Positions 1 through 64,000 of a stretch of 64,000 bases of DNA are shown piece by piece. Within the stretch, counting starts at the first letter, position 1. Every line of letters begins with the position of its first letter. The position numbers and the translations under genes were made by a program. The DNA lies in the IMG/VR virus record IMGVR_UViG_3300024259_002152, positions 62,001 to 126,000 of that record. One strand, given 5' to 3'. Below the pieces are notes generated by a model that saw only the letters and a program-made list of their open reading frames with translations, did no database searches and was not told the origin of the DNA.

Positions 1-1
1 G

Positions 2-136
2 CTCCCAGAAGAAGTTTATCAAAAATATCAAAGCAATAAATTATCTAAAAGTTTGGATATTGATAGATTTAAACAAAATTATGATAAAGATGATACTAAT
101 TTTAAATTTGGGAACCCAGGATATTATAGGAAATAA
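2..136 (+). CDS. 3' end of an upstream gene (partial, ...KFGNPGYYRK*)
   Basis: Open frame from position 2 to TAA at 134-136, two nt before the next ATG at 139. Confidence 0.7.
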   Translation, partial: LPEEVYQKYQSNKLSKSLDIDRFKQNYDKDDTNFKFGNPGYYRK

Positions 137-138
137 TT

Positions 139-2397
139 ATGGCTATAGATTTAACATCTAATACTATTGCTCAGTATAAAATGAATGATAATTCTGCGAA
201 TACTGTTGTTATAGATTCTGCTAGAAATTATAACGGAATGTATGGCGGAGCAAATACTGACGCTAAAAGTGTTGTGGGAGTTATTAATACTGCTTTGTCT
301 TTTAATGGGATCAATAACTATATTGATACTAATCAAACATTTCAGTCTACTTTACAAAATAGTTTTTCTATAAATTTGTGGTGCAAAGATATTGGTGAAG
401 GTACCAATCAGCAGCATTTTGTGGCGGTAAGTTGGGGTTTATATATTTTAGAATTCTTTAAAACAGGAACGACTGTTGGAATAAATTATACTACTCAAGC
501 TCCTGTGCCTGTTTCAGCTATTATTACCAATACACCATTAACATCTTGGAGTATGGTTACTGCTGTTGTGGAAAATTTAGATGGCTCTAATACTAGAGCT
601 TTATTATACATCAATGGGGATTTAGTAAAAATTGGAACAACAATGGGTATACCCATGTCGGATTGGGGGACCGTTGGTACAAATCTTAATGTATATGTAG
701 GTTGTGGCAATATCGTTGGTCATGCAATTGAAAATTTTGATGGTTATCTTGATGATGTAAGAATATTTAATAAAGTATTAACTGTAGATGAAATATCATT
801 TCTTTATAATGATGGGACCGGAACCGAGTTATCATCTTCTGGAAATATTGATCTTATTAGCGCTCCTAGTATTATTTATCCAAATGGTGGAGAAACTTTT
901 ACAGAAGGAGATATAAATATTCAATGGGTAGAACCAGGAAATTTATCTACCACCGAGTTGATATGGTATGAAATTTTTATAACTGATGATTATGATCCTC
1001 ATAAAAAATCAGAGTTGATTCAAATAGCAACGATTCCTTCTGGCAATACGTCTTATAGTTATACTATACAAAAAAATCTTAAAGGGACTAGGAGTCGAAT
1101 TGGCATTAGAGCAACGGACAGTACTGGGCTGAGAAGTAATATGTCTTTCTCTGCGGATTATTTTATCATTACTAATGAAAGTCTACCATCTCCTTCTATG
1201 ATAGAACCAGTTAAAGGAGATACTTATTTTTCATATGTGCCTTTTATATTTGATCATAATGCAGTTATGGGCAGATCTTCACAAAGGAGTTTTTATCAGA
1301 TATATTATAAATCTGATAATCAAGATTTGGATTGGACTTTATTAAAGAGTAATATCATGGTCGGTTCAGATCCTATTAATATCGATGTAAGTAATTTTAT
1401 AACTAATTCTGATTATGTTTTTAAAATAGAGTTGGTTGATGGGGATAATGTTTCTTCTCCTGTTTTTATTGATAATATTAATATTAATAATATTAATTTG
1501 TTTCTTATTGATACTACTCCACCTTCTGGAACTGTTCGGATAGTAGATAATGAAGAATATACTAAGGATAAGAGTTTGATACTTAGAATATCGGCAAGTG
1601 ATGAAGTAACTTTTGTGAAAGATGTTCAGATTCAGCAAACTAATACACAATCTCAGTTATCAGTTACTGGAGAATATGTCCCTCTTACTCCTTTGTTGAC
1701 ATGGGATATCAAAGAGGAGATAGCGGGTGGGGGAGTTATTGATGGGGTTAAATTAATACAGGCTAGATTTAGAGATTATGGGGGGAATACTGTAACAGCT
1801 AGTCAGGAAAAATATTTTAGGACTTATAAAAATTTGGAAAACAGGGAAGTAACCTCTTTATTCTATGATCATGCTCAAGATAATTTATATTTTTCTTTTG
1901 CTGGTGATTTAATTTCCTCTGCTTCGGCGGAATTGTATAGAAATTTAACTTTTATATCTACGCTAGATGGAGATGCTACTGCTTTAGAAGTATATAATAA
2001 CGTGTTATATGTCGCTATAAAAGACGATGAAAATAAAGGTATTTTACAAAGGTTGACAGGCGGGTCTATTAATACTATTGCTGATAATGAAGATGAATTT
2101 TTAGATGTGTCAGAAACTGTTATAAATTCCTTATATTCTGCTGATTCAGTTATAAATGCAATGGAAGTGTTTGATAATGTTTTATTTTTAGGGTTGGATA
2201 ATGGGGAAATATTGAGTTTTAAGGGGGCAACAGTTTCTTCGGAAAATGATGATTATCTTAATCTTAAAAGTGTCAGAAACATAAGGACTGACGGTATTAT
2301 GTTATATATATTTTTCTATAATACTACAGAGATGTTGGTGATGAGCCAAGATTCTAGCGGAGATTATGTTTTTAGCACGGTGGATACGGAGAATTAA
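139..2397 (+). CDS. Putative virion structural/adhesin protein: N-terminal LamG/ConA-like domain followed by FN3/Ig-like segments
   Basis: 752 aa. IAQYKMND...ALSFNGINNYIDT...FSINLW...WSMVTAV...LYINGDL...FDGYLDDVRIFNKVLT is a typical LamG-like pattern; PSIIYPNGGE and Ig-like strands follow. Confidence 0.75.
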   Translation: MAIDLTSNTIAQYKMNDNSANTVVIDSARNYNGMYGGANTDAKSVVGVINTALSFNGINNYIDTNQTFQSTLQNSFSINLWCKDIGEGTNQQHFVAVSWGLYILEFFKTGTTVGINYTTQAPVPVSAIITNTPLTSWSMVTAVVENLDGSNTRALLYINGDLVKIGTTMGIPMSDWGTVGTNLNVYVGCGNIVGHAIENFDGYLDDVRIFNKVLTVDEISFLYNDGTGTELSSSGNIDLISAPSIIYPNGGETFTEGDINIQWVEPGNLSTTELIWYEIFITDDYDPHKKSELIQIATIPSGNTSYSYTIQKNLKGTRSRIGIRATDSTGLRSNMSFSADYFIITNESLPSPSMIEPVKGDTYFSYVPFIFDHNAVMGRSSQRSFYQIYYKSDNQDLDWTLLKSNIMVGSDPINIDVSNFITNSDYVFKIELVDGDNVSSPVFIDNININNINLFLIDTTPPSGTVRIVDNEEYTKDKSLILRISASDEVTFVKDVQIQQTNTQSQLSVTGEYVPLTPLLTWDIKEEIAGGGVIDGVKLIQARFRDYGGNTVTASQEKYFRTYKNLENREVTSLFYDHAQDNLYFSFAGDLISSASAELYRNLTFISTLDGDATALEVYNNVLYVAIKDDENKGILQRLTGGSINTIADNEDEFLDVSETVINSLYSADSVINAMEVFDNVLFLGLDNGEILSFKGATVSSENDDYLNLKSVRNIRTDGIMLYIFFYNTTEMLVMSQDSSGDYVFSTVDTEN

Positions 2398-2399
2398 CG

Positions 2400-3410
2400 A
2401 TGGCGACATTAAAATTATATTTAACTAGTTTAGAGCCAGATATGAATCAAACTATTTATTCTCAGTCAATAGGAGGGTATATTAGTAATTCTCTTATTTA
2501 TCCAGAAACTACTTTGGCAGCATCAATGGACTTATATAGTACTAATTTAAGTCTTGCTACCCCCGCTTCAGGAAGTTGGTCAGAATGGCAAGGAATAGAA
2601 TACATTAACGTTGGGAACGAGCTTATGAAAGTTCCTGCTGTAGTTAATGGTTCTATTGTGGTTACTCAAAGAGCTTATAATAATATTTATAATATCCATC
2701 TTTCAGGGGATGTAGCGAGAGCATCAGCATCTAAAGAGTTATTTAATGATAATTTTAATGATAGTTATAAACAATATAGATGTATTGCAATAAAGAATGT
2801 TTCTACAGATTCTACCGATCCTTCCAATGAACAAGTTGCTTATAATTTAGCAGTATATATAAAACAAAATAGTAGGAGTGTTAACTCTTCTATCAAAATA
2901 TCTTTAGAAAGGCCTTCTAGTGGATATATAACAGGGACTGCTACTAGTTGGAGCACAATGCAATTGATTGATACTTCTTTAATTGGTGTTTATGATGATG
3001 ATTATTTTAAAGAATCTTATTTAAAAATAACAAGTGGTGGGGCCATTGGCCAGGGGAAAATAATTAGTAGTTTTGATAATGATACTGGGACTTTTACTTT
3101 TTATAGTTCTTTTTCATCTGCTTTTGATTTTTCTGGGACTGTGGAGTATGAAATATTACCTGCTCCTGCTCAAAGAATTAAAACTGGAACGGTTTCTCCT
3201 GTGGTGGGAAATATTAATGTGACACAGTTTTTTATTCCTGATTCAAATACTCCGTTAACTTTTTATGAGCAGCCTAGTGTTTTTAATATGGGTGATTTAT
3301 TTCCAAATGATATCATGTACGTATGGGTTGAAAGATATGTGGAAAAAGGTAGTGCTGAGTTTTTAAATAATGATTTTGTTATAAACGCTAGATATAAGGT
3401 AACAGAATAA
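2400..3410 (+). CDS. Hypothetical structural protein
   Basis: 336 aa inside the tightly packed structural operon; SIGGYIS...YRCIAIKN pattern that I associate with phage tail-associated proteins. Confidence 0.55.
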   Translation: MATLKLYLTSLEPDMNQTIYSQSIGGYISNSLIYPETTLAASMDLYSTNLSLATPASGSWSEWQGIEYINVGNELMKVPAVVNGSIVVTQRAYNNIYNIHLSGDVARASASKELFNDNFNDSYKQYRCIAIKNVSTDSTDPSNEQVAYNLAVYIKQNSRSVNSSIKISLERPSSGYITGTATSWSTMQLIDTSLIGVYDDDYFKESYLKITSGGAIGQGKIISSFDNDTGTFTFYSSFSSAFDFSGTVEYEILPAPAQRIKTGTVSPVVGNINVTQFFIPDSNTPLTFYEQPSVFNMGDLFPNDIMYVWVERYVEKGSAEFLNNDFVINARYKVTE

Positions 3411-3411
3411 T

Positions 3412-4392
3412 ATGTTTATAAATGATTTGAAATTTTTAGTAAGATTTAGTTCTTCTTCTATGTTTGAAGAAGTTAGTCAAACAAATTTAGTACCTATAGG
3501 AGATAATATAACTCCGTCTATTTCTACTGGTGGGTATTTAATGCAGAATGACCAATATTTACTTGGTGATGGGATTGGATCGAATGGTTATAATTTGAGT
3601 GTTACTGATGAATATGCTCTTGGTTTTTGGTTATATTCTGCCAGTCCAGGTCTTGTGATTGATTCCCTTTCTGGAGTCTTAGTATCTATTGAAATGCCTG
3701 TATTGAATTTTGTAGATGTGAGTAGCGCAGAACATACAATTATAGAGATAACAGAGCATACTCAAACTTCTGGTAATAATTCTTTGAAGTTATCAGAGAG
3801 AGGAGGGTATTCTGTTTTTACAGAAGAATACTTACCTAATAAATGGCATTATTTCTGGGTGTCTCGTATCACAGGTCATTTGAGAATTTTTGTAGATGGG
3901 TCTGAACAAACTCTGCAAGATGAAACAGGATCTCGTTCTTCAAATTTAATGGAAGGGTTAGGTTCTCTTTTAAATCTATATGTAAATCATAGTTTAGATG
4001 GTTACTCTACTAGTGTTGCTAAAAACACAGGTATTATTGATGATATATTCTTTTTAAATGTTAGAAATAGTTCTCAAACAGATATTCAGAGATCTATTAA
4101 TGATGGCGTGCTTTATGTAGTAGATGATATTTTTACGGGAACTAATATTGTTAAATCAGATATTTATATGAATGATCCAGAAACGATTACCATTAATTCT
4201 ATGATTGATGATTTAAGCTATATTTTCATAGGTAGAAATGATGGCAAAATAATGAGAGGATCGTCTTTATTCTGGGAGACAAGAAGGTCTTTTTCTGATT
4301 CTGCTGAATTTTCTGGTTTTGACTTTAGCGGATCATCTAGTGGTCAAACTGGAGGTTTTTTAAGATTGATTAATGATACTATAAGGTTATAA
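3412..4392 (+). CDS. Hypothetical structural protein with divergent LamG-like domain
   Basis: 326 aa; YALGFWLY, NKWHYFWVSR, LRIFVDG, IIDDIFFLN resemble a ConA-like fold. Confidence 0.55.
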   Translation: MFINDLKFLVRFSSSSMFEEVSQTNLVPIGDNITPSISTGGYLMQNDQYLLGDGIGSNGYNLSVTDEYALGFWLYSASPGLVIDSLSGVLVSIEMPVLNFVDVSSAEHTIIEITEHTQTSGNNSLKLSERGGYSVFTEEYLPNKWHYFWVSRITGHLRIFVDGSEQTLQDETGSRSSNLMEGLGSLLNLYVNHSLDGYSTSVAKNTGIIDDIFFLNVRNSSQTDIQRSINDGVLYVVDDIFTGTNIVKSDIYMNDPETITINSMIDDLSYIFIGRNDGKIMRGSSLFWETRRSFSDSAEFSGFDFSGSSSGQTGGFLRLINDTIRL

Positions 4393-4394
4393 AA

Positions 4395-6482
4395 ATGAAT
4401 TTGCAATTAACATTAAAATTAAATAATCAGGCAGTCACTGATCATACTTTTAGAATCAGAATATTGAATGATTATCCGATATGGAGCTGGGTATTTGATA
4501 CGGTTGATAAGGTTTCTATAGACCCTAATACTGGAGTTGTTACTGATGTAGGGGATTTCAGTCAAGTAGGTTATGAAATAAAAATAGGTACTTCTGATTA
4601 TGGTATAGGGACTATTGATTTTGTAGGAGATGTGGTTAGAACGGGGTATACAACTAGTCAAGAGTTATTTTGGTCATATAAAGGTTTGTCTTTGGCAAGA
4701 GGGGTTAAGTATTATGGCCAAATATATGCTATTGATGAGTTGAGTAGATCGACTGATATCTCTACTTTTTCATTTTTTTATAATGAGTTGCCATTTGTAA
4801 ATAATGTGGTTATTTCTCCTGCTAATCCCGCTCCTACTGATAATCTTATATTAACTTATGATTTTTTTGACGTGGACGGAGATTTAGAGTCAGGAACAAT
4901 TATAAGATGGTTTAAAAATGGAGTACATCAGAGACAATTTGATAATGCTACTAGTATAGTTTCCTCTTTTTTACAGAATGAAGATATATGGAATGCTGAT
5001 GTGTATCCGTCAGATGGATTTGAGTATGGAGTGAGAGTAACTTCTCCTCAAATAAAAATAGCAGCTACAGCTATTACTGTTTCTGAGTTAGCGGTATTGC
5101 CTTCGCATCCTAATCCTAATGATATTTTAAAAGCTGCTTATGAAACTAGTAGCGAATTAGAGTCTAGTAATGTATCTATTAGATGGTACATTAATAATAG
5201 AATTTTCCAGGATTTCAATGACCAGCAGTTTGTTAGACTTAATATAGAAGAAAATGATCAAGTTCGATTTGAAATTAAACATAATGATGCTTCTGTTTAT
5301 ACCTCTTCTTCTATAGTTACGGTTGTAGCTTCTGATTTTATTGTTACAGGCATACAAATAGATGGCAAAAGCGATCCTTTAGATGTTTCTACAATAACTC
5401 CCCATGTTAGATGGAAGAGATTTATTCCGGATGGTAAAAGTGTGAATTATATATCTATAAAAATAGGAACTTTTTTTGAGGCGAATAATATATATTCTAC
5501 AGTTATTACGGGAGATAGAAATACATTTACGATTCCTACAAATATTTTAGAAAAAGGTAGAGATTATTACATTGGTATTGCTTTGAGCGATACTTCAACT
5601 TTTAACAAGTATTCTACAAGTCATTTTAGAGTTAGGGGCAGTAGGTGGGAAGAGGATGTTTCTAACTCAACAGGATGGACTTTTGAGGTTATGTTTGTAG
5701 TTAATGCAGGAGGTACTTCCGAAGATTATCAAACTATTAGGATTAATGATGGTGATAGATTTGCAGAAGTTAGGATATATAATAGTAAAATATCTTTGAT
5801 TTCTGGTTCTCAGTTAGAATACACAGTATCAACGACTACCAACAATTTTTTAACAGTAGCTGCTCGAGATGATGATATAAAGATTTATTTAAATCGAGAT
5901 TTAATAATAAATGGAGAAGGAATTTTTACGCAAACTTCTAATATAAAAAGATTAGAGATATCTCATGATAATGCGACTTCTCTATTTTCGGTTGATTATA
6001 AATATTTTTTCTATACAACTTCAGGATATTTTCTGCCTGATGTTTCAAGTGAATATACTAATTTGCAATTTCATGATTACATCGAATTTCAGAACAATGA
6101 AGTGATTGCTTTGCAGGGGTATGTTGGAGGTAAATATGTTTTTGGTCTTAACTCAGACAGCGAAAATGAGAGTAGCACTATTTATGCGATTAGGGCAGGA
6201 GATATTAAAGAAACAGGAACAATTGCTCGAACATATTCTCCTATTAATAGGATAAATAAATCTCCAGATGGAAAATTTACTGTGGCCGCTCATGCAAAAG
6301 GGGCTACTATTATTACGGGATATTTGATAAATCCTTTTAATCATTCAATGATTTTTGTTGATGCTAATAATAATTTAAATGAGACGTTTCCCACAGCAAG
6401 CGGGTGGGAATTAGTTGAGAATATTAATATCGATTCTGCTTATTTTCAATCAGATGGTTTTCATATAGATACTATCCAATAA
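4395..6482 (+). CDS. Structural protein with Ig/FN3-like repeats
   Basis: 695 aa; repeated P(A/S)xP(A/N)PxDxL...Y...I.W(F/Y).N modules and LEKGRDYYIGI FN3-like strand. Confidence 0.6.
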   Translation: MNLQLTLKLNNQAVTDHTFRIRILNDYPIWSWVFDTVDKVSIDPNTGVVTDVGDFSQVGYEIKIGTSDYGIGTIDFVGDVVRTGYTTSQELFWSYKGLSLARGVKYYGQIYAIDELSRSTDISTFSFFYNELPFVNNVVISPANPAPTDNLILTYDFFDVDGDLESGTIIRWFKNGVHQRQFDNATSIVSSFLQNEDIWNADVYPSDGFEYGVRVTSPQIKIAATAITVSELAVLPSHPNPNDILKAAYETSSELESSNVSIRWYINNRIFQDFNDQQFVRLNIEENDQVRFEIKHNDASVYTSSSIVTVVASDFIVTGIQIDGKSDPLDVSTITPHVRWKRFIPDGKSVNYISIKIGTFFEANNIYSTVITGDRNTFTIPTNILEKGRDYYIGIALSDTSTFNKYSTSHFRVRGSRWEEDVSNSTGWTFEVMFVVNAGGTSEDYQTIRINDGDRFAEVRIYNSKISLISGSQLEYTVSTTTNNFLTVAARDDDIKIYLNRDLIINGEGIFTQTSNIKRLEISHDNATSLFSVDYKYFFYTTSGYFLPDVSSEYTNLQFHDYIEFQNNEVIALQGYVGGKYVFGLNSDSENESSTIYAIRAGDIKETGTIARTYSPINRINKSPDGKFTVAAHAKGATIITGYLINPFNHSMIFVDANNNLNETFPTASGWELVENINIDSAYFQSDGFHIDTIQ

Positions 6483-6497
6483 AGATTTGGAGCAAAC

Positions 6498-9400
6498 ATG
6501 AGTTTATATAGTAATTTAATTGCACAGTGGAAATTTAATGGTAGTCTTTTAGAAACAAAAGGCAATCATCCTGGCTCATGGACAGGTGGTTATGGTAATG
6601 AAACATACAGCTTTGGAGTCAATGGGGATCTTGATAGCTCTATAGATTTAATTGGAGTTAATGACTATGTCCGTATAGCTGACGATTCAAGATTGCAATT
6701 GAGTGAATTCTCTATATCTTTATGGATTCATCCTAGCGATTTGGGTAATGGTGATACACTTGTGTATTACGGAGAGACGACTAGTCCAAGTCAAGGAGAT
6801 GATGGATGGGGGATATATTACAAAAGCGGGTATATTCGCCTAACTGTTGGAGATAGGTCAAATTATTCTTCTTTTCCAGAAGCTATTGTTGGACCTATGG
6901 CTATGTGGCATCATATTGTTTGTACATATGATGGGGCTATTGGTAAGGTGTATGTTGATTCTAATAAAGGGGAGGATGGTGGACTAACTTTTAACGGATA
7001 TGGCAATTCAACTTTTGTTATTGGGGATGATGGTTCTAGATTATATCATACCAATAGTTTGTTCGATAATGTATGTTATTTTAACAGGGTATTAGACCAA
7101 GATGAAATAAATATTTTATACAATTCTGGGAATGGTATAGAGGATTTGACGGTATTTGATGATTCGTTAGCAATTGATTCTGCTATTAATGAATATGGAG
7201 ATGAAGCCAATAAAGGAGGAACATGGTATTATACTCAAAATAAGTTTGGTTCTGATTGGGTTAATAAGGTAGATAATTCAAAAGGGTGGACAGTAGATTT
7301 TAATTTGAGAGTAGAAAATGTTGTAGATAGCGATTGGATTATTGATGAAAATAACAAGGGCAGAGGAATAGGATTGTACGTAAACGACGGGACAAAACAA
7401 GAAACAATCAATTTTCTCATGCAGCAAATTGTTTTTGCTAATGCTAATCATACTGAAATTTATGACACAACTCAAGAAATAAATTATAGGTTAACTGGTC
7501 AAAATAATAATTTGAAACTTTATGCTCGTCCTGCATCTGATGCTACTTACAAACAAATATCAGATGTTAATTTCACCATGGACGCCACAGTAAATGGTAA
7601 TTCTTTAAATCCTGTTGTTTTTGAAGATACCAATAGTAATTTACATGTTGTGTGGTGGGATGATGGAGGAAATCTAGGTTCTATTTATTATTCTAAATTT
7701 AATGGAACGACATGGACAAATCCTGAAGAAATTGTTTCTTTGGATAATGGGGTTCAATTTCCTTCGATTGTTGTTGATGGGGAAGAAACTGTTTATGTTT
7801 CTTTCGAATCAAAACAGACTGAAGGGAGCGTAATAGGTTTCGTTTATAGAAATAATTTGGGATGGAGTGAGCCATATTATACAGGTGTGGATATAGGCTA
7901 TTGTAAATATCCTCAAATGACACTGGATAGTTTATCTAATCCTTGCGTTGTTTGGGAGGATCATAGAAGAACTCATCAAGAAATATATTTGAATATATTT
8001 TTGGCAGATGAGCTGAGATGGAGAGGGGAAGAAAAAGTATCTACTAATTTATTTGGTAGTTATCGTCCATCCATTTCTTCTTATATGGATGATTTATTTA
8101 TCACATGGTCATCAGTTTCTCAAGATGTTACTTCTCATATAGAGATAATGAGATATAATGTTTTGAATTCTTCCAAATTGTCTGCCGTTACAATCTCTAG
8201 GACTGATAGTAGAGCTGATCATTCTAATGTTCTTTGTAATGTTGGTGGAAAAGTGTTTGTGGTCTGGCATGATAATCCTGATGGTAAATATAAGATTTAT
8301 TCAACTATTTTATCTCCGTCTTTAGATGTTTTAACGAATGAATTTGCTATTGTAGAGGGTCATGGAGGGGCCAAGTATCCTACTTTATCAGAGCAACTTG
8401 CTACAGGTTATATTTATATAGCGTGGCAAGATTATAAGACTGGTGATTATAATGAATTTGGTATAGATCTTGATCCGTCAGATCTTGATCCATACGGGGA
8501 ACGCTCAGTGCAATCTTTAGAGCCTTCTGATTCAGCTATATTTGTTGCTCTTTATAATGGGAATTATCTGTCTAGTGGTAATGGATCTTTTGATGTAAAG
8601 ATGGTATTTGATGACGATAGAAATTCTTATGCTCCTGCCATTCCTATATTTTTTAATGGAGAATTGCCAATATTGTATGAGTCATATTTATTTGATGAAT
8701 ATGGTTTTTTAAATAATAATGATCTGTTACGTAGAGTTAGATGTGCTTTTTATTCTTTAGATAGGAGTAGTGCGGAATTTTTGGCTGACAACGTAACTAT
8801 ATCAGATCCGTCATCTAGAATATTTAATATTCATAGAGATTATATTTTAAATGAGAATATATCGACTAAGGAAATACGATTTGGAGATTTTTCTGATGTT
8901 ATAGATTCTCATTATGTGTTTAAGGAGTTTAAATATTACATAGACGACGCTGTTGAACCATATGATATTAAAGAAATAGATTATAGCTCGATAGGAATCG
9001 ATTCTATATCTGCATCAGATGCTGTTATTAATAATTATGGTGATGCATGGATTGTTGGTATTTGCGGGGCTTATTTTTACTATAATCATCAGAGTAGGTC
9101 TCTGGAAATAGGGAGAGATTTGCCAGGAATAGAAGATGATATAGATAATGAAGATATAGCATCATGGAGCAATATGAAAGCAATATCTTTTGATGTATAT
9201 AATAATTTATTTATTGGTGGTTATGGCAGTGATGATAAGGGATTAATAAGGTATAGTTTTAATCATGTTGATGGATTTAAAGATTTGTCAATAACAGATC
9301 TTCCAAGCGATGTAGTTATTACATCTATGATATTTGATAAGGATAATAGATTATATGTAGGAACATCTTCATTAGTGGATGGTGTCTCATCTGGGCTTTA

Positions 9401-12400
9401 TGGCTTTGATTTGTCTTATACCGAGATAGTGACTGACGGGATTGCTGATATAACAATTAATGCTACTGGGTTTAGAAATAGCGGAGGAGAGGTAAGTCTA
9501 ACATCGATATTCTCAGAGTTCCCAAATGTTTTGACAGATACTATATCTTCATTGAAAGTAGATGATAATAATAATATTTGGATTTGTACTAATAGTGGTT
9601 TGTATAGGCTTTATAAGAATAAGGCATTATGTTTTACGACTTCTAATGGATTGCCTTCTAATAAAATAAATGATATAGCTGTTAGGAATACAGCGATAAG
9701 ATATATTGCTACTGCTAATGGTATAGCTAAAATGGTAGGATTTAATTTTGATAATTTTATAACATCCGAAGATGAAACTATATGGAATAATAATGTTAAA
9801 AGTATAATGTGGAAAAATCCTAATGTTTTATTAGCTGGTACTATGTCAAGATTGAATCAGATCATTATTAATGATGTTGATGAAACATATTCTACAGCAA
9901 TTTATGAACCTGCATCTTCTATTAATGTGTCTCCAGATGATTTGCAAACATATTATTTAGATAATCCTACAATTGCTGAAGATGACATTGTTGAAGTCTA
10001 TATAAATGGAAATAAAATACATTACGGATATGTTGTTAGTATTGATAAAAAAACGATAAGATTTGGAATGTCTCTTAATAATGATGATATTGTGGAAGTG
10101 GTTGCTAGGAGTGATTTAGAAGTTGTTTCTGATTTTTCCCAGACTATTGCCGAAAGAACAGATATTGGTAGCACTTTATTAAAGATTAAAGATATTGCTG
10201 TTAGGGATAATCAAGATGGAACTGGAGATGTATTTGTTATTTCGGAAGGGTCCGAGAATGAGGTAAAAATAAATGATGCTGATAGTGTTCTACCTTTTGA
10301 TAGAGTTCATCTTGATACTCATGCTCCAATTTTTTTAAACAGTGGTGAGGGAATTAAAATAGGAGAACAAATTGATAGAAGTGTTGTTCGTATTAATATC
10401 GGAGGAGCAACAGATGATGTGTTTGAGACGGAGGGTGATTCTACCACTTCTTTAGTATCAGCAGGATCTGGTATAGATAGTATGATAATATCTAATAATG
10501 AAGAATTTTTAGATAATGACGGTATTACTCCGTTGGTTGCTATTCCATTTTCTAATTCTGCGACTCATGATTTAGGTTTGTCATTAGAAAATATTGTTAA
10601 GAATCTAACTTTGACTAGCGGGGAGGGTTCAGTTATTTCATACATATCAGATGAAAATGAATTATATGTAGGAGTTTCTAAACCAGCTATTGTTTATAAA
10701 TATAATTGGGATACAGAAGTGTGGGATGAGTTGTATACTTACGATACGGACCAATATGTTGATTTTATAGAAAAATATAATAACAATCTTATGATAAGTA
10801 TAGGTCACGATACAGATCCTGCTATTATTTATACTTACACGTATAATAGTGGAACTTTGCAAGCTAATAGTGTTTTACCTTTATTTGAATCTAGAGCTTA
10901 TTCTTCTCATATTCTAGATGGTAAGTTTTATATTGGAACTGGTATAGGATCTGGAGATGAATATACTAGTGGCTCTGGATCAAGTGGAGCCATCTATTTG
11001 TTTGATGATGGAACTACGCAAGCCATAGATCCTTCTTTATCTAAAGTAGTAGATGATCTAGATGAAAATGTTTATGGTTTAACGAGTGCTTTAGGTAGTT
11101 CTAATTTGTTAGCATCAACAGGTCCGAGTGCTTATATCTATGAAGTTGATATAGAAAATCAGGCTTCATTTATTATTTATAACTCTACTGAGGCTATTGT
11201 TTCTCTAAATCATCAGGGAGATATAGGAGAAACTTTTGCTGGATCAGAAACGAGTGGAGTTATTAGAAGATCAATTACTTCTAATAATACTTATGATATA
11301 TCTTTTAGAACAACGCCTGGCAAAGTAAGTGTTTTAAAGATTTTTCCTGTTATTACGGGGATTGAAGGGGCAACGAGTTATTCTTCTACTTTTGCTGCTG
11401 TGGGTAATGTTATTTATTATTTGTCTGATGCTGGGACATGGGTATGGAAATATACCCATAACGAAATTATCAACGATATGACATTTGATAATAGATCTAT
11501 TTCTAATGTATTATATGTAATTTCTGATACTGGTGTTACAAAAATTAATCCTCTAGTTTCAGAAAAAGTTGTATACTTAAAACTGATTGATAGAGCAGGT
11601 AATGCGTCTGTTCTCGATGTTTCTCTTGAATCTGACGGGAGCGTAGATGTAGATAGTAGTAAGTTTGTGGATGGGGTTGCTATAGCAAGTTTGGTTGATT
11701 TTGTAAGTGAAAATATGATTTTTGAGTTAGACGAATTAGGAAATAATCTTTATACTTTAACTGGTGATAGTAGATTTTATTCTGCTGGAAAAATAGAAGA
11801 GGAGAAGGGAGAATATGTTAGTGAAATATTTGATGGTACAAATGATCTTGTTAAATGGGAAACTCTTTCATGGCAAGTAACAGAATTATTTGATACTCAA
11901 GTTTTGATATATGTTAGAACTTCGACATCTTCTAATGATATATTAACAGCAGCATGGCAAGGTCCGTATTCTAGTTTGCAATCTGCTGGAGTCGCTCTGA
12001 GTCATTTGCTTGGTCAATTTATACAATTTAAAGCAGTGTTAATAAGTAATGCAAAGGGTATGTCTCCTACTTTTCATAGGGCAACTATTAGAGCAATTAC
12101 AAGTGAATCGGTTCATTTCTTTACTACTAATTTTGCGATGCCAACAAAACTTAATAAAGGTATTATAACTAGTAAGAAAGTAGTCCCTGTGGCGGCAGAT
12201 GTTGTTTTCGGTCTTAATACAACGAATTCTATTGATTGGACTGAGTATCAGGAGGTTGATGAAAATAGGATATTTAATATTAATCAAACAGGTCATAATT
12301 TAAGAGTAGGGATTAAATTTATAAGTCCTAATCGTTCTACGATAGATACAACAGATTTTGGAGAATATGGTCCATATGATTCTAATTTATATGTTAATAC

Positions 12401-13163
12401 AATAGATTTTGATGTTCTTAATGATACAGGGGTGGTACAGAATTATCATTTTAAGGTTACTTTATTTAGTGATGTTTATCTTAGGGATGAAGTTTTTTCA
12501 GCTTCGTCTTCTGATAGTCCTGACGGATTTAGCGTAAATGGTGTAGCTGTTCCTGAAGGCGGGGTTAGTTTGCTTCATGGAGAGACAGCAGAAGTGTTAT
12601 TTGCTGTTTCTGGAGCGGCTAATATTGATTGCGAAACTTATTATTTTGTAAGGGTAGAATATATATATAACTCTACGTCTTATACTTTGTCTGAAGATAG
12701 ATCATTTGTTGCTAGTTGCACATCTTCATTTATTGATACTATTGATTTTAATTTTACTAATAATGATACAGTATTAAATAACTATCATTTTAGAATAAAA
12801 TTTTATCAAGATTTAGAGAGAACTAATGAATATGCTACAGTTTTTAGCGGAAATGATAGAACTGGATGGATGGTTGATGATGTTTTAATTCCTGAGGATG
12901 GTGCGACCGTGGCATCTGGTCAAACAGTTGGTGTGGTTTATAGACCAGATGCAGATGATTTTTCTTCAGGTTCTATTTATTATATTACAATAGAAGCACA
13001 TGACGGAGATGACTACGTATTCTCTGATAGCTCTTATAGTTTTCAAGTTAGAGATGTTCAAAGCGCAGAGGTGTGTGGAGAATATGCTGATGTTCCTATT
13101 GTGGAGAATTTTGGTCTTATGTTTGAACTAGATAACAACGAATTTATCACTTTGAATATTTAA
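6498..13163 (+). CDS. Giant adhesin/tail-appendage protein: N-terminal LamG, beta-propeller repeats, duplicated C-terminal domain
   Basis: 2221 aa; IAQWKFNG...FSISLWI...WHHIVCTYDG...FDNVCYFNRVLD (LamG); SSLKVDDNNNIWICTNSGLY and GLPSNKINDIAV (propeller blades). Confidence 0.7.
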   Translation: MSLYSNLIAQWKFNGSLLETKGNHPGSWTGGYGNETYSFGVNGDLDSSIDLIGVNDYVRIADDSRLQLSEFSISLWIHPSDLGNGDTLVYYGETTSPSQGDDGWGIYYKSGYIRLTVGDRSNYSSFPEAIVGPMAMWHHIVCTYDGAIGKVYVDSNKGEDGGLTFNGYGNSTFVIGDDGSRLYHTNSLFDNVCYFNRVLDQDEINILYNSGNGIEDLTVFDDSLAIDSAINEYGDEANKGGTWYYTQNKFGSDWVNKVDNSKGWTVDFNLRVENVVDSDWIIDENNKGRGIGLYVNDGTKQETINFLMQQIVFANANHTEIYDTTQEINYRLTGQNNNLKLYARPASDATYKQISDVNFTMDATVNGNSLNPVVFEDTNSNLHVVWWDDGGNLGSIYYSKFNGTTWTNPEEIVSLDNGVQFPSIVVDGEETVYVSFESKQTEGSVIGFVYRNNLGWSEPYYTGVDIGYCKYPQMTLDSLSNPCVVWEDHRRTHQEIYLNIFLADELRWRGEEKVSTNLFGSYRPSISSYMDDLFITWSSVSQDVTSHIEIMRYNVLNSSKLSAVTISRTDSRADHSNVLCNVGGKVFVVWHDNPDGKYKIYSTILSPSLDVLTNEFAIVEGHGGAKYPTLSEQLATGYIYIAWQDYKTGDYNEFGIDLDPSDLDPYGERSVQSLEPSDSAIFVALYNGNYLSSGNGSFDVKMVFDDDRNSYAPAIPIFFNGELPILYESYLFDEYGFLNNNDLLRRVRCAFYSLDRSSAEFLADNVTISDPSSRIFNIHRDYILNENISTKEIRFGDFSDVIDSHYVFKEFKYYIDDAVEPYDIKEIDYSSIGIDSISASDAVINNYGDAWIVGICGAYFYYNHQSRSLEIGRDLPGIEDDIDNEDIASWSNMKAISFDVYNNLFIGGYGSDDKGLIRYSFNHVDGFKDLSITDLPSDVVITSMIFDKDNRLYVGTSSLVDGVSSGLYGFDLSYTEIVTDGIADITINATGFRNSGGEVSLTSIFSEFPNVLTDTISSLKVDDNNNIWICTNSGLYRLYKNKALCFTTSNGLPSNKINDIAVRNTAIRYIATANGIAKMVGFNFDNFITSEDETIWNNNVKSIMWKNPNVLLAGTMSRLNQIIINDVDETYSTAIYEPASSINVSPDDLQTYYLDNPTIAEDDIVEVYINGNKIHYGYVVSIDKKTIRFGMSLNNDDIVEVVARSDLEVVSDFSQTIAERTDIGSTLLKIKDIAVRDNQDGTGDVFVISEGSENEVKINDADSVLPFDRVHLDTHAPIFLNSGEGIKIGEQIDRSVVRINIGGATDDVFETEGDSTTSLVSAGSGIDSMIISNNEEFLDNDGITPLVAIPFSNSATHDLGLSLENIVKNLTLTSGEGSVISYISDENELYVGVSKPAIVYKYNWDTEVWDELYTYDTDQYVDFIEKYNNNLMISIGHDTDPAIIYTYTYNSGTLQANSVLPLFESRAYSSHILDGKFYIGTGIGSGDEYTSGSGSSGAIYLFDDGTTQAIDPSLSKVVDDLDENVYGLTSALGSSNLLASTGPSAYIYEVDIENQASFIIYNSTEAIVSLNHQGDIGETFAGSETSGVIRRSITSNNTYDISFRTTPGKVSVLKIFPVITGIEGATSYSSTFAAVGNVIYYLSDAGTWVWKYTHNEIINDMTFDNRSISNVLYVISDTGVTKINPLVSEKVVYLKLIDRAGNASVLDVSLESDGSVDVDSSKFVDGVAIASLVDFVSENMIFELDELGNNLYTLTGDSRFYSAGKIEEEKGEYVSEIFDGTNDLVKWETLSWQVTELFDTQVLIYVRTSTSSNDILTAAWQGPYSSLQSAGVALSHLLGQFIQFKAVLISNAKGMSPTFHRATIRAITSESVHFFTTNFAMPTKLNKGIITSKKVVPVAADVVFGLNTTNSIDWTEYQEVDENRIFNINQTGHNLRVGIKFISPNRSTIDTTDFGEYGPYDSNLYVNTIDFDVLNDTGVVQNYHFKVTLFSDVYLRDEVFSASSSDSPDGFSVNGVAVPEGGVSLLHGETAEVLFAVSGAANIDCETYYFVRVEYIYNSTSYTLSEDRSFVASCTSSFIDTIDFNFTNNDTVLNNYHFRIKFYQDLERTNEYATVFSGNDRTGWMVDDVLIPEDGATVASGQTVGVVYRPDADDFSSGSIYYITIEAHDGDDYVFSDSSYSFQVRDVQSAEVCGEYADVPIVENFGLMFELDNNEFITLNI

Positions 13164-13164
13164 T

Positions 13165-16100
13165 ATGCCTTTCAAAACAACATACTATGATTTAGAAGCC
13201 TTTAAAACAGGAGATATTTACTCTTCTAGAGTAGATAAAAGAAGATTCACCATTATAGATAATGAGATGGCTTTTATTTCTGACTATATAGGTTCTGGAC
13301 TTATTTTTGGATGGGACATCACAAATAATAAAGACGGAACAATATCAATTTCTAATGGTATGGGATTAATTAATAGAAGAGTAGTAGAGTCATTTGGAGG
13401 TTTTGAGGCAACATTAACTAATAATTCAATTCACTATTTGGTGATTGAGGCAAGAGACGGGGTTGTTGGTGGTCGTAGTGGCCATTCTAATATCGCCCAG
13501 GTTACCGCTATAGACACAATTTCTCCTGCATCTCCTTTAGGAGTTCAAAAAGAGAGTAGTATATTAGCCTATTTGGCTTCTTTGCCTTCTGTTAGTGATG
13601 AGTTGAGGAATTATTTGAGGAATTTAATGGACAAAGGGGAAGAAGATGATACTTTAGAATTAACTCCCTATAAAGAAGTTGCTTTTAGTTGGAGCGCTAA
13701 TACAGAGATTGATTTTAGTCATTATAAAATAACTAGTGGTTTTGGCAGTGATATAACTACTCTTGGAACTACTACAGAATTAATATATGTTGATATTAAT
13801 TTAGAACAAAATACGCATTATGAGTATCAAGTTATAGCGGTTGATTTTAGTGGTAATGAAAGTGATTCTACAGATATAAATATATCAACAGATGTAGATG
13901 CTAGGATTCCTGCTTCTCCTCTTTTTGTGCAGGTATTTCCAGGAGATGAAACTTTACAAGTTATTTGGGATAATGCTCCTACTGATAATGTTCCTAATTA
14001 TAGGGTCGAGGTCCAAGAATTAGATGTGGATTATAATTCTGTAGGAGACCCTACTATTAGTATTGTTTCTGCTGAGGAAGATGTTGAATTTGGTTCTAGT
14101 TATGTAGTATTTGAAAATCTTAGTTTAAATACTAATTATCAGGTGACAGTCTATTCTGTTAGTAGGGCTGGAAATTTATCTGACGGAGCTTCCAAAAGGG
14201 TTTTGTTGAAAAGTAATCCTGGAGCTGGGGAAGTTAATAATATTGAATTAGAATTTTCTGTCAGCACTTTTGAGAATGTCGGAGTAGAAACAAAGGTATC
14301 ATGGAAATATCAACGTTTAAACCCCTCTATATCTTATGCTGATAAATTTTTAGTAACTTTTATTGAGAACGGAAATAGATTTTCTGAGCCTATAGAGGTA
14401 TTAGAAACAGTTGCCAACGTGTCATGTCCAGGAGGAGATGAAACAAATGGTAAATGTTATGAAATGGATGTCAAATATATTCCTTATATGAATAATGATG
14501 TTTTAGAATATGAGTCTATTAAGCAATATGAATCCTATGTAGTTGTTGTACAAACTGAGGACGAAGATGGTAATATTAGTGCTGGGTCAATTATTAGGGT
14601 TGCCAAAACTCCTGTTTCTGATTTGCTTCCTGCTGTTACTAGTTTTAGCATAGAGAGAGCAACTGATAATGATTTGTTATTATTATGGAATAATCCTGTT
14701 CAGACTTATTTTTCGCATAATCTGATAACGGTTAATATAATAGATGTAACTACGACTGATGTGGTAGGAGCTAATTATGTAACAGATCTGTTAATAGGGA
14801 AAGCCAATAGCTTTATTATACCTTCGTCTCAATTTAGTATTAATTTTAGATATACTATCTCTATTATTCCATATGATGCTTTTGGAGCAGAGGGGAATGA
14901 TTTTTCGTATATTAAGCAATTTACAGAATCTCCTAATGTATTAAGACCATCTGTTCCTATTGGTTTAACAATAGATACTGGAGATAAGGAGTTAGAATTA
15001 GCGTGGGACAAAGACACAAAAGATGAGGATATAGAATTTTATAAGGTTTATAGAGCAGTATATTCTCTATATCAGAGGGCTAGTTCTTTTTCTAATATAG
15101 CGACTCTTGTATCTTCTTTGACTACTTTTGTAGATTACACAGTAATAAACAGTACAAGTTATTCATATTTTGTAACTTCCGTTGATACTCATGGCACAGA
15201 ATCATTAAATCCAATAGATGATGGCCATATATCTACAAATACGGTTTCTGCTACTCCTAGCGAAAGCGCTTCGTTATCACCACCAGAAGGGTTAATTGTT
15301 GCTGCTTCCAGTAATAATACTGATGCTGAATTATCCTGGGATGCAAGTGCTGGGACTTTTGATGGCTATGAAATTTTGAGATCGGTAGGTAATAATTATT
15401 CTTTTGAAGTTATAGATCAAGTGCTTGTATCCGAATTGAGCTATATCGATACTGACACTTTATTGAAGCACGATGAAGTTTATTATTATATGGTTAGAAA
15501 ATATAGGGATGAAGTTTTTCTTATTGTGAAGAGTTCTTCTGTATTAACTGACAATCAAATATCGATAGGTAAGGTTACTACTTCCAGTGGCACAAGTAGT
15601 GTGATTATTGATCTTTCATCTGTGGTTAATATTTTAAACTTAGAAGATCCTTTAACAGATTTAACTAATGCCGCCATAGATGTCCATCATCATGATAACG
15701 ATAATGATGAAGGTATTGATAAGAGAATCGAGCTTCGGTCAAATGTTCATATATCAGATTGGACTACAAATGATTATAAGGTGTACACTACGGAAGAAGA
15801 TATAGAAGGAGCAGTTAATTATTATTTGCAGATTTCAGGAACATTAAATACAGAATATTTTACAATTAATGGAGTAACCAATACGGCAGCATTAAGACAG
15901 GCTCAAGCTGGAGAATCTCCTATTTTATTTGAAGTAGATGAAGATAATAATCAAATAATTTTTAATGAACCATTGTTTTCTCAAAATGGGTCGTTTTCTG
16001 CTCCTTATTCGGCAGCTCCTTCTTTAGCTTTAGAATTGTTAGGTATATCTGAAGTTGATAATCTCCTCCCAGAAATTAAAGTGGAGAACATTAGTGCTTC

Positions 16101-19068
16101 TCAGTTTAGTAGTGGCAGATTTGAATCTACACAAATGCCGACTATTAATCATGATGGGAGAAAATCAGAAAGATTGTTGCCTCTACGTCTACCTATGCAA
16201 ACTATAGATAAGTTTATTTATAGTTTATCAGCTATTTATGATGATTCGTTTAGAAATAAAATGGGTGATTCTGTAACTTTTTATGATATTATAACTACAG
16301 ATAGTGAAGTTTTATTATCAGCCACTAGTAATGGGGTATGGATAAGTGAAAATTATGGAAACGATTGGGAGCAAGCTTCTGATTTCCTTGTGGCAGTTCA
16401 TAAATTATATAAATCTGTGAATGAGGAATATTATGCTTTAACTAATTATGGTGTTTATAAAAATAATGGAACAAGTTTTAGAACGTGGGATTTGATGGAA
16501 GGTTTAGAATTTGTAAAAAGTGTAAGAGATATAATTGAGGATGGTAGTGGTAATATATATATTAGTACGGATATGGGGGTATTTAAATTAAATAGTGAGC
16601 TTATTCCATACATAGAAGATACTTGGCAAAAAATGCCTATATTTGGAGCTAAAAGTTCAGAATCATATGCGATCACTTATGATGGAGACTATGACAGAGG
16701 GTCTATTGCTGGGGTTGGAAGGCTTCTTGTGAGTAATGAGATTGGTTTGGTTCAATCTATCGATGAGGGGTTAACATGGAGTTACATATCTGATCTAGAG
16801 GCATTTATTAAAATTAGAGATTTTATAATAGATGGAAATTATATATTTGCATTGTCAGATAATGCAATTTATAGAGAACTAAAAGGAAATGACACATTTA
16901 TAAAAATTGCAGAAATAGATTCGTCTAGAACTAAAGATATGATTATTTTTGCAGGTCAGTTATATATTACCACAGATAATGGGTTGAAAAAAACAATAAC
17001 TGGAGATATATATATTGACGAAAATATTTCAATTGTGCCTACGTTTGAAAATCTAAATATAAACAATACTGTTGTTCCTGCTACCACGATAAATAATATT
17101 AATGATAATATGATGGTTGGATCAGATAGGTTATTATACATTGTAGAAGTATCTGGTAATTCTTGGTTGCAATATGAACAAAAAGAAACAGTTGTTCCAA
17201 GTATATATGTAGATGATGTATTGCAGAAATTAGGATTTTATTATAATAATAGTGGTTCAAATCATAATATTAGTTTTGATGAAATATTAGATGAAGAAAG
17301 TGCAGTAGTAGTTGCTAATAAGTATGATATATATACTACTGAGTTTGGAGGATGGGCATATAATAAATATGACGCTAAATTTAAAATATATAATAATAAT
17401 TCGTTATTTGGGGAATCAAGAGATGAAATATCAGTAGATATCAATCAGTTTGCTGTTGTAGTGTTTCCTACTTATGATGATAATAATGCTCATAAAATAG
17501 GAGCGGATAAATATAAAACAGATGTAGAAGCAAATATTACAACTATAACTACTGAAGAATTACCAACAGGAGATGATCTTATTAGTTTGATTTCCGATAC
17601 ATATCAAAATTTTGAATTATTTTTATCTCAACTTTATGAAGAAGCTAGAGTTGTGACTGATTCAAATGGTCAAACATCTAATTTTGTCCTTCCTGCTATA
17701 AACACTGATATAATAACTAAAAGGAATAGTACTTCTAATGCTGGGGAAGTGATAGAAATAGAAGAACCAGTGTATACAGTAATTAATTCAGAAAGATCAA
17801 CTTCTTACACTACATTAGTTAACGTTGTAGATGGATTTTTTACTTTTGGTTTGCCTTTTGATAAGTATGATACTTTGACAGCGGACATATTTGATGTTAC
17901 AATCAAAAATGCAGGAGATAATTCACATAGAGAGTTAGAAGATGTTTTTGAAGAGGCTTATTCTGGTCCTCCTTCTTATTTGTCTCAAGTTCAGCAAGTT
18001 AATTTGGTAAAAATGGGGCTATTTACAGAAAAAACATATCCAGGAGAACAGGAGCTGATTAGTCCATTGACTCAATTCAAAGCTGTTATTCCAGATACTA
18101 ATAGCGGATGGTATGATTCTTTAAATTCTACTATTAACTATGATGTTCAAGAGGTCAACGAGACAACAACACTGTCAATAAGTTATCCTTCAGCAGTGAG
18201 ATATATATCTGAAACGGGTTTGGTTTTAGTTGGCGGTAAAAGTGGCGTTTTGTCTATTCATCATGACACTCTAGAAGTTAATGAAGTTAATTTTGGCTCT
18301 ATTGGTGACGAATTAGTAAGAGAAATATTACAAACAAATAACAATGTATATATATTGATTGATAGTGATATATTTGTTTCTTCTGATAATGGTGCAACAT
18401 GGGCAGAATATAATAGAAGTGGATTGCCTAATAATTTGTATTCTATGGGATTTATTAGTAATAACCTTTTAGTCGGTGCAGAAGACGGTATTTACATAAA
18501 ATTGTCGGATTCAGATGCGATTGATTGGGAAAAGGTTAAGGATTCCGAAACTCCCGTAGAAATTATTTATAGTTCTAATATATTATTTGCAGTTGTTGGT
18601 GTTGTGAACACGCAGGATAATACAATTGATAAAAAGATATTTTTAACGTCTAATGGATTTACTTATACAGATACTACGATAGGAAAAGATCTAGATATAA
18701 CAGATATTGATAGACACGGTTTTGTTAATACTTATGTTTCTACTAATCAAGGACTATATTCTGATAATGGGACATTTAACAGTTTGACTCCATTACTAGA
18801 ATCTGTGGATTTGGGTGGTCTTATCGAAGACGGTGATACTATCAATAACACAACTACAGATGATGCCAATAAAGTTGTGATTGGAGCTAGTAATGGATCG
18901 TTTGGATTAATAACAGATAATGTATTAAATATAAAGGAAAATACATCGTTAGATGTTATTCATAAAGTTCTTATTGTGGATGAAGAAGAATGGTTATTTG
19001 GTCAGAATTTATTTAAAGTACCTTTCTTGGATTATCCGATTAGATTAACAACAGGCGCTCCTATGTAG
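13165..19068 (+). CDS. Giant structural protein with FN3 domains and BNR/Asp-box propeller repeats
   Basis: 1967 aa; FN3 patterns (FSWSAN...YEYQVIAVDFSGNES; ELAWDK...FYKVYR...YSYFVTSVD); Asp-boxes ISENYGNDW, QSIDEGLTW, VSSDNGATW. Confidence 0.7.
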   Translation: MPFKTTYYDLEAFKTGDIYSSRVDKRRFTIIDNEMAFISDYIGSGLIFGWDITNNKDGTISISNGMGLINRRVVESFGGFEATLTNNSIHYLVIEARDGVVGGRSGHSNIAQVTAIDTISPASPLGVQKESSILAYLASLPSVSDELRNYLRNLMDKGEEDDTLELTPYKEVAFSWSANTEIDFSHYKITSGFGSDITTLGTTTELIYVDINLEQNTHYEYQVIAVDFSGNESDSTDINISTDVDARIPASPLFVQVFPGDETLQVIWDNAPTDNVPNYRVEVQELDVDYNSVGDPTISIVSAEEDVEFGSSYVVFENLSLNTNYQVTVYSVSRAGNLSDGASKRVLLKSNPGAGEVNNIELEFSVSTFENVGVETKVSWKYQRLNPSISYADKFLVTFIENGNRFSEPIEVLETVANVSCPGGDETNGKCYEMDVKYIPYMNNDVLEYESIKQYESYVVVVQTEDEDGNISAGSIIRVAKTPVSDLLPAVTSFSIERATDNDLLLLWNNPVQTYFSHNLITVNIIDVTTTDVVGANYVTDLLIGKANSFIIPSSQFSINFRYTISIIPYDAFGAEGNDFSYIKQFTESPNVLRPSVPIGLTIDTGDKELELAWDKDTKDEDIEFYKVYRAVYSLYQRASSFSNIATLVSSLTTFVDYTVINSTSYSYFVTSVDTHGTESLNPIDDGHISTNTVSATPSESASLSPPEGLIVAASSNNTDAELSWDASAGTFDGYEILRSVGNNYSFEVIDQVLVSELSYIDTDTLLKHDEVYYYMVRKYRDEVFLIVKSSSVLTDNQISIGKVTTSSGTSSVIIDLSSVVNILNLEDPLTDLTNAAIDVHHHDNDNDEGIDKRIELRSNVHISDWTTNDYKVYTTEEDIEGAVNYYLQISGTLNTEYFTINGVTNTAALRQAQAGESPILFEVDEDNNQIIFNEPLFSQNGSFSAPYSAAPSLALELLGISEVDNLLPEIKVENISASQFSSGRFESTQMPTINHDGRKSERLLPLRLPMQTIDKFIYSLSAIYDDSFRNKMGDSVTFYDIITTDSEVLLSATSNGVWISENYGNDWEQASDFLVAVHKLYKSVNEEYYALTNYGVYKNNGTSFRTWDLMEGLEFVKSVRDIIEDGSGNIYISTDMGVFKLNSELIPYIEDTWQKMPIFGAKSSESYAITYDGDYDRGSIAGVGRLLVSNEIGLVQSIDEGLTWSYISDLEAFIKIRDFIIDGNYIFALSDNAIYRELKGNDTFIKIAEIDSSRTKDMIIFAGQLYITTDNGLKKTITGDIYIDENISIVPTFENLNINNTVVPATTINNINDNMMVGSDRLLYIVEVSGNSWLQYEQKETVVPSIYVDDVLQKLGFYYNNSGSNHNISFDEILDEESAVVVANKYDIYTTEFGGWAYNKYDAKFKIYNNNSLFGESRDEISVDINQFAVVVFPTYDDNNAHKIGADKYKTDVEANITTITTEELPTGDDLISLISDTYQNFELFLSQLYEEARVVTDSNGQTSNFVLPAINTDIITKRNSTSNAGEVIEIEEPVYTVINSERSTSYTTLVNVVDGFFTFGLPFDKYDTLTADIFDVTIKNAGDNSHRELEDVFEEAYSGPPSYLSQVQQVNLVKMGLFTEKTYPGEQELISPLTQFKAVIPDTNSGWYDSLNSTINYDVQEVNETTTLSISYPSAVRYISETGLVLVGGKSGVLSIHHDTLEVNEVNFGSIGDELVREILQTNNNVYILIDSDIFVSSDNGATWAEYNRSGLPNNLYSMGFISNNLLVGAEDGIYIKLSDSDAIDWEKVKDSETPVEIIYSSNILFAVVGVVNTQDNTIDKKIFLTSNGFTYTDTTIGKDLDITDIDRHGFVNTYVSTNQGLYSDNGTFNSLTPLLESVDLGGLIEDGDTINNTTTDDANKVVIGASNGSFGLITDNVLNIKENTSLDVIHKVLIVDEEEWLFGQNLFKVPFLDYPIRLTTGAPM

Positions 19069-19077
19069 GAAAATTAA

Positions 19078-21036
19078 ATGGCTTATGCTCAGATACAAAA
19101 GATAGAGAATCCGAATCCTGGAGCTGCTCATGGTTTTGGGCAGAGATCTGTCATTGACGGGTATCATATAATAGTGGCTCGCGACGGTCATGATAGAGCG
19201 GATTTGTATAAAAGAAATGTTGGAGGAGCATGGATATATCAGGACGATAATGCTTACAAATGGGGTCAGTCCATGCATAATAATTATTTTACGTCTAATC
19301 TGACAGCCGTTAGTCAAGGCGGTTATATATGGCATAAAGATGATTTCAACACCACTTTGAGATATTTTAATCCTACAGATTTTGTTTCGACTTCTGATTT
19401 TCCTAAGTCATCCGCCATCTCAGATGATTTGGTGATTTTTGGAGATTATGGATATAACTTAAATCGAGGAGCAGTAGTTGTTTTTGAAAGGATAGGTTTA
19501 GATACGTGGACTGCTAACGATGATTATACTTTGTTAACTCCGGATATAAGCAATGAAAATGATTATTTTGGCTATTCGGTTGCGACTAATGGTGAATCAA
19601 TTATAGTTGGAGCCTATGGGGATAATCAAGGCAAGGGAACGGTTTATATTTTTCAAAAAGATGCGGATACGGGGTTATGGGAGCAAACTCAAAAATTGTT
19701 TGCTTCTGATGGGGAATCTAACGATCGTTTTGGTGAATCTGTTTCTGCTTCTGGAGATTATTTTATTGCAGGAGCCAGCTTAAAGGATAGTTTAAATGGG
19801 GATGTAAATTCTGGAGCTGCATATGTGTTTAAATATTCTACAGGTTGGTATGAGGTTGATAGGTTAGTAGGTATTGGTGAAGATGATTATGAAGGGAATC
19901 ATTTTGGAGAATCTGTTTATATTAATGGAGATCATATTATAGTTGGTTCTCCTGAAGCTAGAAGTGGGAGAGGTGTGGCAGATATTTTTTACAAGAAAAG
20001 AAGCTGGGGTCATTTAACAAAACTTGTAGGGTCGGATTCGTCAGTAAATGATAACTTCGGTACTTCTGTATCTATTTCTGGAAGATTTGCTGCGGTTGGT
20101 TCTCCTAGCTACGAATCGGCTACTACTGGGGGCGCGGTTTATTTGTATGAAGATTCCCCCGTAAGATTGAGATTAGCACAAGAGTTTGAAGTTAATAGTC
20201 AGTTTGTACCGACTAAAGCATCTGTTTATTTAAAAAGGGTAGGAAAAAATACGAGTAATTATTGGCCTATTTATAATACTGTTAAAACTGTTATAGATGC
20301 CACCAATTTTTCCACCATAGATAAAGAAAATAATATTGTTATATTTGGTGACACGGTTTCTGGATTTACTGGTAATGGGTATATGATTCTTAGTAGTGAT
20401 AATCCGTCTTTTTCTGATTTTGATATGAGTGTTATAAATTATCCTATTAGAGCAATAACTCCCGATACGTATAATCTATGGATTAGATGTATAAATATTA
20501 ATACTAATATTTTTGAAGCAGAAATATTAATAGATGGGATAACATTTAAAACTATCGATACTCTCATAGATAATCCTTCTGATGGGTTGGAGTGGACTTG
20601 GGTGAATACTACTCTTGTTTTGCCTGATGCTAGAGAACATATTTTAGGAATAAAGATGAAGGAAAATGGGTCTGCTATTGATAAAATATATATAGAGGCT
20701 GATAATACAACCCCTTATACAGAAGGTCCTGATTATAGTCTTAGTCCATATTTAACTGCTCATATGCAAGTTTATGATTCTCTTCGTGGAGAACCAGGAA
20801 TCTCTCTTTATATTTATGATTATAAGAATAGTATAACAGAAATTATTCAAGACGATTGGTATAATTTTGATATAAAAGTATTGGACAATATCCACGGGTA
20901 TAATGAAGCAAATGATTTTACAGAAGATTATTATTTAGTTATGTCAGTGGCAGGCTCTAACACTTCTAATTTTATTATTTGGGAATTGATTGATAATGAT
21001 GAATATGTGGCACCATCATCAGCAATTAAGTTTTAA
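19078..21036 (+). CDS. FG-GAP repeat beta-propeller protein with C-terminal carbohydrate-binding-like domain
   Basis: 652 aa; DYFGYSVATNGESIIVGA, DRFGESVSASGDYFIAGA, NHFGESVYINGDHIIVGS, DNFGTSVSISGRFAAVGS. Confidence 0.8.
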   Translation: MAYAQIQKIENPNPGAAHGFGQRSVIDGYHIIVARDGHDRADLYKRNVGGAWIYQDDNAYKWGQSMHNNYFTSNLTAVSQGGYIWHKDDFNTTLRYFNPTDFVSTSDFPKSSAISDDLVIFGDYGYNLNRGAVVVFERIGLDTWTANDDYTLLTPDISNENDYFGYSVATNGESIIVGAYGDNQGKGTVYIFQKDADTGLWEQTQKLFASDGESNDRFGESVSASGDYFIAGASLKDSLNGDVNSGAAYVFKYSTGWYEVDRLVGIGEDDYEGNHFGESVYINGDHIIVGSPEARSGRGVADIFYKKRSWGHLTKLVGSDSSVNDNFGTSVSISGRFAAVGSPSYESATTGGAVYLYEDSPVRLRLAQEFEVNSQFVPTKASVYLKRVGKNTSNYWPIYNTVKTVIDATNFSTIDKENNIVIFGDTVSGFTGNGYMILSSDNPSFSDFDMSVINYPIRAITPDTYNLWIRCININTNIFEAEILIDGITFKTIDTLIDNPSDGLEWTWVNTTLVLPDAREHILGIKMKENGSAIDKIYIEADNTTPYTEGPDYSLSPYLTAHMQVYDSLRGEPGISLYIYDYKNSITEIIQDDWYNFDIKVLDNIHGYNEANDFTEDYYLVMSVAGSNTSNFIIWELIDNDEYVAPSSAIKF

Positions 21037-21047
21037 AGGGATGTTTA

Positions 21048-24000
21048 ATGTCGTTTAGTTTATTAGAATATTATAAAGCTCTAAATGGAGAGTCAACAGA
21101 GAGTAGTAATGTATGGCATATTAATTATACTAAAAGGCATGCTTATAGAATATCTAGCGATTTTGATGCTATAGATGAACATAATAAAAAGATCAATTTA
21201 CCTCCGTCAGAGGCAGAAACAGATCTTGTGAATGTATTTTCTGACAAGTTGGGGCAGAAGTTAAAAAATACTAAGATTACAGATAATGGGGATGGAACGG
21301 AGAGTATAGATTTAGAGCTAGATGATAGGATTGTAACTATTATTATGGACCAAAGTGGCAGTATGACATGGAATGACCATAACAATTTTCGTCATGATGT
21401 GGCGACTGATTTAGTTAATAAAATAGAGATCAATTATCCAGGAGATATCACATATAATCTTATAGAATATGGTGCTGATATTATTAATGTTTTATTTTTT
21501 GGGATTATTGAGAATGATTCTTTTGATCCTAATGATATTGATAGTCTTAGTAAAATGATAAAAGCAGATGATCTTGCTAATTATGATGGAATGAGAATTA
21601 TTAGGAATGATGATCATTATCCTACTTCTGTTCTTGATGGGGAAATAGTGGATGATGGATTTATTAGCAGAATTAAAGATAGCGGATTGGTAGAGGGGCA
21701 TACATATTATTATACTATTTATACTTATGATAAAGATTATAAGTTCAGTGAGGGTGTTAGAGTTAAAGTAACTTCGAGAGCAAGAGTAGTTCCTAGATCT
21801 ATTTCTAATTTTAGGACAGTGGTAAATTCAGAAGATTTAACTAAAGGTGTTCCTTTTACAGGTTATGGTATTAATAGGGATGATAATACTGTGGGTATCT
21901 GGCACATGGATGAGGGAGAAGGAAAGTTTTTATATGATTTTAGTGATAATGATAATATATTAGAGCATAGTAAAGAAAATCCTATTTGGTATGAAAGTAG
22001 ATTTGTTCCTGCAGGGACTTCGGGACTATTTTTTGATGGGGTGGGTGATTATGCTTATTTGGATGGGGTTTCAGAGTTGGAACTTTCATCTCAAACATCT
22101 ACTACAGTATGTGCTTGGATTTATCCATATTCTGTTGATGGTCTTTATGTTATTGCTAGCTCTATGCAGGCAGATACTATTTCTTTTATTCTTTATACGC
22201 TTAATGGAAGATTACATCTTATCCAGAATTATGGAGACGTTCGATATAATGCTTATAGTAATGATGCTCTAATAGAGGTTAATAAATGGCAGCATGTTTG
22301 TGTAACTACTACTGGCGGAATATTTACATTATATATTAATGGGATTGAAATATCCTATGGTCTAACAACCGCATCACCAGTGCTAATAGGAACAACTAAT
22401 CTTCGTTTTTCTATTGGAGTTTATCGTTCGGACTCTTTTCCATTTCTTTATTATTTTAGAGGCAAAATAACAGAATTTAGTATTCATAATACCGTAAGGG
22501 ATCTGGCATACATACAATCTCAAGTGGTTTCTAATCCTATTTTAAATTCAGAAGGAGGTCAAGTAGATAGCGAGTTTTCAGGAATAAAGGAAGATAATGG
22601 AGATAGACTGGCAGTTTTTAAATATAATGTTCCTAAAGATTATAACTATGTTGGAGGAGAAATTTCTGTTGTAAGAAATGAAAAGCATATTCCTTCATGG
22701 GAGGAAGACGGAGATATAATTTATCAAGTTGACGACCCTGGTTCGGGGGAATTCTTTATATCTAATGTTGATGATTTTGTGCTGGGAGAGAAATATTATT
22801 ATAGATTATTTACTAAAAACTCTTTGGGTAATGTTAGCTTTCTGTCGGATTCTCCCTCATTGACTGTAGAAATTCCAGAAGCGGCTACAGATGACTACTT
22901 TTTAGATTTAGATACTTCTGTTCTTTTAAATCCTTCAGGAGATCCTATTGGTACTAAAGGTGATGCTATAGACTCACCTGAATCTCCAGATGTTGGCCAG
23001 TTAATTACTTCTGGAAATGGGAAGGTTTACTTAAGATGGAAACAAAATGACCCTATAGATAGTAGAATAGCAAGAGTTAAAATATTTTATTCTTCTTCGG
23101 ACTTTCCTGTTGTGAATATTAATGGTGGATCAAGTGGGCGGTTAGTTTTTACTGGATTGACGACAGATGAAAAATTTGTTCATAGGAATATTCCTAACGA
23201 TATTAATGCTTACTATACAATAGTTAATACTGATAAGTATGGAAGATCTTCTAATTATAATGAAGATGGTGTTCAAGTAGAAGATTTCTTACATGCTTCG
23301 GTGGTGCCTACTTCTTCTGCCAATGAAAATACATTTCCATTGATAGAAATTGAAAATGTTAATTATGAATTGGTTGATAGTAATACTATTACTATAGGGT
23401 GGGACCAACCTCAAAAAAGTATAGAAGATATAGAAGCATATTTTGATCAAACAATATATGTATATGGCGCTATTTCAGATGAATTTGGAGATGCTATTTC
23501 AGAAGATACTCCTATTAAAATGAGTATCACTGCTGCTATTAGTAGAGAGACACAAGCAGATGATATTTTTGGTGGTGGAGTATTAACTCAATTTGAAGAT
23601 ATAGAAGCTTATGATTTTTTTGTTACAAAAACTAATGATGGATTCTTTAAAGGCGTATTAAGGATGACCTCTAATGTTTCTATTATGGCCCAAATAAGAG
23701 AAGCTACTTTTCAGATACAATTGAAAGCGTTAATTCCTAGAGAGGGAGGGTATACGCCTCCTAATGATAATACTATAAGTGGAGATCCTATATCAGAATA
23801 TGCTAGTTTGATCGAACAGTTAGCAGGGGAAGAAGAAAGCACATCCACATCGAGTGATAATTTTTATGAATATTATTCTAAAACGATACAAGTTCATTAT
23901 ACTAATCCTTGGGAAGTAGAATTAGTAGGTAGAGATAATCAGAAGGTTTATCAAAGATGTTATTGTGTAAAAACGGATGAAAAGACTTCTGAGAAAGTTC

Positions 24001-27000
24001 TTAATGTAGAATCAGCATCTTTTCATGGTATATATATGAAAGCAACAAATCCGTTTGTTGCACGAGCAAAGGTAAAATATAAAGGACAACCTCTGGAATC
24101 GGGAAATATACAATTGGCGGTATGGGACGCTGATTCTACGGAGCTTTGTAAAAATTCATGTTCTGGTTCCTCTTCCTCTCCTTCTTCATCTTATGAAGGA
24201 CCAAAGCTTCAGCCTAGCATAACGGTTCCTCCTCCTGATTCTATTTTGTCTATTATTCAAGGTCAAGAAGAAACCTATGATGGCAGCGGAGTATATACTG
24301 ACATATCATACGTTGATATACCCTTATATGCCCCAGAAGCGTTTCAAGCTGTTAGACTATTTGTGAAAGGAGAAAAAGCGGGATATTCTTCTGTTAAAGA
24401 TATATACATTCTGTTTCAGAGTATATTGCTGATTGATATAGATACGAATTCTGAGGGTCTTACTGTTGATGGAAAGGATATTGCTGAATTTAGATCTAAT
24501 GCTTTCATTATAAATCCAGATTATCCTAATTATTATATTCCTGATTCTCTTGATGCGTCGTTAGTAACATATCCTGAAGATTTAACAGTTGTCCAATGGG
24601 ATGTTGAGTTTATACAGGCGATAGATGGGGCAGCAGGTAGCGGACCGAGATCTATTTACTCAACTGATAGTGTTCCATTAACTAATGGTGTTTACTCTTA
24701 CACTCGTAGTGGAACTGCTAGAAATGTGTTTTTAGGACCTGTTCCCAAAGGGGATGAAAAGATTAATGAAGATCATGAGATTAAGGCATCAATTGTATAT
24801 CAGGGTTTGTCATCGTTTGCTAAAACATTCTTTAGTGTTGGTCCTTATGATCCTGAAGAATTTGATAGAACATCAGCCAGATTTTTGATGGAGATAGATG
24901 GTGGATGGGAAGGAGATCTTCCTAATCAATTGTATGGAGGTGGAGGGTGGTCAACAGCGGAAAATTGGCCTTTATGGACCGATGGTATTCATTACAAGAA
25001 AATTAAAATAAGTAGAAATCCAAGAATTGCCGAGTCAGGCACAGCAGCGGGAGAGTTTGCTTATGCGAATTGTTTTAGAGATTGTGCGTCAGATGATGAT
25101 AATGAATTATTAGAGTTAAGTTCTGGGCAGATAGTGGAAGTTTCATTAGGGGGGGTTACTGGTCCTGTTTCTAGTGCTATTGTTGATAGCACGAATCTTC
25201 TTAATTCTGAAGTAGAAATTTTACATGGAGAAATATATGAAGTAGAGGACGCCTATACTGGTTTGCATTATCTGGAAGTTGGTGATGAAGGATTTATAGA
25301 TAACGGAACTGCGTTTATTGAGTTAAATGCAGAAGATGTCTCAGATGTTACTTATTTTTATATAAGAATAAATAAAACTATTTCTGATTCAGGAAAAATT
25401 TCAGATGAATTCTGTGACGAACCAGAACCTGTGGTTATTAATGATTGTCTTTGTCTTAATGGGAGTGATGGGATCACAGAATGTGATGTGCCAGCATGGG
25501 AACCGACTTCGTATGTGAATGGAAAAACCACTGTATTTTTAAATAATAATCCATTGGTTTTAAATGGGGGAGGAAATATGTATAATGGTATTCCTCCGTG
25601 TCCTATATGTATGAACGAACCTTTGCTTATGGAAACTGTATGGAGAAAAGTTACAGATTATTTTTATGACACAGATTTAGGTAACCCTTCAAATGATTTT
25701 CTTTATCCTGTTGACACTTTTACAGATAGTAATAATTTTACAGATGATAATGGAGAAACTCTTGTAAAGCATACTTCGGATGTCACAATCAGGGTTAAAG
25801 TTTTATGGAGAGGTCAAAATGTTCCTGATGGCACTCCTGTTTATGTTTCTGTTGGAGATAATACAGCTTCTTCGTTGTTTGTTGCTAGCCAAAATGTATA
25901 TTATACACAAACAATTAGTACTGATTATAGTTATGTAGATGTTCTTATTAATGCTCGCAGATATATAGATTCAACAAGGACTGAGCAAATCGAGATATTT
26001 TCTACTTATGATGAAAGCGATAAAACGGTAAGGCATATAGGGCAAAATTATTCTCTTACTTTAGATAAAAAGAATAAAGAAATAGAAGAACCTCCAGTGC
26101 TTCCAGTAGATCCAAGTACAGGTATTGCTATAGATCCTGTCCCAATTACCCCATATTCTCCAACAATGGACAGATATAGTATTACGGATAATGGATGGGA
26201 TAGAGTTTCCAATATGAGCGAAGCGAGAGGTAATGGTTTTTCCGGATCTGTAGGAAATTTTATTTATTATATAGGAGGGTTATTAGGAAATAGTCTTAAT
26301 ATATCTGATAAAAATGAACAATATGATATTCTTAATGATGAATGGAATGATGTAACAAAAATGACGATTCCTCGTTTTGGGGGTATGTCAGTTACTATCG
26401 GAGATGATATATATACGATAGGAGGAATTTTTTCTAATGATAAGACTGGCGGGAATCTTGGTGTAAGTATTTTAGTAGAAGTATATCATGCTGATGTTGA
26501 TATGTGGGAGGAACTCGAGCATATGCCGATAATAGCCGAGGGAAGTGCTTTTGAAAAAGAATTAGGAGTTGCATTTGGATCTGCATCTCATGTTATGATG
26601 GGAAAGAAGAATTATATATATATTGTTGGTGGAGTAAAAGATGCAATCGTAACTGCTGACCAATTTACTATAAGAGAACATAATCAAAGGATTTTAAGAT
26701 ATTGTGTAGAAGATGATGAATGGGAATATTCTAATATTTTGAGAAGTAATGAGTTAAATACTTATGAGAGAATTTCTCCTTTATCGATTGTTTTTGATAA
26801 TAAATTAATAGTATTTAATGGGGCTATTTTAGAGGGTAATAATTTTACCTATCCATCAGAAGAGTTTTATATAGATCTGTCAGGATCATTTGTTACTCCA
26901 TCTTCTGGGGAGTGGTTGACTTTGGGAAGCAATTGGTTACGTAGTGCCTCGGTTCCTAAGGCTCAGTCAGCAATGACAGAATACAATTTGAATCCCTCCG

Positions 27001-27275
27001 CTGATCATGCTGATTATTATATTTTTGGCGGGTTTAACAATAATTCTCCAAGTTTAGATATTACAGAAAAAATTACTGCTCAAGATAGTGGTTTTGAATA
27101 TTATTCTAGCTATAATATGCCAAATCCTTCAGTAGATTTGGAAAAAATGCTTATAGGTAAACATGGAGCTAGTGCAGAATTTTCTGATGTGGATGGTTCT
27201 CCGTTTATTTATCTTATGGGTGGTTATACAGTTAATAGAGATGATGATTATGTTGATATTTCTTTTGACCTTTAG
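21048..27275 (+). CDS. Giant multidomain protein: VWA N-half (DxSxS), LamG, FN3-like, C-terminal Kelch propeller
   Basis: 2075 aa; IIMDQSGS (21342-21362); VGIWHMDEGEG...KWQHVCVT...IYINGIE (LamG); Kelch repeats IYYIGG, IYTIGG, IYIVGG, YYIFGG, IYLMGG with W-x-x-x-x-x-M spacers. Confidence 0.75.
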   Translation: MSFSLLEYYKALNGESTESSNVWHINYTKRHAYRISSDFDAIDEHNKKINLPPSEAETDLVNVFSDKLGQKLKNTKITDNGDGTESIDLELDDRIVTIIMDQSGSMTWNDHNNFRHDVATDLVNKIEINYPGDITYNLIEYGADIINVLFFGIIENDSFDPNDIDSLSKMIKADDLANYDGMRIIRNDDHYPTSVLDGEIVDDGFISRIKDSGLVEGHTYYYTIYTYDKDYKFSEGVRVKVTSRARVVPRSISNFRTVVNSEDLTKGVPFTGYGINRDDNTVGIWHMDEGEGKFLYDFSDNDNILEHSKENPIWYESRFVPAGTSGLFFDGVGDYAYLDGVSELELSSQTSTTVCAWIYPYSVDGLYVIASSMQADTISFILYTLNGRLHLIQNYGDVRYNAYSNDALIEVNKWQHVCVTTTGGIFTLYINGIEISYGLTTASPVLIGTTNLRFSIGVYRSDSFPFLYYFRGKITEFSIHNTVRDLAYIQSQVVSNPILNSEGGQVDSEFSGIKEDNGDRLAVFKYNVPKDYNYVGGEISVVRNEKHIPSWEEDGDIIYQVDDPGSGEFFISNVDDFVLGEKYYYRLFTKNSLGNVSFLSDSPSLTVEIPEAATDDYFLDLDTSVLLNPSGDPIGTKGDAIDSPESPDVGQLITSGNGKVYLRWKQNDPIDSRIARVKIFYSSSDFPVVNINGGSSGRLVFTGLTTDEKFVHRNIPNDINAYYTIVNTDKYGRSSNYNEDGVQVEDFLHASVVPTSSANENTFPLIEIENVNYELVDSNTITIGWDQPQKSIEDIEAYFDQTIYVYGAISDEFGDAISEDTPIKMSITAAISRETQADDIFGGGVLTQFEDIEAYDFFVTKTNDGFFKGVLRMTSNVSIMAQIREATFQIQLKALIPREGGYTPPNDNTISGDPISEYASLIEQLAGEEESTSTSSDNFYEYYSKTIQVHYTNPWEVELVGRDNQKVYQRCYCVKTDEKTSEKVLNVESASFHGIYMKATNPFVARAKVKYKGQPLESGNIQLAVWDADSTELCKNSCSGSSSSPSSSYEGPKLQPSITVPPPDSILSIIQGQEETYDGSGVYTDISYVDIPLYAPEAFQAVRLFVKGEKAGYSSVKDIYILFQSILLIDIDTNSEGLTVDGKDIAEFRSNAFIINPDYPNYYIPDSLDASLVTYPEDLTVVQWDVEFIQAIDGAAGSGPRSIYSTDSVPLTNGVYSYTRSGTARNVFLGPVPKGDEKINEDHEIKASIVYQGLSSFAKTFFSVGPYDPEEFDRTSARFLMEIDGGWEGDLPNQLYGGGGWSTAENWPLWTDGIHYKKIKISRNPRIAESGTAAGEFAYANCFRDCASDDDNELLELSSGQIVEVSLGGVTGPVSSAIVDSTNLLNSEVEILHGEIYEVEDAYTGLHYLEVGDEGFIDNGTAFIELNAEDVSDVTYFYIRINKTISDSGKISDEFCDEPEPVVINDCLCLNGSDGITECDVPAWEPTSYVNGKTTVFLNNNPLVLNGGGNMYNGIPPCPICMNEPLLMETVWRKVTDYFYDTDLGNPSNDFLYPVDTFTDSNNFTDDNGETLVKHTSDVTIRVKVLWRGQNVPDGTPVYVSVGDNTASSLFVASQNVYYTQTISTDYSYVDVLINARRYIDSTRTEQIEIFSTYDESDKTVRHIGQNYSLTLDKKNKEIEEPPVLPVDPSTGIAIDPVPITPYSPTMDRYSITDNGWDRVSNMSEARGNGFSGSVGNFIYYIGGLLGNSLNISDKNEQYDILNDEWNDVTKMTIPRFGGMSVTIGDDIYTIGGIFSNDKTGGNLGVSILVEVYHADVDMWEELEHMPIIAEGSAFEKELGVAFGSASHVMMGKKNYIYIVGGVKDAIVTADQFTIREHNQRILRYCVEDDEWEYSNILRSNELNTYERISPLSIVFDNKLIVFNGAILEGNNFTYPSEEFYIDLSGSFVTPSSGEWLTLGSNWLRSASVPKAQSAMTEYNLNPSADHADYYIFGGFNNNSPSLDITEKITAQDSGFEYYSSYNMPNPSVDLEKMLIGKHGASAEFSDVDGSPFIYLMGGYTVNRDDDYVDISFDL

Positions 27276-27283
27276 GGAATAAA

Positions 27284-30200
27284 ATGGCTACAACTAATGA
27301 ATATAAAATAATTGTAGATAAGATAGATGGTAAAAAATCTATTTCTATTCCTGTGGACTTTAAAAAGAACGGGGTATATATTCCCGATGTGCTTGATGTT
27401 ATTGTTAGGGGTTTCTTAAAATTTGAAGAGACCGTGACTCAAACATCAGAAGATAGTTTAAACGAATTAGAAGATAAAACGGTAGTTCATCCTGTTGTTT
27501 TTTCAAGTGATACTATTCGTATTAGTAATGGTCGATGTGTCATTGTTCTTTTGCCAAGATCAGAAGATTTGTTTGAGGAAACGAGTACAGTTCAATCTAG
27601 AGCAGGGGAAACGATTACTGATAGTATGATCATATCAGATGGTGGGGTTAGAGCAGATGAGCAGATTACTGATCCAGATAAAATTCCAGTAGTTATTAAG
27701 ATAGAGACAGGAGTTACAAGAAAACCTTATAAAATATCTTTACAGGTTACTGTTACTTCTGTAAATGATGATAGTTTTTATATCCAAACTATTGATAGGG
27801 GAACTAGTCCTAAAATAGAAGAAGTATCTGCTTCTAAATCATTATTCCATAAGGCTACAGCTAGAATTTCTAGTAACTTAATCATTAATTGTGAAACCGA
27901 TCTTGAATGGATACCTTCGGTTAACTCTATTTTGGGAAGTAATAATGGTTCCCAAAATATTATTTTAGATGAAATAGAAAAGTTAAAAAATTCGACACCT
28001 CTCGGTACTTCTACAATGTTTGATGCTGTAGTTGCTGGTGATAGAATATTATCTGATAGCGATGTTAATAATAGTAAAAAAACTATCTATTTATTTACTG
28101 ATAATGAAGCAAATATTTCAGTTGCTTCTATACAAAACGCCATTGATGAAACTAATGATATAGATGGGAATAAAGAGGTTCCTATTCTTGTAGGTAATAT
28201 GGCAATTTCTGATAATGCTACTTTGTCCATAAAAGCTAATAGATCAGATACTAAGACTATTAATCAGTTGGCTTTTGAGACAGGAGGGCAAAGTATAACG
28301 GTAGCAGATGAAGATTATTTAGATGATATTGTTGGAATATTTTATAGAGAAGCTGTTGGATCAATGGGGTATGGAACTTATGAATTTATTAATGATTTCG
28401 GAGAGGAAGTTTTAATCAATAGAATTTCTGCCAGTTTTACTATACCTTCTTCTGATTCTAATGCTACATGGACAATAGAAACAAGTTTAGATGGATATAA
28501 TTACACAGCAATAAATCTTAATTATAATTCCACAGATAGTGTTTCTTTTAGCAATCTTCTAGTAAGATATATAAGATTTAAAATCATTATGGTTACAGGA
28601 ATTAGTTCAGTACCTGTGGATGAATATGGAACAACTCCTGCCACTCCTTCTTTAGAATCAATAGAAATAGTATTTAATGCTAATAAGGTAGCTTATTTGT
28701 ATCTAAACAAAGAAGATGTTACGGTCCCTCCGTATCAAATAACATTGGGAGTAGATGCTAATGAAATAAATGATGATCAAATTAAAGTAGGAGTGGCTAA
28801 ATCAGATGCTGTTAATTGGAATGATTATTTCACAGAATCTCAACCCACTGTTGATCAAAATGGTAAAGTAGTTATACCCATAAGATTTTCACAGGACGTT
28901 ACACAATTTGAGCACGAACCATTAAGAAAAATAGATAATTTTGCAACAAAAACGGAATATGGAAGATGGGATCAGAATGCTAGAGTTATTATATATGATA
29001 AGAATAATGCTCCAATGCCAACAGATTACTATAATACTCACCCGAGAGAAGGAAGAATAGTTTTTAATACGGCACTCCCTTCTGATTATCAAGATGGCGA
29101 TTATAAGATAGGTATTTTGAATGTGGGAGAGTATAAGGTTGGTCTAGAATTAACTAATAAAACAGAAACAGATACATTAGATATTTATGGAATAGGATAC
29201 GAATATACTACAGGTAAAAATTTATTGCCGCCTGTCTCTAAGGCGTCTCCTGAAGTACAACAAGTTGCTATTTCTAATGAAACTCCTAATAGATTTAGTC
29301 TTATTACGCTTACCTATATCTATTTTGACTCTAACTTTGATCCAGAAGATACTTCTAAAAGAGTTATTACATGGTATATAAATGGAGTGCCAAATGCAGC
29401 TTTAAATAATATGATACAATGGAATAATATTAATGATTTTCAAGATCCTTTATATACTACCACTGCTTTGGAATATCCCGACATTGATGATTTAAATGGT
29501 CTTACAATATCCGAATGGGTTCAACAACAAACAGTATCACTAATAAAAGCGGGAGATATTATTCATGCTGAAGTTAATGTGAGTGATGGAGAATTGTTGA
29601 GCGATAAAGGGACATCTATTCCTGTAACAGTAATTGAATCTGTTCCTGTTTTAACTGGTTTAAATATTAAGGGTAGAGATCCTGATGGGAATATTATTTC
29701 GAGGATAGCGACTAATACTGATGCTATAATAGATCCTCCTTTGACAGAATCATTCTTTAGTGATAGTGGTGGAGATAATCAGTCGCAAATAATATGGTAT
29801 GTTAATGATGAAATATTTAAGCAAGGTGTTTATGGAGATACTTTGCCTGAAGGACAACCTCCAATAACAGAAATAAGAGTTAATGAGATAGCTTCAGGGA
29901 CTTTGATTGATTATGGTTTAAGAATTACTAATTCTATTTATGTTCAGGTCATTCCCAAAACAAGTAGTACTGATGGGGCATTGGTAACAAGTCCTGCTAT
30001 TATCGTACAAAATGCTATACCCACAGTTTTTGATTTAACATATCTTACTAATGTATTTGTTCCAACAAATGATATTATTCTAGATTATGAATTTTTTGAT
30101 TTTGAGGTGATCGCTCTAGGAGATGTTGATGAAACGTTACAGGAAGATCAGACTATGGTTAGATGGTATAGGAAAAACCCAGGAGATAATAATTTTACCT

Positions 30201-30427
30201 TGGTTTATGGTTTTAATGATGTAGACAATGGGCTGCAAGAGACATTTTATGTCGAAGAATATCGAGGATTTATTACTACTAATATAGCAGAGACAAATAC
30301 TACTGTGAGTAAGGACATATTGTTTGAGAATCAAAAATTTTACTGTGTTATAACTCCATTTGATACGATCGATTATGGAACTCCTGTGAGTTCAGAAACT
30401 GTTACAATCACATCATCTACTAATTAA
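27284..30427 (+). CDS. Structural protein containing the C-terminal half of a VWA domain and Ig-like repeats
   Basis: 1047 aa; TPLGTSTMFDAV...KKTIYLFTDNE...INQLAFETGGQS; no DxSxS motif seen; Ig-like modules resembling those of 4395..6482. Confidence 0.65.
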   Translation: MATTNEYKIIVDKIDGKKSISIPVDFKKNGVYIPDVLDVIVRGFLKFEETVTQTSEDSLNELEDKTVVHPVVFSSDTIRISNGRCVIVLLPRSEDLFEETSTVQSRAGETITDSMIISDGGVRADEQITDPDKIPVVIKIETGVTRKPYKISLQVTVTSVNDDSFYIQTIDRGTSPKIEEVSASKSLFHKATARISSNLIINCETDLEWIPSVNSILGSNNGSQNIILDEIEKLKNSTPLGTSTMFDAVVAGDRILSDSDVNNSKKTIYLFTDNEANISVASIQNAIDETNDIDGNKEVPILVGNMAISDNATLSIKANRSDTKTINQLAFETGGQSITVADEDYLDDIVGIFYREAVGSMGYGTYEFINDFGEEVLINRISASFTIPSSDSNATWTIETSLDGYNYTAINLNYNSTDSVSFSNLLVRYIRFKIIMVTGISSVPVDEYGTTPATPSLESIEIVFNANKVAYLYLNKEDVTVPPYQITLGVDANEINDDQIKVGVAKSDAVNWNDYFTESQPTVDQNGKVVIPIRFSQDVTQFEHEPLRKIDNFATKTEYGRWDQNARVIIYDKNNAPMPTDYYNTHPREGRIVFNTALPSDYQDGDYKIGILNVGEYKVGLELTNKTETDTLDIYGIGYEYTTGKNLLPPVSKASPEVQQVAISNETPNRFSLITLTYIYFDSNFDPEDTSKRVITWYINGVPNAALNNMIQWNNINDFQDPLYTTTALEYPDIDDLNGLTISEWVQQQTVSLIKAGDIIHAEVNVSDGELLSDKGTSIPVTVIESVPVLTGLNIKGRDPDGNIISRIATNTDAIIDPPLTESFFSDSGGDNQSQIIWYVNDEIFKQGVYGDTLPEGQPPITEIRVNEIASGTLIDYGLRITNSIYVQVIPKTSSTDGALVTSPAIIVQNAIPTVFDLTYLTNVFVPTNDIILDYEFFDFEVIALGDVDETLQEDQTMVRWYRKNPGDNNFTLVYGFNDVDNGLQETFYVEEYRGFITTNIAETNTTVSKDILFENQKFYCVITPFDTIDYGTPVSSETVTITSSTN

Positions 30428-30438
30428 GAATTATTAAC

Positions 30439-30467
30439 TTAAAAGTGAAAAAATATCGATTTATAAT
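30439..30467 (+). promoter_or_regulatory. Putative promoter (motif copy 1): TTAAAAGTGAAA-...-TATAAT
   Basis: TTAAAA at 30439-44, 17-nt spacer, TATAAT at 30462-67; lies in the gap after the structural operon. Confidence 0.65.
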
Positions 30468-30505
30468 ATAGTTAATATTTTTGGTTTGTAAAATGGGAGA
30501 TAAAA

Positions 30506-30760
30506 ATGAGGTATAAAATAGGTGATAGAATTAAAATAAGGACCTGGGAAAATATGATGAAAGAGTATGGTTCTTTTCCTGATGGAAAAGAAATTATGCT
30601 TGATAGTCCATTATATTTTGCGTCCGAGGTAGAGGAAGAAATAAATAAAAATTTCCCAGATAGAATTTTAACAGTCTTAAGCGCAGTAAGTGGGTTTTAT
30701 ACAATGGAAAAAACCATTCATGCATTCACTGATGAGATGATAGAGGGATTAGTAGAATAA
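30506..30760 (+). CDS. Small KOW/SH3-like phage protein, paralog of 52684 and 53671, without C-terminal tag
   Basis: MRYKIGDRIKIRTWENM...DRILTV...FTDEMIEGLVE aligns with MKYKVGDKVRIKIWEDM...DRILTI...WTEDMIEGIVE. Confidence 0.7.
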   Translation: MRYKIGDRIKIRTWENMMKEYGSFPDGKEIMLDSPLYFASEVEEEINKNFPDRILTVLSAVSGFYTMEKTIHAFTDEMIEGLVE

Positions 30761-30770
30761 TATTAGATTT

Positions 30771-31478
30771 ATGATTATAGATATAATATTATTAACTTAC
30801 AATAATGTAGAAAATACTAAACAATGTATAAATAATCTTTACAAATTTACTGATAATTTTGGTTTAGTTATTTTAGATAATCACTCCACAGATGGTACTG
30901 TTGATTATTTGAAAAAAATATCAGACCAAAATGATAATATAACTTTATTCCTTTCTGATCTTAATTTGGGTATTATTAATGGCAGGAATAGTGCGTACAA
31001 ATTATCAAAAGGAACTGACTATATCGTTTTTCTCGATAATGATCAATATGTTCAAAAAGATTGGTTGGATAGTTATTTAAAATTAATGATAGATAAAGAA
31101 TTTGATTTGATTGGTTGTGAAGCATGGAAAATGAGAGAAAAAGATTTTTACCCATATAAAAAAATAATAGATAACAATGACACTTTTTCCTATGTCGGCG
31201 CTGGTGGATTAATGATTAAGAATAAGATATTCGAAAAATTAGGATTATTCGATGAAGATTATGATTTTATCTATTTTGAAGATCCTAGTTTATGCTTTAA
31301 GGCACATTATCAGGGATATAAAATAGGATGGAATTATAATCCAATAATAGACCATAATCATAAGGGGGCATTGTTAAGCAATGAGAATAGGAAATATTTT
31401 CTGAACAATTGGAAAGTATTTCAGAATAAATGGCAGGGAAAAAGAATCCCTATCTTCTCAAATACTGTTGAAAAGTGA
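30771..31478 (+). CDS. Glycosyltransferase family 2
   Basis: IILLTYN, ILDNHSTDGT, NLGIINGRN, YIVFLDND (DxD), FDEDYDFIYFED. Confidence 0.9.
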   Translation: MIIDIILLTYNNVENTKQCINNLYKFTDNFGLVILDNHSTDGTVDYLKKISDQNDNITLFLSDLNLGIINGRNSAYKLSKGTDYIVFLDNDQYVQKDWLDSYLKLMIDKEFDLIGCEAWKMREKDFYPYKKIIDNNDTFSYVGAGGLMIKNKIFEKLGLFDEDYDFIYFEDPSLCFKAHYQGYKIGWNYNPIIDHNHKGALLSNENRKYFLNNWKVFQNKWQGKRIPIFSNTVEK

Positions 31479-31502
31479 AAAAGTATCATATAAAAGTATA
31501 AT
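31468..31502 (+). promoter_or_regulatory. Putative promoter (copy 2), ATG at predicted +1
   Basis: TTGAAAAGTGAAA at 31468; ATG at 31503 is 35 nt downstream; the -10 position reads TAAAAG (weak). Confidence 0.6.
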
Positions 31503-32594
31503 ATGAAACTAGGAATATTTTGTAATTTTTCATATAAGCATGTTGGTGGCTCTGAAAATGTTATTAAGAACATATCGGACAGATTAGTCAACGATTTTGA
31601 TTATGAGGTAAATGTTTATAGTTTCAGCGTTAATGCTCCTTTTTACGAGAATAAGGTTAGATATTTTCCTTGTAAAAAGGGAGATGGACTGTTTGCTCAG
31701 ATTGCTCAAAACGACCATATCTTTATTTATAGTGATTCTTTTTGGCAGCTCGATACATTACTCCAAAATATCGATAAAATCGATTGTAGGGCATCCTTGG
31801 CACTCGTAGGTGCTTACCATTTACAATCTCATCCTGAATCTTTTAGATTATTAAAAGAGAATATAGAGAAATTTAATCTTATTACCCATTCTGAGACAAC
31901 TCCTGACTATAAGTGGTGTATTGACAATAACTTACCTGTTAAAGTGGTGCCCAACGGGGTTGATTTGTCTGAATTTTGGGAAAATAGAGTAAATTTTCGT
32001 GAAAAGTATAAAATAAAAGAAAAATATATTATTCTTAGCGTTTTTTCATATTTTTTTGGCAAAGGGTTTGAAATTCTTCCCAAAATAGCTGAAAAACTAT
32101 CAGAGCATTTAGATGATTTTTTAATTCTACAATGCTCAAACACCTCCCAGTACCCCTATGATAAACCATTTTTTGAGAGGACAAAAAAACAAAGTAGAGG
32201 ACTACCTATAAGGTTTTTAAGGGATATTCCTAGGGAAGATATTGTTTCGGCTTTTAATTGTTCTGATGTGTTTTTATCGCCAAGTAAGAAAGAAGTTGCT
32301 CCTATTGTTATTCTAGAATGTAGAGCGGCGAAATTGCCTTATGTTTCTTTTGCTGTGGGGAATGTTGGAGAACAAGGAGGAATTCCTTTGATAGTCCAAC
32401 AAAAGGATAATAAGGGTTATGCTATAGTTGAGAAGAGAGATATTGATCATTTTTCTGCTGCTATACTTCAACTATTGACCTGTAAAGATGAGAGATATAA
32501 AAATATAGTAATAGAAAAAGGACAACACTTTATAAACAACATTGATTGGGACAATATAGTTCTTTTGTATGATAGAGAATTTAGACATGAATAA
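31503..32594 (+). CDS. Glycosyltransferase family 4 (GT-B)
   Basis: GGSENV, VVPNGVDL, SDVFLSPSKKEVAPIVILECRAAKLPYV. Confidence 0.9.
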   Translation: MKLGIFCNFSYKHVGGSENVIKNISDRLVNDFDYEVNVYSFSVNAPFYENKVRYFPCKKGDGLFAQIAQNDHIFIYSDSFWQLDTLLQNIDKIDCRASLALVGAYHLQSHPESFRLLKENIEKFNLITHSETTPDYKWCIDNNLPVKVVPNGVDLSEFWENRVNFREKYKIKEKYIILSVFSYFFGKGFEILPKIAEKLSEHLDDFLILQCSNTSQYPYDKPFFERTKKQSRGLPIRFLRDIPREDIVSAFNCSDVFLSPSKKEVAPIVILECRAAKLPYVSFAVGNVGEQGGIPLIVQQKDNKGYAIVEKRDIDHFSAAILQLLTCKDERYKNIVIEKGQHFINNIDWDNIVLLYDREFRHE

Positions 32595-32901
32595 ATTAAT
32601 AGGAACTACTGTATTTTATTGGCATGATGCTAAAAAGGAAATGCCAAAGTATGATAGGCCAGTTCTCTTAAAAAGAGAGCCACGTGATAAAGGCAATCCA
32701 ACAAGAGAGAATTTTATTAGTGCATGTCGGAAAATAGATTGGTCCGACGGGCAGGATTATTGGGATTATGTTGGGAAGGTATTTGAAGAATATGAGTTTA
32801 ATGTTGTTGGTTGGGCATATCTGGCAGAAATGGTATCTAATGATATATCAGAGAATAAGACAAGTGAAATAAATGATAGATTTGAGATATTAGATTTATA
32901 G
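32569..32901 (+). CDS. DUF551-like small phage protein with C-terminal RFEILDL tag (start probably ATG 32587)
   Basis: WHDAKKEMP...VVGWAYL pattern; ends INDRFEILDL*. Confidence 0.65.
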   Translation: MIENLDMNKLIGTTVFYWHDAKKEMPKYDRPVLLKREPRDKGNPTRENFISACRKIDWSDGQDYWDYVGKVFEEYEFNVVGWAYLAEMVSNDISENKTSEINDRFEILDL

Positions 32902-32914
32902 AAAAGGAGAAAAA

Positions 32915-33103
32915 ATGAGCAAAACATGTAAAGAATGTAAAGGTAAGGGAAAGATAAAAAAGAAAGAATGTGATACCTGTCATGGGTTTGGATGGGTAGA
33001 ATGTCGCTGTGGGTCATATTGTTGTAAAGAGTGTAATCCAGCCAGTAATGAGGAATCAACTATGTTATTTCCTGGTTGTTCGTTCGGAAAGTGTAACGAT
33101 TAG
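32915..33103 (+). CDS. Small Cys-rich (DnaJ-type CxxCxGxG) zinc-finger protein
   Basis: CKECKGKG, CDTCHGFG, additional Cys; AGGAG RBS upstream. Confidence 0.65.
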   Translation: MSKTCKECKGKGKIKKKECDTCHGFGWVECRCGSYCCKECNPASNEESTMLFPGCSFGKCND

Positions 33104-33106
33104 ATT

Positions 33107-33820
33107 ATGAGCACTCCATTAGTTAGTGTAATTACGACAGCATATAATTGTGAAAAATATATAAAAGAGTCTATAAATTCTATTATTAATCAGACTTTTA
33201 GAGACTTTGAGATTGTCGTTTATAACGATGCTTCTACGGATAAAACGTGGGACATTGTTTTTCATATGGATTTATTTTGTGATCATAATATTTTTAGAGG
33301 AGATAAAAATGTGGGTTGTGGAGAAGGGAGAAATAGGGCGATAAAACAAGCAAGAGGGAAATATATAGCGATACAGGATGCTGATGATATAAGTCTTCCA
33401 GAGAGATTGGAGAAAGAAGTCAATTTTTTAGAAGAGAATGATGATATATTTTGTGTGGGAGCATGGGCCATAAAGATAAAAGAAGATGGTAGTTTTATCG
33501 AATCTATGACATATCCTCGTTCTGCACATGAAAAAATATATGAAGATATAATAGTTAAAAAAAATAATCCTATTATTGATCCTTCTTGTATGTATAGGAG
33601 GGGATTGTTTAATGAATTAGGGGGTTATGATGGTCGATGGAAACTAGTTCCTGATTTTAATCTGTGGGCTAGAGCGGCTAAAGCAGGTTTTAAATTTTTC
33701 AATTTTCAGGAAGCATTGGTGTATTATCGTCAACATCCTAATAGTGTGACAAATAAGAGTGAAATGGCTGTCGTTAGAGAGCATTACAGGATGTGTAAAG
33801 AGGTTTTAGGGAATAAATAA
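33107..33820 (+). CDS. Glycosyltransferase family 2
   Basis: PLVSVITTAYN, YNDASTD, ARGKYIAIQDADD, DFNLWAR. Confidence 0.92.
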   Translation: MSTPLVSVITTAYNCEKYIKESINSIINQTFRDFEIVVYNDASTDKTWDIVFHMDLFCDHNIFRGDKNVGCGEGRNRAIKQARGKYIAIQDADDISLPERLEKEVNFLEENDDIFCVGAWAIKIKEDGSFIESMTYPRSAHEKIYEDIIVKKNNPIIDPSCMYRRGLFNELGGYDGRWKLVPDFNLWARAAKAGFKFFNFQEALVYYRQHPNSVTNKSEMAVVREHYRMCKEVLGNK

Positions 33821-33876
33821 AGGTTTTTGATAAGATGTATTGGAATAATATAAATGGGATACTTTGATACGGAGAT

Positions 33877-34350
33877 ATGAATATGCAAGAGATACCCAAC
33901 TGGATTGTCAAAGTAGTCGAGACGGAAAAATTAGAATGTCGAAACTGTAAAATGGTATTTAGTGTTGATAATCTGATGTCAATTAGTGTTCAAGAAAGCA
34001 GTAAATCTCCTCATAAAGATACTTTATGTATAGGTTTATATTGTCATGACTGTAAAGAATTGATGATTTTTGAATTAAAAGAAATGAGTTTGATTGATTT
34101 TGCATTTGAGATACTAGACCAAGAGACATCTAATAAGATTCAGAAGAAATCCAAAGATGATTCTCCAGCATTGGCAAATAAATCAGGAAAAAAGAGAATC
34201 AAAAGAATAAATTCTAAAAGCAAAATAACACGTAAAGAGGTAGATGATATAAAGAAGTTTTTAGGTGATAAGAATTTATCTCATGAAGAATTTTTAATAG
34301 CTTTAGGGATGTTGCCAGAAGATATTAAGAAATATAATTATAAAAAATAG
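33877..34350 (+). CDS. Hypothetical protein with zinc ribbon
   Basis: CRNC...CHDC; Lys-rich C-terminus. Confidence 0.6.
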   Translation: MNMQEIPNWIVKVVETEKLECRNCKMVFSVDNLMSISVQESSKSPHKDTLCIGLYCHDCKELMIFELKEMSLIDFAFEILDQETSNKIQKKSKDDSPALANKSGKKRIKRINSKSKITRKEVDDIKKFLGDKNLSHEEFLIALGMLPEDIKKYNYKK

Positions 34351-34358
34351 AGAATAAC

Positions 34359-35414
34359 ATGAGTAAAATAAGTGATTTCAAAATAGCCGAATCTATTCTT
34401 AGGAAGATATGTAGAAAGTATAATGTTAATTTTATAGATGTTCCAATCTCTTTTGAAGAACAGGTATCAGGATCTTTGTTTATCGGAGAAACAAGAAACG
34501 TAGCTCATACAACATTTAAGATTGTAGCGGAGTATATGGAGAATTCGTTAGATATTTTAGATATTCAGCTAATGCCAGATAGAGATGATTTTCTTATTGT
34601 TTTAGCCTCTAATCTGAGAACTTTTATGTATGGGGATGATCCTGATTGCGATTTTGTAGATGAGGCTCATGTTTTGAGATTGTATCAATTCCCTATGGTT
34701 TGGATTTTATTAAAAGACATTATTTGTCCTTTACATAATAAAGAGCTGATCAATTTTAAAATTATTTGTGATGGTAATCCAGAACTAGATATTGCTAAAT
34801 ATTATAAGAAAGAAGATTTACCATCGAAAGAGATATCAGATGAGTCATTTATTTTTGTGAATATAATTAATAATAGGGTTGTTCAGAATGCTTTTATTTT
34901 CATAGAGGTATTAAAAGCGTATGGACTATCTCCGATAGAGGTTGTTAAAAATATATATGAAACAGATGTGTATGATAAATATAAGGGTTTGCTTGAGATT
35001 GCTTTAGAGGAAGAAGAGGTATCTGATTTCGAGTGTGCAATTATGGCTAATTTGGGTATTAATTTTTATGCTTTAATTTCTAATAAAATGGCACGCATCA
35101 ACTCTAATTCCATTAAGACTGCTCAAAATTCGGTTCCAGGATTGCCGAATCAATTTTGGCAGTTAGGGGTATTAGAGCAAATGATTGAGCCTGCACGTGG
35201 TGACGATTGGACGGTTTATAATAATTTAGAGCCATATGTTAAGGATTTCTGGGACAAAGTGGAAGACGTGAGGAAGAAAAGGGTCGCAAATGGTCATGAT
35301 GATGGTGTGCCATTTAATGTCCTTTTACGTCTAAAGCAAAAGCAGACCGTAGGTTATAAAACAGATCCAACATTAACTATTCAGTCTTTATTGTCATCTG
35401 ATAGGGTCTGGTAA
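34359..35414 (+). CDS. Hypothetical protein
   Basis: 351 aa ORF in operon; no motif recognised. Confidence 0.6.
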   Translation: MSKISDFKIAESILRKICRKYNVNFIDVPISFEEQVSGSLFIGETRNVAHTTFKIVAEYMENSLDILDIQLMPDRDDFLIVLASNLRTFMYGDDPDCDFVDEAHVLRLYQFPMVWILLKDIICPLHNKELINFKIICDGNPELDIAKYYKKEDLPSKEISDESFIFVNIINNRVVQNAFIFIEVLKAYGLSPIEVVKNIYETDVYDKYKGLLEIALEEEEVSDFECAIMANLGINFYALISNKMARINSNSIKTAQNSVPGLPNQFWQLGVLEQMIEPARGDDWTVYNNLEPYVKDFWDKVEDVRKKRVANGHDDGVPFNVLLRLKQKQTVGYKTDPTLTIQSLLSSDRVW

Positions 35415-35420
35415 ATACCC

Positions 35421-35449
35421 TTGAAAAGTGAAAGTAATAGAAATATTAT
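35421..35449 (+). promoter_or_regulatory. Putative promoter (copy 3)
   Basis: TTGAAAAGTGAAA at 35421, 17-nt spacer, TATTAT at 35444-49; ATG at 35456. Confidence 0.65.
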
Positions 35450-35487
35450 TGTAGAATGTTTGGTTGTTAATTATCGAGGTAGATAAA

Positions 35488-35808
35488 ATGAATAGCGATG
35501 AATATGTTGTTTTTTTGACGAGTGTTTTAATTAAAATAGAAAATGCTATTAATTTATTAGAGCATAAACCTGCTAAACATATACCGGCATATCATAAAAT
35601 GCTAGGAGTTCAGCAAAAATTAGCAGGTTTGGACTGCGATTATAGAAGTAAATTATTTTCACAGTTAATAGTAACGAGAGGGATAATTAGTTATTTGACT
35701 AATGGTCAGTATGAAAATGCTCTTGTTCAAATAATGAATTTAAAGGGAGATTTAATAAACATTTGTTTAGAAATAAAGAATGAAAAAGATACAGTCAAAA
35801 AAGTTTAA
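35488..35808 (+). CDS. Hypothetical protein (ORF track start 35464; ATG 35488 has GAGGT RBS)
   Basis: Helical ORF; RBS GAGGT upstream of ATG 35488. Confidence 0.6.
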   Translation: MNSDEYVVFLTSVLIKIENAINLLEHKPAKHIPAYHKMLGVQQKLAGLDCDYRSKLFSQLIVTRGIISYLTNGQYENALVQIMNLKGDLINICLEIKNEKDTVKKV

Positions 35809-35950
35809 AAAATTACAAGCAGATTTAATAGAGCATCCTCCAATTAGTGAAGAAGATGATAATAATCTGATTAAAGATAAAAAAAAGAAAAAGATTTATC
35901 AATTAAATTATTTTGTTGATGATATTGATATTAATGATGTCGTAGAGTAG
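35780..35950 (+). CDS. Small 56-aa ORF missed by the track (MKKIQSKKFKKLQADLIEHPPISEEDDNNLIKDKKKKKIYQLNYFVDDIDINDVVE)
   Basis: Translated by hand; fills the gap between 35808 and the helicase start. Confidence 0.55.
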   Translation: MKKIQSKKFKKLQADLIEHPPISEEDDNNLIKDKKKKKIYQLNYFVDDIDINDVVE

Positions 35951-35969
35951 GAGAGTAGGAGTTTGCAAT

Positions 35970-37514
35970 TTGAGTACTAATCAGTTAATCCTACGCGTTG
36001 ATCATAATTCAACGTATGTAGCAGGTAGGATGAGCAGTGAAATATATGATAAATTTAAGAGAGAATTAGGTTATCTTCCAGAAAATTCTTTTTGGATGAT
36101 TAAGAATAGTTCTGAAAACGCTAAAGAACACGAGAAGTGGAAAAAAGAGTGGGACGGCAATATTTCTGCTGTTTGTTGGAATAAACAATTCTGCCATTGT
36201 CATATAAAAAAAAGCGGCTTACATTTTCAATCGGGATTACTATCTAAGGCGGTAGATTTTTTTAGGGCCAATGGAGTGTCCTTTAGAAGAATAGATATTA
36301 GGAGTAAAACTGAAAAAACAAATAGATATTCTATGTCTAGTGAATTTGAATCGAGGGATTATCAGCAGGATCTTATTGATAAAATAATAGGAACGCAGCA
36401 AATCCAAGGTATAGATAGAGGTATTATTAAGGCAGCAACAGGGTCTGGGAAAACTGGTATTGCTTGTGGTGTTATAGCAGGGGTAGGAGTGGCTCCTGCT
36501 GTATTTTATGTGCCTAGTATTGATCTCTTAAGACAGGCTAAGGATGAGCTAGAAAGATTTATAAGGCAAAATAATCTAGGTATAGAAGTTGGGATAATTG
36601 GTGGGGGCAGTAAGGATATAAAAGACATTAATGTTATGACCATACAAACAGCAGTTAGAGCATTGGGTGGAGTATGGGTGAAATTTGATGATGAAGATGA
36701 TACCAAAGATGATACGGACATTGATGATGTTAAAGAAAATGTTAGGGATTTAATTAGAAATTCAAAACTAATGATATGCGACGAAGTGCAACATTGGGCG
36801 GCTGAGACCTGCCAGATAATATCTGATGCTTCTTCTTCTTGTCAGTATAGGTATGGTTTATCGGCAACACCTTATAGAGATCAAGGAGATGATATATTAA
36901 TTCATGGATGCTTTGGAAAAACTATTCAGGATATTAGCGCTTCTTTTTTAATTAAGAAGGGATATCTTATTAAGCCTACAATCTATTTTATAAAAATTAG
37001 TAATATGAGAGGACTAAGGACTGCAACATATGCTAATGTTTATAAGCAAGCTATTATAGAAAATTCATATAGAAATAATAAAATAGTAGAAATGGCTAAT
37101 CGTTGTTTAGCGGGAGGTAGAAAAGTTCTTATTCTTGTGAAGCAAATAAAGCATGGAAAGATGTTGGAAAAATTAATGCCAGGAAGTGCTTTTATATATG
37201 GAGGCACAGCTAAAAAGAAAAGAAAATCTCATCTGGACCATATGAGGAAAGGAGATCCTCAGATTACTATTGCTAGTGTAATTTTCGATGAGGGTATTGA
37301 TGTTAGGCCTTTAGATACTTTGATTTTAGCAGGAGCGGGTAAATCTCCTACTAGAGCTTTGCAAAGAATAGGGAGAATCTTAAGACCTTATGAGGGTAAG
37401 AAAGATGCGATAGCTATTGATTTTATGGACAATTGTAAATACATGCAAAGTCATAGCAAAAAGAGGTTAAATATCTATAAAACAGAAGAAGAGTTTGAGA
37501 TTATAGGAGATTAG
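35970..37514 (+). CDS. Superfamily 2 DNA helicase (UvsW/XPB-like)
   Basis: AATGSGKT, ICDEVQH, GLSATPYR, FDEGIDV, QRIGRILR; TTG start after AGGAG. Confidence 0.92.
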   Translation: MSTNQLILRVDHNSTYVAGRMSSEIYDKFKRELGYLPENSFWMIKNSSENAKEHEKWKKEWDGNISAVCWNKQFCHCHIKKSGLHFQSGLLSKAVDFFRANGVSFRRIDIRSKTEKTNRYSMSSEFESRDYQQDLIDKIIGTQQIQGIDRGIIKAATGSGKTGIACGVIAGVGVAPAVFYVPSIDLLRQAKDELERFIRQNNLGIEVGIIGGGSKDIKDINVMTIQTAVRALGGVWVKFDDEDDTKDDTDIDDVKENVRDLIRNSKLMICDEVQHWAAETCQIISDASSSCQYRYGLSATPYRDQGDDILIHGCFGKTIQDISASFLIKKGYLIKPTIYFIKISNMRGLRTATYANVYKQAIIENSYRNNKIVEMANRCLAGGRKVLILVKQIKHGKMLEKLMPGSAFIYGGTAKKKRKSHLDHMRKGDPQITIASVIFDEGIDVRPLDTLILAGAGKSPTRALQRIGRILRPYEGKKDAIAIDFMDNCKYMQSHSKKRLNIYKTEEEFEIIGD

Positions 37515-37518
37515 GACA

Positions 37519-38472
37519 TTGATGATGGCACAAAAAGATGCTAAAGATATTCTCAGAGATATAAAGGCAGATATAGAAGGGGTAGACCCTAAAGACATAC
37601 AGTTTCAAGACTTACGTAAAAGAAGAAATAAAAAAAAGAAAGTAGAAAAATCTAATGAAAGTGAAAGTGGAAGTGGTATAATTGGAAACACTGAAGGTTT
37701 CTCACTTTTGGAAGTAGAGACTAAATGTTGCGATTATAGAGATATAAGTAAGAAAGGAAAGTTGAGAGAAAAGGGTAGTCTTGAGGAGTGGGGACCTTTT
37801 GATTTTTTTAAATTTGCTCATAAATTATATGTTAATCGATATCAGATAGAGTGGGATTTAAATATGGGGGGAAGTAGTCTTGAGATTAACCGGATTAAAG
37901 ATAAGTTTGTTGATGTTTTCGGTTATTGTTGTAATTTAATGATATATGATTATATTGTTTATTTTTTCGAATATCATATTGATTATTTTAAGAATAAAGA
38001 TGGTTTTTATTTTAGCCAAATGAAAACAGATTGGATAATTCTAACATTTCAAGAGACATATGATTTTAGAGAGCGTTTCGTTAATTATATGACGCAGAAA
38101 AAACAAAAGAATAAGAAATATCAATTAACACATGATGAAATTCAAAAATCTTATGATATGGGCGATACAACTTTAATTGGGAATTATGGAATTGTTATCG
38201 CTTTAAACTGGCTTTTGAAGATAAAGAAGATTAACAAAAAAGATGCGATAAAGGTTGTCGTTGATGCATGTAAAGATATGTATAAAAAGCATTTGATAGA
38301 TGTTGTCCAAAGCGCAACGGAGATATATTCTCCATATCCTGTTAATCTAATATTCAAAAGTCCTCAACTTGTTCTAAATAAAATAGATAAAAATATTAAA
38401 CTTAAAGTAGAGTTTAATGATAATAATCAAATGGAATTTTTACAAAAGGGAGATAATACGAAAGGTGCTTAA
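37519..38472 (+). CDS. Hypothetical protein
   Basis: 317 aa; basic N-terminus; TAATG-coupled to infC. Confidence 0.6.
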   Translation: MMMAQKDAKDILRDIKADIEGVDPKDIQFQDLRKRRNKKKKVEKSNESESGSGIIGNTEGFSLLEVETKCCDYRDISKKGKLREKGSLEEWGPFDFFKFAHKLYVNRYQIEWDLNMGGSSLEINRIKDKFVDVFGYCCNLMIYDYIVYFFEYHIDYFKNKDGFYFSQMKTDWIILTFQETYDFRERFVNYMTQKKQKNKKYQLTHDEIQKSYDMGDTTLIGNYGIVIALNWLLKIKKINKKDAIKVVVDACKDMYKKHLIDVVQSATEIYSPYPVNLIFKSPQLVLNKIDKNIKLKVEFNDNNQMEFLQKGDNTKGA

Positions 38473-38981
38473 TGGAACGAACATATAATGTTAACGGCCA
38501 GATCGAAGCAGATATAGTTAATTTGGTTTTGACTGATGGACAAGTTAAGAAGGCTATTAGTTTATCTGATGCACTAGACATTGCTGAAGATGAAGGGTTA
38601 GATGTTGTAGAAGTATCTTCAAATGGGGAAAATGGTATTCCTGTTTGTAAGATGATAGATTATGGCAAAATGATGTATCAACAAAGAAAAAAGAAAAAGA
38701 ATCAAAAGCAAATACAGCATGTTAAAGAGATTAAATATAATTTAAATATTGGTTCTCATGATCTTGGCATTAGACATACAAAGATATTAAAGTTTTTATC
38801 AAAAAAATATACTGTTAAATATACTTTGGAACTTAATGGCAGAGAAAGGAATATGATTGATAGTGCTGTAGTTACAATTAATAAAAATTTGGAAGAATTT
38901 AGAGATGTGGCGACATGGAAACCTCCAAAAGTTTCAACAGGTAGAAGAGTAACGATATCTACCACTCTTGTCCCAGTATAG
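38472..38981 (+). CDS. infC: Translation initiation factor IF-3 homolog
   Basis: VNGQI...ALDIAEDEGLDVVEVS...PVCKMIDYGKMMYQQRKK...VKEIK...HDL...KFL...GRE. Confidence 0.9.
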   Translation: MERTYNVNGQIEADIVNLVLTDGQVKKAISLSDALDIAEDEGLDVVEVSSNGENGIPVCKMIDYGKMMYQQRKKKKNQKQIQHVKEIKYNLNIGSHDLGIRHTKILKFLSKKYTVKYTLELNGRERNMIDSAVVTINKNLEEFRDVATWKPPKVSTGRRVTISTTLVPV

Positions 38982-38983
38982 TG

Positions 38984-39012
38984 TTGAAAAGTGAAAAGTA
39001 AGTTGTTAATTT
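38984..39012 (+). promoter_or_regulatory. Putative promoter (copy 4)
   Basis: TTGAAAAGTGAAA at 38984; -10 position TAATTT at 39007-12. Confidence 0.6.
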
Positions 39013-39043
39013 AGTAGTAGTGTTTTTAGAAAAGGATTAATAG

Positions 39044-40702
39044 ATGAAACCGATTAGTAAAAAAGTGAGCGAAGCGACATTAGACGAGATGTGTACGAAA
39101 AAATTTAAGGATGATTTTACAAATATTTTACGTTGTCGTTATCCTTTATTTTATATCACTCACAATGAGGAAAAAAGATTAACACAATTTTTGACTCACT
39201 TTTGTAAGGTCAAAGGTTATGAATGCTTTTTATGGGATAGCTATAATGGGCTTGTAAATTTGTTTAGTGGAGAAGAGGTGGCAGGTACTACTGAGGATCT
39301 GAAAAATAATCCTCTGGCTATTCTCGATCATGTTATTGGGGAAGGTAGAACTTTTGAGAAAAAGAAAACAAGTGTTCTAGAGAAGAAGGAGAAGGGTTGT
39401 AATGGGATAATTTATGTCCTGTTGGACTTTTTTAATTTTATCCAAGCAAATCCAGATATTGAAAGACGTTTTGTAGCATTGTCTAATTTGAATTCTATTG
39501 TTAGTACTGTTTGTACAGGTCCGTATTATCAGTCCACCGATGTGATTCAAAACATTTTACCGATGATTGAGTTTCCTTTTGCTAACAAAAAAGAAATTCG
39601 TCATGCTTTATATGATGTGGTTCATGGTGCTGAAAGAAAGATTCCTACTATTGCTAAAGAGACTAAGGCAATGGAAGAAGAACTGATTAGTGCTGTTTCT
39701 GGTTTGACTCTTATGGAGGCACAAACGGCATTTAGTAAATCTCTTGTGTCGCGCCATACTTGGGACACAGATCTCATTTTAGAGGAAAAGAAACAGATTA
39801 TCAGTAAAAGTGGCATGTTGGAGTATTTTGATAAAACTGTTTCGATGGAAGATATCGGAGGATTAAAGAATTTAACCACATGGATAAAAGAGAGAAAAAA
39901 ATGTTTTTCACAAGAGGCAGAAGATTATGGGATAAAGAAGCCTAGGGGTCTGTTGACTATTGGTATGCCTGGGTGCGGGAAGTCTTTAGTATGTAAAGCC
40001 ATTAGTAGTGTATGGAAAATGCCTTTATTAAGGTTGGACTTTGGTAAGCTTTTTGGGAATCTTGTTGGTGATTCTGAGAAGAATGCTCGGGAAGCCATTA
40101 AACAGGCCGAAGCAATTGCTCCCTCGATTTTGTGGATAGATGAAATTGAGAAAGCTATTTCTGGAGTTAATTCTAGTGGTCGCTCAGATGGAGGAACTAC
40201 AAGTCGAGTGTTGTCCACTTTCCTAACATGGATGCAGGAAAAAACCTCTCCTGTATTTGTGGTTGCTACTGCTAATAATCATGATGCGATACCTCCTGAA
40301 TTTTTGAGAGCAGGTCGTTTTGACGAGATCTTTTTTGTTGATTTGCCGAATATAGATGAGAGAGAAGAGATTTTTAATGTTCTTCTCAGACTTAGGGAAA
40401 TTAACACCAAAAAGATTAACATACCTTTATTGGCAGAAAAAAGTTCTGGGTATAGTGGTGCCGAGATTGAAAAAGGGATCGATAATGCTATGCTAGTCGG
40501 CTTTAGCGATTCAGCTAGGCCAATTGATAGTGACGACATTGTTACTGCTCTTGGTCAATTTAAATCTTTGTTTGAAATGAGACAAGCAGATTTTGAAGAG
40601 CTTAGAGAATGGGCAACAAATAAATGTCGTATGGCAAACGATGAACCTAAGAGAATCGTTAATCTAGGACAAGATAATTCTGCTAAAGATTTGGATTTAT
40701 GA
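39044..40702 (+). CDS. Ycf46-like AAA+ ATPase (degenerate N-terminal AAA domain plus intact C-terminal AAA domain)
   Basis: GMPGCGKS, ILWIDEIEK, ATANN...PPEFLRAGRFDEIFFVDLP; ends KDLDL*. Confidence 0.88.
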   Translation: MKPISKKVSEATLDEMCTKKFKDDFTNILRCRYPLFYITHNEEKRLTQFLTHFCKVKGYECFLWDSYNGLVNLFSGEEVAGTTEDLKNNPLAILDHVIGEGRTFEKKKTSVLEKKEKGCNGIIYVLLDFFNFIQANPDIERRFVALSNLNSIVSTVCTGPYYQSTDVIQNILPMIEFPFANKKEIRHALYDVVHGAERKIPTIAKETKAMEEELISAVSGLTLMEAQTAFSKSLVSRHTWDTDLILEEKKQIISKSGMLEYFDKTVSMEDIGGLKNLTTWIKERKKCFSQEAEDYGIKKPRGLLTIGMPGCGKSLVCKAISSVWKMPLLRLDFGKLFGNLVGDSEKNAREAIKQAEAIAPSILWIDEIEKAISGVNSSGRSDGGTTSRVLSTFLTWMQEKTSPVFVVATANNHDAIPPEFLRAGRFDEIFFVDLPNIDEREEIFNVLLRLREINTKKINIPLLAEKSSGYSGAEIEKGIDNAMLVGFSDSARPIDSDDIVTALGQFKSLFEMRQADFEELREWATNKCRMANDEPKRIVNLGQDNSAKDLDL

Positions 40703-41541
40703 GAAATATAGAAAAGGTTAAAAAACAGTTAATCTGTGATTTCGCTCAGAAATATTTTAATAAGGAAGAAATAGATTTAACAGAACAAGAGTTTAAAGTT
40801 ATTTCATTTAATGCGGAATTATGGGCATATGTAAAAAGTGTAGTCCCCGATGGGTTTGGGGATTACACTATTTTTAATTTTAATGGTTGTGCTACAGATA
40901 AAAAAGACAATAGTAAAACTAATATTATTTCTAATAAAGTTGCCTCGATTGCCAGGGATAAAGTATGCGCATATTGCTGGGGCTTAAGATGGGAAGAGAT
41001 ATTGCAGCAAAAAAAGAAAGATGAAAATTCCATCGAATCTTTTTTAAGAGATAGTAATATTATGATGCAGAGGGTAGAGAATGGTAATAATATAGTTATT
41101 CATGGGCTATCAGATCGACCTATCGGGAGAACAATGCTTGCTTCTATCGTAATGAAAGAAGCTATAAGATTAAGGGTTACTCATCATATACGAGGACATA
41201 CTTATGACTGGGTAGATTTTTCCAAGCTATTTCAAGCGATAGAGCAAGACTCAATGGAGTTGGCAGATTACAAGAGTTGTGATTGGTTGGTGGTTGATAA
41301 TATTATAAAAAAATCTCGAAGCGAAAAACAAACTACTTTAATGAGCGATTTGGTTGATCCTTTTTTTCTCGATAGATATTATAATAGACAACCTACAATC
41401 CTAGTGTTTAAATTTGATATAAGAGACAAATTGCTGAATATGGAAAAGGCATTTGGAGTCGGTATCGGTAGAATTATCGATAGTAGAAGAACATTTAAAA
41501 TTGCTTTAAGCGAGAATTTAATTAATAATTATATAGTATGA
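40699..41541 (+). CDS. DnaC/IstB-like helicase loader with degenerate P-loop
   Basis: NIVIHGLSDRPIGRTMLASIV, CDWLVVDNI, RYYNRQPTI; immediately upstream of DnaB. Confidence 0.65.
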   Translation: MRNIEKVKKQLICDFAQKYFNKEEIDLTEQEFKVISFNAELWAYVKSVVPDGFGDYTIFNFNGCATDKKDNSKTNIISNKVASIARDKVCAYCWGLRWEEILQQKKKDENSIESFLRDSNIMMQRVENGNNIVIHGLSDRPIGRTMLASIVMKEAIRLRVTHHIRGHTYDWVDFSKLFQAIEQDSMELADYKSCDWLVVDNIIKKSRSEKQTTLMSDLVDPFFLDRYYNRQPTILVFKFDIRDKLLNMEKAFGVGIGRIIDSRRTFKIALSENLINNYIV

Positions 41542-43145
41542 GTGAATTACTTAATATCCAAGAAGAAAGGGAGTTAATTTATTTATTACTTCATCATAAA
41601 GATGCAATTGATCGTTTTTATGATGCTGGGTTATCTCCTGATCAATTTAGTGAAGAAAATCGTCCGATTCTTCTTTCTATTATCGATTCGTATGATAAAA
41701 ACGGTGTTTTATTAACTCGAAAATCGTTTAAAGAAAAGTTGAAACTTAACACCGTTCCAAAAGAGAGAATATCACAAGAACTAGCTTTTAATTCATGTTA
41801 TGCAGCATCATCAGATATAGAAGATCTGCCCATGCTGATGAATAAAGTTATTGATCGTAATATTGATAATTCTATTACCAGTGTTTTGGAAAAGTTTGTT
41901 AAAAGCAGAAAGAAAGTTGGTAATGTTCCCGCAATTAAAAGTTTAGTAAATGATTGTGATGATATTTTAAGCGGGGCAAAAGTTACGGATGAAAAATCTT
42001 ACTATGAAGATATTCGAGTGTTATCAGAAGTACAGGTTAAATATCTTGAGGATGTTCGTAGTGGCAAGATTAAAGAAGATCCTATTATCCTGAGTGGGAT
42101 AAGGGAAATGGACTATACTATGGTTACAGGATTCGAGAAAGGAACTCTCACATTAATATGCGCTGATGTTGGCGGATTTAAAAGTGCTATGATGCTGAAT
42201 GTGGGTCTAAATGTCTGGAGTCAGGGGTTTGACGTTTTATTTGTTCCTCTTGAGATGCATAGAGATCAGATGTGGCGACGAGCTTGTGCCAGGGAGGCAA
42301 GAATACGATCAGAATTAATTACAAGAAATATTAAAGATCTGACTGATGATCAGATGCAGCAGATTAGAGATATGAATAAAGTATGGAATGATATTCCTGC
42401 TAAATTTTATATGATGCAAGAACCAGGGAATACAACTGTTCTTAAAATACAAAGACAAATAGAAAGAAATATAGAACTTATCAGACCTAAACTTGTAGTA
42501 ATAGATTATGTAGCTAATCTCGAAGCACATAAAAATAGATATGGTAGAAACGATCTTGAAATTGGAGATATGTTAAAAACCATGAGACAGATGGGAAAAG
42601 ATTTAGATTTTGCTGTTTTGTCTGCGGCACAATTGGGTAGAGAAGCATTAAAAAGAGTTAGAAAAGCTAGTGGGGATAGAGATAAAACTTCCATTAATTC
42701 AGAAGATATAAGAGGTTCTCATGAATATGCTGCTGATGCTGATAATATTTTTGCACAATTAAAAAATGTTTCACAGCCATCTTCGTTGTTAGATATTTTT
42801 TGTGTGAAATCAAGAAATGGTCCAACAGTTTTTGAGAATGGAAAAGTGAGAGCGACACTTGATATACATCCAGAATATGGTTTGATTTGTAGTTCTCCTT
42901 ATAATAAAACCTCTGATGATCCAGGGGAGAATGATGAGAATGAAAAAATTACTGCTGACACAAATGCTCTTATGGATCAGATAGAGAAGGATGGAGTAGT
43001 TATGAATAAAGCATTTGAAGAACCTGATAATTTATATGAGCCTAATTATGATGATTATAATTGTGAGGATAGCTCTGATGATAATACAGATATAGAAAAA
43101 TCTATTAATGATGGAGAATCAGGAGATGATTTTGAGTTTGATTAA
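41538..43145 (+). CDS. dnaB: Replicative DNA helicase (DnaB-like)
   Basis: LICADVGGFKS, FVPLEM, LVVIDYV, LSAAQLGR, IRGSHEYAADAD, KSRNGP. Confidence 0.88.
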   Translation: MSELLNIQEERELIYLLLHHKDAIDRFYDAGLSPDQFSEENRPILLSIIDSYDKNGVLLTRKSFKEKLKLNTVPKERISQELAFNSCYAASSDIEDLPMLMNKVIDRNIDNSITSVLEKFVKSRKKVGNVPAIKSLVNDCDDILSGAKVTDEKSYYEDIRVLSEVQVKYLEDVRSGKIKEDPIILSGIREMDYTMVTGFEKGTLTLICADVGGFKSAMMLNVGLNVWSQGFDVLFVPLEMHRDQMWRRACAREARIRSELITRNIKDLTDDQMQQIRDMNKVWNDIPAKFYMMQEPGNTTVLKIQRQIERNIELIRPKLVVIDYVANLEAHKNRYGRNDLEIGDMLKTMRQMGKDLDFAVLSAAQLGREALKRVRKASGDRDKTSINSEDIRGSHEYAADADNIFAQLKNVSQPSSLLDIFCVKSRNGPTVFENGKVRATLDIHPEYGLICSSPYNKTSDDPGENDENEKITADTNALMDQIEKDGVVMNKAFEEPDNLYEPNYDDYNCEDSSDDNTDIEKSINDGESGDDFEFD

Positions 43146-43147
43146 TA

Positions 43148-43771
43148 ATGAATTTTCATATCAATAAAATATTAGAAGAAAAGACTATTACTTCTTACCT
43201 CGAAGAGAAGGGAGTGCTTCCTCAGAAAAAAACAGGAGATAAATATGTTTATCGTTGTCCTGTTCATCAGGGGGATAATGATCCATCTTTTATTGTTTAT
43301 CCTGTTGGGACAAAAAGTAGAAATTATCAGACATATTACTGCTTTGGCTGTCATTCAGGGATTACTTTAATTAATTTAAAAAGTGATCTCGAGGGAATAA
43401 GCACGAAAGAATCTGTTCGGCATTTTCTTAAAGATGTAAAAATAGATAGTCAAGATGTGATGCAGTCTATTATAGATGATCTTAAAAAGAATGAATCAGG
43501 TATTGAGGACAATAAGAGTGTTGAATTTTTATTGTTATTGATTAATACTACGTGTCGGAGACATATCGTAGAGCAATGTCAGAAGGATGAAGAGGAAATA
43601 ACTTTTTTTGAGAAGTTTTTTCAGAGGGTTAATGATATAGCTAGAGCTAGAGATGTGGATCTATTGGAAAAGGTGGTTGATCTTTTACCTAGGGGAAATG
43701 AAAAAAGGACACAGAGTTATAATAAGAGAAACGAAATGCAGGAAGTATCTTCTTTAACTTGGAAAATATAG
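43148..43771 (+). CDS. Stand-alone primase zinc-binding domain (CHC2)
   Basis: CPVHQGDNDPSF...YYCFGCHSG; no Toprim domain in this ORF. Confidence 0.85.
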   Translation: MNFHINKILEEKTITSYLEEKGVLPQKKTGDKYVYRCPVHQGDNDPSFIVYPVGTKSRNYQTYYCFGCHSGITLINLKSDLEGISTKESVRHFLKDVKIDSQDVMQSIIDDLKKNESGIEDNKSVEFLLLLINTTCRRHIVEQCQKDEEEITFFEKFFQRVNDIARARDVDLLEKVVDLLPRGNEKRTQSYNKRNEMQEVSSLTWKI

Positions 43772-43772
43772 T

Positions 43773-44195
43773 ATGGATAATGAGTTTATAATTAATTTTA
43801 CAGATATAACTCTTAATGAAACTGATGGAATTTTTGAAGATACAAAGAAGATAATGCTAAATGAAACTCCCCGTAGTGATAAGTGGGTATTGAGAAGTTT
43901 TATTACTATTGTTAGCAATAGTGGTGAAGGGTCAATGGAAATTCAATGTCATGGAGATAAGAATATATATATACTAGATTATGAGCCATCGATAGGAGAT
44001 TTATATTATAATCCTGATATACAGGCGATATCTATGTGGGCTCAAGAAAATGGATGGAATATTCCTCAACCTCATCCTGATTTAATTAAATCAAATAAAG
44101 AATTTTGGAAGTATTTTTACGATACGCTTGTGATAGATTCGGATTATCTCGATAAATTATATGGAGGTAGGCCTCAAATAGATGGGAGCAAATAA
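43773..44195 (+). CDS. Hypothetical protein
   Basis: 140 aa ORF, coupled to neighbours. Confidence 0.6.
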   Translation: MDNEFIINFTDITLNETDGIFEDTKKIMLNETPRSDKWVLRSFITIVSNSGEGSMEIQCHGDKNIYILDYEPSIGDLYYNPDIQAISMWAQENGWNIPQPHPDLIKSNKEFWKYFYDTLVIDSDYLDKLYGGRPQIDGSK

Positions 44196-44422
44196 TGAAT
44201 GCAGAAATAGCAATAGAAAAAGGGTATAAATATTTTTGCTTAAATTGTAATAGACCTTATAAAGAAATTCCTACTCAATGGGAAGAAAAGAATAATTGTT
44301 TAGGCGCAGAGATAGATATGTGTAGTTGTGGTTGTGATTTATTTATGTCTTTTGAAGAGTATTTAAAAAAGCAACAAGACGAAGGTCCAATAGAAAGCAG
44401 AATGGATATTTTGGATTTATAA
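44195..44422 (+). CDS. Small zinc-ribbon protein with C-terminal tag (IESRMDILDL)
   Basis: CLNC...CSCGC; tag at 44399-44422. Confidence 0.7.
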   Translation: MNAEIAIEKGYKYFCLNCNRPYKEIPTQWEEKNNCLGAEIDMCSCGCDLFMSFEEYLKKQQDEGPIESRMDILDL

Positions 44423-44424
44423 TT

Positions 44425-45381
44425 ATGAGTGAATTAGCAATTTTTTCAGGAAGATCGAATCCCAAACTAACACAAAATATTTGTGATTATGTTGGTGTAG
44501 ATATGGGGAAGGCGACTATCTCTAATTTTCCAGATGGGGAAACGATGGTAAAAATAGAGGAGAATGTGAGGGGAAAAGATTGTTTTGTTGTTCAATCTAC
44601 TAATGACCCAGTTAATCAAAACATCATGGAACTTTTGATTTTTATTGATTGTTTAAAGAGAGCGTCGGCAAATAGTATTAATGTTGTTATCCCTTATTAT
44701 GGCTATGCTAGACAAGATAGGAAAACTGAAGGCAGAACTCCTATTACTGCTAAAATGGTAGCAGATTTAATTACTACTCTTGGCGCTAAAAGGATTTTGA
44801 CTATAGATATTCATGCAAGGCAGATTGAAGGATTTTTTAATATACCTGTAGATCATCTTCAAGCTTTTCCCGTATTTGTAGATTATTTTAAGAATAGGGA
44901 TTTAGATAATTATGTTGTTTTATCTCCCGATGTTGGGAATATGAAAACTGCTGATTTGTATGCACAAGAATTAAATCTCGAATTAACAGTTATAGATAAA
45001 AAAAGAATAAATGGGGAAAAAACAGTTGCTCGTAAATTAATGGGAGATGTAAAAGATAAGCATGTATTAATGTTTGATGATATGATTTCTACAGCAGGAA
45101 CTATATGCGAGGCGGCCAAAAAAGCTAAGAAAGAGGGAGCAAAAAGTATAGCAGTCACAGCAACTCATGGATTGTTTTCGGGAGTGGCTTATCAAAGGAT
45201 GCCTGAAAGCGAGATCGATGAGGTAATAGTCTCCGATACTGTTGCTCGTACAAAAAGTATATATTATCCTGAAATTAAAGTAATCTCTATTGCTAAATTA
45301 TTAGGAGAGGCAATTATAAGGATTCACGACAATAGATCTGTGAGTGTTTTATTGGAGAGTAATTATGAAAATTGTATGTGA
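44425..45381 (+). CDS. prs: Ribose-phosphate pyrophosphokinase (PRPP synthetase)
   Basis: FPDGE, ELLIFID, IPYYGYARQDRK, DIHARQIEGFF, VLSPDVG, FDDMISTAGT, ATHGLFS. Confidence 0.95.
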   Translation: MSELAIFSGRSNPKLTQNICDYVGVDMGKATISNFPDGETMVKIEENVRGKDCFVVQSTNDPVNQNIMELLIFIDCLKRASANSINVVIPYYGYARQDRKTEGRTPITAKMVADLITTLGAKRILTIDIHARQIEGFFNIPVDHLQAFPVFVDYFKNRDLDNYVVLSPDVGNMKTADLYAQELNLELTVIDKKRINGEKTVARKLMGDVKDKHVLMFDDMISTAGTICEAAKKAKKEGAKSIAVTATHGLFSGVAYQRMPESEIDEVIVSDTVARTKSIYYPEIKVISIAKLLGEAIIRIHDNRSVSVLLESNYENCM

Positions 45382-45598
45382 CAAATGTGAGTATATTATT
45401 GATAAAGATATACATGATATAGATGGAAATTTAATAGAAGAGTATAAGAATGTATTTGGGACTATTTGTCCTAACTGTAAGATAAAAATAGAACCTTTTC
45501 AGAAATCTTCTTTTGAAGAACAGAGAGAAATTAAAATGGAGAGATTAAGAGAACAGATGAGAGATAAGCTTAGAAAGAATATAAAAGGAGAAAACTAA
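45365..45598 (+). CDS. Small zinc-ribbon protein (track start 45344; ATG 45365 more likely)
   Basis: CDKC...CPNC. Confidence 0.6.
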   Translation: MKIVCDKCEYIIDKDIHDIDGNLIEEYKNVFGTICPNCKIKIEPFQKSSFEEQREIKMERLREQMRDKLRKNIKGEN

Positions 45599-46197
45599 TG
45601 CCTATAGAAGAAAAAGCTCAATTATTAGAATTTAATTGCACTCTGGAGGGAATGCCAGATATTGTATGGAATATAAAATATGATCCAAATAGTAAGATTG
45701 GCCTTCAGGTTTCAGGTAATGGGCAGGAATTTCATTGTCCTGTAGAATTGTTTGGAGATGTGGCAGATTTTCTTCAAAATAAACAAATTTTAAAACCTAA
45801 TAATGTGCTTACCCGTTCTGCTACTGTGCCAACTCGTATTCCAGGAATTCGTGAAGGTAGTTTTGCTGCTGGTTTGTTGCCTCCTCAAATAGATGGGCAA
45901 GTTGATACTGCTGCTCCAATAAATGCTGCTCCAATGGACGCATTATCATCCTTCGATATAACCGAAGGGCAGGAGGTAGATGCTCCCACAGAGAGAGCAA
46001 ATGAAAATGTTGGTGTAGAAGTTGGTAATAAGGTGATAACGTCTGACACTAAGACAAACATTATAGATAGACCTGTTATTCGAACAAGGGTTACTCAGGC
46101 TGACCCCACTAGTGCCGAACGAGATGCTGCAGCAATAAGAGGTTCGGATACGGCTGGGGGAAAAAAGATAATTAAGAAAAGGCATGAATCAGAATAA
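45598..46197 (+). CDS. Hypothetical protein
   Basis: 199 aa, TAATG coupling at both ends. Confidence 0.6.
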   Translation: MPIEEKAQLLEFNCTLEGMPDIVWNIKYDPNSKIGLQVSGNGQEFHCPVELFGDVADFLQNKQILKPNNVLTRSATVPTRIPGIREGSFAAGLLPPQIDGQVDTAAPINAAPMDALSSFDITEGQEVDAPTERANENVGVEVGNKVITSDTKTNIIDRPVIRTRVTQADPTSAERDAAAIRGSDTAGGKKIIKKRHESE

Positions 46198-46412
46198 TGG
46201 AATATAAATGTCAAACAGTTGATATGTCTCGTATGATCGTGGGTTCAATGGGCTTTTTTAGTCCTATTTGTGAAAGTTGTTCTACTCAAGATTGTAGCAA
46301 TCCTATCGAAAAAACAAAAGTTAGTATTATGGGGGTTGTAAAAGAAGTAAAGGTCTATAGTAGAGGTAGTCAATCTAGATTTGTTGTTCAATGTGAAGGA
46401 TATATGCCATAA
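46197..46412 (+). CDS. Small Cys-containing hypothetical protein
   Basis: CESC..DC motif; TAATG coupling. Confidence 0.6.
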   Translation: MEYKCQTVDMSRMIVGSMGFFSPICESCSTQDCSNPIEKTKVSIMGVVKEVKVYSRGSQSRFVVQCEGYMP

Positions 46413-47203
46413 TGTTTAAATCGATTTGTTTGTCAGAAGCTTATTTAAAAGATCATAGACTTCGTAAAGACGCTCAAAAGCAATATGAATTAACTCAGAA
46501 AAATATTCATAAAATCAAGCAAATTGCTCTTAAGATGATATCTTATCCTGAGTACCAATTGGCTTATGATTATGTTGATAATTTATTTCCCAGAGTTAAA
46601 GTAAAAGAAATTTCTATTTATAAGGTTGCAGCAAAAGATTTGGCAAAGATGGGATATTCTGGAGCAGAGGGATTTTATGATCCTGTGTCTAAGATAATTG
46701 TAGCTTGCGGTGCTCGCAAATTATCTCAACCTGTTAATAAGAAATATTATATAACAGCCAAGATAGAGAGAGATGAAGTTATTGTTCATGAATTATGTCA
46801 TTACTGTTATGTCTTTGAGGGGAAAAGATCTCTTAGTAGTGAAATCAGAGAAGAATTTGCTTATGGTTGGTCAGTTGGGTATCTCAGACAAAAAGGTTAT
46901 AGTGATGAGCAAATTGTTAGATATAATTTCTTACCGTATTTGGTGGGGTTGTCGTATGACGAGGCTATAAAAAATATATTAGTGAGAAATAATATAAGCA
47001 CTTATGCATATAATAATCATTCTCGATATCAAAGAAAAGAATTTGAGAGAACATATTTTGGTAGAATTTTTGATAGAGCTAAAGAAATAGCTATGGAGAG
47101 AGGATTGAAGTTGATTGATATTTATTCCAAAAAAATAGAAGAAGGGACAGGGTTAATAGACGAAGAAGTCGATTGTGATCGATTTGATATTTTAGATTTA
47201 TGA
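46412..47203 (+). CDS. HExxH (zincin-like) metallopeptidase with C-terminal tag (DRFDILDL)
   Basis: GAEGFYDP...VIVHELCHY...EEFAY. Confidence 0.7.
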   Translation: MFKSICLSEAYLKDHRLRKDAQKQYELTQKNIHKIKQIALKMISYPEYQLAYDYVDNLFPRVKVKEISIYKVAAKDLAKMGYSGAEGFYDPVSKIIVACGARKLSQPVNKKYYITAKIERDEVIVHELCHYCYVFEGKRSLSSEIREEFAYGWSVGYLRQKGYSDEQIVRYNFLPYLVGLSYDEAIKNILVRNNISTYAYNNHSRYQRKEFERTYFGRIFDRAKEIAMERGLKLIDIYSKKIEEGTGLIDEEVDCDRFDILDL

Positions 47204-47445
47204 AGAAACAAGTTATTGATAAAGATGATAGGATGTGGATAGGACTAGGTTTTAAGTCCTTTGCCCGATTTTTTGGTTTAAGTATCGAAGAAGCTTATAA
47301 AATCATTTCTAATCCTAATGAGGTTTTTGAAGAAATGATAGAAGAAATGGATTCTTCATTAAATGAATATGAAAATTTCATGGTTAAGACAATGAGAATG
47401 GATGAGAAAGAAGAACTGACTCGGCTTGATATTTTAGATTTATAG
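47200..47445 (+). CDS. Hypothetical protein with C-terminal tag (TRLDILDL)
   Basis: 81 aa; ATGA overlap with the upstream tag. Confidence 0.7.
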   Translation: MKKQVIDKDDRMWIGLGFKSFARFFGLSIEEAYKIISNPNEVFEEMIEEMDSSLNEYENFMVKTMRMDEKEELTRLDILDL

Positions 47446-47456
47446 GGGAAAACAAT

Positions 47457-47717
47457 ATGCCAATTTATGAGTACGAACACCCTGAGACAGGGGAGATATT
47501 TAGAGAAATAAGAAAAGTGAAAGAGAGAGATAATCCTTTTATATCTAAAGATGGAAAGATATGTAAAAGGATAACATTTCCTGGGGGAATAAAAGGTTGG
47601 AAGAAGAATAGGGAAGTTTTCGAAGCTGATCCTGCGTATGTTAAGCAGTCCAACCCCAAGTTCGTTCAATTCCAAGACGGTCATAAAGAGAGATATGACT
47701 CTACAAAACACTGTTGA
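47457..47717 (+). CDS. FmdB-family zinc-ribbon-like protein lacking most of the Cys ligands
   Basis: MPIYEYEHPETGEIF resembles MPIYEYxCxxCG of FmdB proteins. Confidence 0.65.
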   Translation: MPIYEYEHPETGEIFREIRKVKERDNPFISKDGKICKRITFPGGIKGWKKNREVFEADPAYVKQSNPKFVQFQDGHKERYDSTKHC

Positions 47718-47748
47718 AAAGTGAAAGATAAAAAGACATAATAGATGG
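47714..47748 (+). promoter_or_regulatory. Putative promoter (copy 5), ATG at predicted +1
   Basis: TTGAAAAGTGAAA at 47714, 17-nt spacer, CATAAT at 47737-42, ATG at 47749. Confidence 0.7.
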
Positions 47749-48108
47749 ATGAGATTTATACGTAAAGAGTTTATAGTTACTACTATATTTAATAAAGAAT
47801 TAACAGAGAGGGACGAAGTCCTAATCGTTTTTAACAATTTATTAAATGAGAGGATAGAGTTCGCTATGACTATGAAGAAGTATATGCCTATGCAACAAGA
47901 CTATTTCAATATGAGTTTTGAAAAAGTTAGGGTGAAGAGAATCAACGATGATGATACTGTTGATTTGTTAGCTTTCAAGAGTGGGGTTAAAACTAACATA
48001 AAGGGGGTTCCTTTTGATCATATCATAGAAGTAAATGCGACTACTAAAAAACATAAAATTTTAGATATTGACTCCGATTTAAATCGTTTTGATATATTAG
48101 ACTTGTAA
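47749..48108 (+). CDS. Hypothetical protein with C-terminal tag (NRFDILDL)
   Basis: 119 aa. Confidence 0.7.
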   Translation: MRFIRKEFIVTTIFNKELTERDEVLIVFNNLLNERIEFAMTMKKYMPMQQDYFNMSFEKVRVKRINDDDTVDLLAFKSGVKTNIKGVPFDHIIEVNATTKKHKILDIDSDLNRFDILDL

Positions 48109-48815
48109 TGACAGAAGAAGTAAAAAAAGAAGTAAAAGAATTAATAGATCAATATAAATTAGATTGTTCTATTGAAGAGTTTAAAAACAAAGCAAATTGG
48201 GAAAAAATTTCTCATTATGACTTCCTTTCAGAAGATTTTATTAGAGAATTTCAAGATGAAGTACATTGGGAATATCTTTGTTTTTATCAACTATTGCCAG
48301 AAGACTTTATTAGAGAATTTAAAGACGAGGTACATTGGGATAATGTTTTTATATGTCAAAAAATATCAGAGAATTTTATTAGAGAATTTAAGGATAAAGC
48401 AAGTTGGAGAGAAATTTCTTATTATCAAGAATTATCAGAGAATTTTATTAGAGAATTTAAAGATGAAGTAAATTGGAACAATATTTGTCAGAAACAAAAG
48501 TTATCAGAGAATTTTATTAGAGAATTTCAGGATAGGGTAAATTGGCATTGGACTCCCTTTTATCAAACCTTATCAGAAGATTTTATTAGAGAGTTTCAAG
48601 ATAAAGTAGATTGGGTGGCTGTATCTTTTTGTCAAGTATTATCAGAAGATTTTATCAGGGATTTTAGAGACAAGATTTCTTTAGGGTATTTATCGAGTAA
48701 TCAAAAAATAAATGTCTCAGAAGAATTTCGAAAAGGAATAAAAAATGGAAAAATATTACCTCCTCCAATAAAACCATTTTCTTTTGGTAATAGAGTAGAA
48801 ATGTTGGACTTATAA
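48108..48815 (+). CDS. 23-aa tryptophan-repeat protein (7 repeats) with C-terminal tag (NRVEMLDL)
   Basis: W-x6-Q-x-LSE[D/N]FIREF-x-D-x-V-x repeated; tag at 48792-48815. Confidence 0.85.
   Translation: MTEEVKKEVKELIDQYKLDCSIEEFKNKANWEKISHYDFLSEDFIREFQDEVHWEYLCFYQLLPEDFIREFKDEVHWDNVFICQKISENFIREFKDKASWREISYYQELSENFIREFKDEVNWNNICQKQKLSENFIREFQDRVNWHWTPFYQTLSEDFIREFQDKVDWVAVSFCQVLSEDFIRDFRDKISLGYLSSNQKINVSEEFRKGIKNGKILPPPIKPFSFGNRVEMLDL
48198..48680 (+). repeat. Seven imperfect 69-bp tandem repeats (core TCAGA[A/G][G/A]ATTTTATTAGAGAATTT)
   Basis: Visible in DNA and in protein; first Trp codon at 48198. Confidence 0.85.
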
Positions 48816-49162
48816 TGTATAGAGTTGTAGTATTAAAAGAGAAAGATAATAGTTGTTCAGGTTGTTTTGGAAAATCACTTGGATTCTGCTCGAGTTATCA
48901 GTGCCTTACAGGAAATACCTCTTCTGATAGGTCCACTACTGCTTGTATTAATAAAAACAAAGATATTAATAGATATGTCCAGGGTTTTTTGAGATCAAAA
49001 GCACAAGTCCTAAATGACTATAATAGCACAGAAGAAGTTATTAATTCGTTCATAAGATATCTAGAAAATATTGGTAGTACAGATGATGATGCTATTATTG
49101 TAGAAGAAAAGGAAGAAAAAGAAGAAATTATTGAAGACAGATTCGAAATGTTGGATTTGTAA
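48815..49162 (+). CDS. Cys-cluster hypothetical protein with C-terminal tag (IEDRFEMLDL)
   Basis: CSGC...C...C...C; 115 aa. Confidence 0.7.
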   Translation: MYRVVVLKEKDNSCSGCFGKSLGFCSSYQCLTGNTSSDRSTTACINKNKDINRYVQGFLRSKAQVLNDYNSTEEVINSFIRYLENIGSTDDDAIIVEEKEEKEEIIEDRFEMLDL

Positions 49163-49650
49163 TGACAGAAAAAGTAAAAAAAGAAGTAGAAGAAATAATA
49201 AAAGAATATAAATCACAAGTTTCTGTTAGTTATATTCGGGCATTTGAAGATCAGAAATTTGAAAGTCAGGCATTTTGGCAGTCTATTTCTCAATTCCAAA
49301 TTTTATCAGAAGATTTTATTAGAGAATTTCAAGATAAAGTATGGTGGTATGCTATTTCTTGGCATCAAAAATTATTAGAAGATTTTATTAGGGAATTTAA
49401 AGATGAAATAAATTGGTATCAAATTTTTTTACATCAAAAATTATCAGAAGGTTTTATTAGGGAGATTACTGAGAACTTGAAAGACGACAAGAAGTTTTAT
49501 TATGAAGAAAATTTAAGATGTTTACTTAGAAACAAAAATATACCAAATCAAATAAGAAAAGAGATAAATAATTATGGAAAAATATTACCTCCTCGTGGTC
49601 CAATAAAATTATTTTCTTTTAGTGATAGAGCAGAAATGTTGGACTTATGA
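49162..49650 (+). CDS. Tryptophan-repeat protein paralog (3 repeats) with tag (DRAEMLDL)
   Basis: Shares N-terminus MTExVKKEV and C-terminal GKILPP...FSF with 48108. Confidence 0.8.
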   Translation: MTEKVKKEVEEIIKEYKSQVSVSYIRAFEDQKFESQAFWQSISQFQILSEDFIREFQDKVWWYAISWHQKLLEDFIREFKDEINWYQIFLHQKLSEGFIREITENLKDDKKFYYEENLRCLLRNKNIPNQIRKEINNYGKILPPRGPIKLFSFSDRAEMLDL

Positions 49651-50165
49651 CAGAAGAATTAAAAAAAGAAATAGAAGAAATAATAAGAATTGAGAATCTT
49701 AGTTGTTCTGTAGAAGAATTTATTATAGAGGCAAATGATCCTATTTATAGAATTCCCATAGAAGAAGTTCCTTCTATGGAGGGGAAGAAAAGGGTGTGTA
49801 TAAAAACTACTCTGTGGAGTAGAATTTGTCAACATTGTAGTTTATCAGAAGATTTGATGAGAGAATTTATTGAATTACTTCATTGGCCTGGTGTATCTTG
49901 TCATCAAAAATTATCAATAGAATTTGTTAGAGAGTTTAAACACAAAATTCATTGGTATTGGCATACTCATAGAACAGATTTGTCTTATGATTTTATTTTA
50001 GAATTTGAAAAATATTTAGATTGGGAATATTTGATGAAAAAGAAATATTATATATCTGATAATCAAGGTTTTTTTAATGGTGATTTAGATTTTTCTTTAG
50101 AAGAATATAAAAGATTTAAAGAAGAAAATAAAATTCATAGTAGATTTGGTATTTTGGACTTATGA
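49647..50165 (+). CDS. Divergent tryptophan-repeat protein (3 repeats) with tag (SRFGILDL)
   Basis: WSRICQHCSLSEDLMREF, WPGVSCHQKLSIEFVREF, WYWHTHRTDLSYDFILEF. Confidence 0.75.
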   Translation: MTEELKKEIEEIIRIENLSCSVEEFIIEANDPIYRIPIEEVPSMEGKKRVCIKTTLWSRICQHCSLSEDLMREFIELLHWPGVSCHQKLSIEFVREFKHKIHWYWHTHRTDLSYDFILEFEKYLDWEYLMKKKYYISDNQGFFNGDLDFSLEEYKRFKEENKIHSRFGILDL

Positions 50166-50189
50166 AGAAATGGTTGAAGGAAAGAGGTT

Positions 50190-51605
50190 ATGAAATACAA
50201 TAATAAAGATTTTGTTCACTTTCACACACATTCGGAATTTAGTCAGTTTGACGGTTTGGCCAAGGTAGATGATCTTGTTCTTCAAGCTCGAAAGATGGGA
50301 TTTCCATCATTAGCACTTACGGACCATGGATCGGTTATGGGCTGGGTTAAATTTCTCCAGGCAGCAAGAGCTACTAAGGACAAAAAAGGGAAAGATATTC
50401 CTTACGCTCCTATTAAACCTATCCTTGGTTGTGAATTTTATCTGGCTCGAAAAATGAGTATAGGTCAAAATGAGGAGAAAAGAGATACTGATCTTATAAA
50501 AAAATGGCAGCCCGATGGGAGAAGAGGAAATAGACATTTGAATCTCTATGCTATGAATTTTGAAGGATATAAGAATGTATGTCGTATGTCCCAAAGGTCT
50601 TTTACCGAGGGTTTTTATTATGATGCACGTATCGATATTGATTTAATATCAAAACACTCTAAAGGAGTAATGTGTGGTTCAGCATGTCTATCTAGCGTTA
50701 TTAACGCTAATTTAATGTATGGTCGTTACAACCAAGCTAAACAGGTTTGTGGTGTTTTGAATGAGATATTTGATGGTAATTTTTTTCTAGAAATAATGTA
50801 TCATGGGATTAGGGAAGAAAGAGAAATTATTCCTTTAATCTTAAAATTATCATCAGAATTAGATATTCCTGTAGTTGCTACGAATGATTCTCACTACATT
50901 TATAAGGATCAAGGAGAATCTCAAGAAGTCCTATTGTGTATGTCTCAGCAAAGATGTGTTAAAGATCCAAAGAGATTAAAATTTGGTCATATGGAGTTCT
51001 ATCTAAAAAGTGCAGAAGAAATGGGCAGGATGTTTGGGCATATCCCTCATAGTTTGACTAATTCTGTTGCTCTTGCGGAGAGAATTAATACTAAAGATAT
51101 AGAAGATAACCTTTTTGGGGGCATGAGACTGCCAAAGTTCGATATACCTGAAAAGTATAAAAGTCCTTATGATTATTTATCTGATTTAGCATGGCAAGGC
51201 ATGAAAAGAATAGGTTGGGATCAGAGTAAAGAGCATGTTGAAGCACTAAAAAAAGAGTTAGAAGATGTTCTGGTCGCTCAAGAAAATAATAATTATGATT
51301 TCTCAACTTATTTTCTAATTGTTCGTGATTACATTCTTGACGCAAAGGAAAAGGGTGTTTTGGTGGGTTGCGGTAGAGGGAGTGGTTATGCTAGTGTGCT
51401 ATTAAGATGTATTGAAATTACTTATGGAGTTGATCCATTAAAATATGGACTTCTTTGGGAAAGGTTTTTAGGATTTGATTCTAAGAAGTTTATTAAAGAG
51501 TCAGATTTCGGCTTTGAAGAAGATTTGGTGCAGGCGGCGGCAGATAAAGATTTAGGAGGAGATAGAGAGTTAGAAGATGATTTGGGAGGGGTAGATAGAT
51601 ATTAA
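50190..51605 (+). CDS. dnaE: DNA polymerase III alpha, N-terminal fragment (PHP domain to ERFL)
   Basis: FVHFHTHSEFSQFDG, LTDHG, PILGCEFY, ATNDSHY, YFLIVRDYI, VGCGRGS, DPLKYGLLWERFL, then an acidic tail and stop. Confidence 0.93.
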   Translation: MKYNNKDFVHFHTHSEFSQFDGLAKVDDLVLQARKMGFPSLALTDHGSVMGWVKFLQAARATKDKKGKDIPYAPIKPILGCEFYLARKMSIGQNEEKRDTDLIKKWQPDGRRGNRHLNLYAMNFEGYKNVCRMSQRSFTEGFYYDARIDIDLISKHSKGVMCGSACLSSVINANLMYGRYNQAKQVCGVLNEIFDGNFFLEIMYHGIREEREIIPLILKLSSELDIPVVATNDSHYIYKDQGESQEVLLCMSQQRCVKDPKRLKFGHMEFYLKSAEEMGRMFGHIPHSLTNSVALAERINTKDIEDNLFGGMRLPKFDIPEKYKSPYDYLSDLAWQGMKRIGWDQSKEHVEALKKELEDVLVAQENNNYDFSTYFLIVRDYILDAKEKGVLVGCGRGSGYASVLLRCIEITYGVDPLKYGLLWERFLGFDSKKFIKESDFGFEEDLVQAAADKDLGGDRELEDDLGGVDRY

Positions 51606-51619
51606 AGATTGGAAAAATA

Positions 51620-51880
51620 ATGACAGACAAAAAAGAAAAATTTAATATAGGGTGGGGAGACAGACGGGTAGGAGTTATTGGAAAAGATGGAGAAATGATA
51701 GGCAATTTTGTTGTTTTTGACCCCAAAACAAGAATGTTGAAATCTGTTGATGAAAAAGGAGAAGTAGTAAATTTAATTATGGATGCCGATTGTAGGACAT
51801 GGATTCCAGAAGAAATAGAGAAAAAAGAAACAGAAGAGGATATAGGGATAGAGAATCGTTCAGATATTTTGGATATTTGA
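51620..51880 (+). CDS. Hypothetical protein with tag (IENRSDILDI)
   Basis: 86 aa. Confidence 0.7.
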   Translation: MTDKKEKFNIGWGDRRVGVIGKDGEMIGNFVVFDPKTRMLKSVDEKGEVVNLIMDADCRTWIPEEIEKKETEEDIGIENRSDILDI

Positions 51881-51997
51881 AGAAAGTAGATAGATATTAG
51901 TGCAGAGAAGAAAGAGATAATATATCTAAACTTTAGTAATGAATGTTCTATTTGGAAGATTAGTTCTATCATTAACAAAAGGGATGTGAAACATTTT

Positions 51998-52153
51998 ATG
52001 ATAGATGATAATAAATGTTTTGTTATAGGGTGTCTTGGTGTTAATGAAGAAGCATATGTAGGAGAATATGTGTTTTTCAGAGATTTTAATCATTGTCTGA
52101 GGTTTAAAAAAATAGAAGCAATTCATGATAGATTTGAGATAATGGACTTATAG
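51998..52153 (+). CDS. Small ORF missed by the track, with tag (MIDDNKCF...IHDRFEIMDL); frame is open back to 51890
   Basis: Hand translation: 51 aa from ATG 51998; no stop between 51890 and TAG 52151-53. Confidence 0.65.
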   Translation: MIDDNKCFVIGCLGVNEEAYVGEYVFFRDFNHCLRFKKIEAIHDRFEIMDL

Positions 52154-52162
52154 GAGAAAAAA

Positions 52163-52687
52163 ATGAAGAGATCGTGTCATATTTGCAAACATGGTGTTAT
52201 AGTTGAATATAAATATGAAGATGATTATGACGAGGACTATATTTTTAAAGGATCGGTTATATTTTGTATTGCAAATCCTCCTCTTTTTGTAGGGGATGAT
52301 GATCATCGTTTTGGGAATGATCTTCAGATCGTAGAAGGAGAAAAGGAGATAAAGGAATATTGTTATTATCCTGTTGTTTATAGAAATGATAATGAGAATA
52401 TAGAAGAAGATGATGAAGATGATGAATATTATGGTAATGGAGAGATAAGTGTTGCTCCTTGTTCTCTTTATTGTGAATCGGCCACTAATAAAACTAAATA
52501 TACGAAGAAATTGGAGAAAATAGAAAAAGAAAAGCAAGAGCAAATAAAAAAAGCAGAAACTAAGAAGAAAGCAGAAGCCAAGAAAAAAGCCGATAAGTTA
52601 CAACGTAAAAAAAATAATAAAAAACGGAAACTAAAAGAGCAAGAAGAAATGAAATTAAAAAACAGATTTGAAATATTGGATATATGA
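52163..52687 (+). CDS. Cys-containing protein with Lys-rich coiled coil and tag (NRFEILDI)
   Basis: CHIC..., KKAE repeats; AGGAG RBS overlaps the preceding stop. Confidence 0.7.
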   Translation: MKRSCHICKHGVIVEYKYEDDYDEDYIFKGSVIFCIANPPLFVGDDDHRFGNDLQIVEGEKEIKEYCYYPVVYRNDNENIEEDDEDDEYYGNGEISVAPCSLYCESATNKTKYTKKLEKIEKEKQEQIKKAETKKKAEAKKKADKLQRKKNNKKRKLKEQEEMKLKNRFEILDI

Positions 52688-53010
52688 AATACAAAGTAGG
52701 AGATAAAGTAAGGATTAAGATATGGGAAGACATGTTAATAGAGTTGTGTAATTATTGGGAGACTCTAGAACAGGCAAGAAACCGTCTTGAGGATCAACAT
52801 ATCTGTCTTGAAAAGGAACTTAACAAGGTAAATGTTGATAGGATTTTGACTATTGAAAGTATAGAAAAACGTGAAGGTTATTATTGTTATCGTACAAAGG
52901 AGAAAGGTTGGGAATGGACTGAGGATATGATAGAAGGGATAGTAGAAGACGTGATAGAGGACCGAATTGAGGATAGAATAGAAAGTAGATTTGAGATATT
53001 GGATATATGA
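52684..53010 (+). CDS. KOW/SH3-like small protein with tag (IEDRIEDRIESRFEILDI)
   Basis: Paralog of 30506 and 53671. Confidence 0.75.
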   Translation: MKYKVGDKVRIKIWEDMLIELCNYWETLEQARNRLEDQHICLEKELNKVNVDRILTIESIEKREGYYCYRTKEKGWEWTEDMIEGIVEDVIEDRIEDRIESRFEILDI

Positions 53011-53402
53011 AATTTATAGAAGTAATAGATTATAATAAGTCATATCCTCAAGGTATTTTTGTAAAAATTCCTATCAAAGATATAAAGAAATTTCATAAGG
53101 TTGAAAAATATACTAGATATTATATAGATTTAGATGATTCAGAACGTTTGTTAAAACGTAAGTATAAAGAACACCTTGGTAATCACATGTTTATCGAGAA
53201 ATCTGAAAATGGTCAATATTATAGTGCTGGGATTATGATTAATCATAAAACACAGATACAATGCCAATCGTCATGTGGTGGTAGTATATATTTTTATTTT
53301 TCAGATTTGGATTATGAAGAATTTGAGGGAGAAGCTCGGTTGTATGATTTGTCGTTACATATTGCCGATATTAATTATAGATTTGAGATATTGGATATAT
53401 AA
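53007..53402 (+). CDS. Hypothetical protein with tag (DINYRFEILDI)
   Basis: 131 aa; ATGA overlap. Confidence 0.7.
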   Translation: MKFIEVIDYNKSYPQGIFVKIPIKDIKKFHKVEKYTRYYIDLDDSERLLKRKYKEHLGNHMFIEKSENGQYYSAGIMINHKTQIQCQSSCGGSIYFYFSDLDYEEFEGEARLYDLSLHIADINYRFEILDI

Positions 53403-53404
53403 AA

Positions 53405-53671
53405 GTGACAGATAAAGAATTTTTACAGATGGTGAGAAATTCATTTGCTCAGGTTCGTAATAAGGGTAATTTGCCTACTGGTCCTGAGCTAATTGAATCA
53501 TTATTATCAGTTCAACCTATGACTGATGAATTAGTTGCAGAGGGATATACTAATGAATTAATAAAATTAGGAAGTTCTAATTTGCAGCGTAAAAAAGTTA
53601 TTATTACAGCATATATGGATATTAATTATAGATTTGAAATATTGGATATACAAAAACAGGAGATAAAGTAA
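53405..53671 (+). CDS. Hypothetical protein; tag extended by QKQEIK
   Basis: GTG start; ...RFEILDI then CAA where sister copies have TAA/TGA/TAG. Confidence 0.65.
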   Translation: MTDKEFLQMVRNSFAQVRNKGNLPTGPELIESLLSVQPMTDELVAEGYTNELIKLGSSNLQRKKVIITAYMDINYRFEILDIQKQEIK

Positions 53672-53940
53672 TGAAATATAAAACAGGAGATAAAGTAAGG
53701 ATAAAGACAAAGGGTCAGATGGAGAAAGAATTTGGCTATTATGACGAAGAAAGCAAATTCATAAATTGTGATCAACATTTTTCTTCTATTATGGAAGAGG
53801 CACTGAATCGGCTAGATAGTGATAGAATTCTTACTATTAATCATTTAGAATATTTTCAAAATGTTAATTATTATTACATGAGGGAAATAGAGGGATTTTG
53901 GACTGATGATATGATAGATGAGTTAGTAAATGATAAATAG
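53671..53940 (+). CDS. KOW/SH3-like small protein; tag lies just downstream in the +1 frame (possible frameshift)
   Basis: MKYKTGDKVRIK...; 53930-53962 reads MINRFEILDI* in the +1 frame. Confidence 0.7.
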   Translation: MKYKTGDKVRIKTKGQMEKEFGYYDEESKFINCDQHFSSIMEEALNRLDSDRILTINHLEYFQNVNYYYMREIEGFWTDDMIDELVNDK

Positions 53941-53971
53941 ATTTGAGATATTGGATATATAGGAATAAAAG

Positions 53972-54505
53972 ATGAGTGAAGTAAGTAAATTATCAGAAGA
54001 AGATCTTAAAAAAATAGCGGATATGATGGTTGATCAGGCAGTAGTGCCGTCTCCTAAAGCAATTATTAAAATAGAAAATGAGACTGTTCCTGAAACTGAT
54101 ACAATTAAAAGATATAAAAGGTCTAATAAACAATTACGGACAAAAGTAGAAAGACAGATTAGCGAAATAGCCAAACAGGAAGCAGAGATAAAAGAGTTGC
54201 AGGTAAGTGCTTATCTTAATACGGATGAGGCTAAAGATACGATCAATAAAAAATTAAGAGAAGAAAAACAAGCATTAAAGCTAAAAATGGAAGAGCAGGG
54301 ATTAAATTTTGAAAAAGAGCGCAAAGAAATAATAGAGACAAGAAGTAAGATTTATGAGTTAGAACGAACAATAGGGAGTAATAAGAAAGAGATTGAGGGG
54401 CTAAGAACAGAAGTGGATCAATTAATGAATGATAATAGAGAACTTCAAGCAGAGATAGATGCTAGAATTAAAGCAGATGGTAGATTTAATATAATGGATT
54501 TATAA
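53972..54505 (+). CDS. Coiled-coil protein with tag (GRFNIMDL)
   Basis: 177 aa, heptad-rich. Confidence 0.75.
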   Translation: MSEVSKLSEEDLKKIADMMVDQAVVPSPKAIIKIENETVPETDTIKRYKRSNKQLRTKVERQISEIAKQEAEIKELQVSAYLNTDEAKDTINKKLREEKQALKLKMEEQGLNFEKERKEIIETRSKIYELERTIGSNKKEIEGLRTEVDQLMNDNRELQAEIDARIKADGRFNIMDL

Positions 54506-54506
54506 T

Positions 54507-54541
54507 TTGCAAAGTGAAAGTTTTGAAAATATATTTAGAGA
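54507..54541 (+). promoter_or_regulatory. Putative promoter (copy 6) for DnaE C-fragment, ATG at predicted +1
   Basis: TTGCAAAGTGAAA at 54507, 17-nt spacer, TATATT at 54530-35, ATG at 54542. Confidence 0.7.
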
Positions 54542-56515
54542 ATGGCAGATTTAGCAGATATTAAAAAAGAGATAATAGGATATATCACTAAAAAGCACTC
54601 CAAGAGCGATAAATTACCAAAAATTATTTCTAAAGTGAAAGAAGAACTCGATGTTTTAGAATCGACTGACGGTTTAGAAGGCAAGAATAATTTAGAAGTA
54701 TTTTATAATACATGGAAGAGCCACAAGGGAGAGGTGGGTCATAAAAATGACATTAATAGTTGGGCTGCTTTCTTCCTGGGGATAACGGAAGTAAAACCTG
54801 ATGGAGATTTTCTTCCGACTAGGCGTGCTTTTGCTAGGGCGGGATTCCCTGATATTGACACTGATTTTGATTACGAGAATAGGGATACTGTTTATTCTTA
54901 TATAATTGATAAGTATGGAAGAGAGAATGTAGGGAATATTGGCACTCACGGATTATTGAAATTTAAATCATGTGTGACCAGGGTGACTAAAGCTTTAGAT
55001 CTAGCAAATGCTTATCACAAAGGTAGTGATGCTTTTGTTAGCGAAAATGCTGCTAAGGTAACAGAAATTTTATCTCCTTTTCCGAAAATGGGACTAGTGA
55101 AAGTTACTGACGATGATGGTGAAAGTTACCTTATAAAAACTTTCCAAGATGCTTATGATCATTGTCCAGATTTTAGACATTATGTTGACAAATATGAGAG
55201 TAGTCATTTCAAAGAATATATGGAGCATATAGAAGGGACATTTGCTAATTTCGGCTGCCATGCTGCAGGAATAGTTGTTTCTGATATTCCTCTTGATGAA
55301 ATTGCTCCTTTGAGAAATGCTAAAAAGGGAGTTCTTGCCACTCAATTCCCTAATGAAGATTTGGAATCAATAGGTCTTATTAAATTTGATGATCTTGCTC
55401 TTTCTACTTTATCCATTGTGAAAAAAACAGTAAAAATGGTAAAAGAACATTGGGGAATAGAAGTAGATCTAGAAAATCTGCCTATGGAAGATGATGCTAC
55501 TTTCGAATTATATCGTAGAGGAAATTTGGGTGGAGTTTTTCAGTGTGAAAATAGTGGCATGCAAAAAACTATGAGAGATATAGGAGTAGATCGTTTTGAA
55601 GATATTATAGCGGGACTAGCTCTTTATCGTCCTGGACCTATGGATAGTATTCCTGAGTATTGTGCAAGAAAGCATGAAGAAAATGAAATTAGTTACTTTC
55701 ATAGGTCAATTGAGCCATTTGTAAAATCTTATTTAGAAAGCACATATGGAATCTTATGTTATCAAGAGCAAGTTATGCAGATTTGTAATAGTCTTGCAGG
55801 TTTTACTATTACTGATGGCTACATAATGATTAAGTCGATTGGTAAGAAAAAAGAATACTTAATGAAGCGTTTTGAAGAACAATTTATTTTAGGTTGTGAA
55901 AGAAATAAAGTGCCGTCAGATGTTGCTAAGCAATATTGGGATAAATTTATAGTTCCTTTCTCTGGTTATGGGTTTAATTTGGCTCATAGTGCTTGTTATG
56001 GTTATAATTCTTACACTACAGCATATCTAAAAGCTAATTATCCTGATGAATTTATATGTTCTTTATTAGATGTGACGATAAATAGTTCTCAGGGTGAAAG
56101 GTATGATAAAGTTTCAGCATTTGAGAGGGAATTTAAAAGAAAGATGGGTGTTAAATTTCTTCCCAGAGATATAAATAAGTGTAAAGTATCATTTACTATC
56201 GAAAAAAGAAAAGATCTTGCAGAAGGTGTAAAAAAAACAGAAATACGTCCTAGTCTTTTATGTAAAGGGCTTTTAACTAAATCTGCCAAGAACATAGAAG
56301 AAAATCAACCTTATGAAGATATGAGAGATATAGTTAGAAAAACTGATTCTTCGTTAGTTGATACTAGGGTTATAGACGCTTTGGCTACAGGGGGATATTT
56401 AGGTAAAAAGCATATAGAAGACTCTTCTGTTATAGTAAAAGATTTTGTCATGATCAGAGAGGATATGAAAAAAACTGCTAAAAGAGGGGTAGAAACTATT
56501 GATATATTTGGTTAA
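54542..56515 (+). CDS. dnaE: DNA polymerase III alpha, C-terminal fragment (catalytic Asp residues, fingers, HhH)
   Basis: GFPDIDTDF, YIIDKYG, GCHAAGIVVS, GLIKFDDLAL, GVFQCE, LALYRPGPM, TYGILCYQEQVMQI, YGFNLAHS, LKANYP. Confidence 0.93.
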   Translation: MADLADIKKEIIGYITKKHSKSDKLPKIISKVKEELDVLESTDGLEGKNNLEVFYNTWKSHKGEVGHKNDINSWAAFFLGITEVKPDGDFLPTRRAFARAGFPDIDTDFDYENRDTVYSYIIDKYGRENVGNIGTHGLLKFKSCVTRVTKALDLANAYHKGSDAFVSENAAKVTEILSPFPKMGLVKVTDDDGESYLIKTFQDAYDHCPDFRHYVDKYESSHFKEYMEHIEGTFANFGCHAAGIVVSDIPLDEIAPLRNAKKGVLATQFPNEDLESIGLIKFDDLALSTLSIVKKTVKMVKEHWGIEVDLENLPMEDDATFELYRRGNLGGVFQCENSGMQKTMRDIGVDRFEDIIAGLALYRPGPMDSIPEYCARKHEENEISYFHRSIEPFVKSYLESTYGILCYQEQVMQICNSLAGFTITDGYIMIKSIGKKKEYLMKRFEEQFILGCERNKVPSDVAKQYWDKFIVPFSGYGFNLAHSACYGYNSYTTAYLKANYPDEFICSLLDVTINSSQGERYDKVSAFEREFKRKMGVKFLPRDINKCKVSFTIEKRKDLAEGVKKTEIRPSLLCKGLLTKSAKNIEENQPYEDMRDIVRKTDSSLVDTRVIDALATGGYLGKKHIEDSSVIVKDFVMIREDMKKTAKRGVETIDIFG

Positions 56516-56519
56516 TAGT

Positions 56520-56548
56520 TTGCAAAGTGATTGTTATTATATTAGAAG
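56520..56548 (+). promoter_or_regulatory. Putative promoter (copy 7)
   Basis: TTGCAAAGTGATT at 56520; -10 position TAGAAG at 56543-48; ATG 40 nt downstream. Confidence 0.55.
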
Positions 56549-56559
56549 AGTAATTATAT

Positions 56560-56742
56560 ATGAATATTATAAAGTGTCCTAAGTGTGAGAGCACAGACTT
56601 ATTCATATATGATACAAAAGGATGCATTGAGGATGGGGAGATCATCGAGGAAACAGAATGTTTGTGTTGTGATTTCACTTTTACTGTTAAAGCTCAATTA
56701 TCAAAAATTGAGATAGAGATAGGAATAAAAATAGGAGATTAA
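56560..56742 (+). CDS. Small zinc-ribbon protein
   Basis: CPKC...CLCC. Confidence 0.65.
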   Translation: MNIIKCPKCESTDLFIYDTKGCIEDGEIIEETECLCCDFTFTVKAQLSKIEIEIGIKIGD

Positions 56743-56744
56743 TT

Positions 56745-57056
56745 ATGGCAGAAGAAAATAAGACTACTTTGAGATTAGAGATAGATAGAACTATTCAGCC
56801 GAAACAATTTGAGTCGATTAAAGTTATCGTAGATGTGCAGGAAAGTTTTTATTGGAAAGATGAAAAAGATAGAACGAATAAGATAAAAGCTCATACTGAA
56901 AAAATATCAGAAGATTTTGTTTCTACCTTTAATCATGTTGTTAAGAGGATAGGGGAAGAGGATAGGTGTATTGGTAAGGTTATCACTGGTGGTGATGTTT
57001 CTATTGAGGAAAAAAAACAAATTATTTCTTCAGATGATGAGTTTGATTTTGATTAA
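56745..57056 (+). CDS. Hypothetical protein with acidic tail (DDEFDFD)
   Basis: 103 aa. Confidence 0.65.
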   Translation: MAEENKTTLRLEIDRTIQPKQFESIKVIVDVQESFYWKDEKDRTNKIKAHTEKISEDFVSTFNHVVKRIGEEDRCIGKVITGGDVSIEEKKQIISSDDEFDFD

Positions 57057-57068
57057 TAGGTGTAAAGT

Positions 57069-58256
57069 ATGACAAGTGAAAATAGTCTAAAAGAATTTGA
57101 AGAGATGTTTGATCTATCTTCTAAGGATGAAGATAACGGTCAAGCAGAGGAATATGGACATAGTGCTAATTCTGAGGCATCTTTTGATGAATTAGAGGGA
57201 GAGTTAAGCAATGATATAAAAGATGTTTCTGATAAAGGGGCAGCTTTAGAAGTTGTAGAAAATGTTCATGATATTATAAGAGATGTTTCTTCTAAAACCG
57301 AAGAAGAGCAAGAGGCAGATACTGTTTCTCCTGAATCGGAAAAATCAGAGGAGGTAGATACAGATAGTATAGCAGGTATTGTAGAGAGCATGCAGGGTGA
57401 GGATGATTTTGATTGTTTGCCAGATCAGTGTATTCCAGAAAAAAATACTGAGAAGGAAGAAGTATCAGAAGAAGTAGTCGATCTTGCTAAAAATATTGCT
57501 GATTTTCATACAGAAGCAAAGAAAGATGGAAAGGAGGAGGAAACGTCTTTTGATCAAGTTAATGTAGAGAGCGATTCTATGCTTGATGGAGATCAGGTTA
57601 AATGGTCTCTAAAGAGTCCTGCTGGTATGTATGATCCATTTTATAGGCAAAAGAAAAGGGTATTGGATAGTTGTCTTGTTGGTGGCCAAGTGGAATTTAC
57701 TAGGTGGGACAAAGAGTTACAAGATGCCCAGGTTGATGTAGTTAGTGAAGTATTCGATAAGGAAGTAATTACAAAACAGATGGAAGATGTTCAGCAGTTT
57801 AGGAACAGAGTTAAATACATTGGTGTAAGAGTTAATAATCAACATTTTTTATTCGATAGGTTTGTGCCTTTGCTAAGGGGATTTTTGGCACGTATTCAAT
57901 ATCTCAAACCCGTTTTAAAACAAGATGGTCTTATTCTAGAGCATATGGGTGATGTTGAAATGTATTTTGAGAGATTAAGAGGTTTATATAAATCTGTCTC
58001 TGATACTGAAAAGAATTTAGCAGCAGCTTATGAAATGTTGAGTAGAAAAGTCACTATTTGTATGGATTTGCCTCCTGTTGAGAGACATGGTAAACCAGAG
58101 TATAAATCATATCGTTCTAAATTTTCGGAAAATACAATAAATACAGAAGCTGCAGCAGCATCTTCTGAGATGGACGGTTTTGATGATCTTCCTGATAATG
58201 CTAAAGCAGGTGATTCAGGGAATAAAAACGGGACAATAGGATGGGATGATATTTAA
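57069..58256 (+). CDS. Acidic low-complexity N-terminus plus helical C-domain (possible UvsY-like recombination mediator)
   Basis: Helical/coiled-coil C-half and position before SSB and RecA; mediator role is inferred from context only. Confidence 0.4.
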   Translation: MTSENSLKEFEEMFDLSSKDEDNGQAEEYGHSANSEASFDELEGELSNDIKDVSDKGAALEVVENVHDIIRDVSSKTEEEQEADTVSPESEKSEEVDTDSIAGIVESMQGEDDFDCLPDQCIPEKNTEKEEVSEEVVDLAKNIADFHTEAKKDGKEEETSFDQVNVESDSMLDGDQVKWSLKSPAGMYDPFYRQKKRVLDSCLVGGQVEFTRWDKELQDAQVDVVSEVFDKEVITKQMEDVQQFRNRVKYIGVRVNNQHFLFDRFVPLLRGFLARIQYLKPVLKQDGLILEHMGDVEMYFERLRGLYKSVSDTEKNLAAAYEMLSRKVTICMDLPPVERHGKPEYKSYRSKFSENTINTEAAAASSEMDGFDDLPDNAKAGDSGNKNGTIGWDDI

Positions 58257-58264
58257 TTTTTAGA

Positions 58265-58301
58265 AATCACTTTAAAAGTGATTGTAAAACGATTATAAAA
58301 T
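58265..58301 (+). promoter_or_regulatory. Putative promoter (copy 8) overlapped by palindrome AATCACTT-TAA-AAGTGATT
   Basis: TTAAAAGTGATT at 58272; inverted repeat 58265-72 / 58276-83; TATAAAAT downstream. Confidence 0.6.
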
Positions 58302-58338
58302 AAAGTGTAATGTAATTTTTTTGATAGGAGTTTAAATT

Positions 58339-59043
58339 ATGGCAGAGTATGTTCAATGGGGCGCAGTCCCACAAGGCGGTGGCAATGGAGAGAAATCGGA
58401 GTATCTGAAGCTAAAGAGTGGCAATACGTATAAAATTCGCCCAGTGTTTGACCCTGTGGTATTTTATAAGTATTTTCACAAACATGAAGGCAAATTAAGA
58501 ACAGCTATTTGTGCAAAACCTGATGTTTGCCCTGTTAGAGACAGGCATCCGGATCTTAAAAAACCTTCTAAACGTTATGCGGCTTACGTTATTGATCGAG
58601 CTGATGGTAAAGTAAAGATTCTTGAAGCTCCTCAAACTGTTTTCCGTCCAATTGGTAGCAGTTTTGAAGCTACAGGGAAAAATCCTGGTAGTGGAAAAGA
58701 TGGTAGTGATTGGCAGATCAAAGTTACAGGAACGGGTTTGAATACTACTTATGATGTGGCGTTTGCAGGTAATACCCCTCTCACTCAAGAGGAGATAGCA
58801 TTGTTCAAGGAAGCCTTGGACGGGGATAAGCTAAAGCTTCAGAAGCTTTATAAGGTTGATACTCCACCAGAAATTGAAGAAAAGTTGTTTGGAGATCTCA
58901 ATAAAACAGAAGCTGAGCCTTCTGTTGATATGGGCTTTGATAGCTCACCTGATTCAACACCTGATTCAACACCTGATTCAACACCTGTTGCAACAGCAGA
59001 CACTGCGACAGATAGTGGAGATGATTGGGAAAGCAACTTTTAA
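58339..59043 (+). CDS. ssb: Single-stranded DNA-binding protein (T4 gp32-like) with acidic tail
   Basis: YLKLKSG.TYKIRPV...HKH...C...CPV...RYAAYVIDR.DGKVKILE...GTGLNTTYDV; ends GDDWESNF. Confidence 0.75.
   Translation: MAEYVQWGAVPQGGGNGEKSEYLKLKSGNTYKIRPVFDPVVFYKYFHKHEGKLRTAICAKPDVCPVRDRHPDLKKPSKRYAAYVIDRADGKVKILEAPQTVFRPIGSSFEATGKNPGSGKDGSDWQIKVTGTGLNTTYDVAFAGNTPLTQEEIALFKEALDGDKLKLQKLYKVDTPPEIEEKLFGDLNKTEAEPSVDMGFDSSPDSTPDSTPDSTPVATADTATDSGDDWESNF
58948..58987 (+). repeat. (CCTGATTCAACA)x3 tandem repeat encoding PDST in the SSB linker
   Basis: Exact 12-bp units read directly. Confidence 0.9.
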
Positions 59044-59057
59044 AGAGGGTTATCAAT

Positions 59058-60188
59058 ATGGCAAAAAGTAAAAGTAATAAAGCGAATGAAGATGAACTTT
59101 TTAAAAACCTAGGAGGTTTTTGTCAGATGGGAGCCAGGGCATCGAGCCCTGGTAACATCCCTACAGGTCATTTTAATTTGGATTTTATTATCCAGTATGG
59201 TCAAGATCCTACCAAAGTGGATTTGAATAGTCTCGAAGGATATGATCCTAAGACTGCTCTTGGAATACCATTAGGAAAATTGGTTGAAATATTTGGAGAA
59301 GAAGGTAGTGGCAAATCATCCTTAGCGTATCGTATTGCAGGCTATGCTCAAAAGATGGGATACAAGACTGCATGGATTGATGTTGAGCATTCTTTTCAAG
59401 AAAATTTAGCATATATTAATGGTTGTGATATTGATAAGTTGATTTATTCCAATATGGTAAATCATGAAAATCCTGATGATGATTATTATGCGGAAGATGT
59501 GATCGATGCTATGCAGCTAATGATGAAAAATGGAGTTCAAGTTATAGTTTTGGACTCTGTTGCTAATTTGATTCCTAAAAGTTTGTTCGAGGCAGCAACT
59601 GAAAAAGAGTTTATGGGGTTGCTGTCAAGATTGTTGAGTAAATCTTTAGGTAAATTAGTTTCTTATGCTGAGAAATATGGAGCATTGCTTGTTTTTATTA
59701 ATCAGTTAAGAGAAAAAATAGGACAAACTTGGGGAGACCCAAGAACAAGTCCAGGTGGTCATTCTTTACATCATAATGCCTCTTTGCGTTTGCGAATGGA
59801 TAAACGAAATGCTAAAGAGGCAGACATCTTTGTTCCAGATCCTGAAACGGGCGAGGATATGTTGATAGGTAGACATTCTAAGGTAGCTCTGATTAAGAAT
59901 AGATTTGCTAAACCGTATAGGGAGTCTCTTGATGTGCCCATTTATTACGAGGCTTATTTTCCAGAGATAGATGATATCGCTTTCGATACGGGTAGACAGA
60001 TAAAACTTATTTCAGTTAGGAAAGGAATCTTTAGTTGGGGTGAGTTAAAAATAGAAGGAAGAAAAGCTTTTATTGATCATATTATAAAAAATAAGCTTAC
60101 AGATAAACTTATTGAAGCAATAAGAGTCAAAGCTTCTGAAAAAGATCTTATCCTGCCTCCCGAGATTGTCCTATATGGATCAGAGTAA
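59058..60188 (+). CDS. recA: RecA/UvsX recombinase (track start 59025; ATG 59058 more likely)
   Basis: IPTG..NLD, GKLVEIFGEEGSGKS, WIDVEH, VIVLDSVANL, FINQLREKIG, SPGGHSLHHNASLRL, KNRFAKPYR. Confidence 0.92.
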   Translation: MAKSKSNKANEDELFKNLGGFCQMGARASSPGNIPTGHFNLDFIIQYGQDPTKVDLNSLEGYDPKTALGIPLGKLVEIFGEEGSGKSSLAYRIAGYAQKMGYKTAWIDVEHSFQENLAYINGCDIDKLIYSNMVNHENPDDDYYAEDVIDAMQLMMKNGVQVIVLDSVANLIPKSLFEAATEKEFMGLLSRLLSKSLGKLVSYAEKYGALLVFINQLREKIGQTWGDPRTSPGGHSLHHNASLRLRMDKRNAKEADIFVPDPETGEDMLIGRHSKVALIKNRFAKPYRESLDVPIYYEAYFPEIDDIAFDTGRQIKLISVRKGIFSWGELKIEGRKAFIDHIIKNKLTDKLIEAIRVKASEKDLILPPEIVLYGSE

Positions 60189-60895
60189 TGAACAAATGGA
60201 TAAATGGGTTTCCTGAAACTGAAAGACATAAAATTGTCAATGCGGCTAAAATAACTCTTTCTAAACCTGAGGGGAAAATTGCTCTTGATTATTTACTTAA
60301 TGAAAGAAAATTTTCTCCTGACATAATTGAAAAGTTCGATATGGGCTATTGCCCTTCAGATGTAAATCATGAAGTAAGAGGTAGAATTATTACTCCTATC
60401 TATAGTGCTTATGGGGAATTGGTCGCCCTATCAACTCGTCATTTAGATAAGAATCATTCTCAAAGATTTTTACACGAATCATTTGATAAAGGTTCTTATC
60501 TTTATGGCTTATTTTACGCGAAAGAAAATATTCAAAGAACTAATAAAGTGATTATTGTTGAGGGAGAGTGTGATGTAGCCTGTTTTCATACTTTTGGGTT
60601 CAATATGACTGTTGGACTATGCGGAAGTGCTTTTACTCTTTTTCAGACGGCTCTTTTAACGAAATATTGTACAGATTATTATCTTTTATTTGATGGAGAT
60701 GAAGCTGGTAGGAGATCGATAAAAAGAGCTATGGAATCTTATGAGAAATATAATCTAAGTGCTTATTCATTAAGGTTCATTCCTGTTTATCTTCCTAAGA
60801 ATTGCGATCCTGACGATTTCCTGATCAGAGAAGGTAAAAAAAACATGATAGAGAAACTAAAAACATCTAAAGAAGATTGTGGATTTAATATTTAA
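60188..60895 (+). CDS. dnaG: DNA primase catalytic (Toprim) core lacking the zinc-binding domain
   Basis: ALDYLLNER, RGRIITPI, SYLYGL, IIVEGECDV, LFDGDEAG, DPDDF. Confidence 0.88.
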   Translation: MNKWINGFPETERHKIVNAAKITLSKPEGKIALDYLLNERKFSPDIIEKFDMGYCPSDVNHEVRGRIITPIYSAYGELVALSTRHLDKNHSQRFLHESFDKGSYLYGLFYAKENIQRTNKVIIVEGECDVACFHTFGFNMTVGLCGSAFTLFQTALLTKYCTDYYLLFDGDEAGRRSIKRAMESYEKYNLSAYSLRFIPVYLPKNCDPDDFLIREGKKNMIEKLKTSKEDCGFNI

Positions 60896-60905
60896 AGGAT
60901 AAATT

Positions 60906-61910
60906 ATGGCAGATAAATATACTCCCCAGGAAGTAACATCAGTAATGAATCTCATAGACACTTATATTAGATGGGACGTTGTTGATAGAAGGGAAGAAAG
61001 AAGTTATGATCATTATCATCCATCAGAGTTTGGTAAATGTTTGAGGATGCAACAGTATAAGCATTATGCATGGAAAGGGCTTATTGATGTAAGTTATCCA
61101 GAACCAGATAGTGAAAAACATAGATTATTCCATAAGGGGCATAACATGCATGATCGTTGGTCTAACTATTTTGATAATATAGGAAATATTTTAATGGGAA
61201 GGTGGAGATGTAAAAATGCTCTCTGTTATATGTTTGATAATGAGGGGCAAGTTAAGAAAGATTATTCTTTAGAGAAAATATATGCGGAGAAAAAAACAAG
61301 AATCGCGAAGGGTAAAAATGGACCAATTTTTAGGCCAAAAAAATGTCTTTGTGGTTGTTCTGATTTTGAATATTTAGAAACCCAGGTGAGAGCACCAGAG
61401 TTACATATAAAAGGTAATGCAGATATAGTTCTTAATTGTAAGAATTTGAAAGAGGAAAGGTTTAAAGGTGTTAGGATTTCTTATAATCAGAAATTCTTAC
61501 CTCTTAAAAATAATAAAATTGTTATTGATATGAAAACATGTGGTAGTAATGCATGGAAGAATCAGATTATGTCGAAAGGGCCTCATAAGGATTATCTTAT
61601 TCAGCTTACTATATATGCTCATATCTTAGATTGTGATTATGGCATAATTGCTTATGAGAATAAAGATAATTCTAAGATGGCCTGGTTCCAAGTTCCAAGG
61701 AATGATACGTGGTGGGAAATTATTCAGGATCAGGCTAGGACTATGGTAGAAATGAGAAAGAATCGAAAGCTTCCTCCTCCCAAATATACTTCGAAAAGAG
61801 ATTATGGTTGCACATATTGCGATTTTAAGAAGCTGTGTAATAAATCGAAAATATGGGATAGTCCAACCTTAGAACAAAAGAGAAGAGAATTTTATAAATC
61901 TTTATTATAA
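60906..61910 (+). CDS. Cas4-like PD-(D/E)XK exonuclease
   Basis: HPSEFGKCLR, GNADIV, IDMKT, QLTIYA, GCTYCDFKKLC. Confidence 0.82.
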   Translation: MADKYTPQEVTSVMNLIDTYIRWDVVDRREERSYDHYHPSEFGKCLRMQQYKHYAWKGLIDVSYPEPDSEKHRLFHKGHNMHDRWSNYFDNIGNILMGRWRCKNALCYMFDNEGQVKKDYSLEKIYAEKKTRIAKGKNGPIFRPKKCLCGCSDFEYLETQVRAPELHIKGNADIVLNCKNLKEERFKGVRISYNQKFLPLKNNKIVIDMKTCGSNAWKNQIMSKGPHKDYLIQLTIYAHILDCDYGIIAYENKDNSKMAWFQVPRNDTWWEIIQDQARTMVEMRKNRKLPPPKYTSKRDYGCTYCDFKKLCNKSKIWDSPTLEQKRREFYKSLL

Positions 61911-61970
61911 AGTTTTTTTGGTAAAAATACGATTATATGGTAGTTTTAGAAATTTATTTTTAAGGAGAAT

Positions 61971-62297
61971 GTGGTTATGACAGAAGGCGTTAATGAAAAA
62001 AATGAGGCAAAAGATGAAACTTTACTTTTGGTTAGTGGAGGCAAGGGGGGAGATAAAGAGTATATTAAAAAACTTTCTAATGCTATTATGCAAGTATATG
62101 CAAAGCACTCAGCAGTAAAGTTGAGGTGTGTAGGAGCAGCTTCTCTTAATAATGGTATTAAATCTTTTATTATTGCCAAGGGAGAAGCAAAAAAGAATGG
62201 GGATAATCTATGGATGAGTCCTAGTTTTACAACTGTTGATTTTAATGGGGAAGAAAAAACAGGTATTCTGTTAGAGGTCTTATCAAAAGAGGAATAA
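61971..62297 (+). CDS. spoVS: SpoVS-family (Alba-like) protein
   Basis: LLVSG...LSNAI...VGAASLNNGIKSFIIAKG...SPSFTTVDFNGEEKTGI matches the SpoVS pattern GAGALNQAVKAVAIARG...PAFTDIQIDGEERTAI. Confidence 0.8.
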   Translation: MVMTEGVNEKNEAKDETLLLVSGGKGGDKEYIKKLSNAIMQVYAKHSAVKLRCVGAASLNNGIKSFIIAKGEAKKNGDNLWMSPSFTTVDFNGEEKTGILLEVLSKEE

Positions 62298-62313
62298 TTT
62301 ATGAGGTGTTAAA

Positions 62314-62976
62314 ATGTCAGAATTTGAAAATGTTTTTAAGCGTAAAGAGCTGCACGATATGTTTGCAGCGGGAGAAATTCGTCCCCTGGACGATTTATAC
62401 CTATTAGAAGATGTAGCTTTAACTATCAAAGAGCTTGAGAAGCAAAAAGATTTTTATAAAGATTATAAGAAGAAAAAATCTCAAGATGTTAGTGATGCTG
62501 TTAAAGTTATTGAGAATAAGGTTGCCTTTTATAAATCTATTATGGTATCTACTCTTGAAAGTAATAATGAGAAAAGTGTTAAATTTCCTGGATCTTGTGC
62601 TGTTTCTTCGAGAAATCAGAAAGCTAAATGGGTTGTTAATGATGAAGAAGAATTTATAGCTGTTTTGAAAGAAGCTCAAAAAGCAGGAGAAGATGTTGAT
62701 GACGTTCTTGAGGAAGTTGTTCAATATAATATTAGAAAAAGAGAAGCTAGTAAGCTGATTGCGATATGGGAGCAAAGTGGCAAATTAGAAGATTTTCTAA
62801 AAAAGGCCAAAAAGAGTAATGATGATATTATAGTGAAAGAGTCTGAGAAAAAAACAGTTTCCATTAAATTTTTGGAAGTAGTAGATGAAGGTATGGACGA
62901 TAGTGCAGAGGATGTTGATATTCCTGTAAAAGAAGGGGCATCTTCTGATAACATGGGAGACTATGATAGTCTTTGA
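62314..62976 (+). CDS. Mu Gam/Gp157-like DNA end-binding protein (putative)
   Basis: N-terminal coiled coil, then KSVKFPGSCAVSSRNQKAKWVVNDEEEFI. Confidence 0.55.
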   Translation: MSEFENVFKRKELHDMFAAGEIRPLDDLYLLEDVALTIKELEKQKDFYKDYKKKKSQDVSDAVKVIENKVAFYKSIMVSTLESNNEKSVKFPGSCAVSSRNQKAKWVVNDEEEFIAVLKEAQKAGEDVDDVLEEVVQYNIRKREASKLIAIWEQSGKLEDFLKKAKKSNDDIIVKESEKKTVSIKFLEVVDEGMDDSAEDVDIPVKEGASSDNMGDYDSL

Positions 62977-62981
62977 TAATT

Positions 62982-63743
62982 ATGAAAGATTTTGAATTTT
63001 ATAAACTGATTCGTCTTTCCGGTAATAACGAGAAGATAGTAAAATCATTCCCTGAATTACACAATCTTTATCATAAGATTCCTGATACGAAGGGGTGTAT
63101 GGAAAATATAAACGCCGAAGGAGGAAGCTGTAATGCTTGGTGTTGTAAGATCCAAACACCCCAACTTTTATATTCAGAGTTTCTTTTGCTCTGGCATTTT
63201 ATATCTAAGAATTGGACTGATGAGCATATATGTGATTTATTTGAGAAATGTATGCTCAATGCTGTTAATCCTGTTCCTTCAAAAGGTTGTGTGTTTTTTG
63301 ATGAAGACACATGTATGTGTAGGATTCATAAAGTAAGACCTTATAATTGTCGAATTTATGGGATTACTTCTAATGAAGAATTTGAGCCAAGATATCAACG
63401 TTTAAAAGAAGAATATAAAACTATTATAGGAGCGGTTGTTAAGCCACAATGCCTTTTGGTATCTACTGTCAATGGTAGTGATATAACTAAAGATAATACT
63501 GATAAATGGTGGGAAAAACTTGCTCAAATAGAAAAATCCATTGGTATTCCTAAAGAGATGATCACAGATTCTATTGGGGGTAGTTATCGAACTCCTCATG
63601 ATCATGTTCTGCTTTATAATATGCCTGAGAATGTTCTTAATGCTTTGGCAGGTATAAAAAAGTATGATGATGAATTTGATAAGAAAAAAATGATTATAGA
63701 ATTAGTGAGGGTAATTAAAGATGTCTTCAGTAGTAAAGGCTAA
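62982..63743 (+). CDS. YkgJ-family cysteine-cluster (putative Fe-S) protein (track start 62973)
   Basis: GC...SCNAWCC...GCVFFDEDTCMCRIHKVRPYNCRIYG. Confidence 0.8.
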   Translation: MKDFEFYKLIRLSGNNEKIVKSFPELHNLYHKIPDTKGCMENINAEGGSCNAWCCKIQTPQLLYSEFLLLWHFISKNWTDEHICDLFEKCMLNAVNPVPSKGCVFFDEDTCMCRIHKVRPYNCRIYGITSNEEFEPRYQRLKEEYKTIIGAVVKPQCLLVSTVNGSDITKDNTDKWWEKLAQIEKSIGIPKEMITDSIGGSYRTPHDHVLLYNMPENVLNALAGIKKYDDEFDKKKMIIELVRVIKDVFSSKG

Positions 63744-64000
63744 AATATTAAATATAACATATGATAGAGAGAATAATCTTTTTCAATTATCATTGAGAGA
63801 TGTAAAAGAACATAAACATATCAATATAGCAGTTAAAGGGACAGATTGGGGAGTGACCCAAGACATCCCAGATGAGATTATAGAAGAATTTTGTAAGAAT
63901 ATGATAGGGCAAGAAAAGAATCTTCATGTAGAAACAGAACAAGCTTCTTTAAGAGACGCGGAAAAAGATGATAAGGGGATAGTCTCTCAGGAGGAAATCA
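63721..64000 (+). CDS. Hypothetical protein, 5' part (MSSVVKAKILNITYDRENN...), truncated by window end
   Basis: Open frame from ATG 63721 to the end of the window. Confidence 0.65.
   Translation, partial: MSSVVKAKILNITYDRENNLFQLSLRDVKEHKHINIAVKGTDWGVTQDIPDEIIEEFCKNMIGQEKNLHVETEQASLRDAEKDDKGIVSQEEI

Follow-up and report, generated by a model that had tools for sequence, protein, structure and literature searches.

Can a replicative DNA polymerase work when the motifs of its active site are encoded by two separate genes whose products are never joined? The question is raised by a 350-kb phage, of which we analyzed a 64,000-nt stretch (the window); both genes of its DnaE-type replicative polymerase, like all features located below, are on the plus strand. 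We argue that the two polypeptides would work as a two-subunit enzyme without ever becoming covalently linked, and assign this reading a probability of about 0.78.

A DnaE polymerase encoded by two separate genes

The N gene (50190–51605, 471 aa) and the C gene (54542–56515, 657 aa) are separated by 2,936 nt with eight ORFs and are surrounded by a DnaB/primase/SSB/UvsX replication module. ORF calls, Pfam and PHROG place both genes where the first-pass annotation had put them, and translation locates GRGS in the N gene and PDIDTDF and KFDD in the C gene, so that the separate-gene DnaE at 50190–56515 is confirmed as first observed; the interpretation then given to it is, as a whole, partly supported. 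The domains are divided between the two genes with exact complementarity on full-length DnaE profiles. On PHROG 405, which represents phage DnaE over its full length, positions 39–435 are covered by the N gene and positions 438–924 by the C gene. The C-family DnaE palm is thus complete but spread over two polypeptides, with GRGS in N and D106, D108 and D283 in C. The catalytic site had been described as divided between the genes; this is true of the GS motif, which is set apart from the aspartates, but the three catalytic aspartates lie together in the C gene.

The N gene encodes a PHP domain and a half-palm

The N gene encodes a PHP domain, the NTP-binding N-terminal part of the palm and a conserved tail, as judged from Pfam, PHROG and an AF2 model (mean pLDDT 87.2). 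Pfam detects PHP at residues 10–205 (PF02811, E = 1e–41; domain core at 50217–50804) and aligns positions 2–100 of the DNA_pol3_alpha profile to residues 329–433. PHROG 7513 is matched nearly end to end, and the protein aligns with residues 3–440 of Mycobacterium tuberculosis DnaE1. In an alignment of 64 sequences of the N-half family (A3), H12, H14, D21, H46, E82, H116, C166, D233 and H235 are invariant; by analogy with M. tuberculosis DnaE1, we take these nine PHP positions to be metal ligands. Since this ligand set is complete, the N subunit is probably a proofreading exonuclease.

The GS (nucleotide-binding) motif of the Pol-beta-like palm, GRGS (51372–51383), is intact only in the N gene. 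G395, R396, G397 and G399 never vary in alignment A3, and conservation of S398 is 90% or higher. Next comes a helix segment, S..LL..IEIT..DP...LLWERFL (51393–51470), which profile overlaps reveal to have a second copy in the C gene. The gene ends in a 44-aa tail (51471–51602) that consists, in family alignment A1, of GFD.KKFIKESDFGFE, a variable acidic linker and the conserved C-terminal peptide DDLGGVDRY (51576–51602). An acidic tail of this length had been noted before, and the linker is indeed acidic, but the tail is more than an add-on: where it starts, it aligns to the DnaE segment that leads into the DxD strand, and its DLGGVDRY terminus is conserved across the family. Residues 456–471 are modeled with pLDDT below 50, as a flexible end. 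Both the acidic linker and GGVDRY are missing from contiguous (fused) relatives. GGVDRY is also missing from some split relatives (L010, L029 and L033), and hence the GGVDRY tail is not essential for assembly.

The C gene carries the catalytic aspartates, fingers and HhH domain

An N-terminal extension, the Mg-binding palm, thumb, fingers and HhH were recognized in the C gene by Pfam, PHROG, AF2 and Foldseek. Pfam matches comprise DNA_pol3_alpha profile positions 69–259, the finger domain PF17657 (E = 2e–48) and HHH_6 (PF14579, E = 2e–8; HhH, beta-binding domain). The OB-fold and the tau-binding C-terminal domain are absent, as the C gene stops about 35 residues past the HhH; its alignments to E. 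coli alpha (residues 317–886) and Taq alpha end at 886 and 944, respectively. The AF2 model (mean pLDDT 88.9) has DnaE structures as its top Foldseek matches, with E about 1e–33 over 644–685 alignment columns. PDIDTDF (54848–54868) provides catalytic D106 and D108, which correspond to E. coli D401 and D403, and KFDD (55382–55393), aligned to Taq KMD, contains K281 and supplies D283, equivalent to E. coli D555, as the third catalytic aspartate. D104, D106, D108, K281 and D283 are invariant in a 57-sequence alignment.

The protein ends in IDIFG (56498–56512), where relatives have VDLFA, ADIFG, HDIFA or IDLFG. The beta-clamp-binding pentapeptide has the consensus QL[SD]LF, which IDIFG resembles by sequence, making it a candidate clamp motif only. 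At its N-terminus, the C gene carries a conserved 97-aa extension. Residues 1–72 (54542–54757; alignments A2 and A4) form a conserved helical unit that runs to N72-S73, with AF2 helices at 4–18, 25–40 and 50–60 (pLDDT 85–93). G66, N69, N72 and S73 are invariant across the family alignment, and GHKNDIN occupies the site of canonical GPGRGS. The C-gene copy of the helix segment follows (SWAAFFLGITEVKP...RRAF, 54758–54832) and aligns to Taq alpha with high posterior probability; canonical DnaEs share S73, T82, P86, R94 and R99 with it at 90% conservation or more.

The halves overlap at the break

Because roughly 25 positions of the DnaE profile are represented in both genes, we describe the break as an overlapping split rather than a cut. 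The overlap amounts to 24–32 positions on each of the Pfam, TIGR00594, PRK05673 and PRK06826 profiles, and tblastn matches of the N-half and C-half onto contiguous DnaEs also overlap. The break falls within a stretch of about 100 residues, specific to the clade, from ...WERFL to PDIDTDF, which some relatives carry in a single continuous chain with both segments kept. Each gene has one copy of the S..A..LGIT..P..ERF helix segment. To judge by their sequences, the copies have decayed complementarily: N alone retains GS, and C alone has DxD.

Duplication at the break is firm only for about 25 residues, because residues 1–72 of C lack significant DnaE homology on their own: hmmsearch with this stretch alone found no DnaE among PDB sequences, and hhalign against the N-half region gave a probability of 0.4%. 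We entertain only tentatively, and with more doubt than confidence, that the break lies within a clade-specific tandem duplication of the nucleotide-binding half-palm, followed by complementary decay into an obligate heterodimer in which two half-palms complete the active site. If this were true, the natural series within the clade, of contiguous two-copy, split adjacent, split with cargo and secondarily re-fused forms, would be a record of repeated fission and fusion at a permissive site of a replicative polymerase.

The division of motifs could also mean that the halves have become functionally uncoupled, with the C-half alone as the polymerase, its own extension replacing the NTP-binding half-palm and GHKNDIN replacing GRGS, and the N-half as a PHP exonuclease that docks onto it as epsilon does onto alpha in E. 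coli. C holds K281, the fingers, the HhH and every one of the catalytic aspartates, and the C-half might be self-sufficient without the GS motif of N, given that its well-folded extension, with the four invariant residues listed above, occupies the place of the canonical half-palm in alignments to solved DnaE chains and that Foldseek matches the C-half model to DnaE structures over nearly its full length. Moreover, in the AF2 model of the N-half alone, residues 388–436 are mostly coil and form no strands. However, GRGS (including S398), the next helix and ERFL are kept in N across 64 sequences at 56–83% identity, and contiguous relatives keep both segments. With G-R-G-S, the next helix and ERFL so conserved, an N half-palm devoid of a catalytic role is hard to accept. 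We consider uncoupling unlikely and favor two subunits that share one active site.

No device for joining the halves was found

The first-pass annotation had called the split intein-free and devoid of a homing endonuclease, and our searches bear this out. Pfam detected no intein or Hint domain in the two halves or the ORFs of the spacer. Neither half matched a homing endonuclease, and the eight spacer ORFs gave no HNH, GIY-YIG, LAGLIDADG or PD-(D/E)XK match. The sole endonuclease trace in the gap is a sub-threshold match to restriction-endonuclease-like EC042_2821 in the ORF at 52684–53010 (17.6 bits versus a cut-off of 24.9). Rfam gave no match in the whole window at the gathering threshold, nor at E ≤ 1 in 51300–54900, a test beyond whose reach lie small divergent ribozymes outside Rfam. 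RNA splicing between the halves, which would have undone the split, thus finds no Rfam intron to act through.

Split-intein, intron and endonuclease arrangements were each rejected. An intein N-fragment after WERFL fails since GFDSKKF... at this place aligns to DnaE itself and Hint blocks A/B are missing. An intein C-fragment in the C extension would need blocks F/G, which are absent, and a His before the invariant N72-S73, which is also absent; the genuine IntC of relatives (…VVHN|S) is quite unlike the C extension. For a group I/II intron, Rfam is empty and the joined exons would duplicate the shared segment. Genes-in-pieces created by a free-standing homing endonuclease would call for an endonuclease gene, and none was detected in the gap. 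As a positive control, canonical inteins, one of them split, were readily recognized elsewhere in the gene in relatives (L002, L003 and P0200); the intein-free break in the window is therefore a real difference.

Later joining into one ordinary DnaE chain by a group I/II intron, an atypical split intein or translational bypass nevertheless deserves consideration. Inteins, one of them split, occur at other sites of this DnaE gene in relatives; in a sister lineage, a split intein lies at GRG|S, near the break; and inteins and small group I introns are frequent in the essential genes of huge gut phages (PMC12880540). Against such joining, the N gene closes with a conserved peptide followed by a stop, the C gene begins at a conserved Met, and the junction offers no Cys/Ser nucleophile, Hint blocks or terminal HN. 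A joined product would duplicate about 25–100 residues, and the spacer of relatives holds anything from 0 to 8 unrelated ORFs. Together with the empty Rfam search, these points make joining very improbable, and two separate subunits remain our preferred reading.

The break is old and maintained

The same break recurs in no fewer than 29 related loci in independent assemblies, with spacers of 0 to 2.9 kb; these loci come from IMG/VR, NCBI, ENA and Logan contigs, which makes an assembly artefact unlikely. The N-half matches 1310 proteins of 259–824 aa at E ≤ 1e–10, and members of the top 120 N-half clusters are about 440–490 aa long and lie on contigs of up to 472 kb. Both halves, as well as their extensions, show much less nonsynonymous than synonymous change. 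For the N-half, pN is 0.10 versus pS 0.64, and for its tail, compared with L002, 0.069 versus 0.58; dN/dS of the C-half, compared with L012, is 0.17, and that of the C extension is 0.10. The earlier view that the split is maintained thus stands on a shared breakpoint and on purifying selection in both halves, the opposite of the relaxed selection that would have spoken against it. The DnaE break is old and maintained and is common to a large clade of huge phages. Contiguous relatives are nested within the split clade; hence, fission or fusion has occurred several times.

That the gene is a decaying or mis-assembled DnaE, broken by foreign ORFs and headed for loss, as the window's spacer, at 2,936 nt the longest seen, and damaged tags in two of its ORFs might hint, is hardly credible given strong purifying selection on both halves, the same break in independent assemblies, fully intact catalytic and PHP residues, and no other DNA polymerase among the window's ORFs in PHROG and Pfam scans.

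Spacer ORFs and a promoter-like element

ORF calls and a tag search delineated eight small ORFs in the spacer (51620–54505), at 51620–51880, 51986–52153, 52163–52687, 52684–53010, 53007–53402, 53405–53671, 53671–53940 and 53972–54505. All eight had been described as tagged. Six of them end exactly in the C-terminal tag R-F-[ED]-I-[LM]-D-[LI] (RFEILDI-type), but in two the tag is disrupted: it is followed by six further residues in the ORF at 53405–53671 and is out of frame (53930–53962) in the ORF at 53671–53940. No domains were detected in the spacer ORFs with Pfam, PHROGs, NCBIfam or PADLOC, 53972–54505 giving only weak coiled-coil-type matches. Hardly any of the spacer content is shared with relatives, and in distant relatives with the same split, spacer ORFs are untagged or there are none. 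The tagged ORFs are variable cargo of one sub-clade and not part of the split.

A promoter-like element, AAAGTGAAAG, 9 nt and TATATT (54511–54535), has a core that begins 31 nt before the ATG of the C gene. AAAGTGAWWG, which includes the motif at 54507, has eight matches, all on the plus strand, versus 1.3 expected (none of 100 shuffles reached eight), and the element also occurs in intergenic gaps at 35425, 47718, 56524 and 58275. Upstream of the C gene, it is seen in the closest relatives only (L002 and, loosely, L006). The promoter-like motif previously credited to the C gene is real. The separate regulation attributed to it is less clear: no terminator-like site was found between the N and C genes, and read-through from upstream is thus equally possible.

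A two-subunit polymerase as the best reading

Overall, we suggest that a two-subunit polymerase is the best reading of these sequences because the split is intein-free, intron-free and clade-wide, with pN far below pS. The N subunit would contribute PHP and the first half of the Pol-beta-like palm with the GS motif, and the C subunit the three catalytic aspartates, thumb, fingers, HhH and the clamp-motif-like C-terminus. Each half folds confidently alone in AF2 models, bar the last 16 residues of N. The subunits may assemble non-covalently via the WERFL–PDIDTDF region, possibly helped by the flexible DLGGVDRY peptide of N and the folded helical extension of C. It is plausible that the active site is assembled in trans, with N supplying GS and C the carboxylates. 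The intergenic DNA would have turned into a permissive site at which small accessory ORFs accumulate; in the sub-clade of this phage, most of them bear a C-terminal RFEILDL tag.

Comparison with known systems

M. tuberculosis DnaE1 (PDB 5lew, 7pu7) is the best-scoring solved relative of the N-half (E = 2e–58) and also heads the Foldseek matches of the C-half model; at the sequence level, Taq alpha gives the C-half its best score. The complete set of PHP metal-ligand positions suggests PHP proofreading. Unlike the phage enzyme, DnaE1 forms one chain in which the palm segment occurs once, and it has OB and C-terminal domains.

Cyanobacteria also have dnaE in two genes, whose products yield one working polymerase, but the phage break has no intein element. 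The cyanobacterial split-intein site lies further downstream in the protein. In the Ssp and Npu systems, the products of the two genes are ligated by a naturally split intein, according to work cited in PMC3919608.

With fractured genes, the phage DnaE shares an essential phage replication gene in pieces, foreign ORFs in the gap and retained function. In Aeromonas phage Aeh1, gp43 and NrdA are split by free-standing homing endonucleases. Fractured genes, or genes-in-pieces, have been described as the outcome of such endonucleases (Dassa et al. 2009, PMC2677866). The DnaE locus differs in that no endonuclease was detected in its gap, its break is ancient, and its halves overlap in sequence and bear dedicated extensions. 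Relative L002 has a true fractured-gene arrangement at another site of its C-half. In the Bacillus jumbo phage vB_BauM_KLEB27-3 (OM634661), DnaE is annotated as two CDSs, but the break is elsewhere (691 aa + 428 aa) and an HNH endonuclease gene lies between the pieces.

The closest precedent for a two-gene phage DnaE comes from certain jumbo phages, whose Pol III alpha is minimal and split. In group 2.2 jumbo phages, it consists of two stand-alone proteins without an intein (Iyer 2021, Viruses 13:63; PMC7824862), with fission between the NTP-binding N-terminal and the Mg-/DNA-binding C-terminal subdomain. It comprises only the nucleotidyltransferase and DNA-binding core, lacking PHP and the remaining DnaE domains; the two genes are distant from each other, and a co-occurring family B polymerase is presumed to act as the main replicase (PMC7824862). 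Both systems have a C-family catalytic module made of two proteins, free of inteins and separated at the same kind of fission point. In contrast, the DnaE of the phage studied here is close to full size and includes PHP, fingers and HhH; its halves lie 2.9 kb apart (adjacent in some relatives), overlap in sequence and carry dedicated extensions.

The two halves of the polymerase and their setting

The N gene (50190-51605, + strand, 471 aa) encodes a PHP domain and positions 2-100 of the Pfam DNA_pol3_alpha profile, and the C gene (54542-56515, + strand, 657 aa) encodes positions 69-259 of that profile, the fingers and the HhH domain. PHROG 405, a full-length phage DnaE profile, matches at positions 39-435 in the former and 438-924 in the latter. 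The DnaE motifs quoted in the first-pass annotation are present where it had placed them, and its reading of a two-gene DnaE is borne out. It had also described the catalytic site as divided between the genes. This does not hold for the carboxylates: D104, D106, D108, K281 and D283 all lie in the C gene and are invariant in a 57-sequence alignment that includes canonical DnaEs, and the equivalents of D401, D403 and D555 (alignment to Taq and E. coli alpha) are among the invariant C-gene residues. The elements placed in the other gene are the GS motif and the PHP domain. GRGS in the N gene is invariant, as are all nine PHP metal-ligand positions of the N-half, a complete set as in the PHP-proofreading DnaE1; hence, the split also puts the likely exonuclease and the polymerase centre on separate proteins. 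At its C-terminus the C protein reads ...ETIDIFG (VDLFA, ADIFG or IDLFG in relatives), which resembles the beta-clamp motif QL[SD]LF.

The source contig, IMGVR_UViG_3300024259_002152, is 350,866 bp long. The window has a G+C content of ~32% and positive GC skew throughout, and its + strand carries all ORFs of at least 180 aa except one. With gene order assigned from PHROG matches, DnaE-N and DnaE-C sit inside a replication module: SF2 helicase (35970), DnaB-like helicase (41538), primase zinc-ribbon protein (43148-43771; PHROG 6444 positions 9-99), PRPP synthetase (44425), a run of small ORFs, DnaE-N, eight small ORFs, DnaE-C, two conserved genes of unknown function (56745-57056 and 57069-58256), SSB-like protein (58339-59043), UvsX/RecA-like recombinase (59025), a catalytic protein with a Toprim primase domain (60188-60895; PHROG 6444 positions 130-366) and Cas4-like nuclease (60906). 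The primase is likewise encoded by two genes, 16 kb apart, and this separation of zinc ribbon and Toprim is repeated in the related loci L010-L012. The three conserved genes 3′ of DnaE-C end in acidic/aromatic tails (..DDEFDFD, ..GTIGWDDI and, in the SSB-like protein, ..GDDWESNF) that resemble the peptides by which replisome proteins bind a hub.

Within 6498-30427 there are four very large ORFs (2221, 1967, 2075 and 1047 aa), and a PHROG scan gave almost no match for the eight large upstream ORFs between 139 and 30427. A tRNA search found none. GenBank phages contain no DNA near-identical to the window, and their best protein identity is 37%, so that no annotated relative could be used. The IF3 and SpoVS homologues encoded by relatives L010, L011 and L012, the binning of one N-half (P0052) as 'Clostridiales bacterium' and the Shine-Dalgarno-like sequences preceding window genes hint at Firmicutes hosts.

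Spread and conservation of the split

With lengths limited to 259-824 aa, a protein search at E ≤ 1e-10 gave 1310 matches resembling the N-half. Its top 120 clusters show 53-100% identity, are nearly all ~430-490 aa long and come from contigs of up to 472 kb. The break and its conserved synteny are repeated in loci from IMG/VR, NCBI (GCA_004196255.1), ENA and Logan. The first-pass annotation had proposed looking for the same breakpoint in relatives and comparing dN/dS in both halves. A profile-based survey of IMG/VR plus three other loci found 29 split loci, whose spacers range from zero, where the genes adjoin or overlap (L029, L031, L033 and L041), to 2.9 kb, the longest being the 2,936 nt of the window. 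The same survey found four contiguous 'two-copy' loci, in which one chain holds N-like and C-like junction segments, and two contiguous loci with a short link. Among 15 outgroup loci (27-31% identity), DnaE is canonical and contiguous in 14; L062 is ambiguous. Both halves are under purifying selection: pN is 0.096 and pS 0.635 for the N-half against L002 (0.069 and 0.58 for its 44-aa tail), and dN/dS is 0.17 for the C-half against L012 (0.10 for the first 97 residues), ratios that are rough given near-saturated synonymous sites but unambiguous in direction. Judged from these comparisons, the split is old, widespread and under selection.

In a quick maximum-likelihood tree of the C-part, all split forms fall within one clade (SH-aLRT 100%). 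Contiguous forms are nested among them, in the sister pairs P0175/P0186, P0200/P0180, P0190/P0181 and P0168/P0185 (handles of related proteins), and P0148, P0149 and P0153 also lie inside the split clade. On this tree, whose root is approximate, there were at least three changes between split and contiguous. The sequence ...LLWERFLAF-KKSEETGK-RVFARPGFPDIDTDF of the short-link contiguous forms (P0148, L036 and L037) retains both an ERFL and an RxFAR element, so these forms look like secondary deletions of a two-copy form.

The break is overlapping

The cut between the two genes is not clean. In four independent profiles, ~24-32 of the same positions fall in both genes: besides Pfam PF07733, these are TIGR00594 (N end 391, C start 366), PRK05673 (394 and 371) and PRK06826 (390 and 364). 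On contiguous outgroup DnaEs, the N and C queries overlap by 32-90 residues. The segment common to both genes is a helix, S-x3-A-x2-LGIT-x3-P ... ERF, with the version SVLLRCIEITYGVDPLKYGLLWERFL in the N gene and SWAAFFLGITEVKPDGDFLPTRRAF in the C gene. The HMMER alignment of the N-half to M. tuberculosis DnaE1 runs through the tail and sets KESDFGFEE opposite PDIDIDFDD, and that of the C-half reaches back to E. coli residue 317. C-half residues E35, G66, S73, T82, P86, R94 and R99 are at least 90% conserved in the 57-sequence alignment. The N gene keeps GRGS but has SDFGF at the expected DxD strand; the C gene keeps PDIDTDF but has GHKNDIN where GRGS is expected.

Together, the profile overlap, the alignments and the conserved C-half residues suggest, as a hypothesis, two copies of the stretch running from the ELxxV helix to ERFL, which would have decayed complementarily. 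Direct BLASTP between the N overlap region and the C extension was not significant, an hmmsearch of the extension (residues 1-94) against PDB sequences recovered no DnaE, and hhalign of the extension to N residues 340-436 gave a probability of 0.4%. A ~100-aa duplication is thus hypothetical, and firm only for the overlap of ~25 residues. Alternatively, the same data can be described as a chain break inside an inserted domain of ~100 aa that is specific to the clade. Given the invariance of N72|S73 and the split intein at GRG|S in a sister lineage, a degenerate C-terminal intein piece (IntC) was considered for the C extension; it was rejected, since S73 aligns four residues downstream of that site and the N gene continues as DnaE sequence where IntN is expected. 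The N gene also contains a 20-nt direct repeat (51254-51273 and 51566-51585, 18/20 identical) encoding ELEDVL at the half-palm start and ELEDDL in the tail, with EELDVLE at the corresponding helix of the C extension; it could be chance or a trace of duplication.

Both halves carry extensions. The family consensus of the N tail is FLGFDxKRFIKESDFGFE, a variable acidic linker and DRExE-DDLGGVDRY-COOH, and the last 16 N-gene residues are predicted to be disordered. That of the C extension is EELDxLExTDGLExKNNLExFYNIWKxxKGKVGHKNDIN followed by SWTAxxLGMTxxKPDGEFLPxRRAFARAGFPDIDTDFD, with 24 invariant positions. The extension is modelled as a confident helical unit, and the C-half model matches DnaE structures over essentially its full length (Foldseek, 644-685 alignment columns for the 657-residue query). 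Contiguous relatives (P0149, P0153, P0185, P0186 and P0237; L021, L022 and L034) join an N-like ...WERFLGFD..DFG.. and a C-like ..KNNL..N-S..A..LG.T..P..RR.. in one chain, with ~150 residues from GRGS to PDxDxDF, and have neither the acidic linker nor GGVDRY. We infer that both extensions are functional elements. The N tail would act as a tether or docking peptide, partly compensating for the lost covalent link; it is not strictly required, since the split forms L010, L029 and L033 end right after DFGF.

No joining device at the break

The first-pass annotation had seen neither an intein signature nor a homing endonuclease, and family searches agree: intein, Hint and homing-endonuclease families gave no match in either half or in any spacer ORF. 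Rfam, searched for introns, gave no match at gathering thresholds anywhere in the window, nor any at E ≤ 1 within 51300-54900. Inteins are easily seen in relatives, a positive control that makes their absence at the N|C break credible. L002 and L003 have a textbook split intein in the C-half, with an N piece ...GTFANFG then CLAKDTPILT... and a C piece ...NNIVVHN then SHAAGVVVS. L005 has a LAGLIDADG intein within the PHP domain, P0200 and P0194 of a sister lineage have a split intein exactly at GRG|S of the GS motif, and further insertions in the DnaE clade (L038-L041, L045 and L048) lie at N-half residues ~81 and ~230 and C-half residues ~241, ~412 and 481. Although this DnaE gene is a hot spot for inteins, none lies at the N|C break. 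Overall, the window encodes a real, conserved, intein-free two-gene DnaE.

The split inteins of L002 (12557-16563) and L003 (12009-14487) are of the canonical naturally split kind, at FANFG|C...VVHN|S(C)HAAG. The intein halves of L002 are separated by two ORFs, a C2H2 zinc-finger ORF of 286 aa and another of 82 aa, in a 'fractured gene' layout, and the locus additionally has a contiguous mini-intein (GYGFNL|C...SRN|SHSAC). The N-intein piece of L003 ends in ..LCDILDN, which is tag-like.

Tagged ORFs of the spacer

The spacer ORFs belong to a larger set with a common C-terminal tag, R-[FLMVAS]-[DEGN]-[IM]-[LM]-D-[LI]-COOH. In the window, R-x-[EDGN]-[IM]-[LM]-D-[LI] ends 16 stop-to-stop frames on the + strand (ends at 32901, 44422, 47203, 47445, 48108, 48815, 49162, 49650, 50165, 51880, 52153, 52687, 53010, 53402, 53962 and 54505) and none on the - strand; the tagged region spans 32560-54505, and one of the 16 frames is a 10-codon out-of-frame remnant (53930-53962). 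Tag codons vary synonymously (AGA, CGT, CGA, CGG; TTA, TTG; GAT, GAC), so the conserved entity is the peptide. A DNA signal (RBS or promoter) was rejected for the same variation of Arg, Leu and Asp codons between copies and because the tag is present where the next gene is distant. The pattern, aromatic-acidic-aliphatic2-Asp-aliphatic-end, is reminiscent of PDZ class II ligands and of the C-terminal tails with which T4 and RB69 proteins bind the clamp.

Five to six of the spacer tag copies are nearly identical in DNA, pointing to duplication or recombination in the recent past. The tag is confined to a sub-clade: L001, L002 and L003 have it, L004 and L006 have it loosely, and it is absent from more distant split-DnaE phages and outgroups; spacer gene content is barely common to relatives, and Pfam, PHROGs, NCBIfam and PADLOC assigned the spacer ORFs no function and no recognisable domain. 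Thus, the tagged ORFs are accessory cargo in a permissive site, not polymerase parts. Two tags are damaged, by either recent decay or a frameshift site: the ORF at 53405-53671 reads through the tag into six extra residues (..YRFEILDIQKQEIK), and that at 53671-53962 ends in ..VNDK and has its tag, MINRFEILDI*, out of frame. Upstream, at 48108-50165, three paralogous tagged ORFs (235, 162 and 172 aa) carry 23-residue (69-nt) tandem repeats LSEDFIREFQDKVxW in up to 12 copies, with no family match.

A putative promoter of the C gene

AAAGTGAWWG occurs in eight copies, all on the + strand, versus 1.3 expected. In the form (A/T)AAAGTGA(A/T)(A/T)G it marks intergenic gaps (30442, 35425, 38988, 47718, 54511, 56524 and 58275), with a TATAWT-like hexamer 9-17 nt later, on the + strand only, and the combination is likely a phage promoter class. 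One copy, AAAGTGAAAG, begins 31 nt upstream of the C-gene ATG, so that the C gene may have an extra putative promoter. The N gene has no copy just upstream (nearest at 47514 and 47718), and there is no terminator-like site between the genes. Window-wide scans gave four terminator-like sites versus 2.5 expected and 49 sigma-70 consensus sites versus 52 expected. Of the first-pass proposal that the C gene has its own promoter motif and that the halves are separately regulated, the motif is real and likewise precedes the C gene in L002, but independent regulation is unproven and the motif is not clade-wide.

Comparison with known systems

Replicative C-family polymerases are normally single chains, and to our knowledge the one well-known exception is a split enzyme whose parts an intein re-ligates. 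In cyanobacteria, an intein ligates the parts of a split DnaE, whereas the window DnaE has no intein at the break. Surveys of C-family polymerases in bacteria mention no broken DnaEs beyond intein-split or frameshifted ones, and a literature search for this exact two-gene DnaE arrangement found no description. Endonuclease genes split T4-like and 'fractured' genes (PMC2677866), and in huge gut phages introns and inteins often fragment genes (PMC12880540).

In the present case, phages of 100-550 kb that form a large and diverse clade retain a DnaE of almost full size as two proteins. Such an enzyme would indicate that a Pol III alpha palm tolerates a non-covalent break between nucleotide-binding and metal-binding elements, with natural fused and unfused versions open to direct comparison and short conserved peptides that may serve as assembly handles. 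The split site is also a hot spot for insertions midway through an essential gene. Uses lie in polymerase enzymology, intein-free split-protein design and annotation of huge-phage genomes, where the halves are currently named 'PHP domain-containing protein' and 'DNA polymerase III subunit alpha'.

Group 2.2 jumbo phages have a minimal Pol III alpha that lacks PHP and is made as two proteins, one NTP-binding and one Mg/DNA-binding, from distant genes (PMC7824862). This is the closest precedent: the fission point is analogous, whereas the protein family, architecture and genomic setting differ. What is of interest among split replicative polymerases is the overlapping break, the dedicated extensions and the natural series of fused and unfused forms.

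What the first reader, a model, noticed from the sequence alone, without database searches (positions are those of the whole stretch)
52127..53962. Tag copies between the DnaE halves are nearly identical in DNA and form the gene junctions: cassette-like array
Seen in sequence: copies ending at 52687, 53010, 53402, 53650 and 53962 read AGATTTGA[G/A]ATATTGGATATA. Two share 33 bp with one mismatch (53367-53399 and 53618-53650, GATATTAATTATAGATTTGA[G/A]ATATTGGATATA) although the genes upstream are unrelated. The last tag codon plus stop often creates the next start (TTATGA, ATATGA, TAATG at 47200, 48108, 48815, 49162, 49647, 52684, 53007). Inference: the tag DNA may double as a microhomology for RecA/UvsX-driven insertion and shuffling of genes, so each new gene arrives tagged and translationally coupled, an integrase-free cassette array.
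Basis: partly seen in the sequence, partly recalled or inferred. Interest (0 to 1): 0.65.

Follow-up and report, generated by a model that had tools for sequence, protein, structure and literature searches.

The report
Tag-coding repeats at phage gene junctions
In a 351-kb marine phage, a run of small genes wedged between the two halves of its DNA polymerase gene all end in the same seven-residue tail, and the near-identical DNA for that tail at every gene junction appears to act as a hotspot where genes are swapped, much as promoter repeats do in T4-like phages.

Summary
Five exact 21-nt copies (AGATTTGARATATTGGATATA) lie at 52664, 52987, 53379, 53630 and 53939. There is also a 33-nt pair with one mismatch, and the stop/start overlaps are as described.

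The motif is first of all a protein tag, R-F-[DE]-I-L-D-[LI]. It ends about 37-40 ORFs across the 350,866-bp genome, all on the + strand. Its codons vary synonymously, and it is kept as a peptide in orthologues of related huge phages.

At the DNA level, neighbouring tags are more alike than distant ones (permutation p<0.0002). Tags group by location, not by gene family, which indicates concerted evolution.

The array sits at an ancient DnaE split site. Relatives hold 0-9 different tagged ORFs there, in different orders.

Two natural mosaic variants of this otherwise near-clonal phage have edges at tags (L097 at 52664-52684; L134 at G000 12958). A RecA-family gene lies 3 kb downstream of the DnaE C-half.

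The cassette-shuffling reading is therefore partly supported. It is an analogue of PeSL-mediated shuffling in T4-type phages, with a coding repeat. It is not proven: whole-gene selection could give the same edges, and one insertion is flanked by a non-tag repeat. The tag's own function is unknown.

The parts
50190..51605 (+). DnaE N-terminal half (PHP domain plus the start of the pol III alpha domain). It ends in GGVDRY*, a tail conserved in relatives.
   Evidence: Pfam PF02811 at 1.2e-41 and PF07733 at 3.1e-19. The same split is seen in relatives.
51591..51604 (+). First copy of the 14-nt direct repeat GTAGATAGATATTA, at the 3' end of DnaE-N. The second copy is at 51886-51899. The two copies bracket the first array gene.
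   Evidence: (family D8).
51620..51880 (+). Array gene 1 (86 aa), with tag RSDILDI at 51857-51877. L035 has a homologue, but placed directly before DnaE-C.
51986..52153 (+). Array gene 2 (51-55 aa), with tag RFEIMDL at 52130-52150.
52163..52687 (+). Array gene 3 (174 aa, Lys-rich), with tag copy 1 at 52664-52684 (GAA variant). In variant contig L097 a different tagged gene stands here, and two runs' contigs break at this junction.
52684..53010 (+). Gene P1 (108 aa), a member of a dispersed family whose proteins begin MKYKxGDKVRIK. Tag copy 2 is at 52987-53007. Its ATGA start overlaps the preceding stop.
53007..53402 (+). Gene X (131 aa, no homologue in the loci held). Tag copy 3 is at 53379-53399, and the 33-nt shared block is at 53367-53399.
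53405..53671 (+). Gene Y (88 aa). Tag copy 4 is at 53630-53650 and the 33-nt shared block at 53618-53650. The stop codon is replaced by CAA, giving 6 extra residues. A 19-nt duplication of the P2 5' end lies at 53653-53671 and 53680-53698.
53671..53940 (+). Gene P2 (89 aa), a paralogue of P1 at 41% amino-acid identity. It ends untagged at a TAG codon.
53939..53962 (+). Tag copy 5 plus stop. It is +1 out of frame with P2, with only 3 open codons upstream in its own frame, so it is an untranslated relic.
   Evidence: Independent assemblies are identical here.
53972..54505 (+). Last array gene (177 aa, sequence suggests a coiled coil; not tested), with tag RFNIMDL at 54482-54502. Orthologues in at least 8 relatives sit next to DnaE-C.
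54542..56515 (+). DnaE C-terminal half (rest of the pol III alpha domain, fingers, HhH).
   Evidence: Pfam PF17657 at 1.7e-48, PF07733 at 1.6e-30, PF14579 at 1.7e-8.
46412..50165 (+). Upstream array: seven tagged genes plus untagged 47457-47717. The first four genes (46412-48108, including 47457-47717) are conserved in relatives. The last four are variable and share the local EMLDL/…LDL tag variants.
59256..59948 (+). RecA-family recombinase gene (the match lies within a 387-aa open frame), a candidate enzyme for the recombination.
   Evidence: PF00154 at E 6.5e-45, 150.7 bits.

Best explanation
The region is part of a hyperplastic, co-directional array of small ORFan genes. No excess of promoter-like or terminator-like sites was found, which is compatible with co-transcription. 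The array sits at an ancient split site in the DnaE gene of a huge marine phage.

Each gene ends in a protein-level C-terminal tag, I-x-[NSD]-R-F-[DE]-I-L-D-[LI]. The same tag is carried by about 37-40 proteins of the genome. It is presumably a short docking or address peptide for a common partner; that function is inferred, not shown.

The tag lies at the very 3' end of each gene, and genes abut or overlap through ATGA or TAATG. Every junction therefore carries a 21-33-nt near-identical direct repeat. These repeats are islands of identity in otherwise unrelated or diverged DNA.

The proposed consequence is that the phage's RecA-family recombination, or replication slippage, tends to resolve within them. 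The observed results would be:
- Concerted evolution of neighbouring tags.
- Gain, loss, replacement and reordering of whole tagged genes.
- Scars, such as the 33-nt DINY+tag copy, the 19-nt duplication, and the lost stop and frameshifted relic around P2.

This works like PeSL-mediated modular shuffling in T4-type phages, but the repeat is coding. A gene moved in this way keeps a tag and its translational coupling.

Shown: the tag is a peptide motif, tags are locally homogenised, array content varies, two mosaic edges lie at tags, and a recombinase gene is present. Inferred: that the crossovers happen in the tag DNA, and what the tag does.
For: 1. Protein-level tag.
- 37 ORFs of at least 30 aa, all on the + strand, end in the motif.
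- Codons vary synonymously across the genome: CGT/AGA/AGG, ATA/ATT, TTA/TTG.
- Orthologues in relatives keep the peptide with other codons and with lineage-wide variants: RW.. in L023/L025..LMD. in L024/L002.
- The extended consensus has Ile at -3 in 25 of 37 tags.

2. Local homogenisation.
- Tags within 1.5 kb share synonymous codons 0.71 of the time, against 0.56 for distant tags. None of 5,000 permutations reached this.
- Without the five-copy cluster the figures are 0.64 against 0.55, p=0.008.
- The same weak trend holds in nine related loci, p=0.02-0.04.
- P1 and P2 are only 41% identical, as far from each other as from paralogues elsewhere in the genome. Yet they carry their neighbours' tag version, not their paralogues'.
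- Other clusters have their own variants (G000 11891/12498/12958; window 48792/49139/49627), and these include non-paralogous genes.

3. Variable array.
- The DnaE N/C gap is 5 to about 3,080 nt in the 21 relatives compared, and 2,940 nt here, with different tagged ORFs.
- L035 has P, P, an IREF-repeat gene, a 53972-like gene and then a 51620-like gene before DnaE-C, a different order from this window.
- DNA similarity to relatives inside the array is nearly confined to short tag-centred stretches, apart from one 66-70% stretch in the last gene 53972-54505 (L040, L027).

4. Mosaic edges among near-identical strains.
- L097 matches window 52681-54362 without a mismatch, but has a different tagged gene upstream.
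- A Logan contig shows the same junction (record 29).
- Contigs of two further runs end at 52711 and start at 52686.
- L134 has 14 SNPs packed into G000 12893-12953, ending 5 nt before the tag, with 555 and 635 identical nt on either side.
- So 2 of 3 edges lie within 5 nt of a tag, while tags with a 5-nt margin cover about 3% of the roughly 31 kb surveyed. My rough binomial p is about 0.003.

5. Machinery and exclusions.
- A RecA-family gene lies at window 59256-59948.
- There is no promoter or terminator enrichment.
- There are no inverted repeats at the junctions.
- No integrase-like domain is found in the array ORFs.
Against: - Only two mosaic variants were found in about 60 near-identical contigs. 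An edge marks where homology ends, not where the crossover took place.
- In L097 the two alternative tags differ at 4 of 21 bases, with a longest shared block of about 5 nt. That is weak homology for a RecA-type enzyme.
- The left edge of the L097 replacement could not be recovered.
- Because genes abut, any whole-gene indel that survives selection must end at or next to a tag.
- The first array gene is bracketed by a 14-nt repeat of the DnaE-N end, not by tags.
- Most tag codons are the genome's preferred ones (AGA, TTT, GAT), so tags resemble each other anyway.
- 21-33 nt is much shorter than the roughly 100-nt PeSLs.
Confidence: 0.55

Rival explanations
1. The tag DNA plays no part in recombination. 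Tags look alike because of purifying selection on the peptide, strong codon bias and some recent local duplication. Indels end at tags only because genes abut and only whole-gene changes survive. The array is an ordinary phage hyperplastic region built by illegitimate recombination at random microhomologies.
For: - AGA, TTT and GAT are the preferred codons.
- The insertion of gene 51620-51880 is flanked by a 14-nt non-tag repeat.
- The two alternative tags in L097 share only short blocks.
- The population is nearly clonal, so few events can be seen.
Against: - Synonymous codon choice clusters by position (p<0.0002; p=0.008 without the main cluster).
- P1/P2 and the R family carry their neighbours' tag versions rather than their paralogues'.
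- The unusual DINY pre-tag, with identical codons, is shared by two unrelated adjacent genes.
- The L134 patch ends 5 nt before the tag starts.
Confidence: 0.28
2. The 21-mer is mainly a DNA or RNA signal, and the peptide is incidental. Candidate signals are a ribosome-loading or coupling element for the next gene, an RNase site, or a promoter/terminator as in PeSLs.
For: - The copy at 53939 is kept 21/21 although it is out of frame, and a second out-of-frame relic follows P5 at G000 92506-92760.
- About a third to a half of tags overlap the next start codon.
Against: - All 37 tags are in frame at C-termini on one strand.
- Synonymous sites vary freely between arrays and between orthologues.
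- Relatives keep the peptide with other codons and with extra residues after it.
- There is no excess of promoter-like or terminator-like sites.
- The TTG/TTA choice is unrelated to an overlapping downstream start (odds ratio 1.03, p=1.0).
Confidence: 0.05
3. An integron-like, site-specific cassette system. A dedicated recombinase recognises the repeat as an att site.
For: Co-directional cassettes of single small genes, with no excess of promoter-like sites, each ending in a conserved repeat.
Against: - No integrase or transposase domain is found in the array ORFs.
- The repeat is not an imperfect palindrome, and no inverted repeats lie at the junctions.
- The repeat is translated and is spread over many arrays across 351 kb.
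Confidence: 0.03

Closest known systems
PeSL (promoter-early stem-loop) mediated modular shuffling in hyperplastic regions of T4-type phages (Arbiol et al. 2010, PMC2839356; Comeau et al. 2014, PMC4122927)
   Same: - Short conserved repeats flank small ORFan genes in hyperplastic regions between conserved core genes.
- Differences between relatives are whole-gene insertions, deletions and replacements next to the repeats.
- The moved gene brings its own expression signal with it.
- The phage has a RecA/UvsX-type recombinase.
   Different: - Here the repeat is coding: it encodes the last 7-11 codons of each gene, not a promoter plus terminator.
- It is 21-33 nt, not about 100 nt.
- No promoter or terminator signal is found.
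- What travels with the gene is a peptide tag and a stop/start overlap.
- Mini-circles were not tested.
- The phage is not T4-like in the sense that it uses a split DnaE polymerase.
Internal proteins (Ip) of T-even phages
   Same: Many diverse, non-essential small proteins share one short terminal signal peptide, and related phages encode different sets of them (PMC12373910).
   Different: - The Ip signal is N-terminal and directs packaging into the capsid. Here the tag is C-terminal and its role is unknown.
- There are about 40 carriers here, against 3 to about 10 Ips.
- That recombination in the signal-coding DNA swaps ip genes is my recollection of Repoila et al. 1994. I did not check it here.
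Integron gene cassettes
   Same: Co-directional single-gene units, with no excess of promoter-like sites in the array, each ending in a repeat.
   Different: There is no integrase, no attC-type palindrome, and the repeat is translated.
C-terminal clamp-binding peptides (bacterial QL[SD]LF; RB69 polymerase tail)
   Same: A polar-hydrophobic-acidic-hydrophobic-hydrophobic pattern at or near a C-terminus. This resemblance is from memory only.
   Different: - The invariant Arg and Asp of the tag are not features of clamp motifs.
- No clamp gene was found in the genome with two Pfam families.
- The complex test with the E. coli clamp gave no verdict.

Membership tests
PeSL-type modular shuffling | Conserved short repeats flank ORFans in hyperplastic regions between conserved core genes | tested here: met
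   A tag lies at every junction of the array between the DnaE halves, and the same holds in other arrays. Content is variable in relatives.
PeSL-type modular shuffling | The repeat is a sigma-70-like early promoter plus a stem-loop terminator | tested here: not met
   48 promoter-like sites against 56 expected, and 5 terminator-like sites against 2.7 expected, none at tags. No inverted repeats at the junctions. The repeat is in-frame coding sequence.
PeSL-type modular shuffling | Indel or replacement breakpoints between close relatives map to the repeats | tested here: inconclusive
   Two mosaic variants have an edge at a tag (L097; L134). There are only two events, the other edge of L097 is unknown, and one insertion is flanked by a non-tag repeat.
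PeSL-type modular shuffling | Excised mini-circles carrying one chimeric repeat | not testable with these tools
   The runs are held only as contigs at a depth of about 4.
Integron cassette array | Adjacent tyrosine-recombinase integrase and an attI site | tested here: not met
   No such Pfam domain is found in the ten ORFs from 50190 to 56515. The whole genome was not scanned for integrases.
Integron cassette array | attC sites: imperfect inverted repeats that fold as hairpins | tested here: not met
   Five short inverted repeats were found in 51600-54550, none at a tag or junction.
T-even internal-protein-like signal peptide family | Diverse small proteins share one short terminal peptide | tested here: met
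   37 ORFs of at least 30 aa with unrelated bodies end in the tag.
T-even internal-protein-like signal peptide family | The peptide directs packaging into the capsid and is removed by the prohead protease | not testable with these tools
   No virion proteome or host is available.
Beta-clamp-binding motif | The peptide docks in the clamp's hydrophobic pocket | tested here: inconclusive
   The complex test with the E. coli clamp scored 0.03, which gives no verdict. No clamp gene was found.

The most novel reading that the evidence does not exclude
The tag-coding 21-33-mer is a true portable recombination site. On this reading, a proteome-wide C-terminal address peptide has DNA that lets RecA-type recombination capture, tag, translationally couple and shuffle ORFan genes. 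This would happen between arrays and between co-infecting huge phages. It would be an integrase-free counterpart of integron cassettes, in which the targeting signal propagates itself.
Probability: 0.3. Interest if true: 0.8.

Novelty: new variant of a known kind. Interest (0 to 1): 0.6.

Why it matters
Huge phages carry hundreds of small ORFan genes, and how these are gained and lost is poorly understood.

Here one short sequence would explain two things at once. It would explain how about a tenth of the proteome is addressed to a common partner. It would also explain how the genes for it are exchanged as ready-to-use units.

This would extend the PeSL idea, in which repeats guide recombination to acceptable sites, from regulatory DNA to coding DNA. 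It also points to a clade-wide peptide tag, seen in contigs from about 50 to 550 kb. No paper in the library searched contains its sequence.

Tried and rejected
- **Phage collection, DNA search.** Megablast of 50190-56515 against the phage collection found no match. The protein-mode search found only distant DnaE at no more than 35% identity.
- **Paper search.** Searching for the tag peptide strings found nothing for the 6- and 7-residue forms. A search for papers on conserved C-terminal motifs in jumbo phages found nothing relevant.
- **Read laying.** 5,501 letters on four runs showed the same strain at a depth of about 4. The listed joints had short sides (20-23 nt) and are uninformative. 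Only record 29 of X8 was useful.
- **The alternative gene in L097.** I could not recover more of it. The protein word search was blank. An exact DNA pattern search in viral contigs was blank. The records behind the metagenome loci are not held.
- **Further look-ups.** Eight of the ten look-ups in near-identical contigs showed only the same gene order.
- **Clamp hypothesis for the tag.** No beta-clamp domain 3 or gp45 family was found in the genome. Complex prediction of a tag-bearing tail with the E. coli beta clamp scored 0.03, which is no verdict and no evidence either way.
- **Pfam on tagged proteins.** Ten tagged proteins gave only DUF4116 repeats in one of them.
- **Codon choice and coupling.** The idea that TTG rather than TTA supplies a Shine-Dalgarno-like GG for coupled starts was rejected.
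- **Programmed frameshifting.** I considered this for the two out-of-frame relics and rejected it, because the shifts go in different directions.
Full report
**1. Setting**

The window is bases 62001-126000 of a single 350,866-bp contig with 33% G+C. The contig is held as a virus record, estimated 73% complete. It is found in many seawater metagenomes. No close relative exists in the GenBank phage collection.

The finding lies between two ORFs that together make a DnaE-type polymerase. The N-half (50190-51605) has a PHP domain and the start of the pol III alpha domain. The C-half (54542-56515) has the rest of that domain, the fingers and an HhH motif.

**2. The observation**

Five exact copies of AGATTTGARATATTGGATATA lie at 52664, 52987, 53379, 53630 and 53939. 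With two looser copies there are 7 matches, against 0.06 expected.

The 33-nt blocks 53367-53399 and 53618-53650 differ at one base. The two proteins concerned share only their last 11 residues.

The listed ATGA and TAATG overlaps are real.

The 53630 copy is followed by CAA, not a stop. The 53939 copy is +1 out of frame with ORF 53671-53940. Independent assemblies from other samples are identical at both places, so neither is an assembly error.

**3. What the motif is**

Thirty-seven ORFs of at least 30 aa, all on the + strand and spread over seven or so clusters of the genome, end in R-x-x-[ILMV]-[ILMV]-D-[ILMV]. Mostly this reads RF[ED]ILDL. The consensus extends upstream, with Ile at -3 in 25 of 37 tags and N, S or D at -1 in 30 of 37.

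Across the genome the codons vary synonymously: CGT/AGA/AGG/CGA, ATA/ATT, TTA/TTG/CTT, GAT/GAC.

Related phage contigs have DnaE 47-82% identical to this one. They carry the same peptide on orthologous genes with other codons, sometimes followed by a few acidic or basic residues. They also show lineage-wide variants: RW..LDL in L023/L025, RF.LMD. in L024/L002..LDLRR in L027. A 548-kb IMG/VR contig has eight consecutive small ORFs with the tag.

The motif is therefore a peptide tag under selection, not a DNA signal. Three further results agree with this:
- There is no excess of promoter-like or terminator-like sites.
- There are no inverted repeats at the junctions.
- Codon choice is unrelated to overlapping downstream starts.

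Tagged proteins have almost no known domains. What the tag binds is unknown. A clamp-binding idea could not be tested to a verdict.

**4. DNA-level pattern**

Although tags vary between arrays, neighbours are alike. Pairs within 1.5 kb share synonymous codons 0.71 of the time, against 0.56 for distant pairs, and none of 5,000 permutations reached this. Without the five-copy cluster the values are 0.64 against 0.55, p=0.008. Nine related loci show the same weak trend, p=0.02-0.04.

The five copies here are the only tags ending in Ile (ATA). By genome codon usage, identity of five such tags has a probability of about 1e-7.

Tags follow location, not ancestry. P1 (52684) and P2 (53671) are only 41% identical. 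That is as far apart as each is from the paralogues at G000 137797, 254365 and 92506. Yet P1 and P2 carry the local tag version, while the paralogues carry theirs.

The same holds elsewhere. The 'EMLDL' cluster at 48792/49139/49627 includes the unrelated gene 48815-49162. Three tags at G000 11891/12498/12958 are identical to each other.

The unusual pre-tag DINY, with identical codons, is shared by the unrelated neighbours X and Y.

This is concerted evolution. It requires copying between neighbouring tags, by conversion, unequal crossing-over or reuse of a resident tag.

**5. Relatives**

The DnaE split is shared by the whole clade, and the N-half usually ends in GGVDRY*. The gap between the halves ranges from 5 nt (L043, L046: the ORFs abut) to about 3,080 nt. 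It holds 0-9 ORFs, mostly small and tagged, and mostly not homologous between relatives.

Only the last gene (53972-54505) is widely shared. L035 has a different order, with the 51620-like gene placed last.

At the DNA level, similarity to relatives inside the array is confined mainly to short tag-centred stretches. The exception is one 66-70% stretch in the last gene (L040, L027). The DnaE halves align at 72-79%.

Array content is thus not fixed, so the first refutation criterion fails.

**6. Breakpoints in near-identical strains**

Ten exact-protein look-ups gave about 60 contigs from other samples, nearly all 100% identical and collinear with this genome (alignments). Two are mosaics.

*L097.* This contig is identical to the window from 52681 to 54362. 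Upstream of that point it has a different gene, ending ...IDRLEILDI. Its tag differs from the window's at 4 of 21 bases. A Logan contig of run X8 shows the same junction. In two other runs the contigs end at 52711 and start at 52686, as expected at a branch in the assembly graph.

*L134.* This contig has 14 substitutions packed into G000 12893-12953, the 20 codons before a tag. The sequence on either side is identical for 555 and 635 nt. The patch comes from a diverged allele, and the tag is the first long identical block after it. The right-hand crossover therefore most likely lay in the tag.

Two of three edges lie within 5 nt of a tag. Tags with a 5-nt margin cover about 3% of the roughly 31 kb surveyed, which gives a rough p of 0.003.

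There are caveats. Only two events were seen. An edge shows where homology ends, not where the exchange happened. And whole-gene selection would also place edges at gene ends.

One insertion argues for other microhomologies. Gene 51620-51880 is bracketed by a 14-nt repeat of the DnaE-N end. By my estimate the chance of that is about 6e-4, given its position.

**7. Mechanism**

A RecA-family gene lies 3 kb downstream of the DnaE C-half.

The most economical reading has three steps. First, the tag is a peptide signal. Second, its coding DNA forms direct repeats at every junction. Third, recombination or slippage between these repeats homogenises them and moves whole tagged genes.

The closest described system is PeSL-mediated modular shuffling in T4-type phages. 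This array fails that family's defining feature, since the repeat is not a promoter/terminator. It is therefore an analogue, not a member. It is not integron-like either.

The T-even internal proteins are a functional parallel for a shared terminal signal on diverse small proteins.

**8. Verdict**

This is a new variant of a known kind.

Noticed in passing
window 51591-51604 and 51886-51899: An exact 14-nt direct repeat (GTAGATAGATATTA) of the DnaE-N 3' end brackets the first array gene. It looks like the footprint of an insertion by short homology that did not use the tag.
   Followed up: partly
window 53939-53962; window 30506-30775 (G000 92506-92775): Two members of the MKYKxGDKVRIK family (P2 and P5) end just before an out-of-frame tag relic. 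P2 is shifted +1 in an A-run. P5 has a 2-nt insertion and a shortened tag. These look like tags lost through small indels.
   Followed up: partly
window 53650-53698: Gene Y has CAA where the tag's stop codon should be. It is followed by a 19-nt duplicate of the 5' end of P2 (53653-53671 and 53680-53698). This looks like a recombination scar at the junction.
   Followed up: partly
L002, L003, L032-L035, L039, L040, L043, L044, L046, L047, L050, L051, L053, L055: In relatives the DnaE C-half is interrupted again, near residues 201-241 and near residue 481 of the query. At the first site the two pieces often overlap by 19-77 residues. ORFs of about 330 aa ending ..YGIKKGFFEE recur there. These may be inteins, homing-endonuclease insertions or further splits.
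   Followed up: no
window 56500-56515 and the ends of DnaE-C in L001-L046: The DnaE C-half ends in a conserved tail, G-V-E-[ST]-x-D-[IML]-F-[GAS]. From memory this resembles the QADMF clamp-binding motif of E. coli pol III alpha. It differs from the RFEILDL tag.
   Followed up: no
L023, L025, L024, L002, L027, L043: Whole lineages carry their own tag variant on many different genes: RW..LDL, RF.LMD., and ..LDL followed by RR. This suggests either co-evolution with one receptor or genome-wide homogenisation.
   Followed up: partly
L014 (IMG/VR contig of 547,943 bp), reverse strand, first 2 kb of the locus: Eight consecutive ORFs of 59-113 aa all end in the tag. A run of four have the ..DI ending. 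The tag system therefore extends to much larger phage genomes.
   Followed up: partly
window 48108-50165; G000 10587-11057 and 11937-12521: A tagged multigene family with tandem repeats of about 23 residues (..LSEDFIREFxDKVxW..) is spread over two arrays. Three independent assemblies start at window 49442, inside one member. That may mark a repeat or a polymorphism.
   Followed up: no
L121 5686-6798 (G000 136685-137800): The largest tagged protein (371 aa) consists of DUF4116 repeats (Pfam E 2.5e-51). It is the only tagged protein with a clear domain match.
   Followed up: no
window 59256-59948: A RecA-family recombinase gene (PF00154, E 6.5e-45) lies 3 kb downstream of the DnaE C-half.
   Followed up: partly

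Follow-up and report, generated by a model that had tools for sequence, protein, structure and literature searches.

Essential enzymes are seldom cut through the active site, and where such a cut is found, the question is what holds the pieces together. This question is raised by a DNA polymerase locus in the window, i.e., the whole stretch of 64,000 nucleotides that was analysed (positions 62,001 to 126,000 of IMG/VR virus record IMGVR_UViG_3300024259_002152), whose host record is a 350-kb phage record, a metagenomic contig with an estimated completeness of 73%. Two genes of this window, dnaE-N and dnaE-C, are read here, with a probability of roughly 0.7, as overlapping fragments of one dnaE that encode a two-subunit DnaE-type replicative polymerase of a huge phage, in which the C chain opens with a second, catalytically dead palm-entry subdomain (the head) that serves, together with the tail of the N chain, as a docking module. 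The features of the locus are collected in Table 1.

Table 1. Features of the split dnaE locus, in window coordinates
Feature	Position	Strand	Description
dnaE-N gene	50190..51605	+	471-aa ORF; PHP domain, live palm-entry subdomain, conserved tail
Live palm-entry copy	51159..51482	+	N aa 324-431; ends in ERFLGF
GRGSG	51372..51386	+	N aa 395-399; nucleotide-binding GS motif of Pol-beta-like palm
N tail	51483..51602	+	FIKESDFGF (51489-51515), variable acidic linker, terminal EDDLGGVDRY (51573-51602); conserved in family
Variable filler between halves	51620..54505	+	Eight small ORFs, five with C-terminal R-F-[EDN]-I-[LM]-D-[LI] tail
dnaE-C gene	54542..56515	+	657-aa ORF; dead palm-entry head, catalytic DxD strand, thumb, fingers, HhH
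Head, catalytically dead second palm-entry copy	54542..54820	+	C aa 1-93; helices 4-18, 25-41, 50-60, 74-79
GHKNDINS	54737..54760	+	C aa 66-73; degenerate, GS motif lost; counterpart of a 10-residue canonical stretch in the alignments
PDIDTDF, catalytic DxD strand	54848..54868	+	C aa 103-109; single copy; aligned with the same motif (PDIDTDF) in Taq Pol III alpha
KFDDL	55382..55396	+	Contains third catalytic Asp, D283; K281 and D283 invariant
C-terminal IDIFG, putative clamp-binding motif	56498..56512	+	Extreme C terminus; relatives keep [ST].D[IL]F., with F656 near-invariant

The two genes lie on the same strand with 2.9 kb and eight ORFs between them. Searches of this gap with Pfam and PHROGs returned no function and no homing endonuclease, and Rfam matched no RNA family or intron in the window. 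In the three relatives examined, the gap consisted of one to three unrelated genes (methyltransferase, HD or unknown), again with no endonuclease. Five of the eight small gap ORFs share a recurring RFEILDL tail; its explanation as a DNA element (e.g., promoter or cassette boundary) was ruled out, as synonymous sites and stop codons vary and no conservation extends past the stop. The 350-kb record, 73% complete, yielded neither a PolA nor a PolB gene (the latter sought by PF00136). Given a metagenomic contig of this estimated completeness, the split might be damage or an artefact, whether by pseudogenisation, misassembly or a frameshift, with no functional two-part enzyme behind it. Against this, the same two-gene layout recurs across many samples (over 90 full-length C clusters and over 110 N clusters), contigs of 275-502 kb included, the gap genes differ between phages, and all catalytic motifs are invariant; we consider an artefact next to inconceivable.

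The N subunit carries a PHP domain (PF02811 at aa 10-205, E 1.2e-41) and, at aa 329-433, a match to positions 2-100 of the Pfam profile PF07733. Its homologues number at least 120, are 430-520 aa long and occur on contigs of up to 473 kb. When aligned by hhalign, the palm-entry segment of the N family matched canonical DnaE positions 270-377 with a P value of 9e-31, and all five residues of the GS motif (G395, R396, G397, S398 and G399) were invariant in 65 N fragments. The earlier note had this copy keeping ERFL, which it does. Conservation of the tail that follows is uneven, with a mean pairwise identity of 62% for aa 432-442, 26% for aa 443-461 and 77% for aa 462-471, and the long tail is missing from several N fragments. 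The N extension begins DSKKF. SDFGF of the tail falls opposite the canonical PDFDVDF in an anchored alignment only; the tail alone gave a P value of 0.078, at a different place.

The rest of the enzyme resides in the C subunit, in which Pfam recognised positions 69-259 of PF07733 at aa 72-285, the fingers at aa 289-455 (PF17657, E 1.7e-48) and HHH_6 at aa 536-621 (PF14579, E 1.7e-8). The AF2 model of the whole C protein had a pLDDT of 88.9 and matched solved Pol III alpha structures with a Foldseek E-value of 1e-32 and VIA Z-scores of 25-27; the body from aa 96 superposed on E. coli Pol III alpha from residue 394 with a Z of 27, the head remaining outside the rigid alignment. In the DxD strand, P103, D104, D106, D108 and F109 were invariant across 71 C fragments. 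The third catalytic aspartate, D283, is one that we take to be equivalent to E. coli D555 in VKFDFLG. No Pfam family for an OB fold or a tau-binding region was detected up to an E-value of 1, and the gene ends about 35 residues past the HhH; judged by its sequence, the C-terminal IDIFG may possibly bind the clamp. Altogether, the features of a DnaE-type polymerase (PHP, GS loop, DxD and third Asp, fingers, HhH and overall fold) are present across two chains. They are not joined in one continuous catalytic polypeptide, the two ORFs being without intein or intron.

The earlier note had proposed that the C gene opens with a degenerate second copy of the palm entry. On PF07733, N covers positions 2-100 and C positions 69-259, so that positions 69-100 are represented in both genes alike; the overlapping copies thus account for two overlapping DNA_pol3_alpha pieces in the Pfam annotation of these phages. 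When the whole C gene was compared with the PDB by phmmer, the alignments reached back to aa 24 (E. coli residue 317) or aa 35 (Taq residue 390). A profile of the head alone (aa 1-93), aligned by hhalign with an 80-sequence profile of full-length canonical DnaE, gave a single match, with a P value of 5.8e-4 and a score of 33.2, in which head residues 25-86 lay opposite ...ELQVINQMGFPGYFLIV... and 23 further residues, at the palm-entry place. None of 120 column shuffles reached the score of the head (maximum 27.3), and the reversed profile scored 18.6. The profile-profile comparison that the note had proposed thus gave a significant match at the collinear place. The segment it had marked, residues ~29-86 at 54626-54868, falls within or overlaps the palm-entry copy. 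The true start lies 84 nt earlier, the domain spans the limits given in Table 1, and position 54868 is the end of the single-copy PDIDTDF strand, not of a duplicate.

The two copies within the clade are a different matter, N and C not being significantly alike. BLASTP of N against C gave no match at the palm-entry place, and the head profile aligned with the clade's own N profile by hhalign at an E-value of 0.85 and at the wrong place; when the N profile was restricted to the right segment, the alignment was collinear with a P value of 0.1. Canonical DnaE resembles the head at least as closely as the clade's own N copy does. Near-invariant head residues are L51, Y55, W58, G66, N69, N72, S73, W74, A76, T82, P86 and F90, and the pattern G.KN.INSW was present in all heads, the most divergent included. 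As had been claimed, GRGS is confined to the N copy, its place in the C copy being taken by GHKNDINS. With the GS motif lost, the head would be unable to bind the nucleotide.

Structure prediction of the C start, likewise proposed beforehand, showed that the head folds on its own as a palm entry. The AF2 model of the isolated head was a confident four-helix domain (pLDDT 88.8, pTM 0.75). By VIA, aa 1-93 superposed on M. tuberculosis DnaE1 315-413 with a Z of 8.0 and an rmsd of 2.8 Å, on E. coli Pol III alpha 286-393 with a Z of 7.7 and on PolC 825-965 with a Z of 7.0, values that, by the superposition tool's own warning, can arise by chance for small helical folds. Across 11 solved C-family polymerases, the head superposed at the palm entry with a Z of 5.0-8.0, the best unrelated chain reaching 4.0. 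Foldseek returned 32 matches among 350,542 chains, every one with an E-value above 1, and 14 of them were C-family polymerases. The head match stops at E. coli residue 393, and the C body resumes at 394.

These data bear on whether the head is a copy at all, since it might be an unrelated helical N-terminal extension, e.g., a partner-binding domain, with a likeness to the palm entry due to chance or convergence and no duplication involved. Such an extension would fit the outcome of HMMER searches with the head alone, which gave no DnaE but only spurious low-complexity or coiled-coil matches against the PDB (hmmsearch) and Pfam (hmmscan), as well as the non-significant N-to-head comparison, the Foldseek E-values above 1 and the frequency of chance Z-scores of 7-8 among small helical domains. 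However, three independent comparisons, i.e., anchored alignments, unanchored profile-profile alignment and fold, converge on one place, the stretch immediately before the DxD strand, and the C-family share of the Foldseek matches also speaks against chance; we regard an unrelated extension as improbable. Altogether, the results support that the same ancestral segment, the palm entry of about 100 residues corresponding to E. coli 286-393, occurs in both genes.

The head is also well conserved. Over aa 25-93 its mean pairwise identity is 47%, equal to that of the C-terminal third of the enzyme, and it is conserved in more than 100 clusters; this pattern of sequence identity supports purifying selection on the dead copy. 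A search of 1.84 billion representatives with the head profile yielded 68 clusters at 50% identity, and the matches examined all lay either N-terminally in a C fragment or within a fused DnaE, none being a canonical DnaE palm entry.

Relatives in which the gene is in one piece come in two kinds. Both the head and the FIKESDFGF tail are present in the split and fused forms examined, and both are absent from all five intact forms, which presumably function without them; in one of these (P0049), PF07733 gave a single match at positions 1-260. In trees of N and C alike, the intact one-gene relatives without the head were nested among the split forms, and AU tests spoke against the intact forms being monophyletic (p 0.023) or basal (p 0.0099). 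A series from intact through duplicated to split is contradicted by this nesting and these tests. In the C tree split forms were basal, while the N tree had a long-branched fused relative with both copies, P0262, close to its root; to judge by these trees, the root state may have been a split gene or a fused one carrying the two copies. The earlier note had derived the split from partial duplication and subfunctionalisation. The live motifs are indeed partitioned, GRGSG being found only in N and the DxD and third Asp only in C. An origin via duplication followed by reciprocal degeneration is what we infer; duplication may have preceded and caused the split, and may have been intragenic or have involved capture of a 5'-truncated dnaE.

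The one-piece relatives also bear on a fractured gene, whose halves would be joined by a split intein, or would have been cut by a homing endonuclease, intron or mobile element and be spliced. Inteins do occur within the C fragment of many relatives (PF14890, PF14528), marine metagenomes contain fractured dnaE genes that come with split inteins and endonucleases (PMC2677866), and an HNH gene interrupts dnaE in a Bacillus phage. Yet Pfam detected no intein or Hint domain in N or C, no intein motifs occur in the N tail or C head, the head has the fold of a DnaE palm, and neither an endonuclease in the gap, here or in the three relatives, nor an Rfam intron was found. Moreover, the fused relatives P0047 and P0083 retain the whole tail and head in a single chain. 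A fractured gene is therefore very improbable.

Prediction of the N+C complex gave an ipSAE of 0.88, compared to 0.00 for the best control, with 356-373 confident contacts and a partner pLDDT of 86, although this score could reflect memory of intact DnaE structures. Three runs agreed on 88-91% of contacts, and 58 of 80 solved complexes attained the ipSAE mark used, as did 2 of 110 mismatched pairs. In the model, the live N copy lies beside the DxD strand in its canonical place, N 381-392 touching C 109, 120-121 and 290-294; this suggests that the active site is assembled in trans. The head is not in that place, and the domain swap that the earlier note had entertained was not seen. Its other suggestion, that the duplicated helices lie at the inter-subunit interface, fared better, since head residues 38-99 are among the predicted confident interface residues, as are N 424-442, 445 and 449; this does not imply that head and tail pair with each other. 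From the modelled contacts we infer a docking role for the head.

The head may instead be a true dead copy whose main job is something other than docking, such as binding the exonuclease, helicase, clamp loader or clamp, or regulating the active site. Its conservation indicates a function without telling which one, and it is kept in fused relatives despite their joined chains. In addition, EDDLGGVDRY at the end of the N tail is highly conserved yet outside the confident interface, which makes partner-binding peptides plausible in this polymerase. The position of head residues 38-99 within the predicted N-C interface argues for docking, however, as does the joint loss of the head and FIKESDFGF in the five intact forms, where docking would be superfluous. 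We therefore find another main job unlikely, if less so than an unrelated extension, and retain docking as the preferred role.

Under the docking model, the N subunit would supply the PHP domain and the live palm entry with its nucleotide-binding GRGSG loop, and the C subunit the metal-binding strand (DxD) and the third Asp, along with the thumb, fingers and HhH. The dead head, which appears to fold like the original copy and to be maintained by selection but has no GS motif, would form the docking module together with FIKESDFGF of the N tail, thereby joining both chains. A more tentative idea, which we doubt more than we believe, is that the GHKNDINS loop of the C head packs against SDFGF as a strand remnant of the N tail, forming a mirror dead site, opposite the live site of N palm entry and C DxD strand, that arose by a reciprocal strand swap from the duplication, with either chain lending a strand to the helical module of its partner. 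If true, this site would be a fossil of the enzyme's own active-site packing that keeps the heterodimer together and made fission of an essential polymerase tolerable, and nature would have run the reverse experiment wherever re-fused genes lost head and tail together, which happened repeatedly.

A large clade of huge phages, common in metagenomes and found on contigs of up to 500 kb, thus retains a dead duplicate of a subdomain at the cut. The clade comes with natural controls, as its members are either split or re-fused, the latter with or without the duplicate, and offers a testable case of gene fission through duplication and complementary loss. It also suggests a design for the intein-free splitting of polymerases. 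We found no description of overlapping DnaE halves in the literature; split phage polymerases as such are already known.

Compared to bacterial DnaE/Pol III alpha (E. coli 2HNH, Taq 2HPI and M. tuberculosis 5LEW), phage N and C together have the same domains in the same order. The phage enzyme differs in consisting of two polypeptides, in having the palm entry twice, live and dead, and in a C gene without a Pfam-reported OB or tau-binding C-terminal part; in addition, the link before the DxD strand is 11 residues longer in the phage clade, intact relatives included. A close parallel is the minimal split Pol III alpha of group 2.2 jumbo phages, for which reassembly in trans has been proposed (Iyer et al. 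2021, PMC7824862). As described there, it is likewise cut between the NTP-binding and the Mg- and template-binding subdomains (PMC7824862), but it is without PHP, its genes are far apart, and a family B polymerase is present alongside, whereas here the PHP, fingers and HhH are all present in full, only 2.9 kb separates the two same-strand genes, and no PolB was found. The halves in our phage overlap by a duplicated subdomain; the passages of that paper considered here mention no overlap for the group 2.2 version (PMC7824862).

Where homing endonucleases have broken genes into pieces, with or without split inteins, as in the fractured genes (PMC2677866) and the HNH-split dnaE of Bacillus phage vB_BauM_KLEB27-3, an essential phage replication enzyme likewise has neighbouring same-strand halves with foreign genes between them, but neither an endonuclease nor an intein is present here. 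The dnaE of the Bacillus phage is cut cleanly in the fingers (1-48/59-162) with no overlap, whereas here about 100 homologous residues occur on both sides. The split DnaE of cyanobacteria is also encoded by two genes, but its halves, cut at another site and encoded at separate loci, carry a naturally split intein and are ligated by protein trans-splicing, of which there is no sign here. Duplication-degeneration-complementation and pseudoenzyme domains are usually described for whole genes or regulatory elements. As in duplication-degeneration-complementation, the phage polymerase has two copies of a segment, a different essential motif in each chain and one copy that is conserved but inactive; unlike in the usual case, what is duplicated is a single subdomain, located where one enzyme was split.

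The window spans bases 62001-126000 of an IMG/VR phage record of 350,866 bp (73% complete by CheckV estimate; GC about 32% in the window). The record contains exactly two matches to PF07733, the Pol III alpha palm family, one in dnaE-N and one in dnaE-C (see table), and no match to PolA, PolB or beta-clamp domain 3. The two genes are separated by 2.9 kb with eight small ORFs, and no intein, endonuclease or intron was found in N, C or the gap. Relatives have one to three unrelated genes between N and the C gene that follows it, and conserved RecA, Toprim and SpoVS genes after C. Because the two PF07733 matches overlap on the profile, positions 69-100 occur in both genes. As controls, the two parts of a Bacillus phage dnaE interrupted by an HNH endonuclease did not overlap, and an intact relative gave a single unbroken match (1-260); judged by these profile matches, the N/C overlap is special. 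Every 2-kb bin of the window (1-64000) has positive GC skew, with cumulative skew climbing monotonically; the long ORFs inspected near the dnaE locus are all on the + strand, and no Rfam family exceeded threshold in the whole 64 kb.

Features of the split dnaE locus and neighboring ORFs
Feature	Window coordinates	Strand	Protein residues	Source or remark
dnaE-N	50190-51605	+		471 aa ORF
PHP			N 10-205	Pfam
PF07733, profile positions 2-100			N 329-433	Pfam
EDDLGGVDRY	51573-51602		N 462-471	end of N subunit
dnaE-C	54542-56515	+		657 aa ORF
Head (second palm-entry copy)	54542-54820		C 1-93	duplicated unit
Head helices			C 4-18, 25-41, 50-60, 74-79	AlphaFold2 model
PF07733, profile positions 69-259			C 72-285	Pfam
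Fingers			C 289-455	Pfam
HhH			C 536-621	Pfam
IDIFG	56498-56512		C 653-657	end of C subunit
Repeat ORFs	48108-48815, 49162-49650, 49647-50165			directly upstream of dnaE-N
Ends of ORFs with RFEILDL-type tail (12 of 31)	32901, 44422, 47203, 47445, 48108, 49162, 50165, 52153, 52687, 53010, 53402, 54505	+		shared C-terminal peptide

The earlier note had placed a degenerate second copy of the palm entry at the start of the C gene, a claim examined here with a head profile (aa 1-93) built from 66 segments trimmed ahead of the common RRAFARAGFPDIDTDF. BLASTP of N against C gave no match at the palm-entry place, HMMER with the head profile did not recover DnaE from PDB or Pfam, and comparing the head profile with the N profile of its clade gave no match; the likeness between N and C that had been proposed appeared as a collinear alignment when the comparison was confined to the right segment, but with P only 0.1. 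Against a canonical DnaE profile of 80 full-length sequences (76 bacterial, one Salmonella and three phage genes), hhalign returned a sole match, pairing head 25-86 with ...ELQVINQMGFPGYFLIV... (P 5.8e-4, score 33.2); none of 120 column-shuffled head profiles scored as well (maximum 27.3), and reversing the profile gave 18.6. A phmmer search with the whole C gene aligned it from aa 24 onward with E. coli (residue 317) and from aa 35 onward with Taq (residue 390).

The C protein was modeled by AlphaFold2 with 71 family members (mean pLDDT 88.9), and the head folded by itself from head sequences only (pLDDT 88.8, pTM 0.75). Foldseek of the head against PDB gave only 32 matches at E up to 10, none significant, 14 of them C-family polymerases. 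By VIA-align, head 1-93 superimposed on the palm entry of M. tuberculosis DnaE1 (315-413; Z 8.0, 86 residues, 2.8 Å), E. coli (286-393; Z 7.7), PolC (825-965; Z 7.0) and also Taq (304-455), with the top unrelated chain at Z 4.0. When the C body was placed on E. coli Pol III alpha, model aa 96 met residue 394 (Z 27); because the two superpositions abut, the head-body junction lies between E. coli 393 and 394, and in these models collinearity of the C gene with DnaE starts at the PHP/palm border. Altogether, the second copy is real, its moderate sequence significance being strengthened by fold and position, although the proposed limits (C aa 29-109) do not hold: the duplicated unit is aa 1-93, and the former end is that of the single-copy PDIDTDF strand.

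As the note also stated, GRGS is kept by the N copy and gone from the C copy. All 65 N fragments compared have GRGSG (N 395-399), and the head loop at the equivalent place reads GHKNDINS, with a family pattern, G.KN.INSW, kept even by the most divergent members. In C fragments, D104, D106, D108 and D283 do not vary. The head has 12 near-invariant or invariant positions, and aa 25-93 show 47% mean pairwise identity, the same as the enzyme's C-terminal third; by these measures the head is under constraint. Partial duplication with subfunctionalization, as the note proposed, fits this motif partition, its order of events being an inference. Conservation extends to the N tail past ERFLGF, with identity of 62% for FIKESDFGF, 26% for the acidic linker and 77% for the terminal EDDLGGVDRY. 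SDFGF lies opposite canonical PDFDVDF in an anchored alignment, which suggests, as a lead only, that the catalytic strand persists there in dead form; the tail by itself did not reach significance. EDDLGGVDRY follows the variable linker, lies outside the confident N-C interface, is missing from some N fragments that stop just past SDFGF, and may bind another replisome protein. The C-terminal IDIFG ([ST].D[IL]F. in relatives) resembles a clamp-binding motif at the extreme C terminus, in a record with no beta-clamp domain-3 match.

Complex prediction with N (471 aa) and C (aa 1-520) gave an ipSAE of 0.88 versus 0.00 in the best of three controls, with 356-373 confident contacts, 88-91% contact agreement over three runs and partner pLDDT of 86; in calibration, 58 of 80 solved complexes and 2 of 110 mismatched pairs attained the tool's mark. 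Structures of intact DnaE exist, so the score may partly reflect what the predictor learned from them. In the model, N 381-392 contacts C 109, 120-121 and 290-294, which would put the live N copy in its canonical place beside the DxD strand, with the active site built in trans. The confident interface includes head 38-99 and N 424-442, which may or may not touch each other; this is in line with the suggestion that the duplicated helices lie between the subunits. Head and tail are missing together from all five intact forms, which along with the interface residues favors an inferred role in docking the halves.

Among the best 120 of 4,306 matches to the C fragment, 91 are full-length split forms, many on 275-502 kb contigs, and the N search gave the same picture. 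Searching 1.84 billion representatives with the head profile gave 68 clusters (50% identity). Wherever a match was examined, the head stood at a C-fragment start or within a fused DnaE, and the matches included no palm entry of a canonical DnaE. Both copies occur in fused forms (P0047, P0083, P0256, P0262 and P0267; residues 1-442 of P0047 align to N and 468-1100 to C), and neither head nor tail in intact P0049, P0065, P0066, P0071 and P0092, which read ...ERFLGFDEDDDGKRFFARAGFPD.... Split forms are the basal lineages in a C-part tree (shared region; 102 rows with four canonical outgroups), with intact forms at three nested places and fused forms at two; AU tests disfavored both a single clade of all intact forms (p 0.023) and a position of these forms beside the outgroup (p 0.0099). 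The N-part tree (129 rows) likewise needs three changes for intact forms, sets P0047 and P0083 beside N fragments without a long tail, and puts fused P0262 near the root on a long branch. The nesting and AU tests indicate that head-less intact genes are derived, as read from quick trees with long outgroup branches. The ancestor of the clade may have been split already, or may have been a single chain with both copies. Despite their three places in both trees, the five intact forms share a similar junction, ERFL[GA]F-x4-5-GKR[FV]FAR, which hints at one re-fused allele spread by recombination rather than three separate deletions. An IS605 OrfB/Cas12f-like TnpB gene (945-2189 of related locus L011) lies 4 kb upstream of intact P0066. 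Many C fragments of related phages (P0012, P0025, P0032, P0039, P0040, P0048, P0070, P0076 and P0105) contain at least one intein, in some cases with LAGLIDADG or Hom_end domains; the locus is a mobile-element hotspot across the clade, and the window's C gene has no intein.

Across the 350-kb record, 31 small ORFs that are otherwise unrelated, every one of them on the + strand, share the C-terminal ...[NSD]-R-F-[ED]-I-L-D-[LI], where chance would give about one. Neither the codons nor the stop codon are fixed, and no conservation is seen past the stop; selection therefore acts on the peptide, probably a tag by which these proteins dock at, or are targeted to, a shared partner. The tail is also present in related loci L010 and L011 and absent from L008 and L009. 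The three ORFs directly upstream of dnaE-N consist of roughly 23-residue repeats with the pattern LSEDFIREFQDKV.W and match phrog_3532, of unknown function (first ORF, E 1.6e-65); at least one has the tail.

No description of the N/C overlap or of a dead palm-entry domain was found in the literature searched. Weinheimer and Aylward named PF07733 a typical family of the largest marine jumbo phages and did not mention a split. One of the fractured genes known to come with split inteins and endonucleases is dnaE (PMC2677866); in the window's dnaE both are absent, as are introns. The minimal Pol III alpha that Iyer et al. (PMC7824862) described in group 2.2 jumbo phages is split at a like boundary; it differs in lacking PHP, in its distant genes and in co-occurring with PolB.
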